Below are positions 1 through 64,000 of a DNA stretch of 64,000 bases, piece after piece. This stretch comes from a virus. Taxonomy: Duplodnaviria > Heunggongvirae > Uroviricota > Caudoviricetes. The notes beneath the pieces are model-generated. The model was not told the origin of the DNA, did no database searches, and saw only the letters and a list, made by a program, of their open reading frames with translations. Both the position numbers and the translations under genes were made by a program. Where the stretch lies: IMG/VR virus record IMGVR_UViG_3300045988_149737; one strand, given 5' to 3'. Positions within the stretch are counted from its first letter, which is position 1. Each line of letters begins with the position of its first letter.

Positions 1-2
1 TG

Positions 3-695
3 CAGTCGATAAAACTGATCAATGGGCATACTTCCAATGGTGCGGCTCCACGTATTCTGTGGGGCAGCAACAATATTGACGGAGTACAATTCGCCGCGTT
101 GCTTGGTCTAATATCCGAGACACCATTGATGCAAAGTTTGAAATCACTACCACCTGGATGTATTGCGCCGATCCTGATTAATCCTTTTGTTGAGGGGGGA
201 TATCTTCCCAACGTCGGGCCTGGGTTTATTGCATCCCATGAAACTGAAGATCTTAACATTAATAGCGAAGGGTTCTTTGGGGGAATGGGTGCGCATCACT
301 GTATGGCTTTCACGAACCTTATTCGACTTGCCAATAAGCGGGTGGATAGTTTGGCATCGCCAGGTGATGCTTTTACTGGTTTCCTTATCCAAAGGAGGGA
401 TAAAAAGTACAGTGCGGACAAACTACAGTTTGTTGGTAAGTATGGGGAAATGGTGGAAATCGAACTTCAGCTCCCTCATGTTTTAGCAAACGATAGTGCA
501 GACAGTCGGAGGCTGTTGGGCATCATGCGTCATTTCATAGCAAGTGGCGTTAAACATGCCGTAGATAAACGTGTCACGCAGGAAAATGAGTATTCAGACT
601 TTGCAAACTATCCCCAACCAACGTTGCAAACGGCAATAGTAACCAATTCGTTGGAGGCGAGATTATTGGAAAACCCTATATGGGGAACATGGTAA
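3..695 (+). CDS. hypothetical protein, 3' portion (frame open to window start)
   Basis: Reading frame is open from position 3 to stop at 695 (ORF track shows first Met at 99); next gene starts 9 nt later with an RBS. No recognisable motif. Confidence 0.4.
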   Translation, partial: QSIKLINGHTSNGAAPRILWGSNNIDGVQFAALLGLISETPLMQSLKSLPPGCIAPILINPFVEGGYLPNVGPGFIASHETEDLNINSEGFFGGMGAHHCMAFTNLIRLANKRVDSLASPGDAFTGFLIQRRDKKYSADKLQFVGKYGEMVEIELQLPHVLANDSADSRRLLGIMRHFIASGVKHAVDKRVTQENEYSDFANYPQPTLQTAIVTNSLEARLLENPIWGTW

Positions 696-704
696 GGAGA
701 CTAT

Positions 705-1274
705 ATGAGTAAAAAAATCAGCGTAGTTGGTGTTGATCCCTCAATGAGCAACTTTGGGCTTGCTGTGGGCACTTTAGACCTTGAAACGGACGAACTTGAG
801 ATTCACGGCCTTACTCTTGTTGAGACTAAAGCGGGGAGTAACAAAAAGACCGTTCGTGTGAACAGTGACGATCTGCGCCGTGCCAGTGAAATATGGCGTG
901 TTGCGAAGCCAATCATTGATAAGGCAAATATGGTTTTTTGTGAGCTACCGGTTGGGAGCCAAAACTCTCGTTCGCAGACGTCTTACGGTATTTGCATCGG
1001 TGTACTTGCGTGCGTAGATAAGCCATTGATCCAGGTTACTCCAAACGAAATTAAACATTTTATCGGCAATAAACTTACAACATCGAAAGAAGAGATTATC
1101 CAGTGGGCTACGAAAAAACACCCTAAAGCACCGTGGCTGCGTCGTAAGCAATCTGGACAGGATGTTCTCGTGAACAAAAACGAACATTTGGCTGATGCGG
1201 TGGCTGCCATCCATACCGGTATGCAAACAGATCAGTTTCGCCAGGTGCGCGATGTTCTCAAGTCTCTCATTTGA
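705..1274 (+). CDS. RuvC-like Holliday junction resolvase
   Basis: N-terminal GVDPSMSNFGLAV resembles RuvC GIDPGSRVTGYGV; acidic Glu in FCELPV; C-terminal HLADAVAAIHTG resembles RuvC DAADALAIAITH. RBS aaggag upstream. Confidence 0.65.
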   Translation: MSKKISVVGVDPSMSNFGLAVGTLDLETDELEIHGLTLVETKAGSNKKTVRVNSDDLRRASEIWRVAKPIIDKANMVFCELPVGSQNSRSQTSYGICIGVLACVDKPLIQVTPNEIKHFIGNKLTTSKEEIIQWATKKHPKAPWLRRKQSGQDVLVNKNEHLADAVAAIHTGMQTDQFRQVRDVLKSLI

Positions 1275-1308
1275 TCTCATTGATAGGTAAGTGCTTATCT
1301 ATTAATAT

Positions 1309-1339
1309 GGGCCACTAAATATAGTGGCCCTCTTTATTT
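1309..1339 (+). terminator. rho-independent terminator-like hairpin
   Basis: gggccact-aaatat-agtggccc stem-loop followed by tctttattt. Confidence 0.5.
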
Positions 1340-1347
1340 GGTGATAC

Positions 1348-3663
1348 ATGATAAGCATCGTAAAACGTAACGGCCAAACAGAGCCGTTATCCGAAGATAA
1401 ATACAACCGCGTCGTAATGTATGGCGTAGAAGACATTCGTGGCGTAAGCGCATCCGCTGTAGCAATGGGAGCTGCGGCCAGCATTTTTGATGGGATTACC
1501 ACCAGCCAGTTGCATGAGGCTTTGGTTAAATCTGCCGCTGATTTGATCTCACCAGAAGCACCAAATTACTCACAGGTGGCTGCCCGCCTGAACATTTTTA
1601 AAATTCGCAAAGATGCCTTCGGTCGTTACGACTATCCGAACTTCTACCAACACATTGTCAAGAACGTTAACAAGGGCGTTTATGACAAGGATTTGCTGAC
1701 ACATTATTCATTTGAAGAGATCGAAGAACTCGGCAATTACATTAAGCCTAAACGTGACGATCTTTTTGGCTATGCAGCTACGGTGCAATTGCAAAGCAAA
1801 TACCTCGTTCAAAACCGCGTTACTGGTGAGATTCATGAGGGGCCGCAACATATCTATATGCTGGTAGGCATGTGTCTGTTCCAGAATTGGGAAGACGACT
1901 GCGCTGGCAAAACACGTATGGAGATGGTCAAAGGTTTCTATGACGTTACAAGTACGTTCAAACTGTCTCTGCCCACACCAATCATGGCCGGCGTCCGTAC
2001 TCCAACCCGTCAGTTCTCCAGTTGTGTGCTGATTGAGTCTGGCGATAGTCTGAAAGGGATTAGTGCAGCTTCAGCCGCAATTATCGACTACGTTTCACGT
2101 CGTGCTGGAATTGGTATTGGTTTTGGCCGTATCCGTGCGCTGGGCAGCGAGATCCGCAATGGTGAAGCCACACATACCGGAGTTACTCCATTCCTGAAGC
2201 ATTTCCAGACGGCTGTTAAATCTTGTTCGCAAGGTGGTGTTCGTGGTGGCGCAGCAACAGCGTTTTACCCGATCTGGCATCTTGAAGTTGAAAGTCTGCT
2301 GGTGGTGAAAAATAACCGTGGTATTGATGAAAACCGCGTTCGCCATCTTGATTACGGCGTCATGAGTAACCGTCTGATGTACCGTCGACTCGTCAGAAGC
2401 GAGAACATCACTCTGTTCAGCCCGCATGATGTGCCTGATATGTACGAAGCCTTCTTCACAGACCAGGATCTGTTTGAAAAGCTGTACCATGAATACGAAG
2501 CCGATGATTCAATTCGCAAGAAGTCAGTACCTGCCATTGAGCTGTTCTCATCTCTGATGCAGGAACGAGCGTCCACGGGCCGAATTTATATTGCGAACGT
2601 CGATCATATTAACGAGCATGGCGCTTTCATTCCTGCTCTTGCACCTGTTCGCCAGTCAAACCTGTGCATGGAGATCACTCTACCCACTCGTCCACTGGCA
2701 TTTACCGACGACCCGAACGGTGAGATCGCGCTTTGCACTTTATCCGCTTTTAACCTCGGAGCCATCCGTTCACTGGAGTCTCTTAAAGAGGTGGCGTTCT
2801 ATGCCGTTGCTGCACTGGATTCGTTACTGGATTATCAAGACTATCCGATGGAGGCAGCCGAAGTGCCAGCCAAAGCTCGCCGTAGCCTGGGAATCGGTGT
2901 AACCAACTTTGCTTATTACCTGGCAAAGAATGGCGTTCGTTATTCTGATACCGCTGGCAATAAACTGGTGCATGAAACGTTCGAAGCTATCCAGTATTAC
3001 CTTCTTGATGCCAGCTGCCGACTTGCTGAAGCAAAAGGTGAGTGTGACTGGTTTGAGCAGACCAAGTACGCAATTGGTCAGTTGCCGATCGACCATTATC
3101 GTTCTTCATTAGACGAAAGTGGCGAAACCAACTTTGAGTTAAAGATGCCGTGGGAAGAACTGCGTGAACGTATTGCAAAATACGGTCTTCGCAACTCCAC
3201 ACTGACGGCACAAATGCCATGCGAGACTTCCAGCCAGATCACTAATTCCACCAACGGCATCGAGCCGCCTCGTGGCCCGGTGTCGGTGAAATCTTCTAAG
3301 GACGGCATCGTTAAGATGGTCGTGCCTGAGTTTGAAAAACTGAAGGAACAGTATGAATACCTGTGGGATATGCCGGACAACCGCGGCTATCTGACAAAGG
3401 TGGCGATCATCCAGAAGTTCTTTGACCAGGCTATTTCAGCCAATACCAACTATGACCCTTCTCGCTTTGAAGGCGATAAAGTCCCAATGATGACGCTACT
3501 GTCAGATTTGCTTCTCGCCTACAAGATGGGAGTTAAAACGCTTTACTACCACAACACCAGAGATGGTGCAGGAAAGCGTGATGACGACGAAGCGCAGAAT
3601 CCACTTACGCAAGCTGTAGCCGTCGAGCCAGAAGATGAGTGCGACGGAGCCTGCAAAATCTGA
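1348..3663 (+). CDS. nrdA: ribonucleoside-diphosphate reductase alpha subunit (class Ia)
   Basis: 771 aa; N-terminal ATP-cone-like VKRNGQTEPLSEDKYNRV; RNR large-subunit-like sequence throughout; immediately followed by nrdB. Confidence 0.95.
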   Translation: MISIVKRNGQTEPLSEDKYNRVVMYGVEDIRGVSASAVAMGAAASIFDGITTSQLHEALVKSAADLISPEAPNYSQVAARLNIFKIRKDAFGRYDYPNFYQHIVKNVNKGVYDKDLLTHYSFEEIEELGNYIKPKRDDLFGYAATVQLQSKYLVQNRVTGEIHEGPQHIYMLVGMCLFQNWEDDCAGKTRMEMVKGFYDVTSTFKLSLPTPIMAGVRTPTRQFSSCVLIESGDSLKGISAASAAIIDYVSRRAGIGIGFGRIRALGSEIRNGEATHTGVTPFLKHFQTAVKSCSQGGVRGGAATAFYPIWHLEVESLLVVKNNRGIDENRVRHLDYGVMSNRLMYRRLVRSENITLFSPHDVPDMYEAFFTDQDLFEKLYHEYEADDSIRKKSVPAIELFSSLMQERASTGRIYIANVDHINEHGAFIPALAPVRQSNLCMEITLPTRPLAFTDDPNGEIALCTLSAFNLGAIRSLESLKEVAFYAVAALDSLLDYQDYPMEAAEVPAKARRSLGIGVTNFAYYLAKNGVRYSDTAGNKLVHETFEAIQYYLLDASCRLAEAKGECDWFEQTKYAIGQLPIDHYRSSLDESGETNFELKMPWEELRERIAKYGLRNSTLTAQMPCETSSQITNSTNGIEPPRGPVSVKSSKDGIVKMVVPEFEKLKEQYEYLWDMPDNRGYLTKVAIIQKFFDQAISANTNYDPSRFEGDKVPMMTLLSDLLLAYKMGVKTLYYHNTRDGAGKRDDDEAQNPLTQAVAVEPEDECDGACKI

Positions 3664-3668
3664 CATAT

Positions 3669-3700
3669 GGTGGGGTATATCCCCACCTTATCTTTGATTT
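3669..3700 (+). terminator. terminator-like hairpin after nrdA
   Basis: ggtgggg-tatat-ccccacc followed by T-rich ttatctttgattt. Confidence 0.5.
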
Positions 3701-3763
3701 GTAAGCCTTGTTTAAACACATAAGATAACAACTTGTTTAAACACATCAAAAAAGGAAAAACAC

Positions 3764-4906
3764 ATGTCATATTCAACGTTCCGTTTGGGTGCTAATGATG
3801 CAACCAAAGAGCCTATGTTCCTCGGACAATCTGTCAACGTGGCACGTTACGATCAGCAAAAATACCGTGATTTTGAAAAGTTGATTGAACGTCAATTGTC
3901 TTTCTTCTGGCGGCCGGAAGAAGTTGATATTTCGAGCGATCGTATCGACTTCAACACGAAGCTGCGAGACCACGAACGTCACATTTTTCTGAGCAATCTC
4001 CGTTATCAAACGTTACTCGATTCAGTTCAGGGACGTAGCCCAAATGCAACGCTGCTGCCGCTTATCTCTATTCCTGAACTGGAAACGTGGGTTGAAACAT
4101 GGTCTTTCTCTGAGACTATCCATAGCCGCAGCTACACCCACATTATTCGTGGCATGGTGGACGATCCGAGCATTGTTTTTGACGGTATTGTTACGGATGA
4201 AGAAATCATCAACCGAGCGATCAGTATCTCTGCTGAATATGACAGGCTTTATGGGATGACCTGCGAGCGCCAGTCGTTAGGTGAGAAAGAGTTTGAACGT
4301 CTGTACGTAAATGAATATGGCTGGGAGCCATACCCTTTGCATCGTCAGCTTTTCCGCACGTTGGTGTCCATTAATGCGCTTGAGGCGATCCGTTTCTATG
4401 TAAGTTTTGCATGTACGTTTGCCTTTGGCGAACGGAAGTTGCTTGAGGGTAACACCAAAATTATGCGCTTTATTGCCCGTGATGAAGCTCTGCATTGCGA
4501 AGGAACTGAACGCATGATCCGCTTCATGCGTACCGGTCGCGAAGGTTTATTGTGGAAAGAGATTGCTGCTGATGAAGAAAACGTCATTTACGACACCATG
4601 AAATCAGTCGCCGAACAAGAAATGAACTGGGCAGACTATCTCTTCAAAGACGGTTCGATGATTGGTTTAAACGCGGATATTCTGAAGACCTATGTAAAAT
4701 ACCGAACCAATCTGGCTATGAATCGTCTTGGCCTGAAGGCTTTATTTCCAGAAGTTACCACAGATCCGCTGGTCTGGATGAACAAGTGGTTGTTAACCGA
4801 CACACTGCAAATTGCACCACAAGAGGCAGAGCAAAGCACATATCTGGTAGGTCAGATCGATTCTACCGTGGATAAGGCTTCTCTAAGCCAGTTTGCAGAC
4901 CTGTAA
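3764..4906 (+). CDS. nrdB: ribonucleoside-diphosphate reductase beta subunit (class Ia)
   Basis: 380 aa; [13 protein letters not shown] matches the iron-ligand region of class Ia small subunits; RBS aaaaggaaaaa upstream. Confidence 0.95.
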
Positions 4907-4983
4907 ACCGATACAAAGCATTATGTGGCCTGGCAACGCTGGGTCACAATGGATCACAAGAATTAAGAAGGAACAAAACTAGC

Positions 4984-5853
4984 ATGAACTTTACCAAACT
5001 GACTGACCACCTGAAACTTGCCACCGATCGACTCATTGGATTTAAGCCAGAACCATATGAGTTGCATGAAGGCCATGGTGTAGCCACTGAAAGTATTTAC
5101 AAGATGGTCGATCAGTTTCATGAACTCTTCCAGCATCCGAGACGCGTTATGCCGACACCAGAGCTGCTTCGTCTCCGTGCAAGCCTGATTCATGAAGAAG
5201 CTGTAGTGGAAGGGATTCCAGCCGCAATGAATGGGGATATTGAGCAACTGCTGGATGCAATGGCCGACTTTTTATACGTTGGTGTTGGTACGATGGTCTC
5301 CATCAAAGGTGGTATTTCTACCGGCATGACCTATTACACGCAGGAACAGAGCATTGATCGCTTTATGCAGACAATTTTTGTGCCCGGTAACACTGTTTTC
5401 GATGATATGGCAATGCCATTTCAGGAAGCTCGTGAGGCGTCATGTATGCTCGAAGAGCTGGCAGATAAACTTGAGAAGAAGGCTGTTAAGGATTCTGAGC
5501 TGATTCAGGAACTGCGCCGTGTAATGAACAAAATCTATGTGGCGTGCATGATGACTTATCGACTGGCTGATTTCCTCGGTATCAATGTCGTCGAGCTGGT
5601 TGGCGAAATTCATCGGTCTAACATGACAAAATTATGGCCTGCTGATGTTGAGGAACGTCGCCAGGCTGTGGCCAACTGCAAATACGACTCTTCAGATCTG
5701 GGATTCCGCCATGCTGATGGCACCGATAAGATGATCGGTTTTCGAATTTCCGATGGAAAGATTCTGAAGTCTCCAACCTATAGTGATGTCGATTTATCCT
5801 CCTTTGTTGAGCAAGCTAAAGCCTCAGCAATGTACGGAATGATCAAAAAATAA
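4984..5853 (+). CDS. hypothetical protein, possible MazG-like NTP pyrophosphohydrolase N-terminal domain
   Basis: 289 aa; segment LIHEEAVVEGIPAAMNGDIEQLLDAMADFLYV resembles the EExxE...D helical motif of MazG/HisE-type enzymes; sits in the nucleotide-metabolism cluster. Function not established. Confidence 0.5.
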   Translation: MNFTKLTDHLKLATDRLIGFKPEPYELHEGHGVATESIYKMVDQFHELFQHPRRVMPTPELLRLRASLIHEEAVVEGIPAAMNGDIEQLLDAMADFLYVGVGTMVSIKGGISTGMTYYTQEQSIDRFMQTIFVPGNTVFDDMAMPFQEAREASCMLEELADKLEKKAVKDSELIQELRRVMNKIYVACMMTYRLADFLGINVVELVGEIHRSNMTKLWPADVEERRQAVANCKYDSSDLGFRHADGTDKMIGFRISDGKILKSPTYSDVDLSSFVEQAKASAMYGMIKK

Positions 5854-5920
5854 TTGTAGGTAGTTATCTATCTATGTATATTTAACATGCGTAATAAAAC
5901 TCTGGAATGACTATTCGTTT

Positions 5921-5947
5921 TGGTGGCCTATGGCCACCATTTTTTTA
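5921..5947 (+). terminator. rho-independent terminator
   Basis: tggtggcc-tat-ggccacca hairpin followed by ttttttt. Confidence 0.55.
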
Positions 5948-6023
5948 TCTGTCTGGTCTTGTTCTCTCAATGAATGTAAACTCACATGATGAATAAGTAA
6001 TTACTTATCTTTGTGAGGTTTTT

Positions 6024-7127
6024 GTGTCACTACTTTTGAATCGAGAGCATACGAACGGTCAGGTAACAAACGCATCGTATGCAAAAGTTATTGAGACGGT
6101 GCTTAAAAGCGGCGTGCAGGCTGATGATCGCACAGGCACTGGTACTTTAAGCACCTGCTACGTTCCCTCTTATTACATGCTTACTGGTGGGACTGTGCCG
6201 CTTATTTCTGGAAAGGCGGTAAATCTTAAGCCACTGCTTGTCGAACTTGAGTGGTATCTGAAAGGCACGGGCAACATCCAATTTCTCAAGGATAACGGCG
6301 TTAAGATTTGGGATGCATGGGCCGATGAGAATGGCGATTTGGGGCCGGTTTACGGTAAGCAGTGGCGTCGATGGGAAGATACCCGCATCGTGAGCCATAG
6401 TGAATATCTGAGCAAGATCGCTACTTTCCGTGAACGCGGGTACAAAGTCGAGGGATACCTGGGTATCAGTGAAGATCGCGTAGTGCTGTCCCGTGAAATC
6501 GATCAGCTACAGCGTATTGTCGATACACTGCGCACGAACCCTACCGATCGTCGCATCATGCTTAACGCATGGAACGTAGGCGAGCTTGAGGATATGAAAC
6601 TGCCACCTTGCCACTTTGTCTTCTCTTTGTGGAGTCGTGAGCTGGATTTTGAAACCCGTTTAACGATGGCAACTGACATTGGTCTTCAACACAGTCGCCT
6701 CGGTTACGAGTCTATCTACACCAAGATGCTATACGATCTGGAGGTGGACGGCAGTGTTACTGAAGCTGAACTGGATGAACTTGGAATCCCCAAACGCATC
6801 CTCAACTCCTGCCTCGTACAGCGTAGCGTAGACACTTTTGTTGGTATGCCATTCAATATTGCTGGCTATGGCATTCTCACTCATTTTCTCGCGAAGATTA
6901 CGGGTCACATGGCCGGTGCATTTGTGCATTTTGGCTTTGACGTGCATTTGTACAACAACCACATGGAAGGTGTGTGTGAGCTAATGAAACGACAGGCTCC
7001 AGAGCATTCAGATCCGGTCGTTATTTTCCCTCATGAATGGTCAGAGTTGGATGATTTCAAATGGGACGAGGTTTTAATTCTTGGCTATGACCCTCTATCG
7101 TGGATCAAGGTTCCAGTGGCGGTGTGA
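6024..7127 (+). CDS. thyA: thymidylate synthase family protein (ThyA-like, 367 aa with two insertions)
   Basis: DRTGTGTLS, IWDAWADENGDLGPVYGKQWR, catalytic LPPCH and MPFNIAGY (uracil-specifying Asn) are present; GTG start with RBS gagg; about 100 residues longer than canonical ThyA. Confidence 0.85.
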   Translation: MSLLLNREHTNGQVTNASYAKVIETVLKSGVQADDRTGTGTLSTCYVPSYYMLTGGTVPLISGKAVNLKPLLVELEWYLKGTGNIQFLKDNGVKIWDAWADENGDLGPVYGKQWRRWEDTRIVSHSEYLSKIATFRERGYKVEGYLGISEDRVVLSREIDQLQRIVDTLRTNPTDRRIMLNAWNVGELEDMKLPPCHFVFSLWSRELDFETRLTMATDIGLQHSRLGYESIYTKMLYDLEVDGSVTEAELDELGIPKRILNSCLVQRSVDTFVGMPFNIAGYGILTHFLAKITGHMAGAFVHFGFDVHLYNNHMEGVCELMKRQAPEHSDPVVIFPHEWSELDDFKWDEVLILGYDPLSWIKVPVAV

Positions 7128-7128
7128 T

Positions 7129-7542
7129 ATGGCAAGAGGTATGTATGTCTTATGCGAAATTGAAGGTGTGCTGGCAAATGCCAGCCATCGTAAATCAGTA
7201 TCTGACGCGGATGCAGGCCAGCTCATTGCCGGTGATGAACTCATTTTCCCCACTAGCCGTATGTTGCGTGGTTTTGCTCGCTCAGGGGCTGAAGTGGTGC
7301 TTATCAGTAGCCGCTCTGAAACTCTTGAAGCGCCCACTAAACGATGGCTGAAAGATTTTGGCGTTGATTACGACTGGCTTTATCTCGTACCGAATGGCAC
7401 CAGTTATGAGAAGCATATTAAGCGCACATTAGCGGAGCATAAAGGCGATCTGCTTATCGCTGCGCTGGTGCACGATCCTCGACTCCGTGCCGCTTTAGCC
7501 GACTCTCACCATCGACCGGTCATCTATGAGGTGAGCAAATGA
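7129..7542 (+). CDS. hypothetical protein
   Basis: ATG overlaps thyA stop (tgatATGg); ORF track shows a longer version from 7081 overlapping thyA. No confident motif. Confidence 0.45.
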   Translation: MARGMYVLCEIEGVLANASHRKSVSDADAGQLIAGDELIFPTSRMLRGFARSGAEVVLISSRSETLEAPTKRWLKDFGVDYDWLYLVPNGTSYEKHIKRTLAEHKGDLLIAALVHDPRLRAALADSHHRPVIYEVSK

Positions 7543-8015
7543 AGATGATCGCTGCTGTTGGCCGTAACTATGAGATCGGCATAGCGAATGAACTCCCCTG
7601 GCGTTGTTCTACCGATCTGAAGCTATTTAAGAGACTCACCAAAAACGCCACTGTCGTTATGGGGCGTAAAACGATGGAAAGTCTCAAACGCCCTCTTCCA
7701 GAGCGTCATAACCTCGTTTTGACGCGCTCTCATGGCTTTGTACCAAATGGATTCTACCCTGCTGGTGTGGATGATGTGTTGCGATTACCAGAGCCTGTGT
7801 GGGTGATTGGCGGGGAACAAATTTACTCGCTATTCATGCCGCATGTTGAAGAGATTTGGCTCTCCCACATCGGCGTTGATGTACCAAACGCCGATGCATT
7901 CTTCCCGGCAAGCATGATGCGTAACTTAGGCTTTGTGCCTGTTGAAACAGCTTATACCCAACGAGCCAGCGAGGAAGAGCCTGGCTTTTCGCAGATCGTA
8001 TACAGAAGGTCGTAA
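7539..8015 (+). CDS. folA: dihydrofolate reductase
   Basis: 158 aa; collinear with bacterial FolA (IAAVGRNYEIG..LPW, MGRKTMESL..PLPER.NLVLTRS, WVIGGEQIY); start overlaps upstream stop. Confidence 0.9.
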   Translation: MKMIAAVGRNYEIGIANELPWRCSTDLKLFKRLTKNATVVMGRKTMESLKRPLPERHNLVLTRSHGFVPNGFYPAGVDDVLRLPEPVWVIGGEQIYSLFMPHVEEIWLSHIGVDVPNADAFFPASMMRNLGFVPVETAYTQRASEEEPGFSQIVYRRS

Positions 8016-8659
8016 TGGATTACCGGATTGGGATCACTGGTGCTCAGGGCAGTGGGAAAACAACCCTGGCTAAATATATCGACAAACATTACGGAATCCC
8101 TTACGTGGATGCTGGTGTCGGAAGTTTGATGAGCCGCCTCGGTGTTCGAGTAGGTGATTCTATGCCTCTATATGAGCGGCTTCAGATTCAAATGGAAATA
8201 GCAAAGCATATAGAGCTACTTACGCGTGGTGTTGAAGGCTTTGTTATCGATCGCACACCTGCTGATGTTATGGCCTACACGTTGGATTTGGTCGGCCATA
8301 CCAATGAAGATCGGTGTATTGAGTTAGCCCTCGATATCGAAAAGTTTTGCCACAAAACTGCTATTTCAAACTTTAACGCCATTGCTGGCTTACGCCCGGG
8401 AGTCGCTCTCTCAGAGCGAGATTACTTGCGATCACAACGAGCATCATTAGACCGTCTGTATGTCGCTCGTATTGATGCGTTGATGTGCGGGGAACTGACA
8501 AAAATTCACCTGCATCCGCAAAGGGGAGATCTGCAAACCTTCGTCGTTTCCAACCGATATCGCACAGTTGAAGCAAGAGCCAGATCAGTAATGAGAATGC
8601 TCGATAACGCGGTAGAAAAGATAGAAAACCTCTTCTGTGGCCGAGTGACCGTTCATTAG
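8015..8659 (+). CDS. P-loop NTPase, putative (deoxy)nucleotide kinase
   Basis: Walker A GITGAQGSGKTT near N-terminus; size and context (after DHFR/TS/RNR) fit a dNMP-kinase-like enzyme. Exact activity unknown. Confidence 0.55.
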   Translation: MDYRIGITGAQGSGKTTLAKYIDKHYGIPYVDAGVGSLMSRLGVRVGDSMPLYERLQIQMEIAKHIELLTRGVEGFVIDRTPADVMAYTLDLVGHTNEDRCIELALDIEKFCHKTAISNFNAIAGLRPGVALSERDYLRSQRASLDRLYVARIDALMCGELTKIHLHPQRGDLQTFVVSNRYRTVEARARSVMRMLDNAVEKIENLFCGRVTVH

Positions 8660-8720
8660 AAATTGTTCGCCTCTTCGACATTGCGACAATAAAACTCTCA
8701 AAATGGGTTAAGGATAAAAA

Positions 8721-9140
8721 ATGTTTAGTGAAATGTTGCTTGAAGATGAACTGGATCGGAAAACAACAGAGGCTTTGATTCGTGTAGCGGACGAACATTC
8801 CCGGTCGCTTATGAGCGATCGAGAGGCTCGTCTGGCTATTCGTGCCATATTCGAAACTGTGCAGGGGCTTGTTGGCGCACAAGTAGGTGAAGCCATTAAC
8901 ATCGCCATGTCTCAGTTCAGTGAAGACAGTAAAAAGCCTCTGTTTCCTATGCATTTGATGCTGGCTGGTGGCACGGTGCTTTATATCTCTGTTTGTCTGG
9001 ATAGCAACCAAATCAACATTCTCAACACGGCGTCAGGTAAGTGGAAAGATCCGGTTGTCTGTGAAACCAGTGAAGAAACTTTGAAAAAAGCGGCTCAATT
9101 TGTACGTAGCGCACTACTTAAGGGCGCTAAGAAGTTGTAA
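8721..9140 (+). CDS. hypothetical protein
   Basis: 139-aa ORF with RBS aaggataaaaa; no motif recognised. Confidence 0.45.
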   Translation: MFSEMLLEDELDRKTTEALIRVADEHSRSLMSDREARLAIRAIFETVQGLVGAQVGEAINIAMSQFSEDSKKPLFPMHLMLAGGTVLYISVCLDSNQINILNTASGKWKDPVVCETSEETLKKAAQFVRSALLKGAKKL

Positions 9141-9149
9141 GGAGTTCTG

Positions 9150-9707
9150 ATGACAACGATTGTTGCAGGCATCGATATCGAGTCTACGGGACTGGATTTC
9201 CTTGCTGGTCATAAAATTATTGAAATCGCAATTACCCGCTATGAACTGGAGACACAGAGACATATTGATAGTCTGGAGATGCGTTTTAACCCTCGCAGAA
9301 ACATAGATCCGAAAGCTCAAGCCGTTCATGGCATTTCATTGGAACAGCTCGCAGCTGAACCTTTGTTGTCAAATCATGCCAGCGAAATTGGCGCTTATAT
9401 GGGGGCATGTAGTGCGTGGATTGCTCATAACGGCGAAGCGTTTGATATACCATTTATTCGACACGAGTTTTCAGGGTATGGAGTAAGACTGCCAGACGTT
9501 CCTGTTATAGATACTATGTTATCGGGATTGTGGGCCACAGAAGACGGTAAACGTCCACGCCTTGAAGAGTTGGCCTTCTCTCTTGGCTTTATATACGATC
9601 ATGCCAAAGCACATAGTGCCTTATATGACACAAAATTAATGATGCAATGCTTCTTTAAGGCACGTAATAAGTACGGATTTTTTAAATTACCCTCTGAAAT
9701 TGTGTAA
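9150..9707 (+). CDS. DEDDh 3'-5' exonuclease (DnaQ/epsilon-like)
   Basis: Exo I GIDIESTGLD, Exo II HNGEAFDIPF, Exo III HSALYDT; RBS aaggag. Confidence 0.8.
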   Translation: MTTIVAGIDIESTGLDFLAGHKIIEIAITRYELETQRHIDSLEMRFNPRRNIDPKAQAVHGISLEQLAAEPLLSNHASEIGAYMGACSAWIAHNGEAFDIPFIRHEFSGYGVRLPDVPVIDTMLSGLWATEDGKRPRLEELAFSLGFIYDHAKAHSALYDTKLMMQCFFKARNKYGFFKLPSEIV

Positions 9708-9712
9708 AACAA

Positions 9713-9749
9713 AAGCCTACTTTAAAAAGTTTAAAGTAGGCTTTCTTTT
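9713..9749 (+). terminator. terminator (14-bp perfect stem)
   Basis: aagcctactttaaa-aag-tttaaagtaggctt followed by tctttt. Confidence 0.55.
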
Positions 9750-9865
9750 AAAGAACAGTCGCCTTTCAATCATTTCCTGCCTGTATTTAATACTTTTCCG
9801 CCTGATAGGTTTAGTCAAAATGTAGCCATCGAAACGCAAATGTAACCAAACAGAAGGAGACTTAC

Positions 9866-10675
9866 ATGAGTTCGGTTGAAAATGTAATGACAAATGATGA
9901 TCTGGACGAGCTGACAGCCATGTTGCAATCACTTGATGAACCAGTAAAAAAAGCTGCACAGGTTGAAAATACTGATGATATTGACGATCTGCTGCTCGGC
10001 CTAGATGCTGGCGTAGCCATGAGTTCTGATGATGTTGCCGAAGAACTGTTCAATGAAGAAAAAGCAGGTGATTTCAGCTCTGCTTTAAATGAGTTGGAGT
10101 TAGCGCATGAGCCTATAAACGTAATTAACGCTGAAAGTGTTGAAGCTGCCGAAAACGAGCCAGAACAATTGGGATTTATTGAGGTTGAAGAGTGTGTTGA
10201 GGTTAATGATGAATTAAAAGTTCAACAGTCAAATGATAGCAATACAAATAAAAAAGCTCGTACTGCAAGAGGTCCTCGTTTTACTTTAAGTGATAAAGAT
10301 GATTCGTTTTTCAATAAAGCGGGCTTAGAAAAAGATATTTTCTTAGACGCTTACGATAACGCGCCTGTCAAAGCAAAGGATAAGATATTAAACCTTCTTA
10401 ATTGGTTTAGCGGAGGTCCAGATATTAGTGTTTACACGGTAATTTCCATGAGACACCTTCTCACAGAAAAGAAGGCTACAAGTAATAGTATTAAGATTGC
10501 TTTAATGAGCAATCCAGAAAAACCGTATCCGCTTAACACTGCGTCAACTCAGGCTGGGCAAATGATGGCTGTATTTCCAGCGACAAGAATTGCTGTTAGA
10601 GACGGTGGAAATCTAACATTGAACGAAGAATCACCGATCGTTAAGAAGTTTGTCGCGGAGTACACTATTGGATGA
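9866..10675 (+). CDS. hypothetical protein with highly acidic N-terminal half
   Basis: 269 aa; first ~120 residues dominated by D/E; RBS aaggag. Confidence 0.5.
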   Translation: MSSVENVMTNDDLDELTAMLQSLDEPVKKAAQVENTDDIDDLLLGLDAGVAMSSDDVAEELFNEEKAGDFSSALNELELAHEPINVINAESVEAAENEPEQLGFIEVEECVEVNDELKVQQSNDSNTNKKARTARGPRFTLSDKDDSFFNKAGLEKDIFLDAYDNAPVKAKDKILNLLNWFSGGPDISVYTVISMRHLLTEKKATSNSIKIALMSNPEKPYPLNTASTQAGQMMAVFPATRIAVRDGGNLTLNEESPIVKKFVAEYTIG

Positions 10676-10751
10676 CGTTCCCCTACTGAAAATAAAGCCC
10701 ATAGAGAGCTTTATATTGCTGGGTAAGCCAATCACATACCCAGCACCACAA

Positions 10752-10797
10752 AAACGCGCCAGAGAGCTTCTCGTTTGCATTTCTGGCGCGTTTTATT
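10752..10797 (+). terminator. terminator-like hairpin
   Basis: aaacgcgccaga ... tctggcgcgttt 12-bp stem with ~18-nt loop, then tatttg. Confidence 0.45.
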
Positions 10798-10827
10798 TGA
10801 TTGCCAGACATAAAATCAAATGCAAAA

Positions 10828-10847
10828 ATAGGTAATCACTTACCTAT
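10828..10847. promoter_or_regulatory. palindrome ATAGGTAA-tcac-TTACCTAT (family 2 site)
   Basis: Perfect 8-bp arms, 11 nt upstream of the methyltransferase start; same family recurs at least 10 times in the window. Confidence 0.45.
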
Positions 10848-10858
10848 CGAGAAAGAAG

Positions 10859-11452
10859 ATGATTGCAGCCGAAAAAATCAAACAGCGAAAGCGCGACAAC
10901 TCTCTTCGTGACCTCTGGAGAACACCTGACTGGCTGTTTTCTGCCATTCAACGTTATCTTGGGGTGACATTTGATGTTGACGTTGCCTGCAACAAGGACA
11001 ATGCAAAGCTGCCTAATTTCATAGGCGTTGAGCGTGATGCTTTGAAATCTGAATGGGGACAGCCAGGTACAATTGCCTTCCTCAATCCCCCCTACTCCAA
11101 AATCTCCCCCTGGATTGATGCGGCTATACGTGAGCAGGCTCGCGGAGTTACAACAGTGATGCTAATTCCTCAATCCCTAGATACAAAGTGGTATGAGCGT
11201 GCAACAGAGTGTGCGAATGAGACGATTATTCTGTCTGGTGGCCGCGTAGCGTTTGTCGAGCCTGACGTCAATCTGGGTCAGGTAGAAGTAAACATCAACC
11301 CAGGTGGCAGTATGCTCGTTGTTTTTCGAGGATTCTGTCAGGACGCTGGGCACTCTATAAGCAAGATCCCTTTGGACGTCATGAAAAGTCTGGGAGGGTA
11401 TGATCCTGCGAATGTGATCAGGAAAAAAAGACCATCAAAGAAGGCTGCTTAG
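10859..11452 (+). CDS. DNA N6-adenine methyltransferase (phage Dam-type)
   Basis: TPDWLF near N-terminus and FLNPPYSK catalytic motif. Confidence 0.85.
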   Translation: MIAAEKIKQRKRDNSLRDLWRTPDWLFSAIQRYLGVTFDVDVACNKDNAKLPNFIGVERDALKSEWGQPGTIAFLNPPYSKISPWIDAAIREQARGVTTVMLIPQSLDTKWYERATECANETIILSGGRVAFVEPDVNLGQVEVNINPGGSMLVVFRGFCQDAGHSISKIPLDVMKSLGGYDPANVIRKKRPSKKAA

Positions 11453-11473
11453 TTTGTTCTGGCGTCTGTAATT

Positions 11474-11532
11474 AGCCTGCTTCTGTATATATAAATAACT
11501 ACATATTAATTATTAATATACGGAAGCAGGCT
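11474..11532. repeat. long inverted-repeat hairpin element, copy A
   Basis: agcctgcttctgtatata ... tatacggaagcaggct arms around an AT-rich loop; a second near-identical copy at 41167-41225. Confidence 0.6.
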
Positions 11533-11637
11533 GTTTTGTATCAGAGACTCCAGACCTGAACATCACTACAGAATCCACTAGAACCCCTTCCCAGACGCTT
11601 TAAAATCGATTTTATGAATCACTTTAAGGAAACTAAC

Positions 11638-11868
11638 ATGTCATACCCGACTAATGTCGTTGCGCTCGTAGAGAGCGATTTTCTGGCCCAGGCCCGTGAA
11701 ATGATGAAAGATCGCGAGCAGGCTTTCAACTTGTACGAATGGGCAATTAAGTGCTTGCATCTTGGGGAGCATCGCGAACTTGTTGAACAGCTTTTAGGTG
11801 AGTTGATTAACGAGGTGTTTGCCTTGAATGTTCAACTACATGGTCGAGAAAATAATCAATCGAAATGA
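11638..11868 (+). CDS. hypothetical small protein
   Basis: 76 aa from ATG at 11638 (RBS taaggaaa); ORF track begins 8 codons earlier without an RBS. Confidence 0.4.
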   Translation: MSYPTNVVALVESDFLAQAREMMKDREQAFNLYEWAIKCLHLGEHRELVEQLLGELINEVFALNVQLHGRENNQSK

Positions 11869-12388
11869 TAGATAAGTACAAACTATTCATAAAGTGAATT
11901 GTAAGTGCTAAGATCTGATAGTTTCCAGTCGTAGACTGGAGACTCGACCTGATGGGTGGGGGATAGCGTCACTGGCGTCAGGTTTAAAAAAGCTCACTAC
12001 CAGCGTAGAACCGGCACCGTTTAGGGGTTGGGGAAGGGGGAACCAAAGTGGGCAGAGAGAAGGGTCACTTTATGATTGTCGAGTCTGGAGTGTTTAGAGA
12101 GGTTGAATCCAGTGCTCCCCTTCATAAAGTGTGGGAAGATCTCGGTTCTGGGGTGCTGTCATCCATAACTTCCCAAGTCTAAGCTGGCAGTAGACTTAGG
12201 CCATAACTTTTCAGGTTATGAAACGACCAGGTTGGTGAGGGATTTTTATACTCACCTCCCTGGGAGAGTATTACCTGAAAAGACAACCTCTCACTTCGTT
12301 CGAGGTGAACTTCACTCACTTCGTTCGTTCAGTTCAGGTTTATAAAAACCTGTTCTGGGAAGTAATTTGTTTATTTTAATAATTATTA

Positions 12389-12413
12389 ACACGCACGCGT
12401 GTGCGCACGCGCG
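12389..12413. repeat. 25-nt perfect alternating purine/pyrimidine tract
   Basis: acacgcacgcgtgtgcgcacgcgcg alternates R/Y without interruption; contains palindromes cacgcgtg and gtgcgcac. Confidence 0.7.
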
Positions 12414-12453
12414 AGGAAAAAAAATCGGCGCGGCGCTTGATTCAGGAGTTTAT

Positions 12454-13047
12454 ATGACGACGAAGACACCAGCCCGATCGCAAGCAAAAACTCGCAAAAA
12501 AGCCAAAAACAAAAATTCTCCCCGCACCAATTACACAACGCCTGTCGTAGAGTTCAATCCCCAGCTTAAAACCGTGAAAATCTTCAGTGATGGATCTTGC
12601 CTTAAAAATCCGGGTGGCCCGGGCGGTTACGGTATCGTTCTTCAGTATCGTGGAGAGGAACGCGAGTTCTCAGATGGTTTTCATAGCACCACCAATAACC
12701 GCATGGAGATGATGGGGGCACTTATCGGGCTGGAGCGTTTGAAATATCCATGCAACGTTATTTTACACTCTGATAGCCAGTATCTGAAAAACGGCATGAC
12801 ACTGTGGATGAAATGGTGGAAACGCAATGGATGGATGACTTCTGACAAAAAACCGGTAAAGAATGTTGATCTGTGGAAGCGTCTGGATGAGGCTGCAAGT
12901 CGACATAATGTTCGCTGGAAGTGGGTTAAAGGTCACGCCGGGCATCGTGAAAATGAAATATGTGATCGACTCGCGAAGATCGCAGCTTTTTCCGCAGCAG
13001 ATATGCCTCACAAGAAAGATATTGGTTTTGTTTACAACAAACGGTAG
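12454..13047 (+). CDS. rnhA: ribonuclease HI with basic N-terminal extension
   Basis: [51 protein letters not shown] collinear with E. coli RnhA; ATG at 12454 with RBS caggag (ORF track start 12367 lacks RBS). Confidence 0.9.
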
Positions 13048-13062
13048 GTAAGTGTTTACCTA
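13045..13062. promoter_or_regulatory. palindrome TAGGTAA-gtgt-TTACCTA (family 2 site)
   Basis: Overlaps the rnhA stop codon. Confidence 0.4.
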
Positions 13063-13192
13063 TCATTTTAAATCATGTATCTTATCGGCGTCAGGATGAC
13101 AATGTGTCGGTAAGACACAGTTCCAGGATGGAACGAGAAAGGCGGCTGGCGATTGCCAGCCGCAACTCTTTCTGACACTGGATGGAGTCCAC

Positions 13193-13687
13193 ATGGCACG
13201 TCAAACCTATTTCACTTCTGCAACTAAACGTCCTCGTTCACTACGTCAAATTTTGGCCGAATTATTTAGTGGTCGTGTTCTGTCACGTCTTGATGAACTG
13301 GAGACTACCGTTCGGTTGCTGAATGAACGTTTAGATAAGCAAGCGTCAGTTGTTGCGAACGTGGGGGCGATTGTTACCTCTGGTTCTTCACACCAAGCGA
13401 AAAATGCACGGCCTTTAGTGAAGGAGAAAAACAACAAGGACAGTTCGAATGGAAAATTTTCAAAGAAAGAGGCTGAAACCAATGGCCTACGTTCTCATTA
13501 TAGTTTCACTGGCGACGGTAGCCGTTCCAGCCGGCCAGAGCCTTTTGATGCCGGGTTCACCCATCACCACACCTCCGTCGACGACAATTACCACCACTCC
13601 AGTAGAGCGACCTGTCACTCTGGATGGGATGACGGTGGATGCGATACCTCAAGTTCATCCAGTTACTCAGGATCATGCTGTGACTAA
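13193..13687 (+). CDS. hypothetical protein (C-terminal half low-complexity; boundary uncertain)
   Basis: 164-aa ORF; S/H/C-rich tail overlaps an alternative frame (13482-13700) that encodes a hydrophobic helix. Confidence 0.3.
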   Translation: MARQTYFTSATKRPRSLRQILAELFSGRVLSRLDELETTVRLLNERLDKQASVVANVGAIVTSGSSHQAKNARPLVKEKNNKDSSNGKFSKKEAETNGLRSHYSFTGDGSRSSRPEPFDAGFTHHHTSVDDNYHHSSRATCHSGWDDGGCDTSSSSSYSGSCCD

Positions 13688-13696
13688 GGCGGTTGT

Positions 13697-13885
13697 ATGA
13701 ACTGGTTTTCAAATAACTTTGGAAAAATTTGGCTGGCAATTCTGGCCCTCATGGCCGCCGGTTGGGTATCGAACATTGTAAAACTCGTTTGCTCTGGTGA
13801 TCTCCAGTTTCAGGCTGGTATGACCTTGGCTCGTGTTGTTGGGATTTTTGTTTTTCCGGTCGGTTCGGTACTTGGTTATTTCTGA
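13697..13885 (+). CDS. small membrane protein (two predicted TM helices)
   Basis: 62 aa, hydrophobic stretches WLAILALMAAGWV and VVGIFVFPVGSVLGYF. Confidence 0.4.
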   Translation: MNWFSNNFGKIWLAILALMAAGWVSNIVKLVCSGDLQFQAGMTLARVVGIFVFPVGSVLGYF

Positions 13886-13940
13886 CGGTTGTTAGTGCAT
13901 ATGCATTGACCGTCTTTTCGTAAGCAATTCATGTAACTAG

Positions 13941-13955
13941 AAAACAACTTGTTTT
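13941..13955. promoter_or_regulatory. operator-like palindrome AAAACAA-c-TTGTTTT (family 1 site)
   Basis: Perfect inverted repeat 24 nt upstream of the TerB-like gene start; same motif precedes about 12 genes. Confidence 0.5.
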
Positions 13956-13978
13956 AACAAATAACAAAAGGAAAGCAC

Positions 13979-14404
13979 ATGTTAGGTTTATTCAAAAAGA
14001 AAACTCGTAAAGCTGTTATCGAGGTCAAAAAAATGGAGAACCGAGATGCGGTTGAAGCCACCGTGTGGGGCGCGTACATGATCTCCTATGCCGATGGCAC
14101 ATGCGACGCAAAGGAAATTTCCATTCTTGAGAAAACAATTGCAGCTCTGCCTGCGTTTTCTCCGTTTGCTGGTGAGATTGCCCAAATGAGCGCCAATATC
14201 CGTGCTCAATACGAAGCCTCACCGCGCCGCGCTAATGCCCAGGCTTTACGTGAGCTGGCTGATGTGGCCGGGACTAATGATGCAGTAGATGTACTGTGTC
14301 TGTGCCTTGATATTGCCGACCAAGACGGTATTGGCGAACAAGAAGAGCTGGCCCTGAAAAAGATCGCACAGGCGCTTCAGTTGTCACTGGATGCTTATCT
14401 CTAA
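13979..14404 (+). CDS. TerB-like domain protein
   Basis: 141 aa; paired Asp-rich helices (ADGTCDAKEISILEK and DIADQDGIGEQEELALKKIA) resemble the TerB fold. Confidence 0.55.
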   Translation: MLGLFKKKTRKAVIEVKKMENRDAVEATVWGAYMISYADGTCDAKEISILEKTIAALPAFSPFAGEIAQMSANIRAQYEASPRRANAQALRELADVAGTNDAVDVLCLCLDIADQDGIGEQEELALKKIAQALQLSLDAYL

Positions 14405-14562
14405 TGCTTGAGAGATTCCGGCTTGTGACCGTCATTGCTCTTCTGGTGATGGCGGTGTTGGTGGATTTTACGGGAAAGATGATGTCTGTCATTTCTGATG
14501 GCGTCCTCATTGGTCTGGCGATCTACTTCGCTTATCCGCTAGTCCGTAAAGCAACGTGTTAA
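14404..14562 (+). CDS. small hydrophobic protein (52 aa, two predicted TM segments)
   Basis: ATG overlaps TerB-like stop (taATG); translated by hand as MLERFRLVTVIALLVMAVLVDF...LIGLAIYFAYPLVRKATC; below the ORF-track length cut-off. Confidence 0.4.
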   Translation: MLERFRLVTVIALLVMAVLVDFTGKMMSVISDGVLIGLAIYFAYPLVRKATC

Positions 14563-14565
14563 TGA

Positions 14566-14592
14566 CAAGGGCCAAATGGCCCTTGTGTTTCG
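14566..14592 (+). terminator. rho-independent terminator
   Basis: caagggcc-aaat-ggcccttg followed by tgtttcgtt. Confidence 0.5.
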
Positions 14593-14701
14593 TTGACCGA
14601 AATAGAGAGTTTGCACCTTTACGTTTAGCTTGCTCCCCTTTTATGCCACATCACAATAAAGCCAATAAGAAAACAACTTGTTTAAGCATTAGGAAAAACA
14701 C

Positions 14702-15271
14702 ATGTGCAAGAAATGCAAAGCGATAGCTGATGAACAAAACGCCTTATTCGAAGAAATGGATGCTAATGAACTGGTCAAAATGTTAGCCATTCTTCGAGGA
14801 ATAGAAGACGTTTCCATATTTGAGAGAGTGGTTACAGCACTTAATTTTGAGTCCACCTTTGAAGAGCCAACTCAGGTTGTAGCTTTAGCACATCATTTCG
14901 GTGTTCATTATCTTGCTGAAAAAGAGCGCGCTGATAAGTTGCAGGCGACTTTGGATATGGTGAGCGAGACTCAACGAACTGATGACACTAACAAGAGTGA
15001 GGCGATTATTGCCAGCAAAGATCGTGAAATTGCTGGGCTTAAATCCTCTCTAACGATGTTGATGTCTGCGTTCAATCTTATGTCTTCTCAGGCGGGTTAT
15101 AAAATGCCATCACTAAACAGCGATGATCCGATGGCCGTTCGTCAGCTTTTGGGAGCAATGGCCGACCAACTCGACGACACAAAGAGTCGGCTTGAAGACA
15201 TGATGCGTGAGTTAAGCCATCGACATAACCTCGCAACACAGCCACACAAAGCCTTTCAAAGCTCTAATTGA
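14702..15271 (+). CDS. hypothetical protein
   Basis: 189 aa; preceded by family-1 operator and RBS aggaaaaa. Confidence 0.5.
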   Translation: MCKKCKAIADEQNALFEEMDANELVKMLAILRGIEDVSIFERVVTALNFESTFEEPTQVVALAHHFGVHYLAEKERADKLQATLDMVSETQRTDDTNKSEAIIASKDREIAGLKSSLTMLMSAFNLMSSQAGYKMPSLNSDDPMAVRQLLGAMADQLDDTKSRLEDMMRELSHRHNLATQPHKAFQSSN

Positions 15272-15326
15272 TCTGATATGGCCGCATGATCGGCCATATT
15301 GTGTTGATAAAAAACAAGGATGAAAA

Positions 15327-15608
15327 ATGGCATACGGTACAGGGATTTACAACAATAAAGGAATTAACGTTACTGGCTTCCTTACTCCTATTTTTTTTCT
15401 TGATCGATTTACTGCGTCATCAGGCTCTAAGACGTACTCCAATCCGCCACCGGGTAAATCGCTACATGCCGTGTGGTCATTGATGCCTCTTAACAACGAC
15501 AACTACATTAATTTACCTGTTCCAACAGTTACTATTAATGGAAATACGGTTAGTTGGTCAAATTTATATACGGGGCTTGGTTCTTACATATACACATACT
15601 GGGGATAA
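15327..15608 (+). CDS. hypothetical protein
   Basis: 93 aa; RBS aaggatgaaaa. Confidence 0.4.
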   Translation: MAYGTGIYNNKGINVTGFLTPIFFLDRFTASSGSKTYSNPPPGKSLHAVWSLMPLNNDNYINLPVPTVTINGNTVSWSNLYTGLGSYIYTYWG

Positions 15609-15610
15609 TT

Positions 15611-16225
15611 ATGTTCGGGATGTCAATTACTCAATCAGATGGAAGTTTGTGGATGAGTCCAGAATTTACTCCGCAAAATCTGATTAATAAAGGGACAATG
15701 TCTACATCTAAAGGTTCTGTTTTTCAAACATCAATCCCATCAAACAAATCATGCTTTTTCTTCATAAAAAGCAGTAATAAGGCGAACATGATGTTTATTC
15801 ATGAGCATAGTAACGGATACAATGCTCTCAGATTGCATCAGGTAAATGGTAGCCCCGGAACAATAACAGTTTATGCTTTTTCTGATATGGTGTTACCACA
15901 TTCTGGCTATGGCATTGCCATGTATAACAGCGCAGGCGCAATGGTGTATCACGGTGAGATGATGCCCCTTGATGCGAAACTTATCACTATTTCTGACCCT
16001 CAATTTACAATAGATATGGGGTATCCATGTGCGGTAATGCCTGCTATGGTTGGGGTATATAACTATAGACGAACCGATTACGACAGACCTGTCTATGTAA
16101 CAATGACAGGTGCAACTGGAAACCAAGTATATAACGGTCAATGGTATTCCGGTAATGTCACATGGGATATTAAGAAGATTTATACAAACAAAATTCTGGT
16201 GATAAATACCTCCAAGTATGATTAG
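15611..16225 (+). CDS. hypothetical protein
   Basis: 204 aa from ATG at 15611, 2 nt after the upstream stop; ORF track start at 15554 overlaps the upstream gene. Confidence 0.45.
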   Translation: MFGMSITQSDGSLWMSPEFTPQNLINKGTMSTSKGSVFQTSIPSNKSCFFFIKSSNKANMMFIHEHSNGYNALRLHQVNGSPGTITVYAFSDMVLPHSGYGIAMYNSAGAMVYHGEMMPLDAKLITISDPQFTIDMGYPCAVMPAMVGVYNYRRTDYDRPVYVTMTGATGNQVYNGQWYSGNVTWDIKKIYTNKILVINTSKYD

Positions 16226-16286
16226 CCAATGCCTTTATTTGAAGGATTGCCTGTTTATTTCTATTTAGTACCTTTTCATTTTTGAA

Positions 16287-16330
16287 ATAATTGCACCATT
16301 AAACAAATCACTTCTTAATGGTGCAATTAT
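16287..16330. promoter_or_regulatory. 16-bp-arm inverted repeat embedding the start codon of the downstream methyltransferase
   Basis: ataattgcaccattaa-(12 nt)-ttaatggtgcaattAT; right arm ends in the ATG at 16329. Confidence 0.5.
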
Positions 16331-18014
16331 GAATACAGCCCTTTCCATCATCGACGATGCCAACTCAAACACTGCTATCGACTATCGGCAGGAAATGAAC
16401 GTCATCCACGAAATTGTGGCCGAGTGCGAGAAAGAGATCGCCTTCATGTATCAGGTACACGACTTCGTTTATGGCGACGAACGCCACAACATGATTAATC
16501 GCCTGCTGAGACTAAACCATCGACCAGATGAAGATCGCTCGCGTTTAAATCGAGGTTGGTTGGATAAAGTCGATCTGGAATGGGTGAAACAGAATATTTG
16601 GGCCGAGTACTGGAGGAAGGTCACGGACATGACTAACGTTTTGCTGATCATGCCAGCTTCCCGTCGAGATGAGTGGCGCGAGCAGTTTATAGAGGGCAAA
16701 CAGGAAGTCATCAAAACTGACAGAACCGGCTACCAGATGAAGGTTAAAGAGTTCGTTGGTGTACCGGAGTTCAAAGCAGAAACGGTCATACCCACGATGC
16801 TTAATTTGCTGAATGACAGGCACAAATATCTCTCTGAGCGCGTGTATGGCTTGTTTAAGGCGCTGAGTCCTGCGCACAAGACAAATAAGACAAACGGTTT
16901 CAGCGAACGTCTGATAATCGCTGACTGCATTTCTGATTTCTGGCGGGACAGCGTTAGTGTGAACTATCGCAAAGAGGACTATATCGACGATCTGCGTGTC
17001 TTGCTTCATTTCTTCGCGCACAAAGAATTTATTACCATCAACCGCACTGCTGAGGTGCTATCAGCTGCGTATCGGGCAAACGACTGCCAGACCGGTGACT
17101 GGATGAACGTCGATGGAAATCTGATGCGCGTGAAGATGTTCAAGAACGGCAACGTTCACTTTGAAATACATCCTGACGTGGCCTGGAAGTTGAATGAGGT
17201 GCTGGCTTACAGTATGCCTGCTGCAATCCCCGCGCCATGTCGCACCGCGCCAAAAACACGGGCACCAAAGCAGTTCGGGTTAATCCAGAAGACGATCTCC
17301 GTGCCGGTTCGCACTGCGCTTCGTGACGGGCGATTGAGCAAAGACAAAGGCGTATGGTACTTCTCTGATTCAGCTCTCCAGAAGTCGCAGGTGGAAGAGC
17401 TTGAGCGCACACTGAGCTTCATTGGCGGCGTGCAGGAGAAAAAGCACTGGCAGTTCCCGTATGACATCGTCCATACGCTAAATACGATTGTGGCTACCGG
17501 TTTAATACCGGATACAAAATCACACCAGTTCTACCCTACCCCACGCTTGATTGCTGAGTACGTTGCCAGAGCCACTGAATTGAAGCCTGGTGAGAAGCTG
17601 CTGGAGCCTCAAGCCGGACGTGGGGATCTTCTGGCCTATATTAACGCCGATCTGGAAGATGTTACCTGCATAGAAATCGCACCTCTCTTCGCTGATATCC
17701 TGCGTGGAAAAGGGTATACGAACACGATTTGCTGCGACTTCATAAAGTGGTCTGAGGACAACGTAGGTTATCAGTTCGACAAAATCGTTATGAACCCGCC
17801 GTATTCGCTTGGTCGTCATAGAGAGCACACGCTGGCTGCGCTGGGGCATCTGAAAGTCGGCGGGCGTCTTGTAGCAGTATTGCCGGGCACTGCGCCAATA
17901 CTGGACTGGATGACGATGGATAATTACGTTTATGCCAGAGGGAAGTCGTTTACCAACGAGTTTGAAGACACAGGGATCACAGTCAGCGTATACGTTTTCA
18001 AACGCGTTAAATGA
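16329..18014 (+). CDS. two-domain protein: unknown N-terminal domain + C-terminal amino-methyltransferase (N6A/N4C type)
   Basis: 561 aa; C-terminal YPTPRLIAEYV, LEPQAGRGDLL (SAM-binding motif I) and VMNPPYS (motif IV); N-terminal ~380 aa without recognised motif. Confidence 0.8.
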   Translation: MNTALSIIDDANSNTAIDYRQEMNVIHEIVAECEKEIAFMYQVHDFVYGDERHNMINRLLRLNHRPDEDRSRLNRGWLDKVDLEWVKQNIWAEYWRKVTDMTNVLLIMPASRRDEWREQFIEGKQEVIKTDRTGYQMKVKEFVGVPEFKAETVIPTMLNLLNDRHKYLSERVYGLFKALSPAHKTNKTNGFSERLIIADCISDFWRDSVSVNYRKEDYIDDLRVLLHFFAHKEFITINRTAEVLSAAYRANDCQTGDWMNVDGNLMRVKMFKNGNVHFEIHPDVAWKLNEVLAYSMPAAIPAPCRTAPKTRAPKQFGLIQKTISVPVRTALRDGRLSKDKGVWYFSDSALQKSQVEELERTLSFIGGVQEKKHWQFPYDIVHTLNTIVATGLIPDTKSHQFYPTPRLIAEYVARATELKPGEKLLEPQAGRGDLLAYINADLEDVTCIEIAPLFADILRGKGYTNTICCDFIKWSEDNVGYQFDKIVMNPPYSLGRHREHTLAALGHLKVGGRLVAVLPGTAPILDWMTMDNYVYARGKSFTNEFEDTGITVSVYVFKRVK

Positions 18015-18015
18015 T

Positions 18016-18032
18016 AGGTAAATACTTACCTA
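18016..18032. promoter_or_regulatory. palindrome TAGGTAA-tac-TTACCTA (family 2 site)
   Basis: 2 nt after the methyltransferase stop. Confidence 0.4.
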
Positions 18033-18075
18033 ATTTGTGTAAGAATGTAGTTACTAAACGATAAGAGAAAAACAC

Positions 18076-18780
18076 ATGAACAACCTCCAGTTAGAGCATT
18101 TTAACGTCACAGGCCATTCTGATTTTCCTTTCAAGTTTACATTGAAAGGTTATGCAGAGGATGCGGTAGGCCAGATCATTATTGATAAAGGCATCGTTAA
18201 GTTTGAGGGGGATTTTGATGAATCCGCGAAAACATTCATAGACTTCGTTGCCAAACGTTGGAGCGAGCAATGGAAAAACCTGGAAAAGCGCGCCAATGAG
18301 TTTGATCGGTTCATGGATGCAATGGATACAGCAAAAGAGGCTCTTGATGCCGGGACTCCGTTAGATCTGGAGTCACTTTTCAACGGCGAAGTGGCCTCTG
18401 CGATGTTTGCCACCATGTTCGCGGGTGAGTTCGTCCGCAGCGGTGCCAAAAACTACCTTGAGCTGGATTACAACGTCCCTGCAATTGGCGATTTCGTCGT
18501 TACCATCCAACGCAAAGAAGGTAAGACGCCAGGTGAACGCGTCGCAGAGCTTGAGGCCGTTGTGGATCAGCGTAACGGAGAGTGTGACCGTTTGATCAAC
18601 GAGCTTCATGCACTTCGGGAAGAAAGAATATGCGCGGGTAGTAATACACGTAATGCAGCGGATATCTACTTCCAGTTAGTTGAGGAATGCCAGATTCCAC
18701 CAGGTGGCTCTCTTGTCGATTACGTAAGACATTTAATGGCGGAAGTTAGCTCCAGCCATAAAGATGGTGAGGTGCGCTGA
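18076..18780 (+). CDS. hypothetical protein
   Basis: 234 aa; RBS agagaaaaa. Confidence 0.5.
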   Translation: MNNLQLEHFNVTGHSDFPFKFTLKGYAEDAVGQIIIDKGIVKFEGDFDESAKTFIDFVAKRWSEQWKNLEKRANEFDRFMDAMDTAKEALDAGTPLDLESLFNGEVASAMFATMFAGEFVRSGAKNYLELDYNVPAIGDFVVTIQRKEGKTPGERVAELEAVVDQRNGECDRLINELHALREERICAGSNTRNAADIYFQLVEECQIPPGGSLVDYVRHLMAEVSSSHKDGEVR

Positions 18781-19160
18781 TGTTTGGCATTGACGCACAG
18801 CGTATAGCCGCTTTTGCAAAAAGCCCTCTTGATAATCCCTTGTCTCGTAGTGAGCAAATGGAGTTGGCAAGGCTTTTTCTTCACATTCAAAAACAGGCAG
18901 ACATTTTCAATAACATGCCTAATCAACCTATTCTGGATGGTCACATCCAGATGGTCATTAACAGTCATGAGAAAGGCTGGGCTGCAATCGTCCCCAGCAC
19001 AATTACATACAAGTTGGCGAAAGAGGTTCAAGAGTTTCGAAAAGCCAGTGTCGAATCTGAGTCTACCAAAGCCGCAATAAACACTCTTATTCGCATGGGA
19101 TTCACATGGAACGGTGGAGCCTACTGGCAAGCACCTCACCCCATTTTATCCGGCAATTAG
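18780..19160 (+). CDS. hypothetical protein
   Basis: 126 aa; start overlaps upstream stop. Confidence 0.45.
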   Translation: MFGIDAQRIAAFAKSPLDNPLSRSEQMELARLFLHIQKQADIFNNMPNQPILDGHIQMVINSHEKGWAAIVPSTITYKLAKEVQEFRKASVESESTKAAINTLIRMGFTWNGGAYWQAPHPILSGN

Positions 19161-19279
19161 ACGCTACAAATCCTTCTGCGTGAATAAATAAAGGCCATAA
19201 GTTGTGGCCTTAAATAAATTGTTTTCTGCCTTTTCTTATTTGTGAAAATAACCACAACTAGAAAACAACGGAGTTAAGA

Positions 19280-19921
19280 ATGTCTAGTATTTCCGAAGCA
19301 CATATGTTCGCCGCTGGCGCTCATGGTGGCGTTGGTCAGAAAAGAAAATATACCGGCGAAAACTACATCAACCACCCGGTTGCTGTCCGAGAGATTGTTG
19401 CATTGCATGACGGAACCGTGGAGATGCAAATCGCGGCGCTTCTGCATGATGTGGTCGAAGACACCCATGTAACCATAGAGATGGTTCGTGATCACTTCGG
19501 TGAGCGCGTAGCTGAAATGGTTCAGGCTCTGACCAACATTGCAAGGCCAGAAGACGGCAATCGAATACAGCGTTTCATCATCAATGTCCGGGAGCTGGAG
19601 CAAAATCTCGACATGCAGACGCGCATGATCAAGCTGGCTGACCTGCTCGACAATACCTCTTCTATCGTGAGTCGCGATCCTGAGTTTTCAGCTATCTACC
19701 TTGCAGAGAAAGAGCTGATGCTGGACGTACTTTTTAACGGGAAGGAGATTGGTGCCAACGCTGATGTTGTCGAGTACATGGAGAGGATAGGTATAGAACA
19801 CCCGTTGTTATTAAGCGCAAAGGCGAAAGTCACTGAAGGTATTGCGCTTCTGAAACCGGTACACATCAAACGTTATGAAAAACACAAATCGCTGATCTGG
19901 AGCGCGTGGGAGGCTGCATGA
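19280..19921 (+). CDS. Rel/SpoT-like HD-domain hydrolase (putative (p)ppGpp hydrolase)
   Basis: YINHPVAVREIVALHDG ... AALLHDVVEDT ... EMVRDHFGERVAEMVQALT is collinear with the hydrolase domain of Rel/SpoT enzymes; no synthetase domain. Confidence 0.8.
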   Translation: MSSISEAHMFAAGAHGGVGQKRKYTGENYINHPVAVREIVALHDGTVEMQIAALLHDVVEDTHVTIEMVRDHFGERVAEMVQALTNIARPEDGNRIQRFIINVRELEQNLDMQTRMIKLADLLDNTSSIVSRDPEFSAIYLAEKELMLDVLFNGKEIGANADVVEYMERIGIEHPLLLSAKAKVTEGIALLKPVHIKRYEKHKSLIWSAWEAA

Positions 19922-20460
19922 AGGTCGAAAAAATAGATGTTCTTTCCTTTGTGCTGACGGATCTGGAACGCCTCGATCCGGTTCGAGTGATGATTGAAAA
20001 CTACGAACCTGGTAAGGGAAGAATCACCATCACCTGCTACGGAAAAGCGTGGACTGCGGCTTGGTTTGCTATGGGCGGTGATGATGTGCAGACGTTCATT
20101 AAGCGAGTTAGCAACGATTATCTAATCGACAATTTCGACCCTCAACTGCTAAGCACGGTCGACGATGACAACGATGCAAATCTGCTTTTCGTAAAGTCAG
20201 AAATCATAAAGTTACGAAGAGAGAGAGAAATAGACGCCGTACTGGCTCGCGAAATGTGGGACGAGGCGGAAAACGCCGATGACGTAAAAGAAAGCTGCTG
20301 TTGTTTCGGCGTCGGTAACAAACTGCTGAATCTCTTTGGTGATGATCCGTGGTATGCCGACTGGCCAACGGTACCAAACCCGAAATACCAGTATCTGGAA
20401 CGCATTGTGAACGCGGTACGTGAAGGGCTGAAAGAGTTAGATAAGTTAGAGGCATCGTAA
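19918..20460 (+). CDS. hypothetical protein
   Basis: ATGA overlap with upstream stop. Confidence 0.45.
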   Translation: MKVEKIDVLSFVLTDLERLDPVRVMIENYEPGKGRITITCYGKAWTAAWFAMGGDDVQTFIKRVSNDYLIDNFDPQLLSTVDDDNDANLLFVKSEIIKLRREREIDAVLAREMWDEAENADDVKESCCCFGVGNKLLNLFGDDPWYADWPTVPNPKYQYLERIVNAVREGLKELDKLEAS

Positions 20461-20903
20461 TGAGAGAGAAAATCAAGAACCCGGTCGTCGTATTGTATAA
20501 ACGGGAAACCAGCGATTCTTATGCGGTATCCATCACTGATGGAAGCCAGAACATGCACGATGGTCTGCTAATGGCCTCCGTATCTCCTGATGATTCTGAC
20601 TACCCTTTCGCCACTTTCGCTATGGTTGGTTACTACATGGCTGCCGAAATTGAGAAGTTGCGTGTTGAGCTGGAGACCGTTAAACAGCGGGAAAAGGATC
20701 TGTTTATGGAAAATGTTCGACTTAAGTCAGGTATAGCAGGTCTGATACACCTCGGTATTCGATATGCGGATGTCGAAGTCATGAAAATAGCTGGAGATGC
20801 CCAGCTTTCTACTCCCTGTACTGACAGCATCATAAACAGTATTGCATCAGGCGTTTTCACCAAAGAGGGTCAGCATGATGAGAACAGTAGAAGTTCGCGC
20901 TGA
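20460..20903 (+). CDS. hypothetical protein
   Basis: 147 aa; start overlaps upstream stop. Confidence 0.45.
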   Translation: MREKIKNPVVVLYKRETSDSYAVSITDGSQNMHDGLLMASVSPDDSDYPFATFAMVGYYMAAEIEKLRVELETVKQREKDLFMENVRLKSGIAGLIHLGIRYADVEVMKIAGDAQLSTPCTDSIINSIASGVFTKEGQHDENSRSSR

Positions 20904-21063
20904 AGATGTAATCCCAGGTGATGTGGTCATAACATCTAAAGGCAAACGATGTGCGGTTAAATCTTTCTGGATGGAAGGTGACAAAGTGACTCTGTTCGGT
21001 ACAGATGGTTCCGAAACGGATTATGACTACGACGAATTGCTTGTTGTTGAGAGAGCTGCCTAA
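20875..21063 (+). CDS. hypothetical small protein
   Basis: 62 aa from ATG at 20875 with RBS agaggg; overlaps end of upstream gene. Confidence 0.35.
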   Translation: MMRTVEVRAEDVIPGDVVITSKGKRCAVKSFWMEGDKVTLFGTDGSETDYDYDELLVVERAA

Positions 21064-21716
21064 TGACCACCGTTAACAATAAGAAATGCTACCCAAGCGA
21101 GAAATATCTTAATGAGCTGATCACCAACATTGAGTTTGCTGCAAGGGCACCAGTTGAAGTCGTGAGAGCGATTGCAGCAGAGCTACAGAAGCACCGTAAG
21201 GCCTATGCCAATACAGCCGCATCTAAGGATGGTTGGATAAGCTGTAGTGAGCGAATGCCTGTAATTGGCGAGCTAAATTGGAGAACTAGTTTTCCTTTAC
21301 TGGTTACGTGTGAGATCGGCGTTATACCTGCTTATTACGGCTTTGTGAGCGTTAATGGTGATAGGCATTATGGCTTTATGGAGAGTCTTAAATACGGAGA
21401 CGATAACGGCAACCATCCTCAAACTAATGAATATGGTCTGATTAGCAATGTCACACACTGGATGCCACTACCAGAACGCCGCAGGAGTCGAACAGTGAAT
21501 AATGCAGAGTTATTTCAGAAAATATCGGCTCTCGCGACTGAATGCCACGCTATAGCATCTGAGCTTGATGTTGGCGATGAACGAACCGAGATGTTCGAAA
21601 TATACAGTGTGCTGCGCAATCTCTGTCGGCGTGGCTACGCCACTCAAGTAGGGCGAATGACTAACCCACTACTCTCATCCTGTGATGAGGATGATTCGGA
21701 TGAGGATGACGAATGA
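21063..21716 (+). CDS. hypothetical protein with acidic C-terminal tail
   Basis: 217 aa ending CDEDDSDEDDE. Confidence 0.5.
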   Translation: MTTVNNKKCYPSEKYLNELITNIEFAARAPVEVVRAIAAELQKHRKAYANTAASKDGWISCSERMPVIGELNWRTSFPLLVTCEIGVIPAYYGFVSVNGDRHYGFMESLKYGDDNGNHPQTNEYGLISNVTHWMPLPERRRSRTVNNAELFQKISALATECHAIASELDVGDERTEMFEIYSVLRNLCRRGYATQVGRMTNPLLSSCDEDDSDEDDE

Positions 21717-22378
21717 TGCATAAATCAGTAGCCGGTGAGTTTCAGAAGGAAGTCGATAATACTACCGTTCTATTGGACGATATTTTAAGCATTCTCGCGC
21801 TTCTTGAGGCTGGCGATTGGTCAGAACATTGCACTAAAACAGAGCTAGGCGGTCGGCTTGAAAGAGAGATTACACGACTTATTGGTGATGCGCAGGAAGC
21901 TACAGTCACTAGTTATGAGTTAATCGCTGAAGCCTGGCGTTTGATGGATGGACAAGATCCTAAAACCAGCGATTGGCATAGCAAGGCTTCGAAGTATTTA
22001 AATTCCGATAGGGTAGAAAAAGTTGATGATGTGAAACCGAAGCCAGTAGACCACGGTTTCCGCGATAACTGCGAATGCTCTAGTTGCCAGACCACGGCCC
22101 GTATTTGTTCTGAATTGACAGATAAGTCCAGCCTAATCTACGAAGTTAATGTAGGCGGTAATACATGGGTCGAATGCACAAGAGCTGCATACGTAAGAGC
22201 AAAAGACAAGGGTGAATTAACCAGAGTTGTTACCAATCACCCAAATAATGAGCTTAAAGATCACCAGATTCGAGAACTGGTGAACGAGTTGAGAGATATT
22301 GCGGTTCAGTACCACGGAACGCAGCAATTGCGGGAGAAGATTGCCAGAGCAGTGAACAACTCAGTCCGTAAAAAATAA
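21713..22378 (+). CDS. hypothetical protein
   Basis: 221 aa; contains CECSSCQ cysteine cluster. Confidence 0.5.
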   Translation: MMHKSVAGEFQKEVDNTTVLLDDILSILALLEAGDWSEHCTKTELGGRLEREITRLIGDAQEATVTSYELIAEAWRLMDGQDPKTSDWHSKASKYLNSDRVEKVDDVKPKPVDHGFRDNCECSSCQTTARICSELTDKSSLIYEVNVGGNTWVECTRAAYVRAKDKGELTRVVTNHPNNELKDHQIRELVNELRDIAVQYHGTQQLREKIARAVNNSVRKK

Positions 22379-22820
22379 GCAATAGTACGATAAAGAGGCC
22401 CCATGCTCTTGATGGGGCCTGTAGCAACTAGCGTTATGGACGCTGGTTTACGTACTCAATGATCGCTTTGATAATCGCGAACATCGGCGGCACGATTTTG
22501 AACAGTAAGTTAACCATAACAGGCCTCACTTAGTTTTATCGCGCCTAGCTGCAAATACCTTTGGGCTTGCCTTTGCAGTTGCAATATCTGTAGTCGCCAG
22601 ATACTTACGGCACGATTTCGAGTTAAGGTAAGGTTTTAGAGTCACCAAAAACCTGGACTTAAATCTTCTTTGAGAACAACGATGTTTAGTAAATGGTCAT
22701 TATTACCTGGTATGACCACTCAACGCTTCTTGATGAATCCAGTACATTCGGTTAATCTTAATTCAGTCGCCAGATACTTATGGCTCAGGAACAGAGACGC
22801 AAACTCTGTTTCCTTTTAAA

Positions 22821-22848
22821 AAGCCCAGCCTAGTCAACTGGGCTTTTT
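22821..22848 (+). terminator. rho-independent terminator
   Basis: aagcccag-cctagtcaa-ctgggctt followed by ttttt. Confidence 0.5.
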
Positions 22849-23145
22849 AACGTCTGTTTTTTAACCCAACACACCCTCAATACTGCAACATCAGTGTCTT
22901 GCAACCTAAGATAGTGTCTGTAGGTTCTTCATGCAAGTGCATAACTCAGTGGATAACTCATGAAGGAAAAAGTAGCTTCCGCGCAATTTAGACCAGACAA
23001 GGTCTTCGCAAAAGTCAACGGAAAGAGAAAAATTTGTTAAAAATAACGTTTGTTGGAATTGTATATATTTATGCCTTTCAATAGTTAGCATCTTATTAAC
23101 ATCTTTTTTAAGAGATAGAGTTCAAAAATATATAGCTTCAACATA

Positions 23146-23165
23146 TACTGTATGTATATACAGTG
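23146..23165. promoter_or_regulatory. LexA (SOS) box
   Basis: TACTGTATGTATATACAGTG fits CTGT-N8-ACAG, 17 nt upstream of the UmuD'-like gene. Confidence 0.7.
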
Positions 23166-23181
23166 TTAAGAGGCGAGTATT

Positions 23182-23571
23182 ATGGGCTTCCCTTCTCCTG
23201 CGGCGGATTATGCTGAGAGCCGTATTTCTCTTGATCAGCAGATAATTAGACATCCTTCAGCGACCTACTTCATGAGGGCAGCTGATAGTCATCATCGTGA
23301 GGGAATATTACAGGGTGCATTGCTGGTGGTCGATTCCTCACTTACCCCGGTTGATGGTTCTCTGCTTGTATGCGCTCTGGATGGGGAATATCGCGTAAAA
23401 AGATACCGGAAGTATCCACGTCAGCATCTGGAGGATTTAAGAACCGGTAAGAAGGAAGCATTGCCAAAGGATGACGATGGATGCACGGGCAGCAATGCCG
23501 TGTTTGGTGTGATCACTCACATTATCAACGACGCAAGAAGTGGCGAGTTTGATGATTGTCCCGTGATGTAG
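23182..23571 (+). CDS. UmuD'-like peptidase S24 protein (HumD-like, lacks N-terminal arm)
   Basis: 129 aa; begins MGFPSPAADY, i.e. at the position of the UmuD Cys-Gly self-cleavage site; Ser (AADSH) and Lys (VKR) at the catalytic dyad positions; SOS box upstream; no umuC-like gene follows. Confidence 0.75.
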   Translation: MGFPSPAADYAESRISLDQQIIRHPSATYFMRAADSHHREGILQGALLVVDSSLTPVDGSLLVCALDGEYRVKRYRKYPRQHLEDLRTGKKEALPKDDDGCTGSNAVFGVITHIINDARSGEFDDCPVM

Positions 23572-23583
23572 GAGAACTGATTA

Positions 23584-23608
23584 GGCGGTGCATTGCACCG
23601 CCTTTTTA
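23584..23608. terminator. bidirectional terminator between UmuD'-like gene and apbC
   Basis: ggcggtgca-t-tgcaccgcc hairpin, T-run on plus strand, A-run before it. Confidence 0.55.
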
Positions 23609-24709
23609 TCACACTGCGCGGAATGCGATTTCGCCAGGTATTACTTCACCTTGCCAATACATTTGGGCAGCAACGCGATCTGCGAGGTCACGATAAATAG
23701 CCGTAAATTCGCTATCTGGACGACTAATAACGGTTGGTGTTCCGTTATCCAGATCTTCACGAAGTGAGATATGAAGTGGCATTTGGCCTAACAACAGCGT
23801 GTTGTATTTCTCGGCCAGTTTCTGTGCGCCACCAGTGCCAAAAATTGGCTCGTGATGACCGCAGTTACTGCAAATATGCACACTCATGTTTTCGACGATA
23901 CCCAGTACCGGCACTTCGACTTTTTCGAACATCACAATGCCTTTCTTCGCATCGATCAGCGCGATGTCTTGCGGCGTAGTTACCACAACCGCACCAGTTA
24001 CAGGAATGTTCTGCGCCAGCGTCAACTGAATATCACCAGTGCCCGGCGGCATATCGAGAACGAGATAGTCCAGATCAGGCCACAGTGTTTCTTGCAACAT
24101 TTGCATCAACGCCTTGCTCGCCATAGGGCCACGCCACACCATCGCGTTGTCGTCAGTGACCAGATAACCAATTGAATTGGTTGCCAGGCCATGAGACATA
24201 ATAGGTGCCATGTGAGTACCGTCTGGTGAGGTTGGACGTTGGTTTTCCGCGCCCAGCATGGTTGGAATTGATGGCCCGTAGATATCGGCATCAAGAATGC
24301 CAACTTTCGCACCTTCAGCGGCTAACGCCAGCGCAAGGTTTACCGCCGTGGAAGATTTACCTACCCCACCCTTGCCTGAGCTGACGGCGATAATGTTCTT
24401 AACGCCATTAATGCCTGGTTGGTTTTTAACGCGCTTCAGCGTGGCAATGTTGTGAGACAGCTTCCAGTCGATAGCCTTTGCACCAGTGATACGGAGCAGA
24501 TCACCACTACATTGCTCTTTCAGGTCTTCAAAAGGCTTATTCCACACGAAAGGCATGATTAGTTCGACATGCAGTGTGTCATCCATCAACGCAACATGGT
24601 GTAACGCTTTAAGCGTAGTCAGGTTGTGTTTCAGGGTTGGGTGCTGAAAATTAGCCAGCGTACCGGCTACCATTGCTCTCAGGGCATCCGGCGATTTGGA
24701 CTCGCTCAT
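23609..24709 (-). CDS. apbC: iron-sulfur cluster carrier ATPase ApbC/Mrp
   Basis: 366 aa; P-loop SSGKGGVGKSS, CxxC (CSNCGH); collinear with my recollection of enterobacterial Mrp; divergent from metG as in E. coli; RBS aggag. Confidence 0.9.
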   Translation of the reverse strand: MSESKSPDALRAMVAGTLANFQHPTLKHNLTTLKALHHVALMDDTLHVELIMPFVWNKPFEDLKEQCSGDLLRITGAKAIDWKLSHNIATLKRVKNQPGINGVKNIIAVSSGKGGVGKSSTAVNLALALAAEGAKVGILDADIYGPSIPTMLGAENQRPTSPDGTHMAPIMSHGLATNSIGYLVTDDNAMVWRGPMASKALMQMLQETLWPDLDYLVLDMPPGTGDIQLTLAQNIPVTGAVVVTTPQDIALIDAKKGIVMFEKVEVPVLGIVENMSVHICSNCGHHEPIFGTGGAQKLAEKYNTLLLGQMPLHISLREDLDNGTPTVISRPDSEFTAIYRDLADRVAAQMYWQGEVIPGEIAFRAV

Positions 24710-24866
24710 CCCGTCTCCTTTATTTTAATTTGCGCAATTGTCGCCTTGTAGTGTACTCCAGCTACGACATTTAATCATTTATGAGAAATGCTGTTATCAC
24801 ATGGCAGACATAAGGCCATTTTGTTACTATCAAGCCCCTTTTCACTACAAAGAAGTAATGCCTACT

Positions 24867-26900
24867 ATGACCCAAGTCGCGAAGAAAATTCTGGTGACGT
24901 GCGCGCTGCCGTACGCTAACGGCTCAATCCACCTCGGCCATATGCTGGAGCACATCCAGGCTGATGTCTGGGTTCGTTACCAGCGAATGCGCGGCCACGA
25001 GGTTAATTTCATCTGTGCCGACGATGCCCACGGTACGCCGATCATGCTGAAAGCACAGCAGCTTGGTATCACACCGGAGCAGATGATTGGCGAAATGAGT
25101 CAGGAACACCAGACTGATTTCGCAGGCTTTAACATCAGCTATGACAACTATCACTCGACGCACAGCGAAGAGAACCGTCAGTTGTCTGAGCTTATCTATA
25201 CTCGCCTGAAAGAGAACGGTTTTATTAAAAACCGCACTATCTCTCAGTTGTACGACCCGGAAAAAGGCATGTTCCTGCCGGATCGTTTTGTAAAAGGCAC
25301 CTGCCCGAAATGTAAAGCGCCAGATCAATACGGCGATAACTGTGAAGTCTGCGGCGCAACATATAGCCCGACTGAATTGATCGAGCCGAAATCGGTGGTT
25401 TCTGGCGCTACCCCGGTAATGCGTGATTCCGAACACTTCTTCTTTGATCTGCCTTCTTTCAGCGAAATGCTGCAGGCATGGACCCGCAGCGGCGCGTTGC
25501 AGGAGCAGGTGGCGAACAAAATGCAGGAATGGTTTGAATCCGGCCTGCAACAGTGGGATATCTCCCGCGATGCGCCTTACTTCGGTTTTGAAATTCCGAA
25601 CGCGCCGGGCAAATATTTCTACGTCTGGCTGGACGCGCCGATTGGCTACATGGGTTCCTTCAAGAATCTGTGCGACAAGCGCGGCGATACCACCAGCTTC
25701 GATGAATACTGGAAGAAAGACTCCACCGCCGAGCTGTACCACTTCATCGGTAAAGATATTGTTTACTTCCACAGCCTGTTCTGGCCTGCCATGCTGGAAG
25801 GCAGCAACTTCCGCAAGCCGACCAACCTGTTTGTTCATGGCTATGTGACGGTGAACGGCGCGAAGATGTCCAAGTCTCGCGGCACGTTCATTAAAGCCAG
25901 CACCTGGCTGAATCATTTTGACGCTGATAGCTTGCGCTACTACTACACCGCGAAACTCTCTTCGCGCATCGATGATATCGACCTGAACCTGGAAGATTTC
26001 GTTCAGCGCGTGAATGCCGATATCGTCAACAAAGTGGTTAACCTGGCCTCCCGTAATGCAGGCTTTATCAACAAGCGTTTTGACGGCGTGCTGGCAAGCG
26101 AACTGGCTGACCCTGAACTGTACAAAACCTTTACCGATGCCGCTGAAGTGATTGGCGAAGCATGGGAAAGCCGCGAATTTGGTAAAGCTATCCGTGAAAT
26201 CATGGCATTGGCTGACCTGGCTAACCGCTATGTCGATGAACAGGCTCCGTGGGTGGTGGCGAAGCAGGAAGGTCGCGATGCCGATCTGCAAGCGATTTGC
26301 TCTATGGGCATTAACCTGTTCCGCGTGCTGATGACGTACCTGAAACCGGTACTGCCGAAACTGACTGAACGTGCGGAAGCGTTCCTGAATACGGAACTGA
26401 CCTGGGATGGTATCCAGCAACCGCTGCTGGCACATAAAGTGAATCCGTTCAAAGCACTGTATAACCGCATCGACATGAAGCAGGTTGAAGCACTGGTGGA
26501 AGCATCCAAAGAAGAAGTGAAAGCCACCGCCGCGCCAGTTACTGGCCCGCTGGCTGATGATCCGATTCAGGAAACCATCACCTTTGACGACTTCGCCAAA
26601 GTTGACCTGCGTGTGGCACTGATTGAAAACGCGGAGTTTGTTGAAGGCTCTGACAAACTGCTGCGTCTGACACTGGATCTCGGTGGTGAAAAGCGTAATG
26701 TCTTCTCCGGCATCCGTTCTGCTTATCCAGACCCACAGGCACTGATTGGTCGTCACACCATTATGGTGGCTAACCTGGCTCCGCGTAAAATGCGCTTCGG
26801 TATCTCCGAAGGCATGGTGATGGCTGCTGGCCCTGGCGGAAAAGACATCTTCCTGTTAAGCCCGGATGCCGGTGCTAAACCAGGCCACCAAGTTAAGTAA
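24867..26900 (+). CDS. metG: methionyl-tRNA synthetase
   Basis: 677 aa from ATG at 24867 ([30 protein letters not shown]); matches E. coli MetG as I recall it; ORF track start at 24738 is an upstream in-frame extension. Confidence 0.95.
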
Positions 26901-26919
26901 CTAAACAATCATTCTTCAC

Positions 26920-26948
26920 AATGCCCGGCAACACGCTGGGCATTTTCA
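26920..26948 (+). terminator. terminator after metG
   Basis: aatgccc-ggcaacacgct-gggcatt followed by ttcat. Confidence 0.45.
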
Positions 26949-27034
26949 TATAGACACAATCCCTCCTGATTTACACAATCCCTAAAACAATTTGTTTTCT
27001 ACCTTTTGTTGATTGAGATAATAAGCCACATAAG

Positions 27035-27048
27035 AAAACAAATTGTTT
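27035..27048. promoter_or_regulatory. operator-like palindrome AAACAA-at-TGTTT (family 1) in a promoter region
   Basis: Lies after TTTTCT(-35)-17 bp-ATAATA(-10); a second copy aaaacaatttgtttt at 26985-26999 overlaps the -35. Confidence 0.45.
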
Positions 27049-27053
27049 AGGAG

Positions 27054-27302
27054 ATGAAGATGTTTGGAACAGCAAAAGAAATCATCGAGAAACTGAAAAA
27101 CTATCCAGAAGACGAACCCTTACTCATGGTTATGTGGCACAAAGAAGATATTGCTGAAGTAAGGACAGATCTCACTGATGAACAATGCGTACAGGTGATG
27201 CAAAAAATCAGACAATGCCATAACGCTGATGTCGGCGTTAATTGGGAGGTTATATCCACTACGGCGAATGAGTTGTTTCCAAACGGGGAGAGGGGATGTT
27301 AA
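27054..27302 (+). CDS. hypothetical small protein
   Basis: 82 aa; RBS aggag; alternative start 27060. Confidence 0.45.
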   Translation: MKMFGTAKEIIEKLKNYPEDEPLLMVMWHKEDIAEVRTDLTDEQCVQVMQKIRQCHNADVGVNWEVISTTANELFPNGERGC

Positions 27303-27595
27303 ATATTACTCAATCCTACCAGGTGGCATTGATCAGTTCATCTCATACATCAGAGGAAGATGCTCGCCGATTCATGATCGCAAGCAATGAGCTGGATTGG
27401 GTTTCACAAATTGAGTACGGTTGCATAGTTCACGCCGGGTTACAGGACGATGACTGGAAAGATAACTTGCGTCGATATGGTATATCCGAGGGCGCGATTT
27501 CGAACATTCAGAAGGTACTTGATGTAGGCTTTGACTCTGTACATTTTGATTGTGGCGCACCGGTCGTTGAAGGGCTTGAGTGCTGGAACTGGTAA
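27296..27595 (+). CDS. hypothetical small protein
   Basis: 99 aa; overlaps upstream stop; RBS ggggagagggg. Confidence 0.45.
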   Translation: MLNITQSYQVALISSSHTSEEDARRFMIASNELDWVSQIEYGCIVHAGLQDDDWKDNLRRYGISEGAISNIQKVLDVGFDSVHFDCGAPVVEGLECWNW

Positions 27596-27699
27596 ATCTG
27601 AAAACATATTCAAACCGTTGATAATGGCGGTCACAATTTGATTCTTTTCTATAAGAATCCGTTGATCGCCACTACCCCCATTCCATACCCGCAATCACA

Positions 27700-28500
27700 T
27701 CCTTAAATTTCAATAAGTTATAGTTGTTTATACAATCAAGAAAACAACTGAATAACAGATCAACGAAACATCAACGCTTTCACCCGATTTGGTCTAAAAA
27801 ATTGACGTTTTCACACATCACTGCTTATACCCGTAATCCCACGCAGCAGATAGCGCCACAGCGTCCAAATTTCACCACAGACGACCCAACACACTACCAA
27901 CAAAAACACACGCTCAAAATCGCTCTCGTTGCGTTACACAACCATATAAACAACTTATTTTCAGGCATAACAAAACAACTAAATAACACATGTGCCATTA
28001 CCAAAAACAACCAACCTCTTTATGGCAGGCTACCGAAAAGACCCACCTCTTCTTCCCAGGCTACCGGACAACCAACCTAACTTTCACAGGCAATCCGAAA
28101 ACATTCATACGCGCGATACCCACGACACGCCATTCCCCAAACAGCGAAGAAACACCAGAATCACTGAAACCCCAACGAAGCCTGTAACCGCAAGGATTCT
28201 CTCAATCCCAAAAGACACGAAACAGAACAATCACGGGAAACGCCATTACCCAATACACGAATAACTACAAAAGCCTTTCACACACTCCAGACAAACAACT
28301 CAAACACAATAACGAAAGGAATCGCCCACCTGCCATTACTCCATACACGGAGAAGAACAATCACCAAAACGACGAGAACACCCCATAGAAGAACCACTGC
28401 AAAACGAACGAAACCACATACACCGACAGAGAGAACAACACACCCAATTCACCAACAGAAATAGTCGCCGTATAGAACATTCTGGAAGGAGTGAGCATTA
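27700..28500. other. ~800-bp non-coding tract with extreme strand compositional skew (A+C-rich, G- and T-poor on plus strand)
   Basis: By eye G is only around 10% on the plus strand; the only ORF (27724-28080) is low-complexity. Confidence 0.6.
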
Positions 28501-28584
28501 ACGCCTATAGAGAGGTTGAAACAGATAAAACACGAAGAAAACACAACATGTATAGCGAAGAAGCCAGGTATGTATAAGTGGGGA

Positions 28585-28615
28585 GGGAAGGAGGGGTGTC
28601 GCCTCCTTTTTCGTA
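28585..28615 (+). terminator. terminator-like hairpin inside the non-coding region
   Basis: aggagg-ggtgtcg-cctcct followed by ttttcg. Confidence 0.4.
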
Positions 28616-28674
28616 TTTATTCAACTCCTGATTTTATCCCCCGTAACACCCCTACGGTCAGCCTTCGGTCCATA

Positions 28675-28815
28675 CAGGGAAAAGGCTGCATCCCGCTACA
28701 GAAACGGCTGGGTTGCCTTCGGGGAACGGCTGGAGGTTTTCAGGGAAACGGTCGAGTTGCCTGTGTGGATTTCGGGAAAAGGCTCGATGCCGGTTCAGGA
28801 ACGGCGGCGTACCGG
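28675..28815. repeat. six tandem ~22-bp iteron-like repeats (core GGGAAA[A/C]GGC)
   Basis: cagggaaaaggctg / cagaaacggctgg / ggggaacggctgg / agggaaacggtcg / gggaaaaggctcg / aggaacggcggcg in head-to-tail order. Confidence 0.65.
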
Positions 28816-29188
28816 TATAGCGTGAGGGAGAGTTGCGGCTACCCACCTGTAATGTGCGGGAAGAAGAGAGGCGCTAACGTGCAGGCGAACTTACTTACCG
28901 CTGGATTCCCTCTGAATGCCCAACTACAGCGTAATTGTGCCAGACAGCCAACGGGTCACAATCGATTTCAGTAGGTTTTCGGGGAGAGGATTATTCTGCC
29001 CACCAGCCACTTTCGGCCACCAAATCAGAATAATGTAAAAAGTGTACTCGGTACTGAACCTGAAAACTCACTGCCAAAACAACATTCACCGGAATAAAAT
29101 CCTTTTTCGCCTTTGCGTTATTGCGATAATAACGCCAACAAGAAAACAACATATTTAGACGTTGTAGAAACGAAGTGAGGATGAAGAG

Positions 29189-29407
29189 ATGATTAAGATG
29201 CCTGTGACGGTTGAGGTGTGGGGCGTGGATTCCCTGGCTGAGTGTCTGGATGCAGTGGGGCCGGAGTTGTACCGCAAGTTGTGGTCGTTCGTCCCGGCAG
29301 AAGGGGAATCGCCCAAAGGGAAGGATATCTGGCACCTGCTGAGTGAAGATGAAAAGCGGGAGCTGGTGGGCGCGGTACACAGCGAGTTCCCGGACGACGA
29401 AGATTAA
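29189..29407 (+). CDS. hypothetical small acidic protein
   Basis: 72 aa; family-1 operator and RBS upstream; hairpin terminator downstream. Confidence 0.45.
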   Translation: MIKMPVTVEVWGVDSLAECLDAVGPELYRKLWSFVPAEGESPKGKDIWHLLSEDEKRELVGAVHSEFPDDED

Positions 29408-29546
29408 GAGTGAGGCCACCAGCACGGTGGCTTTTGTCGCTATTAACCTCCGGGGCAGCGCAGCACCGTAACGATATACTTTGTGGCCGTTTTCTTACTG
29501 GTATTGTTTACGCAATTCAGAAAACATGTTGTTTAAGGATTGCTTT

Positions 29547-29876
29547 ATGTTTGCAAATATCGACATCAACCAAATCAAGAAATTAACTCAAAAAGAGTTT
29601 GATCAGTTTTATGAGTTAGAAGGTTGGTCTTCCACTCTGATCAATTCGCGGTGGGTGCTTGAGCTGATGACTCGTGATGACGCACCTGCTTTGATGATTT
29701 GCGACATGGGTGAAGATGCTGACTTTATGGATATGAGCGAATTTTGTGTGGACACATACAACCGCAGCCAGAAGTACTACTTCACATGCGATAGCGAAAA
29801 TGACGTGATTTCTAAGGTCTATCTTCACCTCGTCCAGCATTGGGACGTTCAGGAGTTTCTTGAGGTATTCGCGTAA
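29547..29876 (+). CDS. hypothetical small protein
   Basis: 109 aa from ATG at 29547 (RBS aagga); promoter and operator upstream; hairpin aagccagc-att-gctggctt downstream. Confidence 0.45.
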   Translation: MFANIDINQIKKLTQKEFDQFYELEGWSSTLINSRWVLELMTRDDAPALMICDMGEDADFMDMSEFCVDTYNRSQKYYFTCDSENDVISKVYLHLVQHWDVQEFLEVFA

Positions 29877-30030
29877 TCCCAACCAAAGCCAGCATTGCTG
29901 GCTTAACTTAATCTGTAGCCGCAGGGAAGAACCTGCATATCGCTCATGCGCCTGATCAATATGCTTTGTAGCCGTTTTCTTACTGGTATTATTTACGCCA
30001 TTGAGAAAACAAGTTGTTTACGGAGTTGTG

Positions 30031-30342
30031 ATGAAAAGTTCATTGGTTCTTGGTCTGGACAAAGACCAGAAGAGAAAAGAGAAGCCTGCACTGGTTGCTC
30101 AACTAACTTTGCTGGACATCGTTGCCAATGGAACATCTATTCGTCTGTTCCGTGAAACAGCGGTGTCTTTCGATAAAAACACCTTTACTCGTTATGTAAT
30201 GAATGTTCGCCGCCAGCGTGGAAAAGGCTGGATGGCGTTTCAAAGAATGTGGCCGGAACATCAGCTCGAACTGGCCTTGATGGAAGTTAACCGCGTGGCC
30301 CAGCAAGAGATTCAGAGAGCATCAGTGATGGCAATAGCCTGA
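30031..30342 (+). CDS. hypothetical small protein
   Basis: 103 aa from ATG at 30031; ORF track start 30001 is a TTG inside the operator. Confidence 0.45.
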   Translation: MKSSLVLGLDKDQKRKEKPALVAQLTLLDIVANGTSIRLFRETAVSFDKNTFTRYVMNVRRQRGKGWMAFQRMWPEHQLELALMEVNRVAQQEIQRASVMAIA

Positions 30343-30377
30343 TAATGTGCAAGTGGTAATTAGTCGACAGTACGACA

Positions 30378-30408
30378 GCCCCGCCATCCTTACGGGGCTT
30401 TTTTGTTT
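30378..30408 (+). terminator. rho-independent terminator
   Basis: agccccg-ccatcctta-cggggct followed by tttttgtttt. Confidence 0.6.
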
Positions 30409-30468
30409 TGTAAGTACATACTTACGATCATAGAATATAAAAATAACCAATACACTACGGAGAGTGAA

Positions 30469-30864
30469 ATGACCGTTAAACGCGAAAAACTGACAGTTGA
30501 TGTTTACTATGCCTCTGAAACCGCCGAAGGTAAGAATGTGGCAAAAATCACCGTTGTTACGTACAACACCGAAACTGGTGCCGAAGTACAGGCCAGTACG
30601 ATCGTGCGTAAAGGTGATGCCTCCGGCGGCGAGTACGCGACTCAATACCAGTCCATTCTCGATGCAACTGACCCGCTGCTGCTGAAAATCGAGAACTACT
30701 TCCGCCAGGTTGATGAAGAGGTGTTTGAAACCATGATGAATATGGTTAATTCCGTATTCGCCTCCAGCCTGAACACCAGCACCACCTGGATTGGCCAGTA
30801 CGGTCTGCGTATTACCTCCGGCATTCCTGCTGATACCTTAATCCCTGAAAGCGTATTCGCTTAA
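30469..30864 (+). CDS. hypothetical protein
   Basis: 131 aa from ATG at 30469 (RBS acggagag); family-2 palindrome gtaagta-ca-tacttac at 30410-30425 upstream. Confidence 0.45.
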   Translation: MTVKREKLTVDVYYASETAEGKNVAKITVVTYNTETGAEVQASTIVRKGDASGGEYATQYQSILDATDPLLLKIENYFRQVDEEVFETMMNMVNSVFASSLNTSTTWIGQYGLRITSGIPADTLIPESVFA

Positions 30865-30981
30865 TCCTCTTTAAATGGCGCGTAAACCGCGCCATTTTCT
30901 TATGCCCGATAATAATTTGTTTTCTGCCTTATCTGATTTGTGAAAATGATTTCACTGAAGCAACTTAATAAGGAAACCATC

Positions 30982-31356
30982 ATGGGACTTGATATCTACA
31001 TCGAGACGCAGCCAAAAAACGATCTGAATAATGAGGCATCCAGAAAGCGGGTTGCTCACTTCCGTAAGTTCAATGCGCTCGTTGGGTGGATGGAGCGCAA
31101 CGTAGGTGAAGTCGAAAATTGTGAGCTTTTAGAATTAACGATGAATGACATTTGTTTTCTGAAGGCTCATTTGATGCACATAAACGAAAGCAATTGCGAA
31201 GAGTACTTGCCTACTCGGGAAGGTTTTTTCTTCGGCAGTCAGGAGTACGATGAAGGTTACTGGCATGATGTGGGGGAGTTGAAAGAGCTTGTGGAAGATC
31301 TGATTAAGAACCACGACTTTCACAATAACAGACTGACCTTCTGCGCCTGGTGGTAA
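30982..31356 (+). CDS. hypothetical protein
   Basis: 124 aa from ATG at 30982 (RBS aaggaaa). Confidence 0.45.
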   Translation: MGLDIYIETQPKNDLNNEASRKRVAHFRKFNALVGWMERNVGEVENCELLELTMNDICFLKAHLMHINESNCEEYLPTREGFFFGSQEYDEGYWHDVGELKELVEDLIKNHDFHNNRLTFCAWW

Positions 31357-31357
31357 A

Positions 31358-31501
31358 TATGGGCGATTTCAAGAAACGCCTGAAGGAAAGAGCCGAGATG
31401 GCCAGAAAGCAAAACGCCTCTTCTGTCATCAGATACGCAAGGCAGTTTAGTCGCAACAACAAATCAGTTGAGGAAAAGATCCTTAGCGTAATCGAGCGAT
31501 A
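31358..31501 (+). CDS. hypothetical small basic protein (47 aa)
   Basis: ATG 1 nt after upstream stop; below ORF-track cut-off; followed by a terminator. Confidence 0.3.
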
Positions 31502-31507
31502 ATTATT

Positions 31508-31531
31508 AAGACCACCAGCATTGGTGGTCTT
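31508..31531 (+). terminator. hairpin terminator (shared sequence family)
   Basis: aagaccacca-gca-ttggtggtctt; near-identical hairpins at 29414-29437 and 31979-32002. Confidence 0.5.
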
Positions 31532-31691
31532 AAATGACTTTTAATAACCGAAGGTTAATTTTAAACCTGGCTATCAACTTCCAGAACCTTTCTTGTGTAT
31601 TCAGCCTGAATTAACTTCTTTTCTGCCTTATCTACACTGCGATAATTACACCAACAAGAAAACAACATGTTTACGCAGTGAGGATATGCAC

Positions 31692-31973
31692 ATGACTGAT
31701 TTCACCATTACCCCAAAAGCACAAAATGTATTCCTTGAATCATGGCTGGACTTGCCGGAAACAGAACAGCAAGAAATGGATCATGTGGAATATGACGAGC
31801 AGGTAAGCACGCGATTCTTCCACTTTGAGGGCTGCGTTTACGATATTGCCGACTTCATGAGAGATGACCGCTTCCCTGGATGGCACGCAAGCTATCCACT
31901 TAACGCCTTCGCCATGCTGATGATCCGTGTGGGTGATTCAGGGGATACCATCGACATCGGTCTGCTCCACTAA
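31692..31973 (+). CDS. hypothetical small acidic protein
   Basis: 93 aa from ATG at 31692 (RBS tgaggat 7 nt upstream). Confidence 0.45.
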   Translation: MTDFTITPKAQNVFLESWLDLPETEQQEMDHVEYDEQVSTRFFHFEGCVYDIADFMRDDRFPGWHASYPLNAFAMLMIRVGDSGDTIDIGLLH

Positions 31974-31978
31974 AGACT

Positions 31979-32002
31979 AAGGCCACCAGCATTGGTGGCC
32001 TT
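31979..32002 (+). terminator. hairpin terminator (shared sequence family)
   Basis: aaggccacca-gca-ttggtggcctt. Confidence 0.5.
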
Positions 32003-32177
32003 AAATGACCATCTTGTTTCCCGCAGGCTAAAAACACCAACCTCTTACCTCCAGGCAACCGACAAACCCACCTGTTCCCGTCCGGCTACCGCAACTTTCC
32101 ACTTTGACGCCTTATTCGTACAACGATAATTAACACCAACAAGAAAACAATTTGTTATTTACGATAAGGAATTAATC

Positions 32178-32660
32178 ATGAATTTTATCGCTACTGTAAA
32201 CGCACCCGCACATGGCAATATCGCTGTAACGTTCTCTGACATTGAAAAACGAGTACTTGGTGCATGGCGCGACAATGAGACGGTAGAACTGTCAGAACAA
32301 GAAAAATGCATTATTGCACGCGACATCATTGGCAATCGTCGTTACTCGCGGGTATTTGAGAAAGCATATGTGGTAAATTCTGGATTCGGAACGTTCGTCT
32401 TCCCGGTACGCTCCGGGCGATTCTGCCAGTCCAAGCTGATTGAGTTCGCTACGCAGATTTCTGTCTGGATTAAAACTCAATCGTCGTTCAAATTTTCCGA
32501 CGATGAAGCAGTATCGCAGGGGATGCGGATCGCCAACAATGCGATTAAATGCAAAAATATTACGTATACCGCTGGCGTTGACACATGGAAACTGTTTTGC
32601 GCTAACTTTATGCTGAATGTATACGCAAGCAACCGCATCCACATCCTTGATGGCGTGTAA
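32178..32660 (+). CDS. hypothetical protein
   Basis: 160 aa; TTTGAC-17 bp-ATAATT promoter and operator aaaacaatttgtt upstream; RBS aagga. Confidence 0.5.
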   Translation: MNFIATVNAPAHGNIAVTFSDIEKRVLGAWRDNETVELSEQEKCIIARDIIGNRRYSRVFEKAYVVNSGFGTFVFPVRSGRFCQSKLIEFATQISVWIKTQSSFKFSDDEAVSQGMRIANNAIKCKNITYTAGVDTWKLFCANFMLNVYASNRIHILDGV

Positions 32661-32709
32661 CTGAGAAGAGGGCCAGAAACGGCCCTTTCTCTATAGCCAC
32701 CAGCTGCCG

Positions 32710-32800
32710 CAGGGAAATTTTCAGAAACGGCGAGGAACGCATTCATGAGCCGACGGGGAACGGCCAGGATTTTTTCGGGAAACGGCTGCATTCGCCTTTA
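32710..32800. repeat. second array of GGGAAACGGC-type repeats
   Basis: cagggaaatttt / cagaaacggcg / ggggaacggcc / gggaaacggctg; same core as 28675-28815. Confidence 0.55.
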
Positions 32801-33274
32801 TATAGAAAAAACATCGGGAAGCTGGTGGAATCCAACCAGCGGTTGTCGGACAGGTGAGCGGGGAAAATTATGATGACTTTCGTCGCCTGAGACATCCAGA
32901 TTTCTTTCGTAGCGTAATCACATATGTGATTAAGTGGTGTGATTATGTGAAAAATCACGCGCACATAATACGCGAGCGGATACGGAACAAAACAAAATGC
33001 CGATCCGCGCCGACAATTAAACGCGGATCATAAAGCAAGAATAAAAGCCAATGATTAACCATACACCATAGCGCAATATAACGCGTTTTAAGCGCGTTAA
33101 TGTGTTGAGTAATGGGTATGTACTGGTAAGGATATAAAAGCGCGTCTGTGGCGTTATTTTGGCGCTTATTTTATGTTGTTGGAGTGAGTCAAAGACAATA
33201 AAAAAGCGCCATCATTGGCGCGTTATGGTGGAAGTATTAGAAACGAAAAAAGCGCCCATAGTGGGCGCTAGATT

Positions 33275-33505
33275 TTATTTATGTAAACTGATTTCAAATC
33301 CCATTTCTACAAACGCTTTTAACATTAAAAATATATCAGCGTCATTCACGTCTGCTTTTTTTCGCTCCTGGTCGCTCAATAAGTCAATTTTGCGCGTCGT
33401 TTCATCGATAAACTCGACTGCGCGCCCAGCGTAACCAGCGATCCCAGCGATGCGATTAACAAAATATTCATTGCGCACGTTAACGCCAGAGATAAGAATA
33501 AACAT
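33275..33505 (-). CDS. hypothetical small protein
   Basis: 76 aa; flanked on both sides by minus-strand hairpin terminators (gcgccca-tag-tgggcgc at ~33250 and ~33525). Confidence 0.45.
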   Translation of the reverse strand: MFILISGVNVRNEYFVNRIAGIAGYAGRAVEFIDETTRKIDLLSDQERKKADVNDADIFLMLKAFVEMGFEISLHK

Positions 33506-33552
33506 GATTAAGCTCCTTAAAAGCGCCCATAGTGGGCGCCAGATTCCATTAA

Positions 33553-34203
33553 TTACGCTTTGAAAGCATCAGCCAGATAGTTATAGAAATCATTTTTAAT
33601 AAAGCGATATTGCTGCGTACCAGCTTTTGCGCTTCCCATTCCTTTGACTTTCTCAACAAGTCCAAGACGTTCGCAAAGATTGATAAGCTGGTTGGCTTGA
33701 GTGTATCCTGCGTCTAATTTTATTTCGTTGGCTTTTTTCGCTTCATTCATTAAATCGAAAACAGCGCCATTTGTGAACGTCTCGATCTCGTCGTTAATCA
33801 TATCGATTAATGCGAATACACGAGATCCGGACATATCAGCGACGGAATAAACACACTTTCCAGCTTTAATGGATTTAACCAGATAAACCAGTTTTTCCAG
33901 AGAGTAACTATTAGCCATTGCATCACGGAAAAATACTTCTGGCGCTTGTTTGCTTGCTTTGATCGCATAGTAGAAAACAGAGCACAATTTTTCGTCTTCT
34001 ACAGCGTTTACAACGTTGTTGATGAAGTAAGCAAGTTTAGTGGTCGCAGCTTGCATATTTGCTTTATCTGCTTTGGTGTGCGTACCATTTTTATAATGTT
34101 CGTTATATGTTTGAGTTGCCAGATCTGCTTTTTCGCGCAGTTCATCGGATACAATGGAAGCAGCTTCAACGATGGATTTTTTAGAAATGATAATGTTAGC
34201 CAT
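33553..34203 (-). CDS. hypothetical protein
   Basis: 216 aa; RBS aaggaaa 7 nt upstream on minus strand; lower GC than surrounding phage genes. Confidence 0.55.
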   Translation of the reverse strand: MANIIISKKSIVEAASIVSDELREKADLATQTYNEHYKNGTHTKADKANMQAATTKLAYFINNVVNAVEDEKLCSVFYYAIKASKQAPEVFFRDAMANSYSLEKLVYLVKSIKAGKCVYSVADMSGSRVFALIDMINDEIETFTNGAVFDLMNEAKKANEIKLDAGYTQANQLINLCERLGLVEKVKGMGSAKAGTQQYRFIKNDFYNYLADAFKA

Positions 34204-34486
34204 GATAATTTTTCCTTATGTAAATTTAAAATTTATTGTCGTTAGCGTCTTCGCTTTCGACGAGTTCAATTATCGATATGCGAAAAAAGATTGCAAGTGT
34301 TTTTTTAAAATTTTTTGCAGGGATGAAAGTCCTAGAAATAAAAGCGAGATCGTCGAAGGTGTTCCCTAAATAAATAATCGATTCCGGCTTTAGACCTTAT
34401 ATATATTTAGGTTATTTGATTTATAGATATAAAGAAGTGATGTGAAAAATAATAACCGGACTTAGCCGGTTATTAACCTTATAGAT

Positions 34487-34795
34487 TTATTGAACAGACT
34501 CTACAGCCTTACGATTGGTGTCAAATAGCGCATCAACGAACTGTGCCGATGACTCGCTAGATTCGCAATCCAACATTGCCCGTTCTTCATTTGCCACTTT
34601 CTTACACAGTTCCACACTCTCACCTATCGCTTTTCCTGCTTTTACGGCTGCCGAAAATTGATACATGCAAACTGATACATTCTGAGACGTTGAGCACACG
34701 TCATTCATCAGCGACTGAATGACAGGCTTATAGTCCATTGCATTTGCCGCAACTGAGCAAAGTAAAAATAATGGTGGTAACAATATCGATTTCAT
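34487..34795 (-). CDS. small secreted protein (predicted signal peptide)
   Basis: N-terminal MKSILLPPLFLLCSVAANA; start overlaps upstream stop; terminator hairpin taaccgg-acttag-ccggtta downstream. Confidence 0.5.
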   Translation of the reverse strand: MKSILLPPLFLLCSVAANAMDYKPVIQSLMNDVCSTSQNVSVCMYQFSAAVKAGKAIGESVELCKKVANEERAMLDCESSESSAQFVDALFDTNRKAVESVQ

Positions 34796-34798
34796 AAC

Positions 34799-35323
34799 TC
34801 AAAAAGGCAAAATTCGTTCAACCCAATCGAACAAAACAACTATTTTTCTACCGTTCTCGACACGTAGTGTAACCTGACAAGCATCTGCGCCTGCTGACAC
34901 CCCCTCAATTTCACGGCCATCCGCCATGTACACCCTTATAGATTTGTTTGCTTTGTAGGCTTGGTTGCAAATTGCAAAAAAATCGCGGCGTGATGGCCGA
35001 TTATCGACATAATCAGGGTGAACTGTTAGTCGACCTTTGAAATCGTGAGCGATACTGTCAACCACACCTGATTCAATTGTACTAATGCGTTCAAGTGGGA
35101 GCCTTATACGATTTTCTTTGTCAAAAGGGGCTGGGCAAAGGTCAACTTTGTTACGAGATGGCATGAGGCCATAAACGTACATGCAAAACGCCTGGCCATC
35201 TTCGAGAGTGACCCTTACAGGAATTTGTTCTCTGCGCCAGAACATCAGTAGTTTTTCAACGTTAGTGTAATCTCGCGGCCAGAGTTCAGCTTGGATACCG
35301 TAGGTAATATCTTTGGTTGTCAT
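34799..35323 (-). CDS. hypothetical protein
   Basis: 175 aa from ATG at 35323, 4 nt after the lipoprotein stop; ORF-track version to 35401 overlaps the lipoprotein gene. Confidence 0.5.
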   Translation of the reverse strand: MTTKDITYGIQAELWPRDYTNVEKLLMFWRREQIPVRVTLEDGQAFCMYVYGLMPSRNKVDLCPAPFDKENRIRLPLERISTIESGVVDSIAHDFKGRLTVHPDYVDNRPSRRDFFAICNQAYKANKSIRVYMADGREIEGVSAGADACQVTLRVENGRKIVVLFDWVERILPF

Positions 35324-35327
35324 GTCA

Positions 35328-35792
35328 TCACAGAGTTGTTGGCAGAATGTCGATGTCACCAGAATTGCTGGTGAACACCCTGAACGCTTTTGTGTCTCCA
35401 TTCTTCAGAGTCGTTTCTCGCTCTTGACGAGCGGGGTTTAGAGCACATAAACCTGCACCTTCAAGAGATGCACCCACAATTAATTCTCCGGCATTTAAAT
35501 GAAAAGTCGCTTTTTCGCCTGTAGCCAGTTTTGCGACAGTTTCGCCATTGATGAAAATGGAAGCATCACATCCAGCTCCTACAAAACCTGTGTCTCTCAT
35601 TACCACCAACGTAGCTGGCGCTGCGCTTTGATACTTGAACACTTTGGCCTGCGGTGCTGGTTTGGCGTCATGGATTGATATTGGACGTGATTGGCACGCG
35701 GTAAGCATCAACACTGGTAACGTTAGTAGAGGGAGAAGCGAGTGTTTCATGTTAGTTTTAGAACAGAAAGTGAACAGTATGGGAGACTTCAT
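35328..35792 (-). CDS. putative lipoprotein
   Basis: Lipoprotein signal MKHSLLPLLTLPVLMLTAC (lipobox LTAC) if started at internal Met (35750); RBS agggaga supports the upstream Met at 35792. Confidence 0.55.
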   Translation of the reverse strand: MKSPILFTFCSKTNMKHSLLPLLTLPVLMLTACQSRPISIHDAKPAPQAKVFKYQSAAPATLVVMRDTGFVGAGCDASIFINGETVAKLATGEKATFHLNAGELIVGASLEGAGLCALNPARQERETTLKNGDTKAFRVFTSNSGDIDILPTTL

Positions 35793-35818
35793 CTTTGTCT
35801 CCCTAATTGATAGCGTGA

Positions 35819-36097
35819 TTATTTTAATCTGCTTAATAGCGTTTCGAGATCTTCCTTTGTCATATTAGAGTTCTCATAGATACGCATGATTTTCTCACGA
35901 GTCTTAGCGGAAGCCCCGACAGAAGATATAACCTTGTCAAAGTCGGCCATTGTCAATTGTTCCAGAATGGTATTTATGACTTCAGCCTTAGACATTTTGA
36001 TATTTTTTTCTTTTAGTTTCACTTGAAACTTTCCAAGTTTGTCATTGGCCTTATCAGACAATGCTACCTGACAGTAAGTTGTTTTCTTTTCACTCAT
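35819..36097 (-). CDS. hypothetical small protein
   Basis: 92 aa, directly downstream of the helicase gene. Confidence 0.5.
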   Translation of the reverse strand: MSEKKTTYCQVALSDKANDKLGKFQVKLKEKNIKMSKAEVINTILEQLTMADFDKVISSVGASAKTREKIMRIYENSNMTKEDLETLLSRLK

Positions 36098-36099
36098 AA

Positions 36100-37659
36100 C
36101 TAATCTCGTTTCAGAACTCCAAAATCGAATGCTCCATCAATAGGCAATACACCTTCTGCAAAGCCAGGTGTGGTGTCGATGATGTGTTTTCGCTCATAAG
36201 AGTGAGACAACAGGTATTTGTTGCTAATGTCAATGAAATCAGTGATAAAACACACGTTTGCCTGATTTTTTTTTGCTCGTAAGCCACGACCGACACGCTG
36301 TCTCATTTCAACTTCTGCTTTCCCACCACCAGCAAGAATGACCGCACCAACGCTTGGCACATCAACACCGACATCCAGAATAGTCGAGCCTATTAAAACA
36401 TCTATTTCACCAGACGCTAAACTATTCAGCTTTGCTTGCCTTGTCGTCTGGTTAGATTCCCCATAGATGAAATCAACTTTAAGACCTGACTCCTTCATCA
36501 TCTCCATCAGGATTTGCCCGTGGCGTTTAAGACGAACCAGAGTCATGCAGTTGAGTGAATGTTGCTTATAAAGCAATGCCTCGCGCACTATGGCCTCGTT
36601 ACGTCCCAAATTATACACGATCCCCAACTGATAAGCCTTTTGGTAGGCGGTGCTCATACCAACTCTAAAATTGAGGTGTTTGTTGGCAAGTTCGGCCTTG
36701 ATTCTGGCCTCGTCTGGCTTGTAGGCAACTTTATGATAAAGGAAGTACGGCTTTGCCAGAATGCCTCGATCAATCAGGTACTTTTCTGTGACTTTAATTT
36801 CAATTCGCCCGGCCACCGCCATCAGGCGCATGTTGGCTTCCGTCGAATCCTTCATGAACGGCGTGGCTGTAAGCGCCAGACGATAGTCTGCGTTCACACA
36901 TAATCTGGCGATGTCATAGAAATTTGAGCCTGAAGACTCATGCGCCTCTTCCAGAATAAGAAGAGAGACACTTGAAAGGAAGCGTTTCACCAACTCCCGA
37001 CGTTTGAGGTGGTAGCTTTTCTTATCTGGTGTTGCATCGCGTGGTGGTTCTTCGAGGAAACTTGCAAGAGTTTGAACTGTAGCGACGTTGATATGTCGTG
37101 ATACCTGGAACTCACCCGAGCCAATGACTCCAACCTTTTGGTCTTTTAACCACGGTTCGCCATTTTCGGCGCGGTAGTCGATGGATCTCTGGAAGTTTTC
37201 GGCCATTTGAAACATCAGAACAGAGCGGGTTGTTAAAAATAATGTCATTCGACCGATACGTGCAGCTGCTTTGCAGGCAACGTTAGATTTCCCGCCACCA
37301 GTAGCGATCTGCGCAATCATCATTCCCTCTCGAACCAGTGTTTCCACAGTCTGATCCTGATACGCATAATCAGGATTGTATGGGAATGGGTTAACCGCTG
37401 GATTTGGTTTACCAAGCGCCGGGGCTTTGTCTTTGCGGATATGAACACATTTGATGCCCGCCTTGTTCAAGTTCGCCGCTACAGGCTTGGCAAAGCCAGC
37501 AGGGAACGAGTTTTTACTCCAGTTGAACATCGTGCTTGTGCCCTTCCAGTCGCCAGTCTCGACTTCGTAGCTCAACATTTGCTGCACCAGTTGCTTTACC
37601 TTGTCATCTGCGCCAGAAATAAGCGCATTTACTGCGTTAGATACAATCCGAACAGTCAT
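36100..37659 (-). CDS. superfamily 2 helicase (DEAD/DEAH-box-like)
   Basis: Walker A IATGGGKS, motif II LILEEAHE, motif III TATP, motif VI RVGRGLR; RBS aaggaaagagg. Confidence 0.8.
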   Translation of the reverse strand: MTVRIVSNAVNALISGADDKVKQLVQQMLSYEVETGDWKGTSTMFNWSKNSFPAGFAKPVAANLNKAGIKCVHIRKDKAPALGKPNPAVNPFPYNPDYAYQDQTVETLVREGMMIAQIATGGGKSNVACKAAARIGRMTLFLTTRSVLMFQMAENFQRSIDYRAENGEPWLKDQKVGVIGSGEFQVSRHINVATVQTLASFLEEPPRDATPDKKSYHLKRRELVKRFLSSVSLLILEEAHESSGSNFYDIARLCVNADYRLALTATPFMKDSTEANMRLMAVAGRIEIKVTEKYLIDRGILAKPYFLYHKVAYKPDEARIKAELANKHLNFRVGMSTAYQKAYQLGIVYNLGRNEAIVREALLYKQHSLNCMTLVRLKRHGQILMEMMKESGLKVDFIYGESNQTTRQAKLNSLASGEIDVLIGSTILDVGVDVPSVGAVILAGGGKAEVEMRQRVGRGLRAKKNQANVCFITDFIDISNKYLLSHSYERKHIIDTTPGFAEGVLPIDGAFDFGVLKRD

Positions 37660-37706
37660 AAACCTCTTTCCTTAGTGCCTTTTGTATGTTATTTGGCTAT
37701 TATAAT

Positions 37707-37722
37707 AAGTAAGTGATTACTT
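37707..37722. promoter_or_regulatory. palindrome AAGTAA-gtga-TTACTT (family 2) in divergent intergenic region
   Basis: Between minus-strand helicase and plus-strand ParB-like gene. Confidence 0.4.
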
Positions 37723-37741
37723 AGTGGATTGTAGCAATAAA

Positions 37742-38422
37742 ATGGATGTAAAAATCACGATTTTGCAGGTTGATGTTGCCAACCTTCGCCCGAATACCTG
37801 GAACACCAATTCGGTTGGTGCGCAGAATTTTGAAAAACTGAAAGGTTCTATCGAAAAATTGGGCTTTTTTAAGCCAATTTTGGCTCGTGAACTTGAAGAT
37901 GGATTTTTTGAAATCCTCGGCGGCGAACATCGCTGGCGTGCCGCTATTGAGCAAGGAATTTCAACGGTTCCGGTGCTTTCTGTGGGCAAAATTAGCGATG
38001 TCGTAGCTAAACAGATGTCACTGGTGGACAACGAGCGATACGGTGAAGACGACCAAATCGCATTGCAACGCTTCATTGAAGAAATTCAGTCAGAACTTGA
38101 CTATCAACTGTCTGAAATCGCCCCGTATGACGACGAAATCTCGATGGTTTTAGCAAAAGAGGCTGCAATCGACCTTGAAGCACTGGAGGCGTTGTCTCGT
38201 GGTAGTGATGAGCCTGTCGATACCGACAAACGAGAGAAAACCGAACGTGTGGGTGCGGAACATCAGACCATGCGCTTCAAAGTAACTTTCGATGCGTCAG
38301 ATCGTGTTGCAGAAACCATAAAAAACATCATCAAAGAGCAGGCTATTAACACCGGTAATGAAATGGAGAACGCTGGTGAGGCTCTGGTGTGGCTGGTCGA
38401 CTACTACAAGGAGCGTATGTAA
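37742..38422 (+). CDS. ParB/Srx-like N-terminal domain protein 1
   Basis: FEILGGEHRWRAAIEQGISTVPV matches the ParB N-domain arginine-rich motif; ATG at 37742 (ORF track GTG at 37724). Confidence 0.7.
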   Translation: MDVKITILQVDVANLRPNTWNTNSVGAQNFEKLKGSIEKLGFFKPILARELEDGFFEILGGEHRWRAAIEQGISTVPVLSVGKISDVVAKQMSLVDNERYGEDDQIALQRFIEEIQSELDYQLSEIAPYDDEISMVLAKEAAIDLEALEALSRGSDEPVDTDKREKTERVGAEHQTMRFKVTFDASDRVAETIKNIIKEQAINTGNEMENAGEALVWLVDYYKERM

Positions 38423-39090
38423 TGACCAAAAAGTTTGAAATCGTATATCGCGACCCGGCAGATCTTATTCCCTATGAGATGAATGCCAAAAAGCATGATG
38501 AACAGCAGATCAGAGATCTGGCCGCAGCCATTAAAAAGCGCGGATTTGACCAGCCAATTACGGTCGATAAGAACGACGTAATTATTACTGGCCACGGCCG
38601 CCGTGAGGCTGCAATTTTTGCTGGACTTGAGCGTGTACCGGTTATTGTTCGTGATGATCTGAGTGATGACGAGGTACGTGCAAAGCGCCTTGAAGATAAC
38701 CGACTTGCCAGCATTGATTACGATGCAATTAAGCTACAGAAAGAGCTTGAGTCGCTTGTTCTGGACGATATCGAGGTTTTCGGCTTTGAAGAGCGTGAGT
38801 TGAATGTTCTTGTTGGCAGTATGACAGAAGAAATGGACACCGACTCGCTAGTTATCGATCTTGGCGAAGAAACTAAACGACAGAAGGATGAACACACCGA
38901 GATCAGTCGCGAAGTTGCAGCGGAAGAAGTACGTGTTGTCGACGTATTGGGCTTTAAAACGCTTCCTGCTGGCTCTGCCATTGTTGTTGGTGATTTGCTT
39001 GCCCACATGGAAGAAATGACGGGAGAAAGCGGGGTAGACGCATTTGTGGCATATGCGGAGAAGATCTCTTCCGGGGAGATGGCTGCATGA
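38422..39090 (+). CDS. ParB/Srx-like N-terminal domain protein 2
   Basis: IITGHGRREAAIFAGLERVPVIV; taATG overlap with upstream gene, RBS aaggag. Confidence 0.7.
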   Translation: MTKKFEIVYRDPADLIPYEMNAKKHDEQQIRDLAAAIKKRGFDQPITVDKNDVIITGHGRREAAIFAGLERVPVIVRDDLSDDEVRAKRLEDNRLASIDYDAIKLQKELESLVLDDIEVFGFEERELNVLVGSMTEEMDTDSLVIDLGEETKRQKDEHTEISREVAAEEVRVVDVLGFKTLPAGSAIVVGDLLAHMEEMTGESGVDAFVAYAEKISSGEMAA

Positions 39091-39725
39091 GCAAATACAT
39101 CATCAACGTATCGTTTCAGACTCGCGTAAATAAAACCACGCGCACGCTGGAAATCGCCGAGTCGTTCGGGCTTGGTCTGGACGAAAAAGAGTGGGCGCTT
39201 TACGACAATCTGGAGCTGGAAGTAAAGCAGGGCGATGTGGTGTACATCACCGGCCAATCCGGTTCAGGTAAATCCGTTGTGTTGCGCGAGCTGCAACGCC
39301 AGATGAAGGATGAAGGGCTTTCTGTAGCTTCTATTGATGACTTTACCTTCGATAATGAGGTTAACGTCATTGATCAACTGGGCAAAACTACCAGTGATGC
39401 GCTTGGGTTGTTATCTATGGCCGGATTGAATGACGCCTATCTCTTTGTGCGTAAGCCATCCGAGATGTCTGACGGCCAGAAATACCGTCTCAAGATCGCC
39501 AAGCTGATCGAGTCCGGCGCGAAAGTCTGGGCTGCCGACGAATTTGGCGCTGTTCTCGACCGTGTAACCGCCCAGGTTGTGGCGTCGAACCTCCAGCGTG
39601 CCGCCCGTAAGGTTGGTGCGACGGTAATGGTGGCGACGACCCACGAAGACCTGAAGAACGCGCTGCGCCCGGATATGCAGATCACCAAGCACTACAAAGA
39701 ACGCGTGAAGGTGGAATATGCCTGA
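39087..39725 (+). CDS. soluble ABC-type ATPase
   Basis: Walker A GQSGSGKS, signature-like SDGQKYR, Walker B/D-loop VWAADEFGAVLD, H-loop TTHED; no permease gene adjacent. Confidence 0.7.
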   Translation: MSKYIINVSFQTRVNKTTRTLEIAESFGLGLDEKEWALYDNLELEVKQGDVVYITGQSGSGKSVVLRELQRQMKDEGLSVASIDDFTFDNEVNVIDQLGKTTSDALGLLSMAGLNDAYLFVRKPSEMSDGQKYRLKIAKLIESGAKVWAADEFGAVLDRVTAQVVASNLQRAARKVGATVMVATTHEDLKNALRPDMQITKHYKERVKVEYA

Positions 39726-39972
39726 TTTGAAGATCGTAGAGCTGAAGCCATCGAAAGAGGCTGACAACAACAACGTTGAAGTCATCCGCCTGCTGGAAGA
39801 AGCACTCCAGTACGCCAGAGAAGGCAAAAGCCAGAGCCTGGCACTGCTGATGATCAACAACGACGGCAGTGTGCTGGATTGCTGGCATAACGGTGGGCGT
39901 CCATACGTCATGGTTGGGGCGATGGAATCGCTTCGCCTGGACTTCATCAATGCCAATATCGAGCGTAGGTGA
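39718..39972 (+). CDS. hypothetical small protein
   Basis: 84 aa; start overlaps upstream stop. Confidence 0.4.
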   Translation: MPDLKIVELKPSKEADNNNVEVIRLLEEALQYAREGKSQSLALLMINNDGSVLDCWHNGGRPYVMVGAMESLRLDFINANIERR

Positions 39973-40868
39973 TCGACATGACAGGCATCATCATCAAACG
40001 CTACCGCCCGGAAGAGTTCCCGCGTCATCTGGACTTTCTGGAGCGTATGACCGTTACCAAAGGCACGGTTGAAGACTGGCACGCGCTGAAGTCGCTGCAC
40101 TACAAGACGGATGGTAAGCCGTTCGCGCCAACGTATTATCGCTGCGAACTGGACGACCGGCTGGTGGGCGTAGTGGTTATGGCTTACCCGAAACTGCTGC
40201 TGGCGCCTCGCCATCGCATGTTTCCTAAGCTGAAGCCAACCACCAATACCACCGTGGCCAACCAGTATTGGGGCCGGTACGTGAACAACAACTTTGCCGT
40301 GATCAGCCGTTCCGTTGTTGACACTCAGTACCGCGGTGTCGGCGTCTCCTATCGAATGATTAACCTGGTTAGCAGGATGCACGACCGGCCAATCATCGAG
40401 ATCCAGTCGTCGATGAGCAAATACAACCCGTTCGCCATGAAAGCAGGGTTCCAGTTCATCCGTCCGGAGCGTCCGAAGAGCTATGAGAGTGCGTTGCGCG
40501 TCTTCCAGCGTCATTTCCGTTCTGACCCTGGCGACAACGAAGCGATCGTCAAAGAGCTGTTCGCCATGAGTGAGTCTCGCCGTCGTCGTGCGCTGCGTGA
40601 TCTGGTCGCTGACTACCACAAGAACAGTTCCCTGGCCAAAGCCGGGCGTAATCGTGGCACGACGATTCAGGACATTGCCGACAGCCTGGTGGACGAGGCC
40701 AGCATTGTGAAGCTGCTCAAGGACATTCACAACCTGAGCTTTACGTCTCCGTTGTATGGTGTGTACCGAAACCCTGACTTTGGTCGTCGACTGCCTGACA
40801 CGCTGCCACTGCTGGCATTCGACAAACAACCTTTGGATAAACCGTTAGAAATTGCTTTACCGGCATAA
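39969..40868 (+). CDS. hypothetical protein, possible GNAT-like fold
   Basis: VVDTQYRGVGVSYRMINLV resembles the GNAT acetyl-CoA-binding motif; weak. GTG start, alternative ATG at 39978. Confidence 0.4.
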   Translation: MIDMTGIIIKRYRPEEFPRHLDFLERMTVTKGTVEDWHALKSLHYKTDGKPFAPTYYRCELDDRLVGVVVMAYPKLLLAPRHRMFPKLKPTTNTTVANQYWGRYVNNNFAVISRSVVDTQYRGVGVSYRMINLVSRMHDRPIIEIQSSMSKYNPFAMKAGFQFIRPERPKSYESALRVFQRHFRSDPGDNEAIVKELFAMSESRRRRALRDLVADYHKNSSLAKAGRNRGTTIQDIADSLVDEASIVKLLKDIHNLSFTSPLYGVYRNPDFGRRLPDTLPLLAFDKQPLDKPLEIALPA

Positions 40869-40877
40869 GGATTTGCC

Positions 40878-41144
40878 ATGACGTTAACCGATAAACAAAA
40901 GGACATCATCAAAACGCTCAATCTAGGTTATGAGCGAGGTCATCTACTTGATCTGGACGAATTGCTTGAAGTTTTGCCGTACAAGACAACAAAGCAAAGT
41001 ATCCAGTTCTCAATTCGCGCTCTGATAAAAAAGGGGCTGGTGGAGAAAGGGCATACGCGCCAACGCATTGACAATCGCTATCACCGCCGAACTCTTGGGT
41101 TAACCACTTTAGGTCGAGCCAAAGCGAAGTTACTGGTGATGTAA
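40878..41144 (+). CDS. hypothetical small protein, possible winged-helix DNA-binding
   Basis: 88 aa; RBS aagga. Confidence 0.4.
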   Translation: MTLTDKQKDIIKTLNLGYERGHLLDLDELLEVLPYKTTKQSIQFSIRALIKKGLVEKGHTRQRIDNRYHRRTLGLTTLGRAKAKLLVM

Positions 41145-41166
41145 TCGGTCTGGGAGCTTATTTAAA

Positions 41167-41225
41167 GACCTGCTTCTGTATATATAAATAATAAGTAACT
41201 TATTAAATATATACGGAAGCAGGCT
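41167..41225. repeat. long inverted-repeat hairpin element, copy B
   Basis: cctgcttctgtatata ... tatatacggaagcagg; near-identical arms to copy A at 11474-11532. Confidence 0.6.
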
Positions 41226-41340
41226 TAATAAGACATGCCCAGACCTAATTAAACACCCCAGAAAACAAGTTGGTTAGCAGATGCAGTAAACAAGTTGTTT
41301 TAGAGCGCATGGACGCGCTCTGTGTGTTTTAGAGGGATCT

Positions 41341-41973
41341 ATGACGGTCGAAAAAGACGAGGTAAAAACTCGCCTGACACCAGCGGAGTGGGCCGAAGCT
41401 GAAGCCAAATGGACGTCAGGCGAATATACACTCTCAAAGCTGGAGGAAGAGTACGGCATTCGTCGTGAAACACTCTCCAGACATTTCAAAAAGCGAGGAT
41501 TAGAGAAAGGCGCGGACTCTGTTGGGAAGATGGTTCGTGAGTCTCTTAAATCTGACGCAGAGCTTCGCGCTAAAGCCCGTGCGGAAAAGATAGAAGAACG
41601 TCGTACACGTTATGACGGCTGGGCGTATGCGTTGGGGCAGATGGTGATGGTCGAAGTCACTACGGCCAAACGTGAGGGTAAGCCTTTAGGGGCGATTGAG
41701 GATTCTCTCAAGAGCTTACAGAGAGCAAGTAATACCCTTGCAAAATGCTTTGAAGTTTCGTCCAAAGCATTGGGCATGGATCATGCGGAAAATGACGAGG
41801 AAGAAATTCCGAACCTGGTATTTGGTGAGCTTACGCCTTCCCAGGTGGCGAAATTACGTCAGGAAGACGACGAGCCTGAAATCATCGATGACGAATTGCT
41901 TGAGACGTTGGAAGAAGAAGCTCTAAGCGAATTTGATGCGACAGATGATGGAAGTGAAGGGGAGGACGAATAA
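41341..41973 (+). CDS. putative terminase small subunit
   Basis: 210 aa immediately upstream of terL; N-terminal helix-turn-helix-like segment; acidic C-terminus; two family-1 operators and a hairpin upstream. Confidence 0.55.
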   Translation: MTVEKDEVKTRLTPAEWAEAEAKWTSGEYTLSKLEEEYGIRRETLSRHFKKRGLEKGADSVGKMVRESLKSDAELRAKARAEKIEERRTRYDGWAYALGQMVMVEVTTAKREGKPLGAIEDSLKSLQRASNTLAKCFEVSSKALGMDHAENDEEEIPNLVFGELTPSQVAKLRQEDDEPEIIDDELLETLEEEALSEFDATDDGSEGEDE

Positions 41974-43229
41974 TGGCAATCCCGTCCTCGCTCAGTCTTG
42001 TGCAACTGCATTCTGGACAGATGAAAGTCTTCCAGTCTCCGCATCGATTTAAAGTTGTTTGTGCTGGTCGACGCTGGGGAAAATCCCGGTTGTCGATCTC
42101 CACTATTATTCGTGCGGCGGCAAAGAAAAAAAAGCAAAGGGTCTGGTATGTCGCTCCTACTTACCAGATGGCTCGCCAGATTTTGTGGGACGATCTACAG
42201 GAAGTTCTGCCTCGTAAGTGGGTTAGGAAAAAGAACGACACCACGATGACAATCGTGTTGAAGAACGGTTCGGAGATCGCTCTCAAAGGTGCTGATAAGC
42301 CTGACACTCTGCGCGGCGTAGCGTTGCATTTTGTAGTGCTTGATGAATTTCAGGATATGAAGGCTGACACCTGGTACAAGGTGTTACGACCTACTCTTTC
42401 ATCGACACGCGGCGGTGCACTGATCATTGGTACGCCAAAAGGCTTCTCGGAATTTCACAAACTGTGGACTATAGGCCAGAACGTAGAGCTGCAAAGAAAG
42501 GGACAGTGGAAGAGCTGGCAGTTTGTAACTGCCGATTCTCCGTTTGTGCCTACGGCGGAAATTGAAGCTGCTAAGAACGATATGGATCCTAAATCGTTCG
42601 CTCAGGAGTACCTGGCGAGCTTTGAGAACATGTCCGGGCGCGTTTACTACCCGTTCGATCGTAACGTGCATGTAAAACCGCTTCAGTTCAACCCTCGGTT
42701 GCCTATATGGGTAGGGCAGGACTTCAACATTGACCCGATGTCTTCCGTAATTTTGCAACCTCAGCCAAATGGTGAGCTATGGGCAATTGATGAATTGGTG
42801 CTCTTTTCCTCTAACACGGCAGAAGTTTGTGATGAGCTTGAGAGACGCTTCTGGCGCTGGAAATCACAGATAACGGTATTTCCAGATCCGGCAGGTGCTT
42901 ATCGCCAACATGCTCGCGGGGAGTCTGACGTCGACATATTCAAAGAGAAGGGATTCTTACGTGTCGATTATTCGAAAAAGCACCCGCCAATTGCGGATCG
43001 TGTTAATGCTGTTAACCGAATGCTGATGACTGCATCTGGAGATATCCGGCTGTATATCGATCCGAAGTGCAAGCATTTGATTGATTCACTGGAAAAAGTC
43101 ATCTACAAGCCTGGAACACGAGATATGGATAAGACAGGTGGCATTGAGCATAGTGCAGACGCATTGGGCTATCCAGTACATCGTAGGTATCCAGTCAAAA
43201 ACCGTGTTATTCTTGGTGGTTCTCGATAG
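41973..43229 (+). CDS. terminase large subunit
   Basis: 418 aa; Walker A-like VVCAGRRWGKS, Walker B VVLDEF; followed by the portal gene. Confidence 0.85.
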   Translation: MAIPSSLSLVQLHSGQMKVFQSPHRFKVVCAGRRWGKSRLSISTIIRAAAKKKKQRVWYVAPTYQMARQILWDDLQEVLPRKWVRKKNDTTMTIVLKNGSEIALKGADKPDTLRGVALHFVVLDEFQDMKADTWYKVLRPTLSSTRGGALIIGTPKGFSEFHKLWTIGQNVELQRKGQWKSWQFVTADSPFVPTAEIEAAKNDMDPKSFAQEYLASFENMSGRVYYPFDRNVHVKPLQFNPRLPIWVGQDFNIDPMSSVILQPQPNGELWAIDELVLFSSNTAEVCDELERRFWRWKSQITVFPDPAGAYRQHARGESDVDIFKEKGFLRVDYSKKHPPIADRVNAVNRMLMTASGDIRLYIDPKCKHLIDSLEKVIYKPGTRDMDKTGGIEHSADALGYPVHRRYPVKNRVILGGSR

Positions 43230-43255
43230 GTAAGTAATTATCTAAGGTTATTCAA

Positions 43256-44830
43256 ATGGAATTGAACGACAAACAAATTAAGGATCTGGTGGCGCGACGC
43301 CACCCGGAATACGAAAAGAAAAAAGAACATTGGGACTTCCTCGCCAGCACTTACGCTGGCGGGCGTGGTTGGTTTACAGACAATATCTTTCGTTACTTTA
43401 AAGAGGGAGATCAGGAGTTTAAGGAGCGAGTTGAGCGTGCTTATCGCTTCAACCACACTCGTGAGGTGGTAAACCTCATCAACAAATATCTCTTTAAAGA
43501 AGACATTCATAGAAATATCGAAGAGGCACCAGAGCAGATCCGCAATTTCTGGAAACGTGCGACTCGCCAGAATGCCTCTATTGACTCATTTATGGCCGCT
43601 ATTGATTTGCAGTCGTCTATTTACGGTCGCATATGGGTTGTTGTCGATAGCACGATGAGTGGTGATGTTGAGTCAGTAGCTGACGAGAAAAAGAAAGATG
43701 CTCGCGCCTACGCCTACTGGATTTCACCTCAGCAAATGCTGGATGTGGCATGGGACGACGACGGGAATATGTTGTGGGCGTTAATTGTGGAAGTCGCTCG
43801 TGATGACGAAGATCCTTTTACTTCTACAGGTCAGGAATACCAACGTTATCGTCTGTGGACACAAAACGAGTGGTATCTGTTCCGTGAGGAAGTGAAGAAG
43901 GGCGCTGGTGGAGCAGGTCGCCGTCAGGCAAAAGTTATTTTAGAGGACAGCGGCGCGCATAATCTCGGCGTAGTTCCTGTGTTTCCTGTTGATTGTATTG
44001 GAGAAAGTGAATCACCGTATTTCAGCCCATCGTTGATCGATGATATCGCTTATCTTGATCGTGCGGTTGCAAACTATCTGTCAAACCTTGATGCCATTAT
44101 TCAGGATCAGACATTTAGCCAGTTGGCTATACCGGTACAGTCGCTTTTACCTGGTGATGAAAACCACACTAAAGTGCTTGAAATGGGCACAAAGCGAGTC
44201 TTCACCTACGATTCTGAAGGTGGAAACCAGCCGTTTTATCTGTCACCAGACCCGAAACAAGCTCAGATGATCATCACTACGATTAAGACGGTGATTAACG
44301 AAATCTACCATTCAGTTGGTGTAGCTGGTGAGCGAACGAAGCAGGACAACGCACAGGGAATCGATAATTCATCTGGTGCCGCAAAAATGTATGACTTCCA
44401 GCGTGTAAATAGCTTGCTTGTCACAAAAGCAGAGCGTCTGGAAAGGGCTGAACGCCAAATCATGCTACTGGTTGCGAAATGGATGGGGGTAGATCTGAAC
44501 GAAGACCACTCTTTAATTGCGTATCCAGAAAGTTTCGATATTCGTGGCCTTACTGATGAATTTTCTGTTGCCGAGAAACTGTCATTACTTCAGGCACCGG
44601 ACTCTGTACGTCGTCACCAGATGGAAATGCTTATTGAGAAGATTTTCCCGAACATTACTGAGGCGATGAAAAAGGAATTTGATAAAGATCTCTTGAATTT
44701 TCCGCCAAAAAATGATCTAAATACCCTTGAAAATAAGTCAGTACTTACTTATGATCGTGGTGCAGCCCAAGAAAGCGGGCAAGATCAACCCCGAGGGAAT
44801 GGGGACTCATCTACTCAAGAGAACGAGTGA
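43256..44830 (+). CDS. portal protein
   Basis: 524 aa between terL and scaffold/capsid genes; assignment by position and size. Confidence 0.7.
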   Translation: MELNDKQIKDLVARRHPEYEKKKEHWDFLASTYAGGRGWFTDNIFRYFKEGDQEFKERVERAYRFNHTREVVNLINKYLFKEDIHRNIEEAPEQIRNFWKRATRQNASIDSFMAAIDLQSSIYGRIWVVVDSTMSGDVESVADEKKKDARAYAYWISPQQMLDVAWDDDGNMLWALIVEVARDDEDPFTSTGQEYQRYRLWTQNEWYLFREEVKKGAGGAGRRQAKVILEDSGAHNLGVVPVFPVDCIGESESPYFSPSLIDDIAYLDRAVANYLSNLDAIIQDQTFSQLAIPVQSLLPGDENHTKVLEMGTKRVFTYDSEGGNQPFYLSPDPKQAQMIITTIKTVINEIYHSVGVAGERTKQDNAQGIDNSSGAAKMYDFQRVNSLLVTKAERLERAERQIMLLVAKWMGVDLNEDHSLIAYPESFDIRGLTDEFSVAEKLSLLQAPDSVRRHQMEMLIEKIFPNITEAMKKEFDKDLLNFPPKNDLNTLENKSVLTYDRGAAQESGQDQPRGNGDSSTQENE

Positions 44831-44851
44831 TAAGTAACAAAGGGAATTTTT

Positions 44852-45739
44852 ATGAAACTGTGGCAAATGCTTTTGGCCCGTCGTGGTCTGATGGATGTTG
44901 CTGAAGCGCATGAGCGTGGGGGCGCTGGCGGTGTAGCTGCTGATAATGAGCAGAGTACACAAGATCCTGACAAGCAGGGTGAACAAAAAGAGCAGCCGAA
45001 GGGTGATGACGAATACGCTGGCATGACTCATGAAGAGTTACTGGTCGAACTTCGCAAAACCAAGAAAGCTGGTGCTGAACTGCTGAAAGAGAACATGAAG
45101 CGCAAAGAGAAAGAGCGCACATTGGCCGATCAGCTTGCTCAGTACGGTGATATCGACCCGGCGCGTGCTCGCCAGCTTTTAGAAGCTGAACAGGCCGCAG
45201 AAAACGCACGTCGTGAGGCGGAGCAAGCTGAACTGGAGCGTCGTGGTGAGTTCGATGCTGTTAAAAAACAGATGATCGAAGCACACCAGGCAGAGCTGGC
45301 ACAGCGTGACGAACGTTATGCAGCACTGGAAAGTGAAAACGCATCACTGAAATCTCAATTAGTCGAGATGACCGTGGGCGCTTCCTTCAGTAACTCTCTC
45401 TTCCTACGTGACAAAGTTCTAATGACTCCGGCAAAAGCCCGCGTGATCTACGGTTCTCATTTTGAAGTGGGTGAAGACGGTAGCGTAGTGGGTTATGACA
45501 AACCGGCAGGTCATAAAGAACGAGCTGTTCTGGTTGACGGTGAAGGTAAGCCGTTGCCGTTTGAATCCGCGATTGAACGCATTGTGCGGGCAGATCCGGA
45601 AGCTGACGCATTGATGCGTAGCGAAGCCAAGCAGGGTGTAGGCTCACATTCCAAATCGACCTACACAATATCCCAACCGAAGAACAAGTCGACTATGGAT
45701 AAGTTGGCCTCCGGTCTGGGGAAAATTGGACTTAAGTAA
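44852..45739 (+). CDS. putative scaffolding protein
   Basis: 295 aa, charged helical stretch (QLLEAEQAAENARREAEQAELERR); between portal and capsid genes. Confidence 0.5.
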   Translation: MKLWQMLLARRGLMDVAEAHERGGAGGVAADNEQSTQDPDKQGEQKEQPKGDDEYAGMTHEELLVELRKTKKAGAELLKENMKRKEKERTLADQLAQYGDIDPARARQLLEAEQAAENARREAEQAELERRGEFDAVKKQMIEAHQAELAQRDERYAALESENASLKSQLVEMTVGASFSNSLFLRDKVLMTPAKARVIYGSHFEVGEDGSVVGYDKPAGHKERAVLVDGEGKPLPFESAIERIVRADPEADALMRSEAKQGVGSHSKSTYTISQPKNKSTMDKLASGLGKIGLK

Positions 45740-45764
45740 CATCTAAATCAAAGGGAATTGATAG

Positions 45765-46640
45765 ATGCCATTACTGCGTGAAGAAGCTGAAAAGCTGTCT
45801 AACAACGAACTTGAACAGGGTGTGATCGAAACTATCATCGATCGCGATGACCTGTTTGCCATCCTGCCTTTTATGAAAATTAATTCAAAGGCATATCTGT
45901 ACAACCGTGAAAAAACGCTGAGTGAAGCTACCTTCATCGACGTTAACGACACCATCACTGAAGGTGCAGCAACCTTCGAAGAATGCGTTGCGAAACTGCG
46001 TATTCTGGCTGGTGACGTAGACGTTGATAAATTCCTGGCAACCACTATGGCCGACACCAATAACCAGTTGGCTATTCAGGTTCGTCAGAAAGTTAAAGGT
46101 CTGGCTCGTGCGTTCCGTCGCAACCTGATTTTGGGTGACTCCAGCTCCAACACCAAAGCGTTCGACGGCATTCCACGCCTGATGCACACAGATCAGAAGA
46201 TCGACATCGCAGGTGCATCTATGACTTTCTCTATGTTCGACGAACTGGTCGATGCGGTGAAAGATCTTGGTGCTGACTGCATCATGATGCGTTCAGAGCA
46301 CCTGCGTGCTTACCGTGCGCTGCTGCGTACAGTAAACGTAGGCCCGTCTGAAATCATGATGGAGAACTTCGGTCGTCCGATGCTGTGTCATAACGGCGTT
46401 CCGTTCATCATCAACGACTTCATCCCGACCGATTCTGGCAAAGCAAGCATCTACTGCCTGCATCTGTCAGAAGAGAACGGCGTTACTGGTCTGTATGGCG
46501 GCGACAACGCAGGTATCGTTGTTGAAAACATTGGTACTGTACAGAACAAAGACGCAGTACGTACCCGTGTGAAGTGGTACTGCTCTCTGGCGAATAAGCA
46601 CGATAAGGCTATCGCTGCACTGACCAATGTAAAAATTTAA
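45765..46640 (+). CDS. major capsid protein (HK97-fold type, by position)
   Basis: 291 aa after scaffold; RBS aaagggaa; strong terminator follows. Confidence 0.7.
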   Translation: MPLLREEAEKLSNNELEQGVIETIIDRDDLFAILPFMKINSKAYLYNREKTLSEATFIDVNDTITEGAATFEECVAKLRILAGDVDVDKFLATTMADTNNQLAIQVRQKVKGLARAFRRNLILGDSSSNTKAFDGIPRLMHTDQKIDIAGASMTFSMFDELVDAVKDLGADCIMMRSEHLRAYRALLRTVNVGPSEIMMENFGRPMLCHNGVPFIINDFIPTDSGKASIYCLHLSEENGVTGLYGGDNAGIVVENIGTVQNKDAVRTRVKWYCSLANKHDKAIAALTNVKI

Positions 46641-46674
46641 TCAGTGAAGTAGATAAGTAATTATCTATGTTAAA

Positions 46675-46700
46675 GGGTGGGCTATACGCCCACCCTTTTT
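46675..46700 (+). terminator. rho-independent terminator after capsid gene
   Basis: gggtgggc-tatac-gcccaccc followed by ttttt. Confidence 0.65.
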
Positions 46701-46713
46701 GTAGGAGCGAGAA

Positions 46714-47634
46714 ATGCCAGAACAAAAGATGAAGATTACGGAAGAGGCATTTTCGGATTTTACGGGGCATATGTGCCGTGCCGGATTTACCAATTCTATC
46801 TCCGATGAACCTTTAACCGAGCGACAACAAAGTCAGCTATCTGCTTGTTTGCAGGCGGTTCCCTTCTCCCAATCCGTAGACATAACCCCGGCTTCACCGT
46901 CAGTTTTGGTTGGGAAAACTGTTCAACTTAGTGCAGGTATTACTATGGGTAAGAGTGCCAGTTCATTCACCTGGAAGTCAGCCAATGATCAAATTGCAAC
47001 CGTCAACGGCACTGGATTAGTAACTGGCGTAGCACCAGGCAAAGTGAAAATTACCGCAACTGATCAGGAAACCCAGCTTTCCGCGTCAGTGGAAGTCACC
47101 GTAAATCCGGTAGCCGTTCAATCCGTAACGGTAACGCCAGACTCAACCTCTGTTGAGAAAGGGAAATCAGTCAGTCTGAAAGCGAATGTTCAGCCGTCAA
47201 ATGCGACGAATAAGGCAGTTACTTGGTCTTCCAAAAATGAAGACAAGGCAACGGTAGACCAGAGCGGGAACGTTACTGGTGTAGAAGTTGGCACTGCGAC
47301 GATTGAGATCGTTTCCCAAGATGGCAGCAAAAAGGCAACTGCAACGGTGGAAGTAACTGCGCCTGTTGTGGCTGTTACTGGTGTCGAAATCGACCCAAAT
47401 AGCACAACCGTTGAGGCAAACAAAACTGTTCAGCTGACCGCAAATGTCGAGCCGGCAGGAGCCACAAATAAAACCGTTACTTGGGAATCCAAAAATACCG
47501 AGTTTGCAACGGTTGACAGCGAAACCGGTGTTGTAACTGGTGTTGCGGCTGGTACTGCCACAATCGAGGTTACTACCCAAGATGGTAGCCACAAAGCGAC
47601 AGCAACTGTAGAAGTTACTGCCGCACAGGAATAA
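46714..47634 (+). CDS. Ig-like (Big_2-type) repeat protein, putative capsid decoration
   Basis: Three repeats of the pattern TV...V.A.V.P..ATNK.VTW.S.N...ATVD..G.VTGV..GTATI. Confidence 0.7.
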   Translation: MPEQKMKITEEAFSDFTGHMCRAGFTNSISDEPLTERQQSQLSACLQAVPFSQSVDITPASPSVLVGKTVQLSAGITMGKSASSFTWKSANDQIATVNGTGLVTGVAPGKVKITATDQETQLSASVEVTVNPVAVQSVTVTPDSTSVEKGKSVSLKANVQPSNATNKAVTWSSKNEDKATVDQSGNVTGVEVGTATIEIVSQDGSKKATATVEVTAPVVAVTGVEIDPNSTTVEANKTVQLTANVEPAGATNKTVTWESKNTEFATVDSETGVVTGVAAGTATIEVTTQDGSHKATATVEVTAAQE

Positions 47635-47678
47635 CCGATATTGGGCGGCTTTCGCCGCCTAAGTGGAGAGAAAGCGTT

Positions 47679-48113
47679 ATGAAACCAGCAAAAATTGTTT
47701 TATTAGAACCGCAATTTTCCGGTTATTCGGGAATGCTGTGTGGCGTTCATTTCGAGAACGGGGTATCCGTAGCGGAGTTGCCTTTTATCGATCAGCAGAG
47801 GATTTGTGCTTCAATGCGAGCGTCAACAGTAGAGGGCAAAAATGTTTCTCCGTCTGCTGCATACAGTGATCGTGGTGAATTGACCGCAGACATGATTACC
47901 GAGCCAACAGCGCCTGACATTGTGCCAATGAAACGTGGGACACCAGATGAACCGGCCAAACAGATTCAGACTTTCACACGAGAAGAGTTGGAGTCAATTG
48001 CAGACAATGAAGGCATTGCCGGTCTACGTGTGATTGGTAATCAGGTTGGTGTCAAAGCGAAAGGAATTGTCGAGATGATTGAAGGCATCCTGAAAGCACA
48101 AGGCGGTGAGTAA
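47679..48113 (+). CDS. hypothetical head/connector protein
   Basis: 144 aa in the head-tail joining region. Confidence 0.45.
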   Translation: MKPAKIVLLEPQFSGYSGMLCGVHFENGVSVAELPFIDQQRICASMRASTVEGKNVSPSAAYSDRGELTADMITEPTAPDIVPMKRGTPDEPAKQIQTFTREELESIADNEGIAGLRVIGNQVGVKAKGIVEMIEGILKAQGGE

Positions 48114-48946
48114 TGGCGCAGATCGACTCGTATCGTAGCGGTGAAGCTGTTTCCCTTTCATTTGCCTTCAACGTGCTGGATATCGAATCTGCTACCTACA
48201 CAGTAAAGGACAGCACCGGGGCTATTCTCGTTGATGGCGAGCCGCTAGAAATTACCAGCGGTCAAATGTCGATTCCGGTTGTCGTGTCGGCTGAATATAA
48301 CCAGCTCTCTGAGAAAGAACGCGATCTGCGGTACGTCATTGTGAAGGCTGTTGCATCGGGTCTGACGCATGAAGAGCGGCAAATGTATGTTCTGCTGAAT
48401 AGTTTTGAACTGTCGATACCAGAACAGTCGTTTGCAACTGTCGCTGATGCTCAAATGCAGGCGATCGATATGCTGAATGGGGACACTTTGCTGTCGGATG
48501 GTGAAGGCTTAATGCGCAAGCGTCTCATTGAGGCTACCAGACGTATTAAAACTTTACCGTTCTCAATCCGCAAAATTCTACGTATCGACTTTGACCGATA
48601 CGATCGCCCTCAAAATATGCTGAATGTGTATGACATTCCGTGGGGAGCAGACGGAGCGTACCGGCATGATTTAGTCGATTGGGAAAAGATGACGCAGGAG
48701 AAGTTTGAAGAGTTACCTGACTACTTCAAAGAAGCGTTGATGCTTGCCGTTGTCAACGAAGCGTGTGAGATCGCAAATGGCAATGATGTAGCCTCAGCAC
48801 GAGAGGATGGCATTTTGTCAGAGTCCATCGGTGAAACAACCAACATGTACCGTACCGGTAAAGCTGCAAACGTGCATGTGGCTCGTAGTACCTGGCGCTT
48901 GCTGGTCAGTTACATTAACAACCGTATGATTGTTCGCCGTGCGTAA
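48113..48946 (+). CDS. hypothetical head/connector protein
   Basis: 277 aa; taATG overlap. Confidence 0.45.
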   Translation: MAQIDSYRSGEAVSLSFAFNVLDIESATYTVKDSTGAILVDGEPLEITSGQMSIPVVVSAEYNQLSEKERDLRYVIVKAVASGLTHEERQMYVLLNSFELSIPEQSFATVADAQMQAIDMLNGDTLLSDGEGLMRKRLIEATRRIKTLPFSIRKILRIDFDRYDRPQNMLNVYDIPWGADGAYRHDLVDWEKMTQEKFEELPDYFKEALMLAVVNEACEIANGNDVASAREDGILSESIGETTNMYRTGKAANVHVARSTWRLLVSYINNRMIVRRA

Positions 48947-49025
48947 CGCCAGTCGCATTATTTACTTTTGGTCTAAAGGGTTTTTGGCCAGTAATGAGAG
49001 CGACCGACAACAACAGGGAGAGAGC

Positions 49026-49370
49026 ATGAATATTTCATGGCAAACAGAAATTGCGATCTACCGCTTTGGCGCAAAGAACGTTTACGGTGAGGCGCAATTA
49101 CAATTCGTCAGGAAGACGAATGTCGGCGTGGTTAAGTTCGAACAGAGTAATGAGAAATCGTCAGTTCGTGCTGATAGCTCTGGTAGTCGTGGTAAGGCGA
49201 GTCTGGAGCTGTTTGATGCTGTGTTAGTTGTCCCTTTAGAAGCGGCTGTACAACTTGATGATGTGCTGATCCTTGAAGGTCAAAAATTAAAGGTGTCCAG
49301 TGTTCATCGCCGCTGGGGGCTACGAGGAAGACCTGGGCATCTTGAAGTGGGGGCGAATATATGGGTCTGA
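49026..49370 (+). CDS. hypothetical head-tail connector protein
   Basis: ATG at 49026 with RBS gggagaga; ORF track start 48930 overlaps the upstream gene. Confidence 0.45.
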   Translation: MNISWQTEIAIYRFGAKNVYGEAQLQFVRKTNVGVVKFEQSNEKSSVRADSSGSRGKASLELFDAVLVVPLEAAVQLDDVLILEGQKLKVSSVHRRWGLRGRPGHLEVGANIWV

Positions 49371-49834
49371 AATACGATGCGCATCAGTTCAAACGTGCGG
49401 GGAATAGACTCAACAACAGCCAGAAAGCATTTAAGCGATATCTTATTCGGGACATGGAAAAGCTGGCGCGTTTGGTTGAGCGTCTCAGCCGTGCAATGGC
49501 TCCGCTGGAAACCGGATCTCTGGAGACAGCTATCTTTGCCAGGGTGATTAAAGAAGGTTATTCAGGGCTGCGCATTGAGCTTTCTGTGTCTGGAGCAAAA
49601 CCACGTCAGGGGCATCCGGGCGTAGAAGTAGGTGACTATGCTAAGTACATGGAGCTGGGTAAATACCGACTCGGTTATCTTTCTCGAATGAAGAACGTGA
49701 CAAACCCACCAATTGCCGGTGTTAAACCCCGTGTTGGGCCACACTTTCTGGAAAGAGCGGTGGAAATTAGCGAGAAGCAGTTCTCAGAAGCGATTCTTGA
49801 GGCTGCCAGAAAAGCCGGTTTTACGAGAGGTTAA
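49361..49834 (+). CDS. hypothetical head-tail joining protein
   Basis: 157 aa; overlapping start. Confidence 0.45.
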   Translation: MGLKYDAHQFKRAGNRLNNSQKAFKRYLIRDMEKLARLVERLSRAMAPLETGSLETAIFARVIKEGYSGLRIELSVSGAKPRQGHPGVEVGDYAKYMELGKYRLGYLSRMKNVTNPPIAGVKPRVGPHFLERAVEISEKQFSEAILEAARKAGFTRG

Positions 49835-49835
49835 T

Positions 49836-50219
49836 GTGTTTATTGAAGCGTTTGCAAGTTTGATGCAGAAGGCAAAGATTGGCACGGTCGGGACTGATAT
49901 TTTCTGTCACTACTTGCCTGCCAATGTGAAATCTGGCGTCCTGCTTATTAACCCAAATACCGGTATCAGCATCGATCATGAGCTACAGGGCTTTTACCAC
50001 GAATCATTCACAATAATTGTGCGTGGTTCGTCAATTACTACGACGGTTGAGAAAGCCAATAAAATCATTGAGATGTTTCCAGTAGAGGAAACGGAATCTG
50101 GTGGTGTTTATTTTCGACTGGTACGACCGATGGCGATGCCAATCATTTATCCCAAAAATGATGGAGCATTAATAGAAGCAGGCATTCCAGTTGAATTTGC
50201 TGGCTATTTATTGAATTAA
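49836..50219 (+). CDS. hypothetical tail completion protein
   Basis: GTG at 49836 with RBS gagagg; ORF track start 49713 overlaps the upstream gene. Confidence 0.4.
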   Translation: MFIEAFASLMQKAKIGTVGTDIFCHYLPANVKSGVLLINPNTGISIDHELQGFYHESFTIIVRGSSITTTVEKANKIIEMFPVEETESGGVYFRLVRPMAMPIIYPKNDGALIEAGIPVEFAGYLLN

Positions 50220-50293
50220 GTTAATCGGTAAGTATATACTTACTGTTAGCGCAATGAATGCGTAGAATTAACGGAAAAAGGAGTTTTCCATCA

Positions 50294-51040
50294 ATGTCTA
50301 ATACCCATGTAAAAAACATCAAACTTGGTGCCTGTAAGGTGTCGTTTGGTGGTGTGGATTTGGGTTACACCAAAGGTGGTGTTCAGGTTGAAGTAGCCAC
50401 TGAAACGCTGAAAGTCACCGTCGATCAGTTGGGGCAGACCGTAATTTCCGAATTAGTTCAGGGGCGCAACATTACCATCACCGCGCCTCTGGCTGAGTCT
50501 GTACTCCAAAACATGGTTGACCTGATGCCTGGTTCTACTCTGAGCGAAGATGACAACTCTGTCACGATCACATCTGCACAGGGCGTTAACCTGATTGATG
50601 TGGCGAAGGAGCTGGTTCTGACTCCGCAGGACACCACCGACTATGTGTTGACCATCCCGAAAGCGGCAACCGCGGGCAACTTCACTATGACCTACCAGTC
50701 TGATGATGTTCGTGTGTTCTCTGTTCAGTTCAGCGCATACCCGGATGATGAAGGCGTTCTGGGCAAAATGAGCGGCCCTAAACCGGTAAAAACCGTGTCG
50801 ATCAAACCGGAATCTCCAAATGTAAAAGCAGGGGAGACTGTGCAACTGACAGCCGAAATCACTCCAGCTGATGCCGCAGACAAAACCGGTGTTTGGGAAT
50901 CCGAAGACCAGGAAAAGGCCACGGTAGATCAAACGGGTCTGGTACGTGGTGTGGCGCAGGGTTCTACAAATATCTCCTTCACCAGCAATAGCGGTGGTAA
51001 GAAGGCAACGAAGTCAGTAACGATTAACCCCGCAGATTAA
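50294..51040 (+). CDS. major tail protein with C-terminal Ig-like domain
   Basis: ATG at 50294 with RBS aaggag; C-terminal ~90 aa repeat the Big_2 pattern; position before chaperone and tape measure. Confidence 0.75.
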   Translation: MSNTHVKNIKLGACKVSFGGVDLGYTKGGVQVEVATETLKVTVDQLGQTVISELVQGRNITITAPLAESVLQNMVDLMPGSTLSEDDNSVTITSAQGVNLIDVAKELVLTPQDTTDYVLTIPKAATAGNFTMTYQSDDVRVFSVQFSAYPDDEGVLGKMSGPKPVKTVSIKPESPNVKAGETVQLTAEITPADAADKTGVWESEDQEKATVDQTGLVRGVAQGSTNISFTSNSGGKKATKSVTINPAD

Positions 51041-51095
51041 TCAGTAATTAAGCAGAGGCTCAGGATGGGCCTCTCTTTTAAAAGGATTTTAACCA

Positions 51096-51413
51096 ATGAC
51101 CAAATTACTCGATCTAGATTCCATTCTGCCTCCGAAGAAAAGCATCAAATTTGGCGGTCAGGAATATCCCATCGTTGAAATGACGGTAGGTCTGTTCGTT
51201 TCCATCAAGCAGATGGAAGGCAAAGATCTCATGAACATGTCTCCTGTTGAGCAAGTGACAGCTTATGCAGATCTGGTTCGTAAGGTTATCCCTTCAGTGC
51301 CTGATGAAGTTCTTGAAAAACTGACTGTTCCGCAACTCCAGCAGATCTTCACCTTCGCTATGGAAGTGATTGATGAAGAAAACGAAAAAGCGGCTGGCGA
51401 AGGGGCAAAGTAA
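51096..51413 (+). CDS. tail assembly chaperone (lambda gpG-like)
   Basis: 105 aa, acidic C-terminus, directly upstream of the tape measure gene. Confidence 0.6.
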   Translation: MTKLLDLDSILPPKKSIKFGGQEYPIVEMTVGLFVSIKQMEGKDLMNMSPVEQVTAYADLVRKVIPSVPDEVLEKLTVPQLQQIFTFAMEVIDEENEKAAGEGAK

Positions 51414-51763
51414 TTTCCCGCGATGAATCCGGGACAAGGACCGTCTCAATAGATCTCGGATTCTATTTCAGTCGTGTAGTTGCTCACTACGCCGTGTCGC
51501 CATTAGAGCTACTGAACGTTCCTCTCACGATGTTCTGGATGCTCAGTCGCAATATAGACCGTCTGCGTGCGGAAGAGGATGTCCGCAACTTACAAGTCGC
51601 TCGTGCGTCCCAGGCGGATGGCGAGGCTGTGAAGGCGTTCATGGAGGGTTTGCAACTCAGGATTGGAAGACCAGTCGTAACAGATAAAGTCTACGATCCA
51701 AGCCAGGATAAGGCAGACCCTGACGCCAAAGAGCAACTGATGCAAATATTTGGCAGAGGATGA
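51377..51763 (+). CDS. -1 frame extension of the chaperone (gpT-like; predicted frameshift product)
   Basis: The -1 frame is open from 51377 across the chaperone stop to 51763; candidate slip sites gaaaaag (51384-51390) and caaag-taa at the stop. Confidence 0.4.
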   Translation, partial: RKRKSGWRRGKVISRDESGTRTVSIDLGFYFSRVVAHYAVSPLELLNVPLTMFWMLSRNIDRLRAEEDVRNLQVARASQADGEAVKAFMEGLQLRIGRPVVTDKVYDPSQDKADPDAKEQLMQIFGRG

Positions 51764-54700
51764 CAAGGGAATGTCACAAAACGTAGAGTTTATCCTGTCG
51801 CTGGAAGACAAACAGTTTACAGCGTCAATCGATCGTGCGGGGAAACTGCTTACTCGATTTGGTGAGCAGGTAACAAAGCCTGCTCAAAAAATCCAAACCT
51901 TTGAACGCTCTTTGGGTTCGGTCGCCCGTATCATTGGCGTTCTGGAAAGCAAGCTCGATTCTACGGCAGATAAACTACAGGATGTAGCTGCCGGTTTTGA
52001 GCTTGCTTCAGATGCTACGCGTAAAATGCGTGGCAACATCACCAGCCTCAATTCTGGTCTTAAATCCCTGATTGAGCGCGTCGATACGACAACTTCTTCA
52101 GTAGATAAACTCACCGCGTCATTACGTAAAGTGCAATCAGAGCTAAATGATTTCTCTGATTGGGCGACCTATGCAAGCAAAAGCGCAAGCCGCTTTGGTA
52201 CGGAGGTCAAAGAAGCCTCTGCGTCCGTGAGTGGCATGAATACGCGCCTTAATACCACGACGAAGCGACTCAGTAATTGGGGTGTCACAACGAGTCAGGC
52301 TGCCGAGGGACTGAAAAAGGTTCGTGAGCAGATGGACGAAGTTATCGGACGTCAGCAACTGATTAGCAAGCCGGTACGCGTTCGTACATCTGGAAGTGGC
52401 GATGGTGGTAGCGGGCGGCGTAGCGGCGCTTCTGGCCATAGCGGTAAAAGTAACGAAGGAGGTATGTTCTCTGGCCTTCGTGGCAACATTTTCCTGCTTG
52501 GCGAGATCGGAGATGCAGCCAGAACGGTTACTGACATCATGTTTGGGTGGCAGAAGCCTATTGTTGAAGCTGCGGCCGAAATGGAACGTATGCGGGTGAT
52601 GCTTCGAGGGTTGAATAAGGAGAAGTCCAACCCGGGCCAGGCTGCCGCTGATGATATGAAGTACATCGTAGACATGGCGCAAAATGCGCCGTTCGCGATG
52701 CAGGCGTTAACAGATTCCTTCGTGAAGTTTCGTTCTGCTGGCTTAGATCCAACCGATGGTTCTCTGAAGGCGCTGGTGGACTCCGTTGCTCGTTTTGGTG
52801 GTGATAGTGAGCTGTTGAAACGTGCGGCTGTGGCCGTTCAGCAGATGTCCGGTAAGGGCGTTGTGTCAATGGAAGAGCTACGTCAGCAATTAGGTGAAGC
52901 CGTTCCTAACGCGATGCAGGCAATGGCAGACGCCGCAGGCATCACTATGGGGGAACTGACTAAAGCCGTTGCCAGCGGTACGGTTGAGGCAAAACAGGCG
53001 TTGTCTCTGATGTTTGTTGGTCTGCGTGCGGAGAATGAGAACGCAGCGAAAGACATGATGCAAACCTACACAGGTGCGCTGGCGCAACTTCAGACGTCAT
53101 TCACGTTATTTGCTGATCGGGTTGGTCAGGCCGGATATCTGGATTCTCTATCGAAGGGGATGAAAGAACTGGCTTCAATCATGAATAGCGCCGAAGGGAT
53201 TTCGTTTGCCAATTCTTTAGGCTCGGGGTTAACGACGGCAATCGATGGGTTGCGTCAGCTTGCTCAATGGTTAGCAAAGAACCAAGAGCTGGTAATTAAT
53301 CTCGGTAAGGTCGTGGCCGCGATGGTTGCGTTCAAACTGATGCGAGCAGGGATCATGGGGGTAGTTGGCGCAGGCAGCCAGATGGTTAGCACCTTTGCCA
53401 CGATGGCGACCGCCATACAGACTCCATTTAACCTCGGCGCTACAGCAGTAACCCGATTCAATCGTGCGGCACGTATGGGGCTGGCTCCGATCCCCTCTCT
53501 TATTTTCGCCATCCGTGGGGCGATTACGGGGCTTAAAGGCGCTTTTGCTGGATTAACGGCGTTCATTGCAGCAAACCCTATAGGGGCAGCATTTACAGTT
53601 GCCACTGTAGCTGTTGCTGGCCTAATCACGTACATGACCATGCTCCGCAGCGAAACTTCAAAGGTCGTTGACGAGATTAGGAAAATACCAGAGGCGATGA
53701 CGGCGGCCAAACGTGCACAAATGGCCGACCGCGCAGAAAAGCTCGAAAAGCAGATTCTTGCTGATCAACGAGCATTAAAAACTGGTGAGGGTGTTAATTA
53801 CGTATCTAACTCTGCCGGTGTTATTACTCACAAAGAGTCGAAGGCTGACATCGAAGCACGCCTGAAAAAAAATCAGGAGGAGTATCAAAAGATAACCGGC
53901 ACGATAGCTCTTGGTGACGGCGCTGTAGCAAAGCGTTTGGCTAAAGAGGCTGCCGAATCTCAGATTGAGAAAATTCGAGCGGAAAACCAGGTTTTCGCGG
54001 CAACATTCGTGAAAGCCCGGCAGGAGGCTCTGGATAAGATCCAGAAAATCAATGATGACGGTTCACTTTCAGATGACGAAAAGAACAAGCTATTGGCACC
54101 GTTACGTGAAACGGTAAACAAAAGCTATCTGGAGCCTGCGCAAAAACTGGTTGATTCACTTTCTTCTCGTAAGAATGCGACAGAGAAGCAAATTGCGACT
54201 CTTAATGATCAGCTTGAAAAAGCCAAAAAGGATGGAAATACCGAGCAGATCCAGAAACTGCAAGGCAGTATTCGTGGTTATCAGGAGCATTTGGAAGCCG
54301 TTGCTCAGGAGCTGACTCAGGCAGAGTTCGAGAGAGATAACGCGGCCAAAACTGGTAAGGGCGTAATGTCAAACCAGGGGACTGTTCTTGGGTTAGGTAC
54401 AACTGATAAAGCTGCTCAGAAGGCGTTGGCGCAATATATGCGAAACCAGATGGATTCTGCGACTTATCAGCGTACTTTGCCTGACGGCACTCCGATGATG
54501 GACTTCGAAGGTAAGCCGATTATTGGGCCTAAACAACTCAAGACGCAGCTTAATTTGCAGAAAGCATCCAGTGCCAGCTCTCTGGAGAAAATGAGCGATG
54601 AAGAGCGTGCCGCAGCCATTGCCGCACTTACTAAAGCTCGTGAACAGGATGCAGCAGCTGCCGAGAAAGCAGCCCAACGATCAGCTAACGCCTCGCAGCG

Positions 54701-56342
54701 TGCGGCCAAGAAGGAACAGGCAGCGCAACAGAAACTGGCAGCCGGATACCAGAAGGCTCTGGACAAAGCTGATCAGCTTATGGGGCAAATGGGTGAAAGC
54801 TCTAAGGCTACGGTATCGTTTGATCAGTCTCTTCGCGATACAACGAAATCGCTGACAGATTTGGCTAATGCGGTACCTAACGAGTTCATCACTCAAGAGA
54901 TGATCGACAAGGCGAAAAAACGTCTTGAAGACCTCAAAAATGCGACACCTGAATATCGCGAGATGTTTAATCGCCGCAATGTTGAGCAGATGATCTCCAC
55001 TTGGGCACCGGAGGCGGATTCCATTGTTAGTGCTGGCTATACGCCGTCTCGCGAAGAGAAAGTTGCTGATTTCGAAGACACCTACAACCGCAATCTCAAA
55101 GCGTTGATAGAACTTCGTGATAAGGCGTCTGATCCTAAAGTTGTGGCGCTTTATACAAAGAAAATCAATCAACTGATTGCTGCTGGCAATACCGCGCTTA
55201 TTAAAGAGACGGGGACTGCGACGCAGAAGTTGGCACTGGAATACGAAAATCTGGCAGAGCAGATCGAAAGCACCTGGACTGATTTGTTTAGTGGCTTAAC
55301 TGATGTCCTGACTGATTTCGTTATTAACGGGAAGATGAGCTTCTCCAGCCTATCTCAGTCCATTTTGAAAGATATCACCAATATGGTCGTGAAGTCGCAG
55401 ATCACGCTGCCTCTAATGAACATGTTGGGGATGGGAACCACCGCAGCTGGTAGTTCACAGAGTGGTAATTTGCTCACCGGGGTTGCTTCCGCAGTTGCCA
55501 ATCAAGGTGTGCGCATAAGCAACACTGTTAATGGCGACAAGTCGGTAGGAGAAGCCACGAAGGAGACGTCCAGTTCGGTAACTGGATTGGGGCAAACGAC
55601 ACAGCAGACCACCAGCGCAATTGGCACAGCAACAAATGCGATTGGTAGCTGGGTATCAGGGCTATTTAATAGCACCGAAGCCAAAGATGCTGAGACAAAA
55701 GCAGTGAAGGACTCCATCTTCTCGATGCAGAACCTCAGCTCTGTTACCGGCGCTCTGTCTGCCGCGTTTGCAATGCTTGGAGCTAATGCTTCCGGCTCTG
55801 GTAATAAGTGGTTGAATTTCGGCGCGACAGTTGCATCTGGTTTGGTTTCAGTATGGGCTGGTGGTGGATTCGATGGATTGATGTCCGGTTCTTCTGGCTC
55901 AACTTCCGGGTTCAACAATCTGACCAGTTCTGCTGCCGATGGCACGAATGGTATTCCTGCAATTCCGAAGTTTGCAAATGGTGGCATATTCGGAAAAGAC
56001 GGCGTGATCCCGCTCCGGGCATACCAGAAAGGCGGTATCGCCAACTCACCTCAATTGGCGTTGTTTGGGGAAGGCGATATGAATGAGGCGTATGTTCCAT
56101 TGCCTGATGGTCGAACAATCCCTGTAACGCTCAGTACCGATGGTATGAGTGGAGGAGGAAATGTTCTTTCTCCTGTATCAATTGAGATCAACGTCCATAG
56201 TGACGGTAGCACAACTGAATCCGGCGATACAGAAAGCATATGGAACAATGCCGCTCAACGGATGAAAGCAATCGCGCTTGAGACTATCGCTCAAGAGAAA
56301 CGCCCTGGCGGATCACTCAACCCAAACACTCAACGTAACTAA
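51750..56342 (+). CDS. tail tape measure protein
   Basis: 1530 aa, helix-rich and Ala/Gly-rich; between chaperone and gpM/L/K/I/J-like genes. Confidence 0.9.
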   Translation: MAEDDKGMSQNVEFILSLEDKQFTASIDRAGKLLTRFGEQVTKPAQKIQTFERSLGSVARIIGVLESKLDSTADKLQDVAAGFELASDATRKMRGNITSLNSGLKSLIERVDTTTSSVDKLTASLRKVQSELNDFSDWATYASKSASRFGTEVKEASASVSGMNTRLNTTTKRLSNWGVTTSQAAEGLKKVREQMDEVIGRQQLISKPVRVRTSGSGDGGSGRRSGASGHSGKSNEGGMFSGLRGNIFLLGEIGDAARTVTDIMFGWQKPIVEAAAEMERMRVMLRGLNKEKSNPGQAAADDMKYIVDMAQNAPFAMQALTDSFVKFRSAGLDPTDGSLKALVDSVARFGGDSELLKRAAVAVQQMSGKGVVSMEELRQQLGEAVPNAMQAMADAAGITMGELTKAVASGTVEAKQALSLMFVGLRAENENAAKDMMQTYTGALAQLQTSFTLFADRVGQAGYLDSLSKGMKELASIMNSAEGISFANSLGSGLTTAIDGLRQLAQWLAKNQELVINLGKVVAAMVAFKLMRAGIMGVVGAGSQMVSTFATMATAIQTPFNLGATAVTRFNRAARMGLAPIPSLIFAIRGAITGLKGAFAGLTAFIAANPIGAAFTVATVAVAGLITYMTMLRSETSKVVDEIRKIPEAMTAAKRAQMADRAEKLEKQILADQRALKTGEGVNYVSNSAGVITHKESKADIEARLKKNQEEYQKITGTIALGDGAVAKRLAKEAAESQIEKIRAENQVFAATFVKARQEALDKIQKINDDGSLSDDEKNKLLAPLRETVNKSYLEPAQKLVDSLSSRKNATEKQIATLNDQLEKAKKDGNTEQIQKLQGSIRGYQEHLEAVAQELTQAEFERDNAAKTGKGVMSNQGTVLGLGTTDKAAQKALAQYMRNQMDSATYQRTLPDGTPMMDFEGKPIIGPKQLKTQLNLQKASSASSLEKMSDEERAAAIAALTKAREQDAAAAEKAAQRSANASQRAAKKEQAAQQKLAAGYQKALDKADQLMGQMGESSKATVSFDQSLRDTTKSLTDLANAVPNEFITQEMIDKAKKRLEDLKNATPEYREMFNRRNVEQMISTWAPEADSIVSAGYTPSREEKVADFEDTYNRNLKALIELRDKASDPKVVALYTKKINQLIAAGNTALIKETGTATQKLALEYENLAEQIESTWTDLFSGLTDVLTDFVINGKMSFSSLSQSILKDITNMVVKSQITLPLMNMLGMGTTAAGSSQSGNLLTGVASAVANQGVRISNTVNGDKSVGEATKETSSSVTGLGQTTQQTTSAIGTATNAIGSWVSGLFNSTEAKDAETKAVKDSIFSMQNLSSVTGALSAAFAMLGANASGSGNKWLNFGATVASGLVSVWAGGGFDGLMSGSSGSTSGFNNLTSSAADGTNGIPAIPKFANGGIFGKDGVIPLRAYQKGGIANSPQLALFGEGDMNEAYVPLPDGRTIPVTLSTDGMSGGGNVLSPVSIEINVHSDGSTTESGDTESIWNNAAQRMKAIALETIAQEKRPGGSLNPNTQRN

Positions 56343-56384
56343 CTATCGACTGCCCCGACCGGGGCAGTCTCACAAGGATGTGAG

Positions 56385-56720
56385 ATGGAAAGACAAACGT
56401 TTAATTGGTATCCAGATTACGAATCTGAAAAAAGCGTAAAACCGAATGTAACGGTACTTAATTTTGGTGATGACTACGAGCAGCGACAGGCTCAAGGTCT
56501 TAATCGTATTAAAGAAGAATGGTCGTTAACCTTTACCAGATCATACAACGAAATTAATGCAATCGATGACTTCCTGACTGAGCGATCAGGCGTTGAATCG
56601 TTCTATTGGGTTAATCCAAGAGGCAAGCAGATTGTAGTTGTATGTGACAGTCATACGGTCAAGAGATATCAGGGGTACTGTGTCTTAACTGCTACATTCA
56701 GACAAGTATTTGAGGCTTAA
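56385..56720 (+). CDS. minor tail protein (lambda gpM-like)
   Basis: 111 aa; FGDDYEQRQAQGLN and SFYW resemble lambda M FGDGYSQRAPAGLN and SFLW. Confidence 0.6.
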   Translation: MERQTFNWYPDYESEKSVKPNVTVLNFGDDYEQRQAQGLNRIKEEWSLTFTRSYNEINAIDDFLTERSGVESFYWVNPRGKQIVVVCDSHTVKRYQGYCVLTATFRQVFEA

Positions 56721-56811
56721 GCATCTGGATAAGTAAGTACTAATTTACTATCATTGTGGCGCTGACAGGATGTTAGCGCCTACTTATTTCAAGGATGAAA
56801 CAATGGGAATT

Positions 56812-57501
56812 AAAGCTGATATTCAGAGCTTATCTCCCTCTGCACTCATTGAGTTGTTCGTACTGGATATGTCGAACACAACTTCAGGGGGGAAGCTATT
56901 CTTCCACGCCGGAACAAACGAACTGATGCAACCGGTCGTCTGGCAAGGAGTGACATATGAGCCGTGGCCAATAAAAGCATCAGGCTTTGACAAAACGGGC
57001 CAGGGAACGTTGCCACGTCCAAAAATTCAGGTATCGAACTTTGCCGGAACCGTCTCTGCGGAAGTTCAGGCGAACGACGATCTTGTTGGCTGCCGCATTA
57101 TTCGCAAGATGACGCTGGCTCGCTTCCTCGATGCCGTTAATTTTAAAGACGGCAACCCAACAGCAGATCCAAACCAACATTTCCCGGATGAAATGTGGTT
57201 TATCGAACAGAAAACTCTCGAAACTCATCAGGTTGTCGAGTTTGAATTGTCCAGTGTGTTCGATTTGATGGGGGTGCAACTGCCGTATCGTCAGATCATT
57301 AAAAACACCTGCCCGTGGAAATACCGAGGGCCAGAATGCGGCTATACCGGCCCATATTTCGACAAAAATAACCAGCAGACGTCTATGTCTGGTGCTGATT
57401 ACTGCACAAAACGTTATGACGCCTGTAATGCGCGTCGGAATTATTTTGCCAACGGTGTGATCCATTTTGGCGGATTTATTGGAGCTACGCGGTATGGGTA
57501 A
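56812..57501 (+). CDS. minor tail protein (lambda gpL-like)
   Basis: ATG at 56812 with RBS aagga; conserved C-terminal CPWKYRGPECGY cysteine motif. Confidence 0.8.
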   Translation, partial: KADIQSLSPSALIELFVLDMSNTTSGGKLFFHAGTNELMQPVVWQGVTYEPWPIKASGFDKTGQGTLPRPKIQVSNFAGTVSAEVQANDDLVGCRIIRKMTLARFLDAVNFKDGNPTADPNQHFPDEMWFIEQKTLETHQVVEFELSSVFDLMGVQLPYRQIIKNTCPWKYRGPECGYTGPYFDKNNQQTSMSGADYCTKRYDACNARRNYFANGVIHFGGFIGATRYG

Positions 57502-58291
57502 TAAAGCAATTCCTGAGCTTGGCTCTGACGTTATGCAGCAAATCTATCTCTGCGCCATAAATCGCTACCCTAATGAAGCGTGTGGCTTTCTGGTTAGAAC
57601 TAATGGCGACAAATATCGCTTTATGGAAGCGCGGAATGTATCGGAGAACCCGCAGAACACTTTTGTAATGCACGTTGACGACATTATAGCGGCAGAGGAT
57701 GCAGGTGACGTAATTGCAATCTGGCATTCACATACTGATGAATCAGCAGAAGCATCTGATGCCGATCGTGCTGGCTGTGAAGCGACGGAAGTTCCGTGGA
57801 TGATTCTGGCTATTCGCAAGAATGTTGAGGGAGATGCCCCTTTCCATTTTAGCGAGATGAATGTGATCACACCTGATGGTTTCGAAATGCCATACCTGGG
57901 CAGACCGTATGTATTTGGCGTATTCGATTGCTGGATGTTGTGTCGGGACTATCTGAAGCGTGAGTTTAACGTCGAGCTTAACCCGAACGCACACCTGCAT
58001 ATCCCATCATGGTACACCGGCGATAACGACATTCTCGACAAGAACTACCGAAACGAAGGATTGGTACGGCTTGCGCCCGGAACAGAGCCTCAACGTGGGG
58101 ACGTCTTCTTTATCCAATACGGAAAAATGCCTGACCACTGTGCGGTTTATATCGGCGATGGAATGATTCTTCATCACCAGATCGACCGCCTTAGTTGTCG
58201 TGCTTATTACGGCGGGATGTATCAGAAACATACGACGCATCACTTGCGTCACAGAGACTTGCTCAAGGGAGATGAGACGTGTCTGAGTTAG
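57467..58291 (+). CDS. tail assembly protein (lambda gpK-like; MPN/JAMM + NlpC/P60-like)
   Basis: JAMM-like IWHSHTDESAEASDAD; Cys (FDCWMLCRDY) and His (HCAVYIGDGMILHH) of an NlpC/P60-like domain; alternative start 57494. Confidence 0.8.
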   Translation: MADLLELRGMGNKAIPELGSDVMQQIYLCAINRYPNEACGFLVRTNGDKYRFMEARNVSENPQNTFVMHVDDIIAAEDAGDVIAIWHSHTDESAEASDADRAGCEATEVPWMILAIRKNVEGDAPFHFSEMNVITPDGFEMPYLGRPYVFGVFDCWMLCRDYLKREFNVELNPNAHLHIPSWYTGDNDILDKNYRNEGLVRLAPGTEPQRGDVFFIQYGKMPDHCAVYIGDGMILHHQIDRLSCRAYYGGMYQKHTTHHLRHRDLLKGDETCLS

Positions 58292-58872
58292 TTCATGTGC
58301 AGCTTGGCGGCCCTATGGCCAAACATTTTGGCCGCCACTGGCATCTAAAGGTGCGCAATACAAAACAGGCTCTGGATTTAATTGAGGCCAACAAGCCAGG
58401 GTTTAAAGCATGGATGAAGCGCAACATCAAAACCTATGACAGATACCACATCCAGATCACCAATAAACAGGGCCACAAGTGGTCTGTGGACGAGAGTGAA
58501 TATCAGATGATGGGGCAGTCTGACAACATTGCCAAAATCCGCATTACCCCTGTTCCGCGAGGAAGCGGTGGATCTGCTTTTGGGTGGTTTCAGACGGTAG
58601 TAGGGGCCGCTTTGTTGGTTGTATCGGCGGTAATGATGCCTGCTTTAGCACCTCTAGGTTTGTCACTAATGATGGGCGGCATATCACAAATAATATCGCC
58701 GCAAGCCACTAACGAAAGTGTGAGACAGGCAGATAACTCGAACTCTTATTATTTCGACGGCCCTCAAAATACAGAAAACCAGGGCAACCCAGTACAACTT
58801 ATCTATGGCGAGGAAATTCTGGTTGGCTCACAGGTTGTGAGTTCTTCAATCACGATTGACCAGCTAATGTAA
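58279..58872 (+). CDS. tail assembly protein (lambda gpI-like)
   Basis: 197 aa; hydrophobic C-terminal half; position between K-like and J-like genes; GTG start. Confidence 0.65.
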   Translation: MSELVHVQLGGPMAKHFGRHWHLKVRNTKQALDLIEANKPGFKAWMKRNIKTYDRYHIQITNKQGHKWSVDESEYQMMGQSDNIAKIRITPVPRGSGGSAFGWFQTVVGAALLVVSAVMMPALAPLGLSLMMGGISQIISPQATNESVRQADNSNSYYFDGPQNTENQGNPVQLIYGEEILVGSQVVSSSITIDQLM

Positions 58873-58883
58873 ACAAGGATTTT

Positions 58884-61800
58884 TTGAACATGGAACAGTT
58901 CAAGAAGAAAAAGCTACCGCTGTTTATTGCCGGTGCGGGTGGTAAAAAAAGCAGCAAAAGCTCCAGCCGTACACCGGTTGAAGCCGACGATACCGTAAAT
59001 TCTCGTGCAATGGCCGCTATCCTCGATCTTCTTGGGGAAGGGGTAATTGGCGGTTTAGTAAATGGCGCAAGATCTATTTTTATCGACGATCTGCCGATTG
59101 TAAATGAAGACGGTTCCTCCAACTTCAGCGGAATCACATGGGATTTTCGCGACGGTTCACAAGACCAGACTCCAATGTCTGGCTTTGATTTCGTTGAAAC
59201 GCCTAAATCCGTCAATATCCAGTTAAAAAAAACACATTATGTAACGGTTTCAATCGATAACGATGAAGCTGATCGGGTTCGTGTCATCATGAAGTTTCCT
59301 TCTTTGCGAAGCATAGATAAAAAAACTGGTGACACGAACGGTACAACCGTTGAGTACAAGTTCCAGATAGCAAATGGCGACTCAACATTTGTAGATGTGG
59401 TCGCAGAAGGTGAAAAAAGCGTTGGCATTAAGCTAACAGCAAAGAAGACAGGTGTTTATTACCGTAGCTATGAGCTGAAGCTGCCTAAGCCTGGACGCGC
59501 ATACAAGGTTCGTGTAGTCCGTATTACCGATGATAACAGCAGCCAGTATCTCTATAACGATACATGGGTGGATTCAATAGGTGAGATTGTCGATACACCG
59601 ATGAACTACCCAAACTCTGTGCTGGTGGGGTTGAAGGTTAATTCTGAGCAGTTCGGCAGCACTATGCCTTCTCGCTCTTATCTGGTGCGTGGCCTAAAAA
59701 TTCGTGTGCCATCAAACTATAACGAATCCAGTAACACTTACGTTGGAGTATGGGACGGTACGTTTAAGCTGCTGTCTTCATCCAATCCAGCCTGGATTCT
59801 TTTCGACCTGTTAACGAATGAACGATATGGGCTTGGCCAATTTGTATCAGAGTCCATGATTGATCTCGGCCAGCTGTACCAGATCGGTCGATATTGTGAC
59901 GAAGAGGTTGATGATGGCTTTGGTGGCAAAGAGAAACGTTTTGCAATCAATACGCAGATTACCAGTCGACAGGACGCATACCGACTAATTCAGGATATTG
60001 CTGGAGCATTCCGCGGCATGGTGTTTTGGGCTGGTGGCATGGTTAACATCATGCAGGATAGCCCGTCAGATCCGGTAATGATGTTTACCAACTCTAACGT
60101 CAAAGATGGATTGTTTACCTATAAAGGTTCTGCGCGTAAAGATCGCCCATCCGTTGCGCTCGTAACCTACAACAACAAGGAGGACGGTTATAAGCAAAAC
60201 ATCGAGTACGTTGAAGATCAGGACGCAATGCGCCGTTATGGTGAGCGTAAGACAGAAGTCGTAGCATTTGGCTGTACAAGCCGAGGCCAGGCCCACCGAG
60301 TTGGTTTATGGCTTTTGTATACAGCCAGAATGGAGTCGGATGTAATTACATTTACTGCCGGCTTAGATGCGTCATTCCTGATGCCTGGTGAAACCGTTCT
60401 GATTCAGAACAAATATCGCGCAGGCAAACGTAACTCAGGTCGAATTGTGGCGTTTACCAAAAACAGCGTCACACTCGATGCGCCTGTGTCGTTAGCCAAA
60501 GGCGGCTGCTTTATTCGAATACTGAATCAGGAAGGCAAAATCGTTGAACGCGATGTTCTTGAAACTGGCGAAAATATAACAAAAGTTACGTTTTCAAAAG
60601 CCCTGTCTTCGGCTGAAACGCCTGTTTTGAACGGCGTCTGGACTATTACAGAACCAGACCTCGAACCTATGCGCGTTCGCATTGTTAACATAGCACAGGG
60701 GGAAACGCCGGGTAGCTTTGACATCACCGCTGTTGAGAACAATCCGTCTAAATATGAGGCGATCGATAATGGTGCAACGCTTATCCCGCAGAATACGACG
60801 GTATTGGACCCGACTTATTCCAAGCCGTCTAATTTGCAAATCACTGAAGGGACTTATCTCTCAAGCCCTGGCAACCTGTCAGTAAAACTGACTGCAACAT
60901 GGGAAGGGAAATCTCCAGAGTATTGGATCAGTTGGCGACGTTCTGATGAAAACAATGTATCGAACTGGCAATCGGCGCGTGTAACCGAAGAGCAATACGA
61001 AATCGTTAATGTTGCGGAGAATGGACGCTACGACTTCCAGCTGTATGCGGTTTCATTCAACGGTAAAAAAACAGAGATTATCAGTACCGTTTATCAGGTG
61101 CTGGGCACAATGACACCGCCAGATGCCCCAACGTCATTAACGGCCGTTGGAGACTATCGTAATGTGATACTGAATTGGGTTAATCCAGATTCGGTAGACC
61201 TTGATCACATTAATGTTTACGCATCCCAGGCCAACAATCTGGATACAGCGAAACTGATCGCAGAGTCTGCAAGCACCACCTTTACACATGCTGGTCTTGG
61301 GGATAGCGAAACGTGGTATTACTGGGTTCGTGCGTCAAACAAGCGCGGTATGTTGAGTCCTCCGAACTCAAACTTGGGTACAGAGGCGACGACTCGCGAT
61401 GTGCTGTCGTTCCTGACAGGCAAAATTACGTCTTCTGAACTTGGCCAGACTTTACTTGAGGAAATCGACTCAAAAGTATCTCAGGAGGCGGTGGATTCCA
61501 TCTATCAACAGATGGAAGAAAGTCTGAAAATCCTCGATGACAAATTTACAGATGCCGATCAGCGGCTTGAAGAAGCTCAAAACAATCTTAAAACGGAAGT
61601 TTCCGGTACTGTCAGCAAGGTGGAACACGCACTTAAGGAGGTTGCAAACTCTAACGCTGCCTTAATTCAGTTGCAGGAAACTGTATCAGAGCAGGGTAAA
61701 GCTGTAGCTGGAGCTGTTGAGGCGGCAAATGCAGCACTTGACAATTCATCGGCTTTAATTGCGGAGGAGCGTGAAGCACGAGTTGAGGGTGACTTGGCAA

Positions 61801-63050
61801 ACGCGAAAGAAATCGAGGCGATGAAGTCAACTGTAGATAGCAGTTTAGCCACCATTGAAGAAATGAAAAAAACCGTGGCTGAAGTTGAACGTTCTAGTGC
61901 CGAAGTTACGACAAATATTGAGGCATTGGCTAAAACAAACATCGATCTTGCTTTGCGTCAGGATGAAGATCAGCACAAGCAGATGGTGAGTAATGCGAAG
62001 ATCACCACAACTCAGAAGGCTTTTGCAGACGATATATCTGCAATGGCTACGAAAATGGAGGAAATTCGCGCTGAAATAAATGAGGATATCAGAGCTTCAA
62101 TCACTGAAGAAACAACGGCTCGTGTAGATGCTGATAATGCTATTGCAAGCAGAATCACCAAACTTGAATCAAAGATTAACGATGATATTTCTGCCGCAAT
62201 TGTGAGTGAACAAGAGGCACGAGCTAGTGCCGATGAAGCACTTTCAAAAGAAATACTATCGTTACAAGCCAAAATTGAAGGCGATATTAGTGCAGCTATA
62301 TCTGAAGAAAAAATTGCCCGAGCAACTGCTGATGAATCTTTAGCACAACAGATAACCACATTGAAGAGCCAGACGGGTAAAGATATTAAGGCGGCTGTAG
62401 CAGAAGAGACGAAAGCCAGAACTGACGCTGATTCGGCTTTGGCTTCTAGCATCACTAATCTACAGGCGCAAACGAGCAAAGATATTAATGCCGCGATTAC
62501 GTCTGAGGCGACTGTGCGCACAAACGCCGACAATGCTCTAAGTGGACGAATTGACACCTTAAAAGCATCAGTTGATGGAAATACAGCGACAATTCAAGAG
62601 CAGGCAACTGCTATTGCTGATACTAACAAAAAGGTTTCAACCGCGTGGACGTTGAAGATGGAAACGTCAACAAGTGGTGGGCAAAAATATGTCGCAGGTA
62701 TTGCGCTTGGAATTGACACCACGGGGCTTTCCCAGTTTTTGGTGCAAGCAGATCGATTTGGTCTAGTCAACTCAGTTAACGGAAAGATCACCACACCATT
62801 TGTTATCGAAAACAGCGTTGCATACATGAATGGTGCGTATATTAAGGATGGTACTATCACAAATGCAAAGGTAGGTGACTTGCAATCAACAAACTTCGTA
62901 AGCGGACGAGCCGGATGGCGATTTGGTAAAAATGGAACGCTTGAGATCAACGGCAATAGTGGCGGCAATGGGAGATTGGTTATAAATGGTCAGAGGATTG
63001 ACGTTTATGATGACAATAATGTCCTTCGAGTGAGGATTGGTCGGCTTTGA
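58884..63050 (+). CDS. central tail fibre / host specificity protein (lambda gpJ-like)
   Basis: 1388 aa; order M-L-K-I-J conserved; C-terminal third carries periodic ~26-aa helical repeats. Confidence 0.85.
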   Translation: MNMEQFKKKKLPLFIAGAGGKKSSKSSSRTPVEADDTVNSRAMAAILDLLGEGVIGGLVNGARSIFIDDLPIVNEDGSSNFSGITWDFRDGSQDQTPMSGFDFVETPKSVNIQLKKTHYVTVSIDNDEADRVRVIMKFPSLRSIDKKTGDTNGTTVEYKFQIANGDSTFVDVVAEGEKSVGIKLTAKKTGVYYRSYELKLPKPGRAYKVRVVRITDDNSSQYLYNDTWVDSIGEIVDTPMNYPNSVLVGLKVNSEQFGSTMPSRSYLVRGLKIRVPSNYNESSNTYVGVWDGTFKLLSSSNPAWILFDLLTNERYGLGQFVSESMIDLGQLYQIGRYCDEEVDDGFGGKEKRFAINTQITSRQDAYRLIQDIAGAFRGMVFWAGGMVNIMQDSPSDPVMMFTNSNVKDGLFTYKGSARKDRPSVALVTYNNKEDGYKQNIEYVEDQDAMRRYGERKTEVVAFGCTSRGQAHRVGLWLLYTARMESDVITFTAGLDASFLMPGETVLIQNKYRAGKRNSGRIVAFTKNSVTLDAPVSLAKGGCFIRILNQEGKIVERDVLETGENITKVTFSKALSSAETPVLNGVWTITEPDLEPMRVRIVNIAQGETPGSFDITAVENNPSKYEAIDNGATLIPQNTTVLDPTYSKPSNLQITEGTYLSSPGNLSVKLTATWEGKSPEYWISWRRSDENNVSNWQSARVTEEQYEIVNVAENGRYDFQLYAVSFNGKKTEIISTVYQVLGTMTPPDAPTSLTAVGDYRNVILNWVNPDSVDLDHINVYASQANNLDTAKLIAESASTTFTHAGLGDSETWYYWVRASNKRGMLSPPNSNLGTEATTRDVLSFLTGKITSSELGQTLLEEIDSKVSQEAVDSIYQQMEESLKILDDKFTDADQRLEEAQNNLKTEVSGTVSKVEHALKEVANSNAALIQLQETVSEQGKAVAGAVEAANAALDNSSALIAEEREARVEGDLANAKEIEAMKSTVDSSLATIEEMKKTVAEVERSSAEVTTNIEALAKTNIDLALRQDEDQHKQMVSNAKITTTQKAFADDISAMATKMEEIRAEINEDIRASITEETTARVDADNAIASRITKLESKINDDISAAIVSEQEARASADEALSKEILSLQAKIEGDISAAISEEKIARATADESLAQQITTLKSQTGKDIKAAVAEETKARTDADSALASSITNLQAQTSKDINAAITSEATVRTNADNALSGRIDTLKASVDGNTATIQEQATAIADTNKKVSTAWTLKMETSTSGGQKYVAGIALGIDTTGLSQFLVQADRFGLVNSVNGKITTPFVIENSVAYMNGAYIKDGTITNAKVGDLQSTNFVSGRAGWRFGKNGTLEINGNSGGNGRLVINGQRIDVYDDNNVLRVRIGRL

Positions 63051-63143
63051 TTGTGGAAAAAAATAATCATTTCTGTAAAAATAGGTAGGTACTAACTTAA
63101 TGGTGGGCATGGAACGCCCACCATATCTAGGAGCAAAGGATAA

Positions 63144-64000
63144 ATGTGGTACAGGGAAGGTACAATAAATCTCACTAAAGGAAATAAAGCTGTAGTGGGA
63201 ACAGGCACAGCCTGGGGAGTGACGGCGAACGGCGTCCTTCCAGGTATGATATTGATTGGCCCCGATAATAAGTTATATGAAATAAAATCAATCGAGAGTG
63301 ACACTTCGTTAACTCTTGTTGAAGCCTACGGTGGCAGCACCCAAACAAATGTTCCGTGCAGAATAATTACGACCTATGAAGGTGATTTGACCCAATTTAG
63401 TGCTCGTTTTACTGCGCTTATGTCTCGCATGTCAGCCGATTCAAAAATGATGCGTAGTTGGCTGACTGCTGTGGATGAAATAACAATTGAGCGTGAAGAT
63501 GGCACGGAATTAACCGTAAAATCCCTTACGCAGATCGTTAATGAGCACAATGAGAACCTAGAATGGTATAAAGAAAATACTCCCATAATTAACACCGCTG
63601 CACAAAAAGCTAAAGAGGCGGCAGCGAGCGCAACAGCGGCCAAAAAATCAGAAACTAACTCAAAAGCGAGTGAGACAGCTTCAAAGACCAGCGAAACTAA
63701 TGCGAAAAATAGCGAGGTAGCTGCAAAATCGAGTCAGAGTGCTGCCGCCAACTCCGCTACCGCAGCAAAAAACAGTCAGGATGCAGCAGCCGAAAGCGAG
63801 AGTGCTGCAGCTGGTTCTGCGACTTCAGCAGCTGGATCAGCAACTGCTGCGGCTAACAGCCAGAAAGCCGCGAAGACGAGCGAAACTAACGCAAAGTCCA
63901 GCCAGACGGCAGCGAAGACCAGCGAAACGAATGCTAAAGCCAGCGAAACTGCGGCGAAAAGCAGTCAGGATGCAGCGGCTCAAAGCGAGAGTGCCGCAGC
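63144..64000 (+). CDS. side tail fibre protein, 5' portion (runs off window end)
   Basis: ATG at 63144 with RBS aaagga; translated by hand: MWYREGTINLTKGNKAVVGTGTAWG..., then tandem Ser/Ala/Thr-rich SETNAK/SQDAAA repeats; no stop before position 64000. Confidence 0.7.
   Translation, partial: MWYREGTINLTKGNKAVVGTGTAWGVTANGVLPGMILIGPDNKLYEIKSIESDTSLTLVEAYGGSTQTNVPCRIITTYEGDLTQFSARFTALMSRMSADSKMMRSWLTAVDEITIEREDGTELTVKSLTQIVNEHNENLEWYKENTPIINTAAQKAKEAAASATAAKKSETNSKASETASKTSETNAKNSEVAAKSSQSAAANSATAAKNSQDAAAESESAAAGSATSAAGSATAAANSQKAAKTSETNAKSSQTAAKTSETNAKASETAAKSSQDAAAQSESAA

Follow-up and report, generated by a model that had tools for sequence, protein, structure and literature searches.

What can two ParB-like proteins, an ABC-type ATPase and an acetyltransferase-like protein be doing together beside the terminase genes of a tailed phage? 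The whole stretch of DNA analysed here, 64,000 nt long and hereafter called the window, is an SSU5-like phage-plasmid. An earlier note, made from its letters, had singled out this cluster, proposed DNA modification, packaging or anti-defence as its role and recognised in it no described system. Our searches confirm the two ParB/Srx-fold paralogues, the ABC ATPase and the GNAT-fold protein at 37742-40868 on the plus strand, and they bear out the position upstream of the terminase, with TerS-like and large terminase genes downstream (Pfam and PHROG matches, synteny). The features of the region are as follows.

36100-37659, minus strand: SF2 (UvsW-like) helicase (ResIII/DEAD/Helicase_C matches; phrog_16)
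37742-38422, plus strand: ParB1, ParB/Srx-fold, 226 aa (PF02195 ParB_N, E 3e-13; phrog_723, E 2e-79)
38422-39090, plus strand: ParB2, ParB/Srx-fold, 222 aa (ParB_N, E 1.5e-8; phrog_930, E 1e-112)
39087-39725, plus strand: stand-alone ABC nucleotide-binding domain (NBD), 212 aa (PF00005 ABC_tran, E 5e-13)
39718-39972, plus strand: 84-aa ORF (phrog_796, unknown function, E 1e-46)
39978-40868, plus strand: GNAT-fold acyltransferase-like protein, 296 aa (299 aa if the GTG start at 39969 is used)
40878-41144, plus strand: 88-aa winged-helix-like protein (phrog_900, E 6e-45; weak Sta1/Lrs14 wHTH matches)
41147-41245, no strand: nested palindrome, 99 bp, intergenic between the winged-helix gene and TerS
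41341-41973, plus strand: TerS-like DNA-binding protein (phrog_867, E 2e-100)
41973-43229, plus strand: large terminase (Terminase_6N, E 1e-9; phrog_10250/phrog_2)

By synteny, TerS and TerL form the conserved downstream context of the module. Its conserved upstream neighbour is the divergently transcribed UvsW-like helicase gene, found in every SSU5-like locus that reaches so far. The description of the interval as four translationally coupled genes holds for the tight plus-strand overlaps of the four genes named, but the interval really contains five, the fifth being the previously overlooked 84-aa ORF that separates the ATPase and GNAT genes. A sixth gene, also overlooked, encodes the winged-helix protein and directly follows the GNAT gene after a gap of 9 nt. 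ParB1 and ParB2 overlap by 1 nt (TAATG), ParB2 and the ATPase gene meet at ATGA, and the ATPase gene overlaps the 84-aa ORF by 8 nt; the junction of that ORF with the GNAT gene is GTGA, unless the GNAT gene starts at an ATG lying 6 nt further downstream, which has a Shine-Dalgarno sequence. The number of sigma-70 promoter sites found by scanning the region did not exceed chance. The long antisense ORF at 39411-40829 was rejected as a gene because the protein family on the sense strand is strongly conserved.

The ATPase carries all the motifs of an ABC NBD, including the Q-loop; by direct reading, Walker A is GQSGSGKS, the signature MSDGQ, Walker B VWAADE, the D-loop LD and the H-loop ATTHE, and the catalytic motifs are at least 95% conserved across 66 orthologues. 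Its assignment to the ABC rather than the ParA class therefore stands, the CbiA/ParA match reaching just E 1e-3, below the cutoff. The label "permease-less" is likewise borne out: the neighbouring genes match no membrane or permease family, and no permease or substrate-binding gene was found in the operon by ORF list, Pfam or PHROG. Whereas an ABC transporter pairs its NBD with a permease, the conserved partners here are ParB and GNAT proteins. Against transporter NBDs in the PDB the ATPase scores about 1e-13; its full-length matches to the ATPase part of fused ABC-GNAT proteins reach E 1e-46 to 1e-60. A defence system (BREX, Dnd, MADS, Septu) was considered too, but we discarded this possibility: the PADLOC matches of the ATPase reflect weak generic P-loop similarity, and the other module proteins match no component of these systems in PADLOC.

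The GNAT protein tells the same story from the other side. A profile of the 299-aa family retrieves proteins of about 450-500 aa that consist of an ABC_tran half at the N-terminus and this GNAT at the C-terminus, and the GNAT profile matches the fused proteins at E 1e-28 to 1e-33. Alignment of the long with the short fused family reaches 100% probability (hhalign, A2 against A4, E 5e-47), and A1 against A4 gives 90.9%. Moreover, a fused ABC-GNAT occupies the corresponding slot in three relatives with an SSU5-like backbone (L223, L243 and L263). The NBD and the GNAT thus belong to families that are found fused in one polypeptide, and at the level of sequence these comparisons show the ATPase and the GNAT protein to be two halves of one conserved, predicted enzyme, a split ABC-GNAT. 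In contrast to the fused COG2401 type, ABC and GNAT are here encoded by two genes that a variable third one separates; the GNAT protein is longer by a C-terminal domain of about 130 aa, and two ParB paralogues precede the pair.

How widely does this arrangement occur? Archaeal proviruses, actinophages and many metagenomic viruses encode fused ABC-GNAT proteins of the COG2401 type, and IMG/VR returned at least 585 matches for the short fused form and at least 471 for the SSU5-type GNAT. The gene order of the window recurs in 28 of 28 genome loci from gamma-, alpha- and betaproteobacteria, with ParB1 present in all 26 that have enough upstream sequence. Neighbourhood evidence from the SSU5-like clade is weak, however, because everything there is syntenic, and the argument therefore rests on other lineages. 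We sampled 73 viral loci with the short fused form, 69 of which entered the ParB count: a ParB-like gene lies at position -1 in 44 of the 69 and at -2 in 4 more, and Pfam ParB_N matches 28 of 53 same-strand upstream neighbours. In phage Jace, for example, gp85 (ParB_N) is followed by gp86 (ABC+GNAT). A large terminase of one of at least four Pfam families lies no more than three genes downstream in most short-fused-form loci; for archaeal viruses, 15 of 29 neighbours immediately upstream of the fused gene are TerL. Such a terminase linkage suits a packaging role equally well. The linkage to ParB is independent of the phage backbone, and these data show ParB-fold proteins and terminase genes to be recurrent companions of the ABC-GNAT enzyme in viruses unrelated to one another. 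The gene order, which had been called unusual, is on the contrary widespread, ParB being followed by ABC/GNAT and TerS/TerL in viruses with at least four terminase families.

Nor is the system undescribed. Every module protein belongs to a populated PHROG, public records name the ABC-GNAT pair in the COG2401 style as "ABC-type ATPase fused to predicted acetyltransferase" and give each of the two proteins the name "ABC-type ATPase with predicted acetyltransferase domain", and a function has already been predicted: as summarised in section 3.4.7 of PMC7824862, the Aravind group (Iyer, Zhang, Burroughs & Aravind 2013) proposed nucleobase acylation by a GNAT and an ABC ATPase. The system outlined in that section has the same two domains, specifically related to those here, and shares the viral context; indeed, the ATPase matches pT24, its example phage, at E 3e-11. 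The searches did not show these to be ordinary terminase-associated ParB-nuclease or HNH accessories of established role.

Of the three roles that had been guessed, the comparative evidence favours DNA modification and not a packaging accessory or anti-defence. We therefore propose, tentatively and while giving real weight to the rivals below, that the module is a ParB-assisted, ATP-gated acyl-CoA transferase which modifies phage DNA bases before packaging. Late in infection the phage would modify its own DNA, either ahead of packaging or while it proceeds, and the modified DNA would be protected against host restriction. The ABC domains may dimerise upon ATP and clamp or remodel DNA, while the basic GNAT protein may acylate a base at an exocyclic amine. 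This protein (pI 9.8, against the acidic ParBs) has a GNAT core (residues 25-165, approximately) and, after it, a C-terminal domain of helical/beta structure, and within the GNAT fold it retains the pyrophosphate-binding loop of motif A (R/Q-x-x-G-x-G/A). From the conserved motif, and from the CoA-transferase and PanD genes that lie nearby in relatives, we infer acyl-CoA binding and acyl transfer to an amine. Phage Mu Mom offers a precedent for a GNAT acylating DNA adenine, and shares with the module a GNAT fold acting on DNA (here a hypothesis) and a late position in a temperate phage. Mom works, however, without an ABC ATPase or ParB partner, and its similarity to our GNAT protein is no greater than that of generic GNATs. 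A BFVD search gave weak generic GNAT or Mom matches only, the best being a Mom protein, and Pfam Mom (PF25680) did not match. Pfam, NCBIfam and PADLOC returned nothing for the 299-aa, 84-aa and 88-aa proteins except weak wHTH matches; an AlkD likeness of the 299-aa protein in a PDB sequence search was insignificant (E about 1) and was disregarded.

The neighbours of ABC-GNAT elsewhere point in the same direction. Genes for aspartate decarboxylase and a class III CoA-transferase follow it in Jace and several metagenomic loci, a CoA_trans gene follows it in a further locus (L201), and an Asn-synthase-type amidotransferase lies nearby in another (L204), showing that ABC-GNAT is sometimes accompanied by enzymes able to make an unusual acyl-CoA. 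It also occurs as a PolB-ABC-GNAT fusion of 1260 aa within a viral replication module, adjoins PolB in one context and Pol III alpha in another, and is found beside a Mom-like protein and methyltransferases. Counting against DNA acylation, no acyl-donor genes lie next to the module in this phage; since donor-synthesis genes are absent, the host would probably supply the donor here, an acyl-CoA such as acetyl-CoA. Literature searches found no account of SSU5-like phages with modified DNA or with DNA that resists restriction, nothing relevant on unusual DNA in SSU5-, nickie- or RHEph10-type phages or on COG2401/MK0520 or SSU5 with ParB and ABC, and no experimental report of an acylated nucleobase from ABC-GNAT.

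The two ParB-fold proteins would, under DNA acylation, be nucleotide-dependent activators or loaders, like the ParB-like proteins of other phage DNA-modifying enzymes. They are indeed paralogous, as had been claimed (33% identity over 116 aa, E 5e-10), and both are acidic (pI 4.55 for ParB1 and 4.53 for ParB2). In ParB1, box II is GGxHR and box III DNxRYGxDD across 65 orthologues; in ParB2, whose N-terminal domain is of the nucleotide-binding type and whose C-terminal half is helical and acidic, box II is GHGRR. Neither protein has a detectable HTH DNA-binding domain, and direct reading shows no N-terminal ParA-binding motif in either. Because box II is non-canonical, departing from GERRxRA, and a DNA-binding domain is absent, we treat DNA loading by these proteins as an assumption. 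The nearest non-self families of ParB2 are ParB-methyltransferase fusions; phrog_498 is matched by ParB2 and ParB1 (E 5e-32 and 4e-17, respectively), and PADLOC MTase_II at E 3e-17. ParB domains are known fused to, or co-occurring with, phage DNA methyltransferases and CmoX. The ParB portions of the methyltransferase fusions, which are often late or packaging-proximal too, match ParB1 and ParB2; unlike them, the module lacks a methyltransferase domain and has its ParBs as separate proteins. A closer parallel in architecture is the T-dioxygenase (5mYOX), which requires a phage ParB-like activator without a DNA-binding domain (PMC13229309). That small ParB comprises a nucleotide-binding and a C-terminal domain, the overall build of ParB2, and is encoded beside the modifying enzyme; small ParBs of this kind likewise stand here beside a putative modifying enzyme. 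Its partner is, however, a dioxygenase rather than an acyltransferase, it works without an ATPase, and there is one ParB rather than two.

A more specific version of the proposal, which we regard as possible but doubtful, is that ParB1 and ParB2 form a nucleotide-switched heteromeric loader bringing an ATP-gated ABC-GNAT clamp to replicated phage DNA beside the packaging site, where the clamp would write an N-acyl base not described so far; this might be N-acetyl in the present phage and beta-alanyl in phages of the Jace type, with their PanD and CoA-transferase. If so, tailed viruses of bacteria and archaea would share a packaging-coupled hypermodification pathway, and its enzymes would be only the second GNAT class, after Mom, to modify DNA bases.

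Could the module instead serve packaging itself? The ParBs might recognise or organise the packaging site while ABC-GNAT acylates terminase, portal or TerS, or otherwise controls the initiation or termination of packaging. The adjacency to TerS/TerL is strong and independent of backbone, the fused gene of archaeal proviruses overlaps the end of TerL by a few nucleotides, and both a conserved winged-helix gene and the conserved 99-bp palindrome lie between the GNAT gene and TerS. The palindrome, conserved among enterobacterial relatives, has outer arms GGTCTGGG/CCCAGACC and inner arms CCTGCTTC/GAAGCAGG, and its core, palindromic and rich in AT, is centred at 41197. It is a candidate protein-binding or packaging site; in GenBank, both SSU5 and Cyrano are opened into linear records at the point that corresponds to about 41205 of the window. 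We nevertheless think a packaging accessory unlikely. It leaves unexplained the PolB fusions, the polymerase adjacency and the Mom and methyltransferase neighbourhoods, as well as the recruitment of PanD and CoA-transferase, which counts against it because hypermodification pathways typically have an unusual acyl donor of their own. Moreover, DNA-modification genes often sit just upstream of terminase genes.

Alternatively, the acyl group may go to a target other than DNA, such as RNA or tRNA, co-packaged polyamines or a host protein (for takeover or anti-defence), with the ParBs as nucleotide-sensing regulators. TmcA/NAT10, in which an NTPase is coupled to a GNAT working on a nucleobase amine, acetylates cytidine in RNA and shows that ATPase-GNAT pairs can act on RNA, an analogy of function: its ATPase is a RecD-like helicase domain rather than an ABC NBD, its substrate is RNA, and its homology to the module is limited to the GNAT fold. 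ParB-fold proteins also bind various NTPs and have non-DNA roles, and the slot beside the GNAT gene gathers anti-defence genes. Yet the ParB-fold partners, polymerase fusions and terminase linkage all suggest DNA, the module has no PADLOC or anti-defence family match, and a tRNA-binding or helicase domain is absent, so that we judge a non-DNA target improbable.

The earlier note had also held that this is not a classical parAB system, and we agree. ParB1 and ParB2 share the ParB/Srx N-terminal fold with classical ParABS, but there the adjacent ParA has a deviant Walker A and ParB has a central HTH, a GERRxRA box II and a ParA-binding motif, whereas here the adjacent ATPase is a true ABC NBD and the ParBs show none of these features. 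That they are partition or silencing proteins, as pangenome studies have assumed, set by chance beside an unrelated ABC/GNAT pair, is very improbable: although public records annotate them as ParB partition proteins and a phage-plasmid survey assigns to partition the two ParB copies of related AB-group elements (PMC7969092), the module has no ParA next to it, the ParA-like partition gene of SSU5 lies about 30 kb from the module (with no homologue in the 64-kb window), and ParB is paired with ABC-GNAT also in virulent or non-plasmid phages (nickie, Jace) and in most sampled metagenomic loci.

Were DNA-base acylation correct, a very common viral gene set would yield a new chemical class, N-acyl bases made from acyl-CoA, and ParB-fold proteins, now emerging as activators of enzymes that modify DNA, would gain a further example of this role. 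The module is hosted by clinically frequent Enterobacteriaceae phage-plasmids, actinophages and archaeal proviruses, and possible effects include evasion of restriction, altered sequencing and base-calling of these elements, and a new enzyme for biotechnology. The question is directly testable, as SSU5/Cyrano-type elements are genetically tractable in E. coli and Salmonella.

Finally, the two small genes differ in constancy. The winged-helix protein is basic (pI 10.2) and recurs in distant loci, where its homologues likewise come straight after the GNAT gene; it may be a regulator or an accessory for recognition of the packaging site. The 84-aa ORF is missing in Cyrano and is replaced by a 183-aa ORF in Klebsiella relatives, and in distant relatives the slot between ATPase and GNAT holds Tad2-like, thioredoxin, HAD_PNKP and BTLCP genes; the ORF is thus probably an accessory in a variable insertion slot, outside the core module.

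The window is an SSU5-like phage-plasmid. Over the 3.5 kb round the module, identity is 95% with Escherichia phages CMS-2020a and Cyrano, 89% with Salmonella phage SSU5 and ~82% with Klebsiella phage-plasmids. The four coupled genes described in the earlier note were confirmed as real at 37742-40868, and that count had overlooked an 84-aa ORF and a winged-helix gene.

Features of the module and its flanks:
36100-37659, minus strand (divergent from the module), SF2 helicase
37742-38422, plus strand, ParB1 (ParB_N, E = 3e-13; phrog_723)
38422-39090, plus strand, ParB2 (ParB_N, E = 1.5e-8; phrog_930)
39087-39725, plus strand, ABC-type ATPase (ABC_tran, E = 5e-13; phrog_293)
39718-39972, plus strand, 84-aa ORF (phrog_796)
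39978 or 39969-40868, plus strand, 296/299-aa GNAT protein (phrog_886; without a Pfam match)
40878-41144, plus strand, 88-aa basic winged-helix-like protein (wHTH; phrog_900)
41341-41973, plus strand, TerS-like protein (phrog_867)
41973-43229, plus strand, TerL (Terminase_6N)
43256-44830, plus strand, portal (by position and synteny)

From ParB1 to the winged-helix gene, the successive junctions are TAATG, ATGA, an 8-nt overlap, GTGA and a 9-nt spacer; an ATG 6 nt on, with a Shine-Dalgarno sequence, is an alternative to the GTGA start of the GNAT gene. A 472-aa ORF on the minus strand (39411-40829) runs opposite the GNAT gene, the 84-aa ORF and the end of the ATPase gene; given the strong conservation of those sense genes, it is most likely a shadow ORF rather than a gene.

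The ATPase is a genuine nucleotide-binding domain of the ABC type, and the earlier view that this is not a parAB system was thus right. Across 66 orthologues, conservation reaches at least 95% for its Walker A (GQSGSGKS), Walker B (AADE), signature (MSDGQ), H-loop (ATTHE) and D-loop. No permease was found among the neighbouring genes. An exhaustive GNAT-family profile search returned many proteins of 450-500 aa, with ABC_tran as the N-terminal half and a window-type GNAT as the C-terminal half, the named members coming from Nitrososphaerota and Thermoproteota archaea. The window ATPase aligned end-to-end with these N-terminal halves at E = 1e-46 to 1e-60, whereas transporter NBDs gave about 1e-13. 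There is also a shorter fusion (~365-390 aa), which matches Pfam ABC_tran and Acetyltransf_1/7; it was found in Rhodococcus/Gordonia phage Jace (gp86), Arthrobacter phage EastWest (gp75) and a Vibrio T4-like phage, with at least 585 matches in IMG/VR contigs. The long and short families align with 100% probability (E = 5e-47), and the window GNAT family aligns with the short form at 90.9% probability via the HY and RxVVxxxYxGxG motifs. Moreover, on three viral contigs with an SSU5-like wHTH, TerS, TerL and portal (loci L223, L243 and L263), the fused form stands where the window has the split pair, behind ParB1 and ParB2, and public annotation calls both window proteins 'ABC-type ATPase fused to/with predicted acetyltransferase domain'. 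These comparisons show the window ATPase and GNAT as the split form of a single enzyme.

The module is a split, ParB-duplicated member of an ABC-GNAT system that has already been predicted computationally, and so is not wholly undescribed; our literature searches found no experimental work on it. An example cited in PMC7824862 for a predicted GNAT and ABC system of DNA-base acylation is the Tenacibaculum phage pT24, and the window ATPase matches pT24 gp038 (E = 3e-11).

The 296/299-aa protein had no family match in Pfam, NCBIfam or PADLOC searches and gave a confident AlphaFold2 model (pLDDT 88.7, 43 homologues as input). It is very basic (pI 9.8), and its family alignment has a motif-A-like RxVVDTxYRGxGVSYR with invariant H44-Y45 and E144. 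ParB1 and ParB2, both acidic (pI 4.5), are paralogues as judged from 33% identity over 116 aa (E = 5e-10). The ParB2 model (pLDDT 81.6) has a ParB/Srx nucleotide-binding-type domain, and box II is conserved yet non-canonical in each (GGxHR in ParB1, GHGRR in ParB2). Apart from its own family, ParB2 is closest to the ParB parts of DNA methyltransferases from phages. Phage ParB-like proteins without a DNA-binding domain are required activators of DNA T-dioxygenases (PMC13229309). ParB-fold domains vary in NTP specificity; their fusions to DNA methyltransferases are widespread in phages, and a fusion to an acetyltransferase occurs in bacteria (bioRxiv 10.1101/2025.10.10.680097). Such domains are also found together with CmoX, a cytosine carboxymethyltransferase (PMC12783734).

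All 28 reference-genome loci (Enterobacterales, Xenorhabdus, Morganella, Acinetobacter, Halomonas, Sphingomonads, Rhizobiales, Paracoccus, Paraburkholderia and others; contigs mostly ~100-110 kb) share the order helicase (minus strand), ParB1, ParB2, ABC, variable slot, GNAT, (wHTH), TerS, TerL and portal, with GNAT identity as low as 36%. The module also occurs in isolated siphoviruses of 105-120 kb (Pseudomonas nickie-like, Rhizobium RHEph10-like, Stenotrophomonas and Xanthomonas). The ATPase/GNAT gap, viewed in loci L002, L006, L008 and L014-L026, is a hotspot of variable insertion, holding the 84-aa phrog_796 ORF in the window, a 183-190-aa ORF in some relatives, and a Tad2-like anti-Thoeris domain, thioredoxin, HAD_PNKP-type phosphatase or BTLCP protease in others. 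A ~60-aa Cys-rich zinc-ribbon-like ORF (F[ED]DC..C...C..C..GE.FEE) is conserved between ParB1 and ParB2 in distant relatives (L011, L012, L014-L018, L020, L022, L024, L025), and alphaproteobacterial relatives have an additional ~125-140-aa ORF between ParB2 and the ATPase; neither is present in the window.

As the whole backbone is syntenic, the SSU5-like clade by itself cannot show that these genes work together. Outside that clade, we looked at a sample of 73 distinct viral loci carrying the short fused gene. In seed searches a ParB-like gene lay at -1 in 44 of 69 loci and at -2 in 4 more, and Pfam ParB_N matched 28 of the 53 upstream neighbours on the same strand. On the downstream side, where the first three genes of the same strand were taken from 63 loci, Pfam matched Terminase_6N (27), Terminase_3 (11), TerL_ATPase (4) and GpA_ATPase (3), as well as small terminases and portals. 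One locus (L200) reads ParB, ABC-GNAT, DUF5681, Terminase_3, and another (L201) GpA terminase, ParB, ABC-GNAT, CoA-transferase (CoA_trans). On archaeal-virus contigs the long fused gene lies 3' of TerL at a spacing of -18 to +8 nt, often as the provirus's last gene, its upstream neighbour being Terminase_6N in 15 of 29. The ParB and terminase linkage of ABC-GNAT is thus independent of phage backbone, and its recurrence marks ParB plus ABC/GNAT by the terminase as a mobile, recurrent module; the arrangement that had seemed unusual is a common setting across the sampled loci. Its common occurrence and its testability give the module its value.

ABC-GNAT is also linked, occasionally, to acyl-donor enzymes and DNA polymerases. 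In Jace the genes after it encode an aspartate decarboxylase (E = 2e-33) and a CoA-transferase of family III, and this pair recurs downstream in several metagenomic loci (Asp_decarbox in 4, CoA_transf_3 in 3). L204 has an asparagine-synthase-type amidotransferase. This suggests that some versions may produce the acyl donor themselves, beta-alanyl-CoA being a plausible candidate. The setting of other versions is replication: a 1260-aa PolB-ABC-GNAT fusion occurs in at least 24 contigs, with PrimPol, RecA and a 5'-3' exonuclease as neighbours, and on other virus-like contigs ABC-GNAT adjoins PolB or Pol III alpha (polymerase-linked metagenomic loci L032-L035 (8001-11783), L043 and L042). The neighbours of one GNAT homologue that stands alone are a Mom-like protein and methyltransferases, and its cognate ABC gene lies upstream.

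We tentatively propose, at somewhat less than an even chance, that the ABC-GNAT enzyme would acylate DNA bases late in infection, its ABC domains acting as an ATP-driven DNA clamp and the ParBs as nucleotide-dependent activators or loaders, and that the acylation would protect from restriction. Among the three guesses offered before, DNA modification ranks best, with packaging accessory and anti-defence lower. With terminase genes as its neighbours, the module might instead have a packaging-accessory or protein-acylation role, which we consider unlikely. In structure comparison Mom was no nearer to the window GNAT than protein or polyamine GNATs, and from the modelled fold alone the acceptor cannot be identified; a non-DNA acceptor or host takeover is similarly unlikely. 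Although a phage-plasmid survey interpreted the two ParB copies of related AB-group elements as partition genes (PMC7969092), it is very improbable that the ParBs are genuine partition proteins unrelated to the ABC/GNAT pair.

Several further features were seen round the DNA acylation candidate. The TerL gene is broken by ~0.9-1.3 kb in several relatives (L007, L012, L021, L028), which suggests intein or homing-endonuclease insertion, and one fused ABC-GNAT protein (P0285) has an intein of its own that includes a LAGLIDADG domain. The interval from the winged-helix gene to TerS contains a 99-bp nested palindrome (41147-41245), with arms GGTCTGGG...CCTGCTTC...AT-rich palindromic core...GAAGCAGG...CCCAGACC. 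In GenBank, the SSU5 and Cyrano sequences are cut inside this palindrome, at the equivalent of window ~41205; it is conserved among enterobacterial relatives and may act as a pac/cos site or bind a protein. Directly 5' of the TerS ribosome-binding site, a conserved hairpin that is GC-rich and runs into a T-run (41301-41331; GAGCGCATGGACGCGCTC TGTGTGTTTT) suggests that the ParB-to-wHTH operon is terminated or regulated ahead of the packaging genes. Finally, small palindromes with the common half-site TAAGTAA/TTACTTA lie at 37702-37723, 41188-41205 and 5994-6007, with ATAATAAGTAA upstream of TerS as well as of the ParB1 operon; in 64 kb the gapped pattern was observed 2 times against 0 expected, and these palindromes may be a common operator.

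Follow-up and report, generated by a model that had tools for sequence, protein, structure and literature searches.

In phage P1 one prophage repressor, C1, acts at many operators around a plasmid prophage of ~100 kb, and these operators overlap sigma-70 promoters of lytic genes; in the P1 record Oref, Omat, Ossb, Oc4, OrepL and Olpa are annotated at or next to -35/-10 signals. The C1 operators are asymmetric 17-mers bound by monomers, and they serve early functions only, the late operons being controlled via Lpa. In the cluster A mycobacteriophages, 20-35 repressor sites per genome, the stoperators (bound by gp71 in L5), lie in short intergenic gaps of the lytic operons as asymmetric 13-mers, which are oriented with transcription and block elongation. 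The Arc operator of Pant in P22 and the KorA and KorB operators of RK2 are palindromic and lie inside the core promoter, where repressor and polymerase compete; in RK2 a few global repressors act at 7-12 palindromic sites across the backbone. The parS, NBS and OB sites are continuous palindromes of 13-16 bp, those of Noc and KorB being dispersed, and in T7 sites for RNase III lie between genes. The late promoters of P1 depend on Lpa and are marked by a short palindrome with AAGT..ACTT just upstream of the -10, repeated before the morphogenesis operons (PMC10695390).

The window analysed here, a stretch of 64,000 nucleotides, represents an SSU5-like phage-plasmid with 98-99% identity to Escherichia phage Cyrano (pLF82) and to CMS-2020a; identity falls to 82% for Salmonella phage SSU5 and to 79% for Klebsiella phage-plasmids. 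The Cyrano annotation was carried onto it via tblastn, position 1 of Cyrano corresponding to position 41207 of the window. The plus strand holds nearly all of its genes: DNA-metabolism genes occupy 1-18 kb, an accessory block that is partly on the minus strand follows at 18-37 kb, and 3' of this block a parB-parB-ABC-ABC operon leads into the terminase, portal, capsid and tail genes. SSU5/pHCM2-like phage-plasmids are frequent in clinical E. coli, Klebsiella and Salmonella and bear resistance genes; to our knowledge their lysis-lysogeny control is essentially undescribed. Full-text literature searches returned no publication on the palindrome motif reported below or on an SSU5 operator, and we found no published description of the palindrome family.

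The palindromes share with the C1 operators of P1 the picture of many sites around a plasmid prophage that would answer to one prophage repressor: many copies lie outside coding sequence, and they overlap lytic core promoters, though not at every site. They differ from the P1 operators in being palindromic 20-bp sites, in having a small XRE-type HTH protein as candidate repressor, and in preceding late as well as early genes. Their placement in the gaps of lytic operons is stoperator-like and could explain copies without a promoter, such as those at 43226 and 46649; unlike stoperators, which are asymmetric and keep a single orientation, they are symmetric, and at least half of them fall on promoter hexamers at a constant register. 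Relative to the Arc, KorA and KorB operators they are more numerous and would involve different proteins. The likeness to P1 late promoters lies in the central AAGT..ACTT just upstream of a -10 before morphogenesis operons. At 9 bp the P1 box is shorter than the 20-bp palindromes, and P1 late promoters keep a single fixed distance to the -10 and lack a -35, whereas the palindromes occur in two geometries, one of them at the start site, with a TTG -35 in many relatives, and also precede DNA-metabolism genes. The arrangement is best explained as one of the same kind as the P1 C1 operators, although the site, here palindromic, and the protein both differ. Specifically, we consider it rather likely that the palindromes are double-stranded DNA operators of one phage-encoded dimeric repressor, placed within the host sigma-70-type promoters of most lytic operons. 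That a protein binds them, that it represses rather than activates, and which protein this might be, we infer from the features described below.

A single family of palindromes at gene boundaries

The motif is a 20-bp palindrome (ATAGGTAAGTACTTACCTAT) present in ~15 copies in the window, with the consensus R-ATARGTAAGT|ACTTACYTAT and the core TARGTA-N6-TACYTA. Information per half is similar (125 on the left vs 114 on the right, each a sum over ten positions in tenths of a bit), conservation is lower in the central 4 bp, and in the logo of the E. coli-group sites the flanks carry no signal past positions -3 to 21. Chance would supply 0.05-0.2 copies of the palindrome in the window. Even for the loose pattern TAAGT-N0-6-ACTTA there are 6 occurrences where 0.22 would be expected, and none of 100 dinucleotide shuffles contains as many; a half-site PWM scanned as a dyad finds 14 matches vs 0.16 in 100 dinucleotide shuffles (maximum 2), and a refined 22-bp PWM, at a score of at least 16, finds 15 vs 0.05 in local-composition shuffles. 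The enrichment that an earlier note on this DNA had proposed to measure is therefore not due to chance (14-15 sites vs 0.05-0.16 expected). A half-site is also present at 11868. The sites in the window, with the promoter-like matches and hairpins next to them, are as follows.

1283..1302, palindrome ATAGGTAAGTGCTTATCTAT (PWM score 29.4) between the RuvC stop (1274) and nrdA (1348); overlaps promoter-like TTGATA(1280)-17-TAATAT(1308) of the promoter scan; terminator hairpin downstream at 1309-1330
5856..5875, weaker palindrome GTAGGTAGTTATCTATCTAT (PWM score 18.1), 2 nt past the MazG stop; top overlapping promoter TTGTAG-17-TATATT
5989..6012, site with the perfect 16-mer ATAAGTAATTACTTAT at 5993-6008 (PWM score 24.7), 11-16 nt upstream of the thyX GTG (6024)
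10828..10847, palindrome ATAGGTAATCACTTACCTAT (PWM score 29.8), 11 nt upstream of the dam ATG (10859); promoter-like TTGCCA(10801)-17-AAAAAT(10829) with a TG extension, the -10 ending at palindrome position 2
13044..13063, palindrome GTAGGTAAGTGTTTACCTAT (PWM score 27.3) overlapping the RNase H stop codon; positions 18-23 read TATCAT; strongest hairpin of the set, -10.4 kcal/mol
18014..18033, palindrome ATAGGTAAATACTTACCTAA (PWM score 29.3) at the DUF4942 stop, the next gene lying 42 nt downstream
30406..30425, degenerate member (PWM score 13.4) with the inner 16-mer GTAAGTACATACTTAC at 30410-30425, downstream of a terminator and upstream of the gene at 30469; top overlapping promoter TTGTAA-17-TAGAAT
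37705..37724, palindrome ATAAGTAAGTGATTACTTAG between the divergent uvsW and parB, the parB ATG (37742) lying 17 nt further on; the last base of a -10-like TATAAT (37701-37706) is palindrome position 2
41184..41205, variant TAAGT-A-ACTTA in the middle of a long inverted repeat (41168-41223) upstream of terS
43226..43245, palindrome ATAGGTAAGTAATTATCTAA containing the TerL stop codon, with the portal ATG 10 nt downstream
44727..44755, plus strand, promoter TTGAAA-17-TATGAT with the palindrome ATAAGTCAGTACTTACTTAT (44733-44752) as its spacer, in the 3' end of the portal ORF and upstream of the scaffold and capsid genes; best promoter-like match in 37-57 kb (10/12, promoter scan)
46649..46668, palindrome GTAGATAAGTAATTATCTAT, on which the earlier note had centred, 8 nt past the capsid gene stop; strong terminator (~46675-46699) 6 nt downstream
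50224..50243, palindrome ATCGGTAAGTATATACTTAC, 4 nt past the Tc1 stop and 50 nt upstream of the major tail gene; promoter-like TTGAAT(50211)-18-TATACT(50240)
56729..56748, degenerate member ATAAGTAAGTACTAATTTAC (PWM score 25.8) between tail genes M and L; promoter-like TGGATA(56726)-17-TATCAT(56754); hairpin at 56758-56780
63081..63100, palindrome ATAGGTAGGTACTAACTTAA (PWM score 25.1), 30 nt past the tail J stop; top overlapping promoter TGGAAA-17-AAAAAT, ending at position 2; GC hairpin downstream at 63102-63123

Every site listed in the earlier note was found again at, or 1-4 bp from, the position given there, and three had been missed (5856-5875, 63081-63100 and, within the portal gene near its 3' end, 44733-44752). 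Several of its other statements needed revision. It had described a variable N2-4 spacer, and its sites seem to fall into two classes, one of 20-mers and one of 16-mers. Two spacing classes, N2 and N6, were rejected, every site fitting TARGTA-N6-TACYTA; the apparent classes and the 16-mers arise because TARGTARGTA has a 4-bp periodicity. There is thus a single family; at 5993 and 50228 the 16-mer forms the interior of an N6 site, and the supposed variable spacer is merely the less conserved central 4 bp. The site at 46650-46667, taken to be perfect, has 7-bp arms (TAGATAA/TTATCTA) that flank a non-palindromic GTAA, and the gene called thyA is of the ThyX type according to the annotation of a relative.

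The whole Cyrano genome carries ~30 copies of the palindrome, all amid plus-strand lytic genes. Intergenic sequence makes up 13% of this genome and holds 28 of the 33 PWM matches, which bears out the positional bias to gene boundaries suggested earlier; the most intergenic-enriched 7-mers of Cyrano are ATAAGTA and TAAGTAA. The PWM scan gave no match in the plasmid-maintenance and lysogeny modules of Cyrano, and in the window it gave none in the accessory/minus-strand block at 18.1-37.7 kb except the weak site at 30406. Several palindromes overlap the stop codon of the upstream gene or lie directly 3' of it, and the TAG stops of TerL and RNase H fall within the motif.

Conservation and lineage-specific variants

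Conservation was assessed in 80 related loci whose portal proteins have 68-100% identity. The palindromes recur at the same junctions, namely before parB, before terS, between TerL and portal, at the portal 3' end, between the capsid and Ig-like genes, and between Tc1 and the tail gene, and the bases just outside them vary freely. At the TerL/portal junction the palindrome is kept in the 80 relatives, with the TerL stop codon inside it in most lineages, and the 10-20 nt downstream diverge. Ahead of parB, a -10-like element is present even in relatives whose portal identity is as low as 68%. At the capsid site the stop, palindrome, terminator and RBS follow one another in a conserved order, and the orthologue of the site at 50224 is ATAGGTAAGTATATACTTAC. 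In a relative (L098, with a ThyX of 62% amino acid identity) a site lies at the same thyX junction with TGTAAAAT just ahead of it, and the dam-site geometry recurs there in the same form (TGTAAAAT).

A pattern scan of viral contigs recovered the same 20-mer, typically GTAAGTAAGTGCTTACTTAC, from contigs that lack nucleotide similarity to Cyrano and have a GC content of 58-65%; it is present there 3-5 times per 7-14 kb. These contigs are distant, syntenic SSU5-like elements with protein identities of ~54% for TerL, ~41% for the capsid protein and ~40% for ParB; in a genome scan, the close TerL relatives of this group came from Alpha- and Betaproteobacteria and Acinetobacter, on contigs of ~112-114 kb. 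An AT-rich 20-mer that remains intact in a high-GC background is read as sequence and not merely as structure. At the place upstream of terS, where the window has only a variant, these relatives have a canonical palindrome together with TATAAT. A point against the operator reading is that the exact 18-mer TAAGTAAGTACTTACTTA was also seen in unrelated viral contigs that share almost no proteins with Cyrano.

When genomes still further removed are included, the TerL/portal junction keeps a -35/17/-10 frame and the palindrome in its spacer is specific to the lineage. One variant is TAAGTAAGT.ACTTACTTA; Paracoccus and Acinetobacter have AGTAAG-NN-CTTACT, and Magnetospirillum, Massilia and Paraburkholderia have AAGTCA-N2-4-TGACTT. 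The AGTAAG and AAGTCA lineages include Paracoccus NZ_WMIG01000013, Magnetospirillum NZ_CAHP01000060 and Massilia NZ_JBJCIU010000006. Divergence of the palindrome inside a promoter frame that stays conserved is what one would expect of an operator that co-evolves with its repressor, and the changing spacer palindrome suggests such co-evolution with whatever binds it. At the portal-internal site the -35, the palindrome and the -10 persist in every lineage, and the portal peptide shifts with the palindrome variant (NKSVLTYD, NRYVNTYD, NRLSTTYD), so that the DNA element is maintained at the expense of the protein. It would constitute an operator preserved within coding sequence at a cost to the protein sequence.

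A sigma-70-type promoter frame in two registers

The relation to promoters is clearest in the high-GC relatives, where a -35 TTGnnn abuts palindrome position 1 and a 17-nt spacer separates it from the -10 (TACAAT, TATCAT, TATGAT, TACTAT or TATAAT) at positions 18-23. TTG stands exactly at positions -6 to -4 in 12 of 46 high-GC sites, against ~0.5 expected, and all 12 of these have TAnnnT at positions 18-23. Both strands were scored for promoters, which serves as an internal control for AT-richness: a good promoter is present on the gene strand in 27 of 44 high-GC sites and on the opposite strand in 4. The gene-strand score exceeds the opposite one in the high-GC sites (Wilcoxon p=7e-6) as well as in 25 E. 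coli-group sites (p=0.003). Two registers dominate, the -10 either starting at position 18, with the palindrome in the spacer, or ending at position 2; among the 27 gene-strand promoters, 15 have a -10 that begins at position 18 and 8 have one that begins at position -4. When the -10 ends at position 2 the palindrome consequently covers the transcription start. The -10 hexamer takes 2-3 of its bases from the palindrome, whose ends read AT... and ...TAT, which is a difference from the Arc, KorA and KorB operators. The TerL/portal junction of Alpha- and Betaproteobacteria is a full promoter of this type, with -35, 17-nt spacer and -10.

In the E. coli group the frame is weaker. Most sites lack a -35 and most have a -10-like hexamer; only ~13 of 25 score above the 95th percentile of random positions, and T is found at position 23 in only about half of the sites. 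At several of them no convincing -10 is present (43226, 46649, 13044, 37705 in the spacer geometry), and at 1283 and 46649 a terminator 6-8 nt downstream makes an odd place for a promoter. A downstream -10 or -35 was sought in the E. coli-group logo and none was seen, the frame being visible only in the high-GC relatives. Sigma-70-like sites are also fewer in the window as a whole than expected (19 vs 31.8 expected and 12 vs 21 expected). An independent promoter scan of the window placed several of its matches, those at 1280, 10801, 44727, 50211 and 56726, on palindromes. Of the earlier proposal that the sites are phage-specific promoters, one part stands, as they are embedded in promoters; these are, however, ordinary host sigma-70-type promoters (-35/17 nt/-10) and not ones that a phage-specific polymerase would use. 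Judged by its placement, the palindrome appears to be a regulated spacer or start-site part and not the promoter itself.

A candidate repressor

A dimer bound to the palindrome would exclude RNA polymerase in either geometry, and the fact that the palindrome occurs in two geometries, with the start site covered in one, agrees with a repressor rather than with an activator that works from a fixed position. The ~30 predicted operators per genome would precede early-type genes (nrdA, thyX, dam, ssb, recA, primase) and also late-type genes (portal, scaffold/capsid, tail, fibre, holin), so that one protein could hold the lytic programme off during plasmid replication. Copies that lack a recognisable promoter may act as roadblocks. 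A single operator for early and late genes leaves temporal control unexplained.

The likeliest binder would be the XRE-type prophage repressor homologous to CYRAN_45, encoded outside the window. CYRAN_45 is a 128-aa XRE-type HTH protein and putative prophage repressor; in the LF82 lysogen it is expressed, and the genes behind palindromes are not listed above background (PMC9928086). The promoter of the repressor gene itself, TTTACA-16-TAATAT, is directly followed by GGTAAGCACTTACC, which is the inner 14 bp of the consensus and lies at the start site (site ATCGGTAAGCACTTACCAGA), and this arrangement is kept in homologues of 66-100% identity. The core pattern of GGTAAGCACTTACC occurs three times in Cyrano plus the window, against ~0.007 expected, the other two occurrences being members of the family; the outer arms of the repressor-promoter site, a possible point of autoregulation, mismatch the consensus, and its full PWM score is unremarkable, being within the top 0.05% of positions, a level reached ~50 times per genome. 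The most conserved part of the repressor is the HTH segment GYKNxN...K.G, even in a high-GC homologue at 27% identity. Scans with the repressor, with the repressor alignment and with cobT returned no repressor homologue from the lineages with altered palindromes. Among other candidate regulators in the window, the protein encoded at 40878-41144 has no match in Pfam or PDB, and ten more small ORFs show no DNA-binding domain in Pfam. An FljA-like protein is encoded at 34799-35401.

If the palindromes are repressor operators, they provide a map of ~30 regulated promoters, a candidate repressor-operator pair, and a sequence marker for immunity groups across Proteobacteria. More tentatively, and with appreciable doubt, one may suppose that a single small XRE repressor gates every lytic operon directly, whether early or late, through ~30 operators that are themselves parts of the promoters, with no transcriptional cascade, and that operator variants define immunity groups. 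These would be the variants TAAGTAAGT, AGTAAG and AAGTCA, distributed from Enterobacteriaceae to Alpha- and Betaproteobacteria. Immunity and the cross-silencing of co-resident phage-plasmids could then be read from sequence.

Activation and genome organisation as alternatives

An unlikely alternative is that the palindromes are bound by a phage-encoded activator that stands in for -35 recognition, in the manner of Lpa at the -22 box of P1 late promoters, and turns all lytic operons on after induction. In its favour, P1 late promoters consist of AAGT[G/T]ACTT, 4 nt and TAnnnT, the palindrome centre here is AAGT|ACTT and would in the spacer geometry lie at ~-19.5, close to the -22 of P1, and the E. 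coli-group combination of a -10-like hexamer without a -35 is typical of activator-dependent promoters. Nevertheless, phmmer found no Lpa homologue among all Cyrano and window ORFs (E<10), and the PHROG family of Lpa (phrog_1704) is unmatched by the window or Cyrano proteins scanned. Moreover, at dam, parB, the repressor gene and J/fibre the palindrome covers the start site, a position from which an activator is unable to act, and the near-consensus -35 and -10 hexamers of the high-GC relatives should need no activation.

A further possibility, to which we give little credence, is that these are sites of the ParB, KorB or Noc type, at which the ParB-like protein of 37742-38422 would load or bind, along with its paralogue and the two ABC ATPases, so as to organise, silence or condense the genome. 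As with parS, the OB sites of KorB and the NBS of Noc, there is a continuous palindrome with a ParB-family HTH protein encoded nearby: the ParB-like protein contains the Pfam domain ParB_N and aligns with Spo0J, ParB and Noc over the N-terminal and HTH regions, a palindrome lies 17 nt upstream of parB in every lineage, and the parB-parB-ABC-ABC operon is conserved alongside the motif in the alpha- and beta-proteobacterial relatives. The parB site, however, has the appearance of a normal operator downstream of a -10, comparable to the one at dam, and a fixed -35/-10 register with a strand-directional promoter signal is not expected of partition or loading sites. ParB is also absent from the genes expressed in the lysogen (PMC9928086). 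Compared with the single-repressor picture without a cascade, it is less likely that the palindromes are loading sites for the ParB-ParB-ABC-ABC module as a phage-encoded genome organiser. AGTGGAT repeats were considered as another ParB target and rejected; they are RepA iterons located beyond the window.

DNA site or RNA element

Operators of a dimeric repressor would be recognised in DNA, and the arm mismatches bear directly on this point. Among 184 unique sites, G·T and A·C mismatches are about equally frequent at pair 4/17 (24 vs 29) and at pair 5/16 (31 vs 32), and pair 5/16 behaves as two independent half-sites. An RNA hairpin on the sense strand would tolerate G·U but not A·C, so this symmetry favours DNA. 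Correlated arm variants in the window had prompted us to consider an RNA hairpin with covariation, which the strand-symmetric mismatches of the 184 sites led us to reject. The conserved palindrome, the symmetric arm mismatches and the AT-rich sequence kept in relatives of 60-65% GC together make the binding site of a dimeric DNA-binding protein, one of the options named in the earlier note, the best-supported reading.

The competing view that the palindromes are transcribed as intercistronic hairpins, which are cut, protect 3' ends or are bound by a translational regulator, draws on their position between cistrons, often 0-15 nt past a stop codon, on the finding that most fold better than shuffles (z -2 to -4), and on the GC-rich hairpins that adjoin some of them. 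We regard it as very unlikely. The predicted hairpins are weak, with AT-rich stems of 6-9 bp and energies of -2.5 to -10.4 kcal/mol, and the site at 44733, which is conserved in every lineage, folds at only -2.8 kcal/mol (z=-0.8). The sequence, and not just the pairing, is kept in genomes of 60-65% GC, and transcripts from the sites' own promoters would miss part or all of the hairpin in both geometries. No Rfam family matches the window. The processing signal contemplated in the earlier note is likewise left unsupported by the weak hairpins, by the lack of a sense-strand wobble bias and by the Rfam result. On balance, the evidence favours palindromes that act as DNA rather than RNA.

It is scarcely credible that the motif is passive punctuation without a binder, serving as AT-rich stops in several frames (TAG/TAA every 4 nt on both strands) or as weak terminators, for although TARGTARGTA puts stops in two or three frames, the stops of TerL and RNase H fall within the motif, and the same 18-mer recurs in unrelated viral contigs, stop codons need neither a palindrome nor a fixed -35/-10 register, the copy at 44733 lies within an ORF and is read in frame, U tracts are lacking, and the lineage variants remain palindromic yet lose the stops (e.g. 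AAGTCA-N4-TGACTT). The earlier judgement that the palindromes are not terminators was correct: the features of intrinsic terminators, a GC-rich stem and a U tract, are absent from them, only 13043-13064 passes even a loose terminator pattern, and the true terminators adjoin the palindromes instead of lying within them.

Conserved operon near the terminase gene, and inverted repeats

The parB operator, the palindrome copy (a candidate repressor site) that precedes parB, is followed by two conserved features, and three inverted repeats of about 55 bp are considered with them:

37725-37736, conserved TGGATTGTAGC(A), immediately 3' of the parB operator
37742-40868, operon lying just before the terminase gene terS and coding for two ParB_N proteins and two ABC-type ATPases
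11477-11531, inverted repeat, copy 1
41168-41223, inverted repeat, copy before terS
Cyrano 31158-31212, inverted repeat, third copy

The ParB_N/ABC operon is retained in high-GC (58-65% GC) SSU5-like viral contigs at 35-55% protein identity, and on that account looks like a core module. The TGGATTGTAGC(A) segment is kept in all relatives, with the forms TGGATTGTATCA and TGGATTATATCA; the RepA iterons at Cyrano 60.2-62.3 kb have a similar core, AGTGGAT.

The inverted repeats consist of TATATA-rich DNA flanked by the GC-rich clamps CCTGCTTCTG / CGGAAGCAGG. The centre of the terS-proximal copy is TAAGTAACTTA, and the database records of both SSU5 and Cyrano start within it (window position 41207). 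The same layout upstream of terS is seen in the high-GC relatives, where it is accompanied by a canonical palindrome and TATAAT (L118, 2868; L146, 8539; L165, 1620).

Hairpins and promoter-like sequences

GC-rich hairpins lie just 3' of a palindrome, starting 1-9 nt from it, at four places:

1309-1330
46675-46699
56758-80
63102-63123

Two or three of the four carry U tracts. If the palindrome-linked -10 hexamer is in use, transcription would start within the 5' stem of the hairpin, such that transcripts from upstream would terminate while new ones would escape. Matches to the sigma-70 consensus are fewer than in shuffles, both in window 1-20000 (19 versus 31.8) and in 37000-56999 (12 versus 21); the first 20 kb is, in contrast, rich in terminator-like hairpins (30 versus 17.7).

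Palindromes in unrelated viruses and the accessory block

Several families of unrelated viral contigs (L092/L106/L148; L143/L157/L161; L140; L132; L144), with a GC content of 36-47% and almost no proteins in common with Cyrano, also carry the exact palindrome (G)TAAGTAAGTACTTACTTA(C), at 1-2 copies in each contig.

18100-37700, partly minus strand, accessory block
34799-35401, minus strand, FljA-like protein

The accessory block carries Ead/Ea22-like genes, one for a UmuD-like S24 peptidase, a MinD/ParA-like gene and numerous small ORFs, and within it the palindrome occurs only as a weak copy at 30406. The FljA-like protein matches Pfam Flag1_repress (FljA, the repressor of phase-1 flagellin) over its full length (E=2.5e-84), and is 78% identical to the Cyrano copy, as against ~99% for neighbouring genes.
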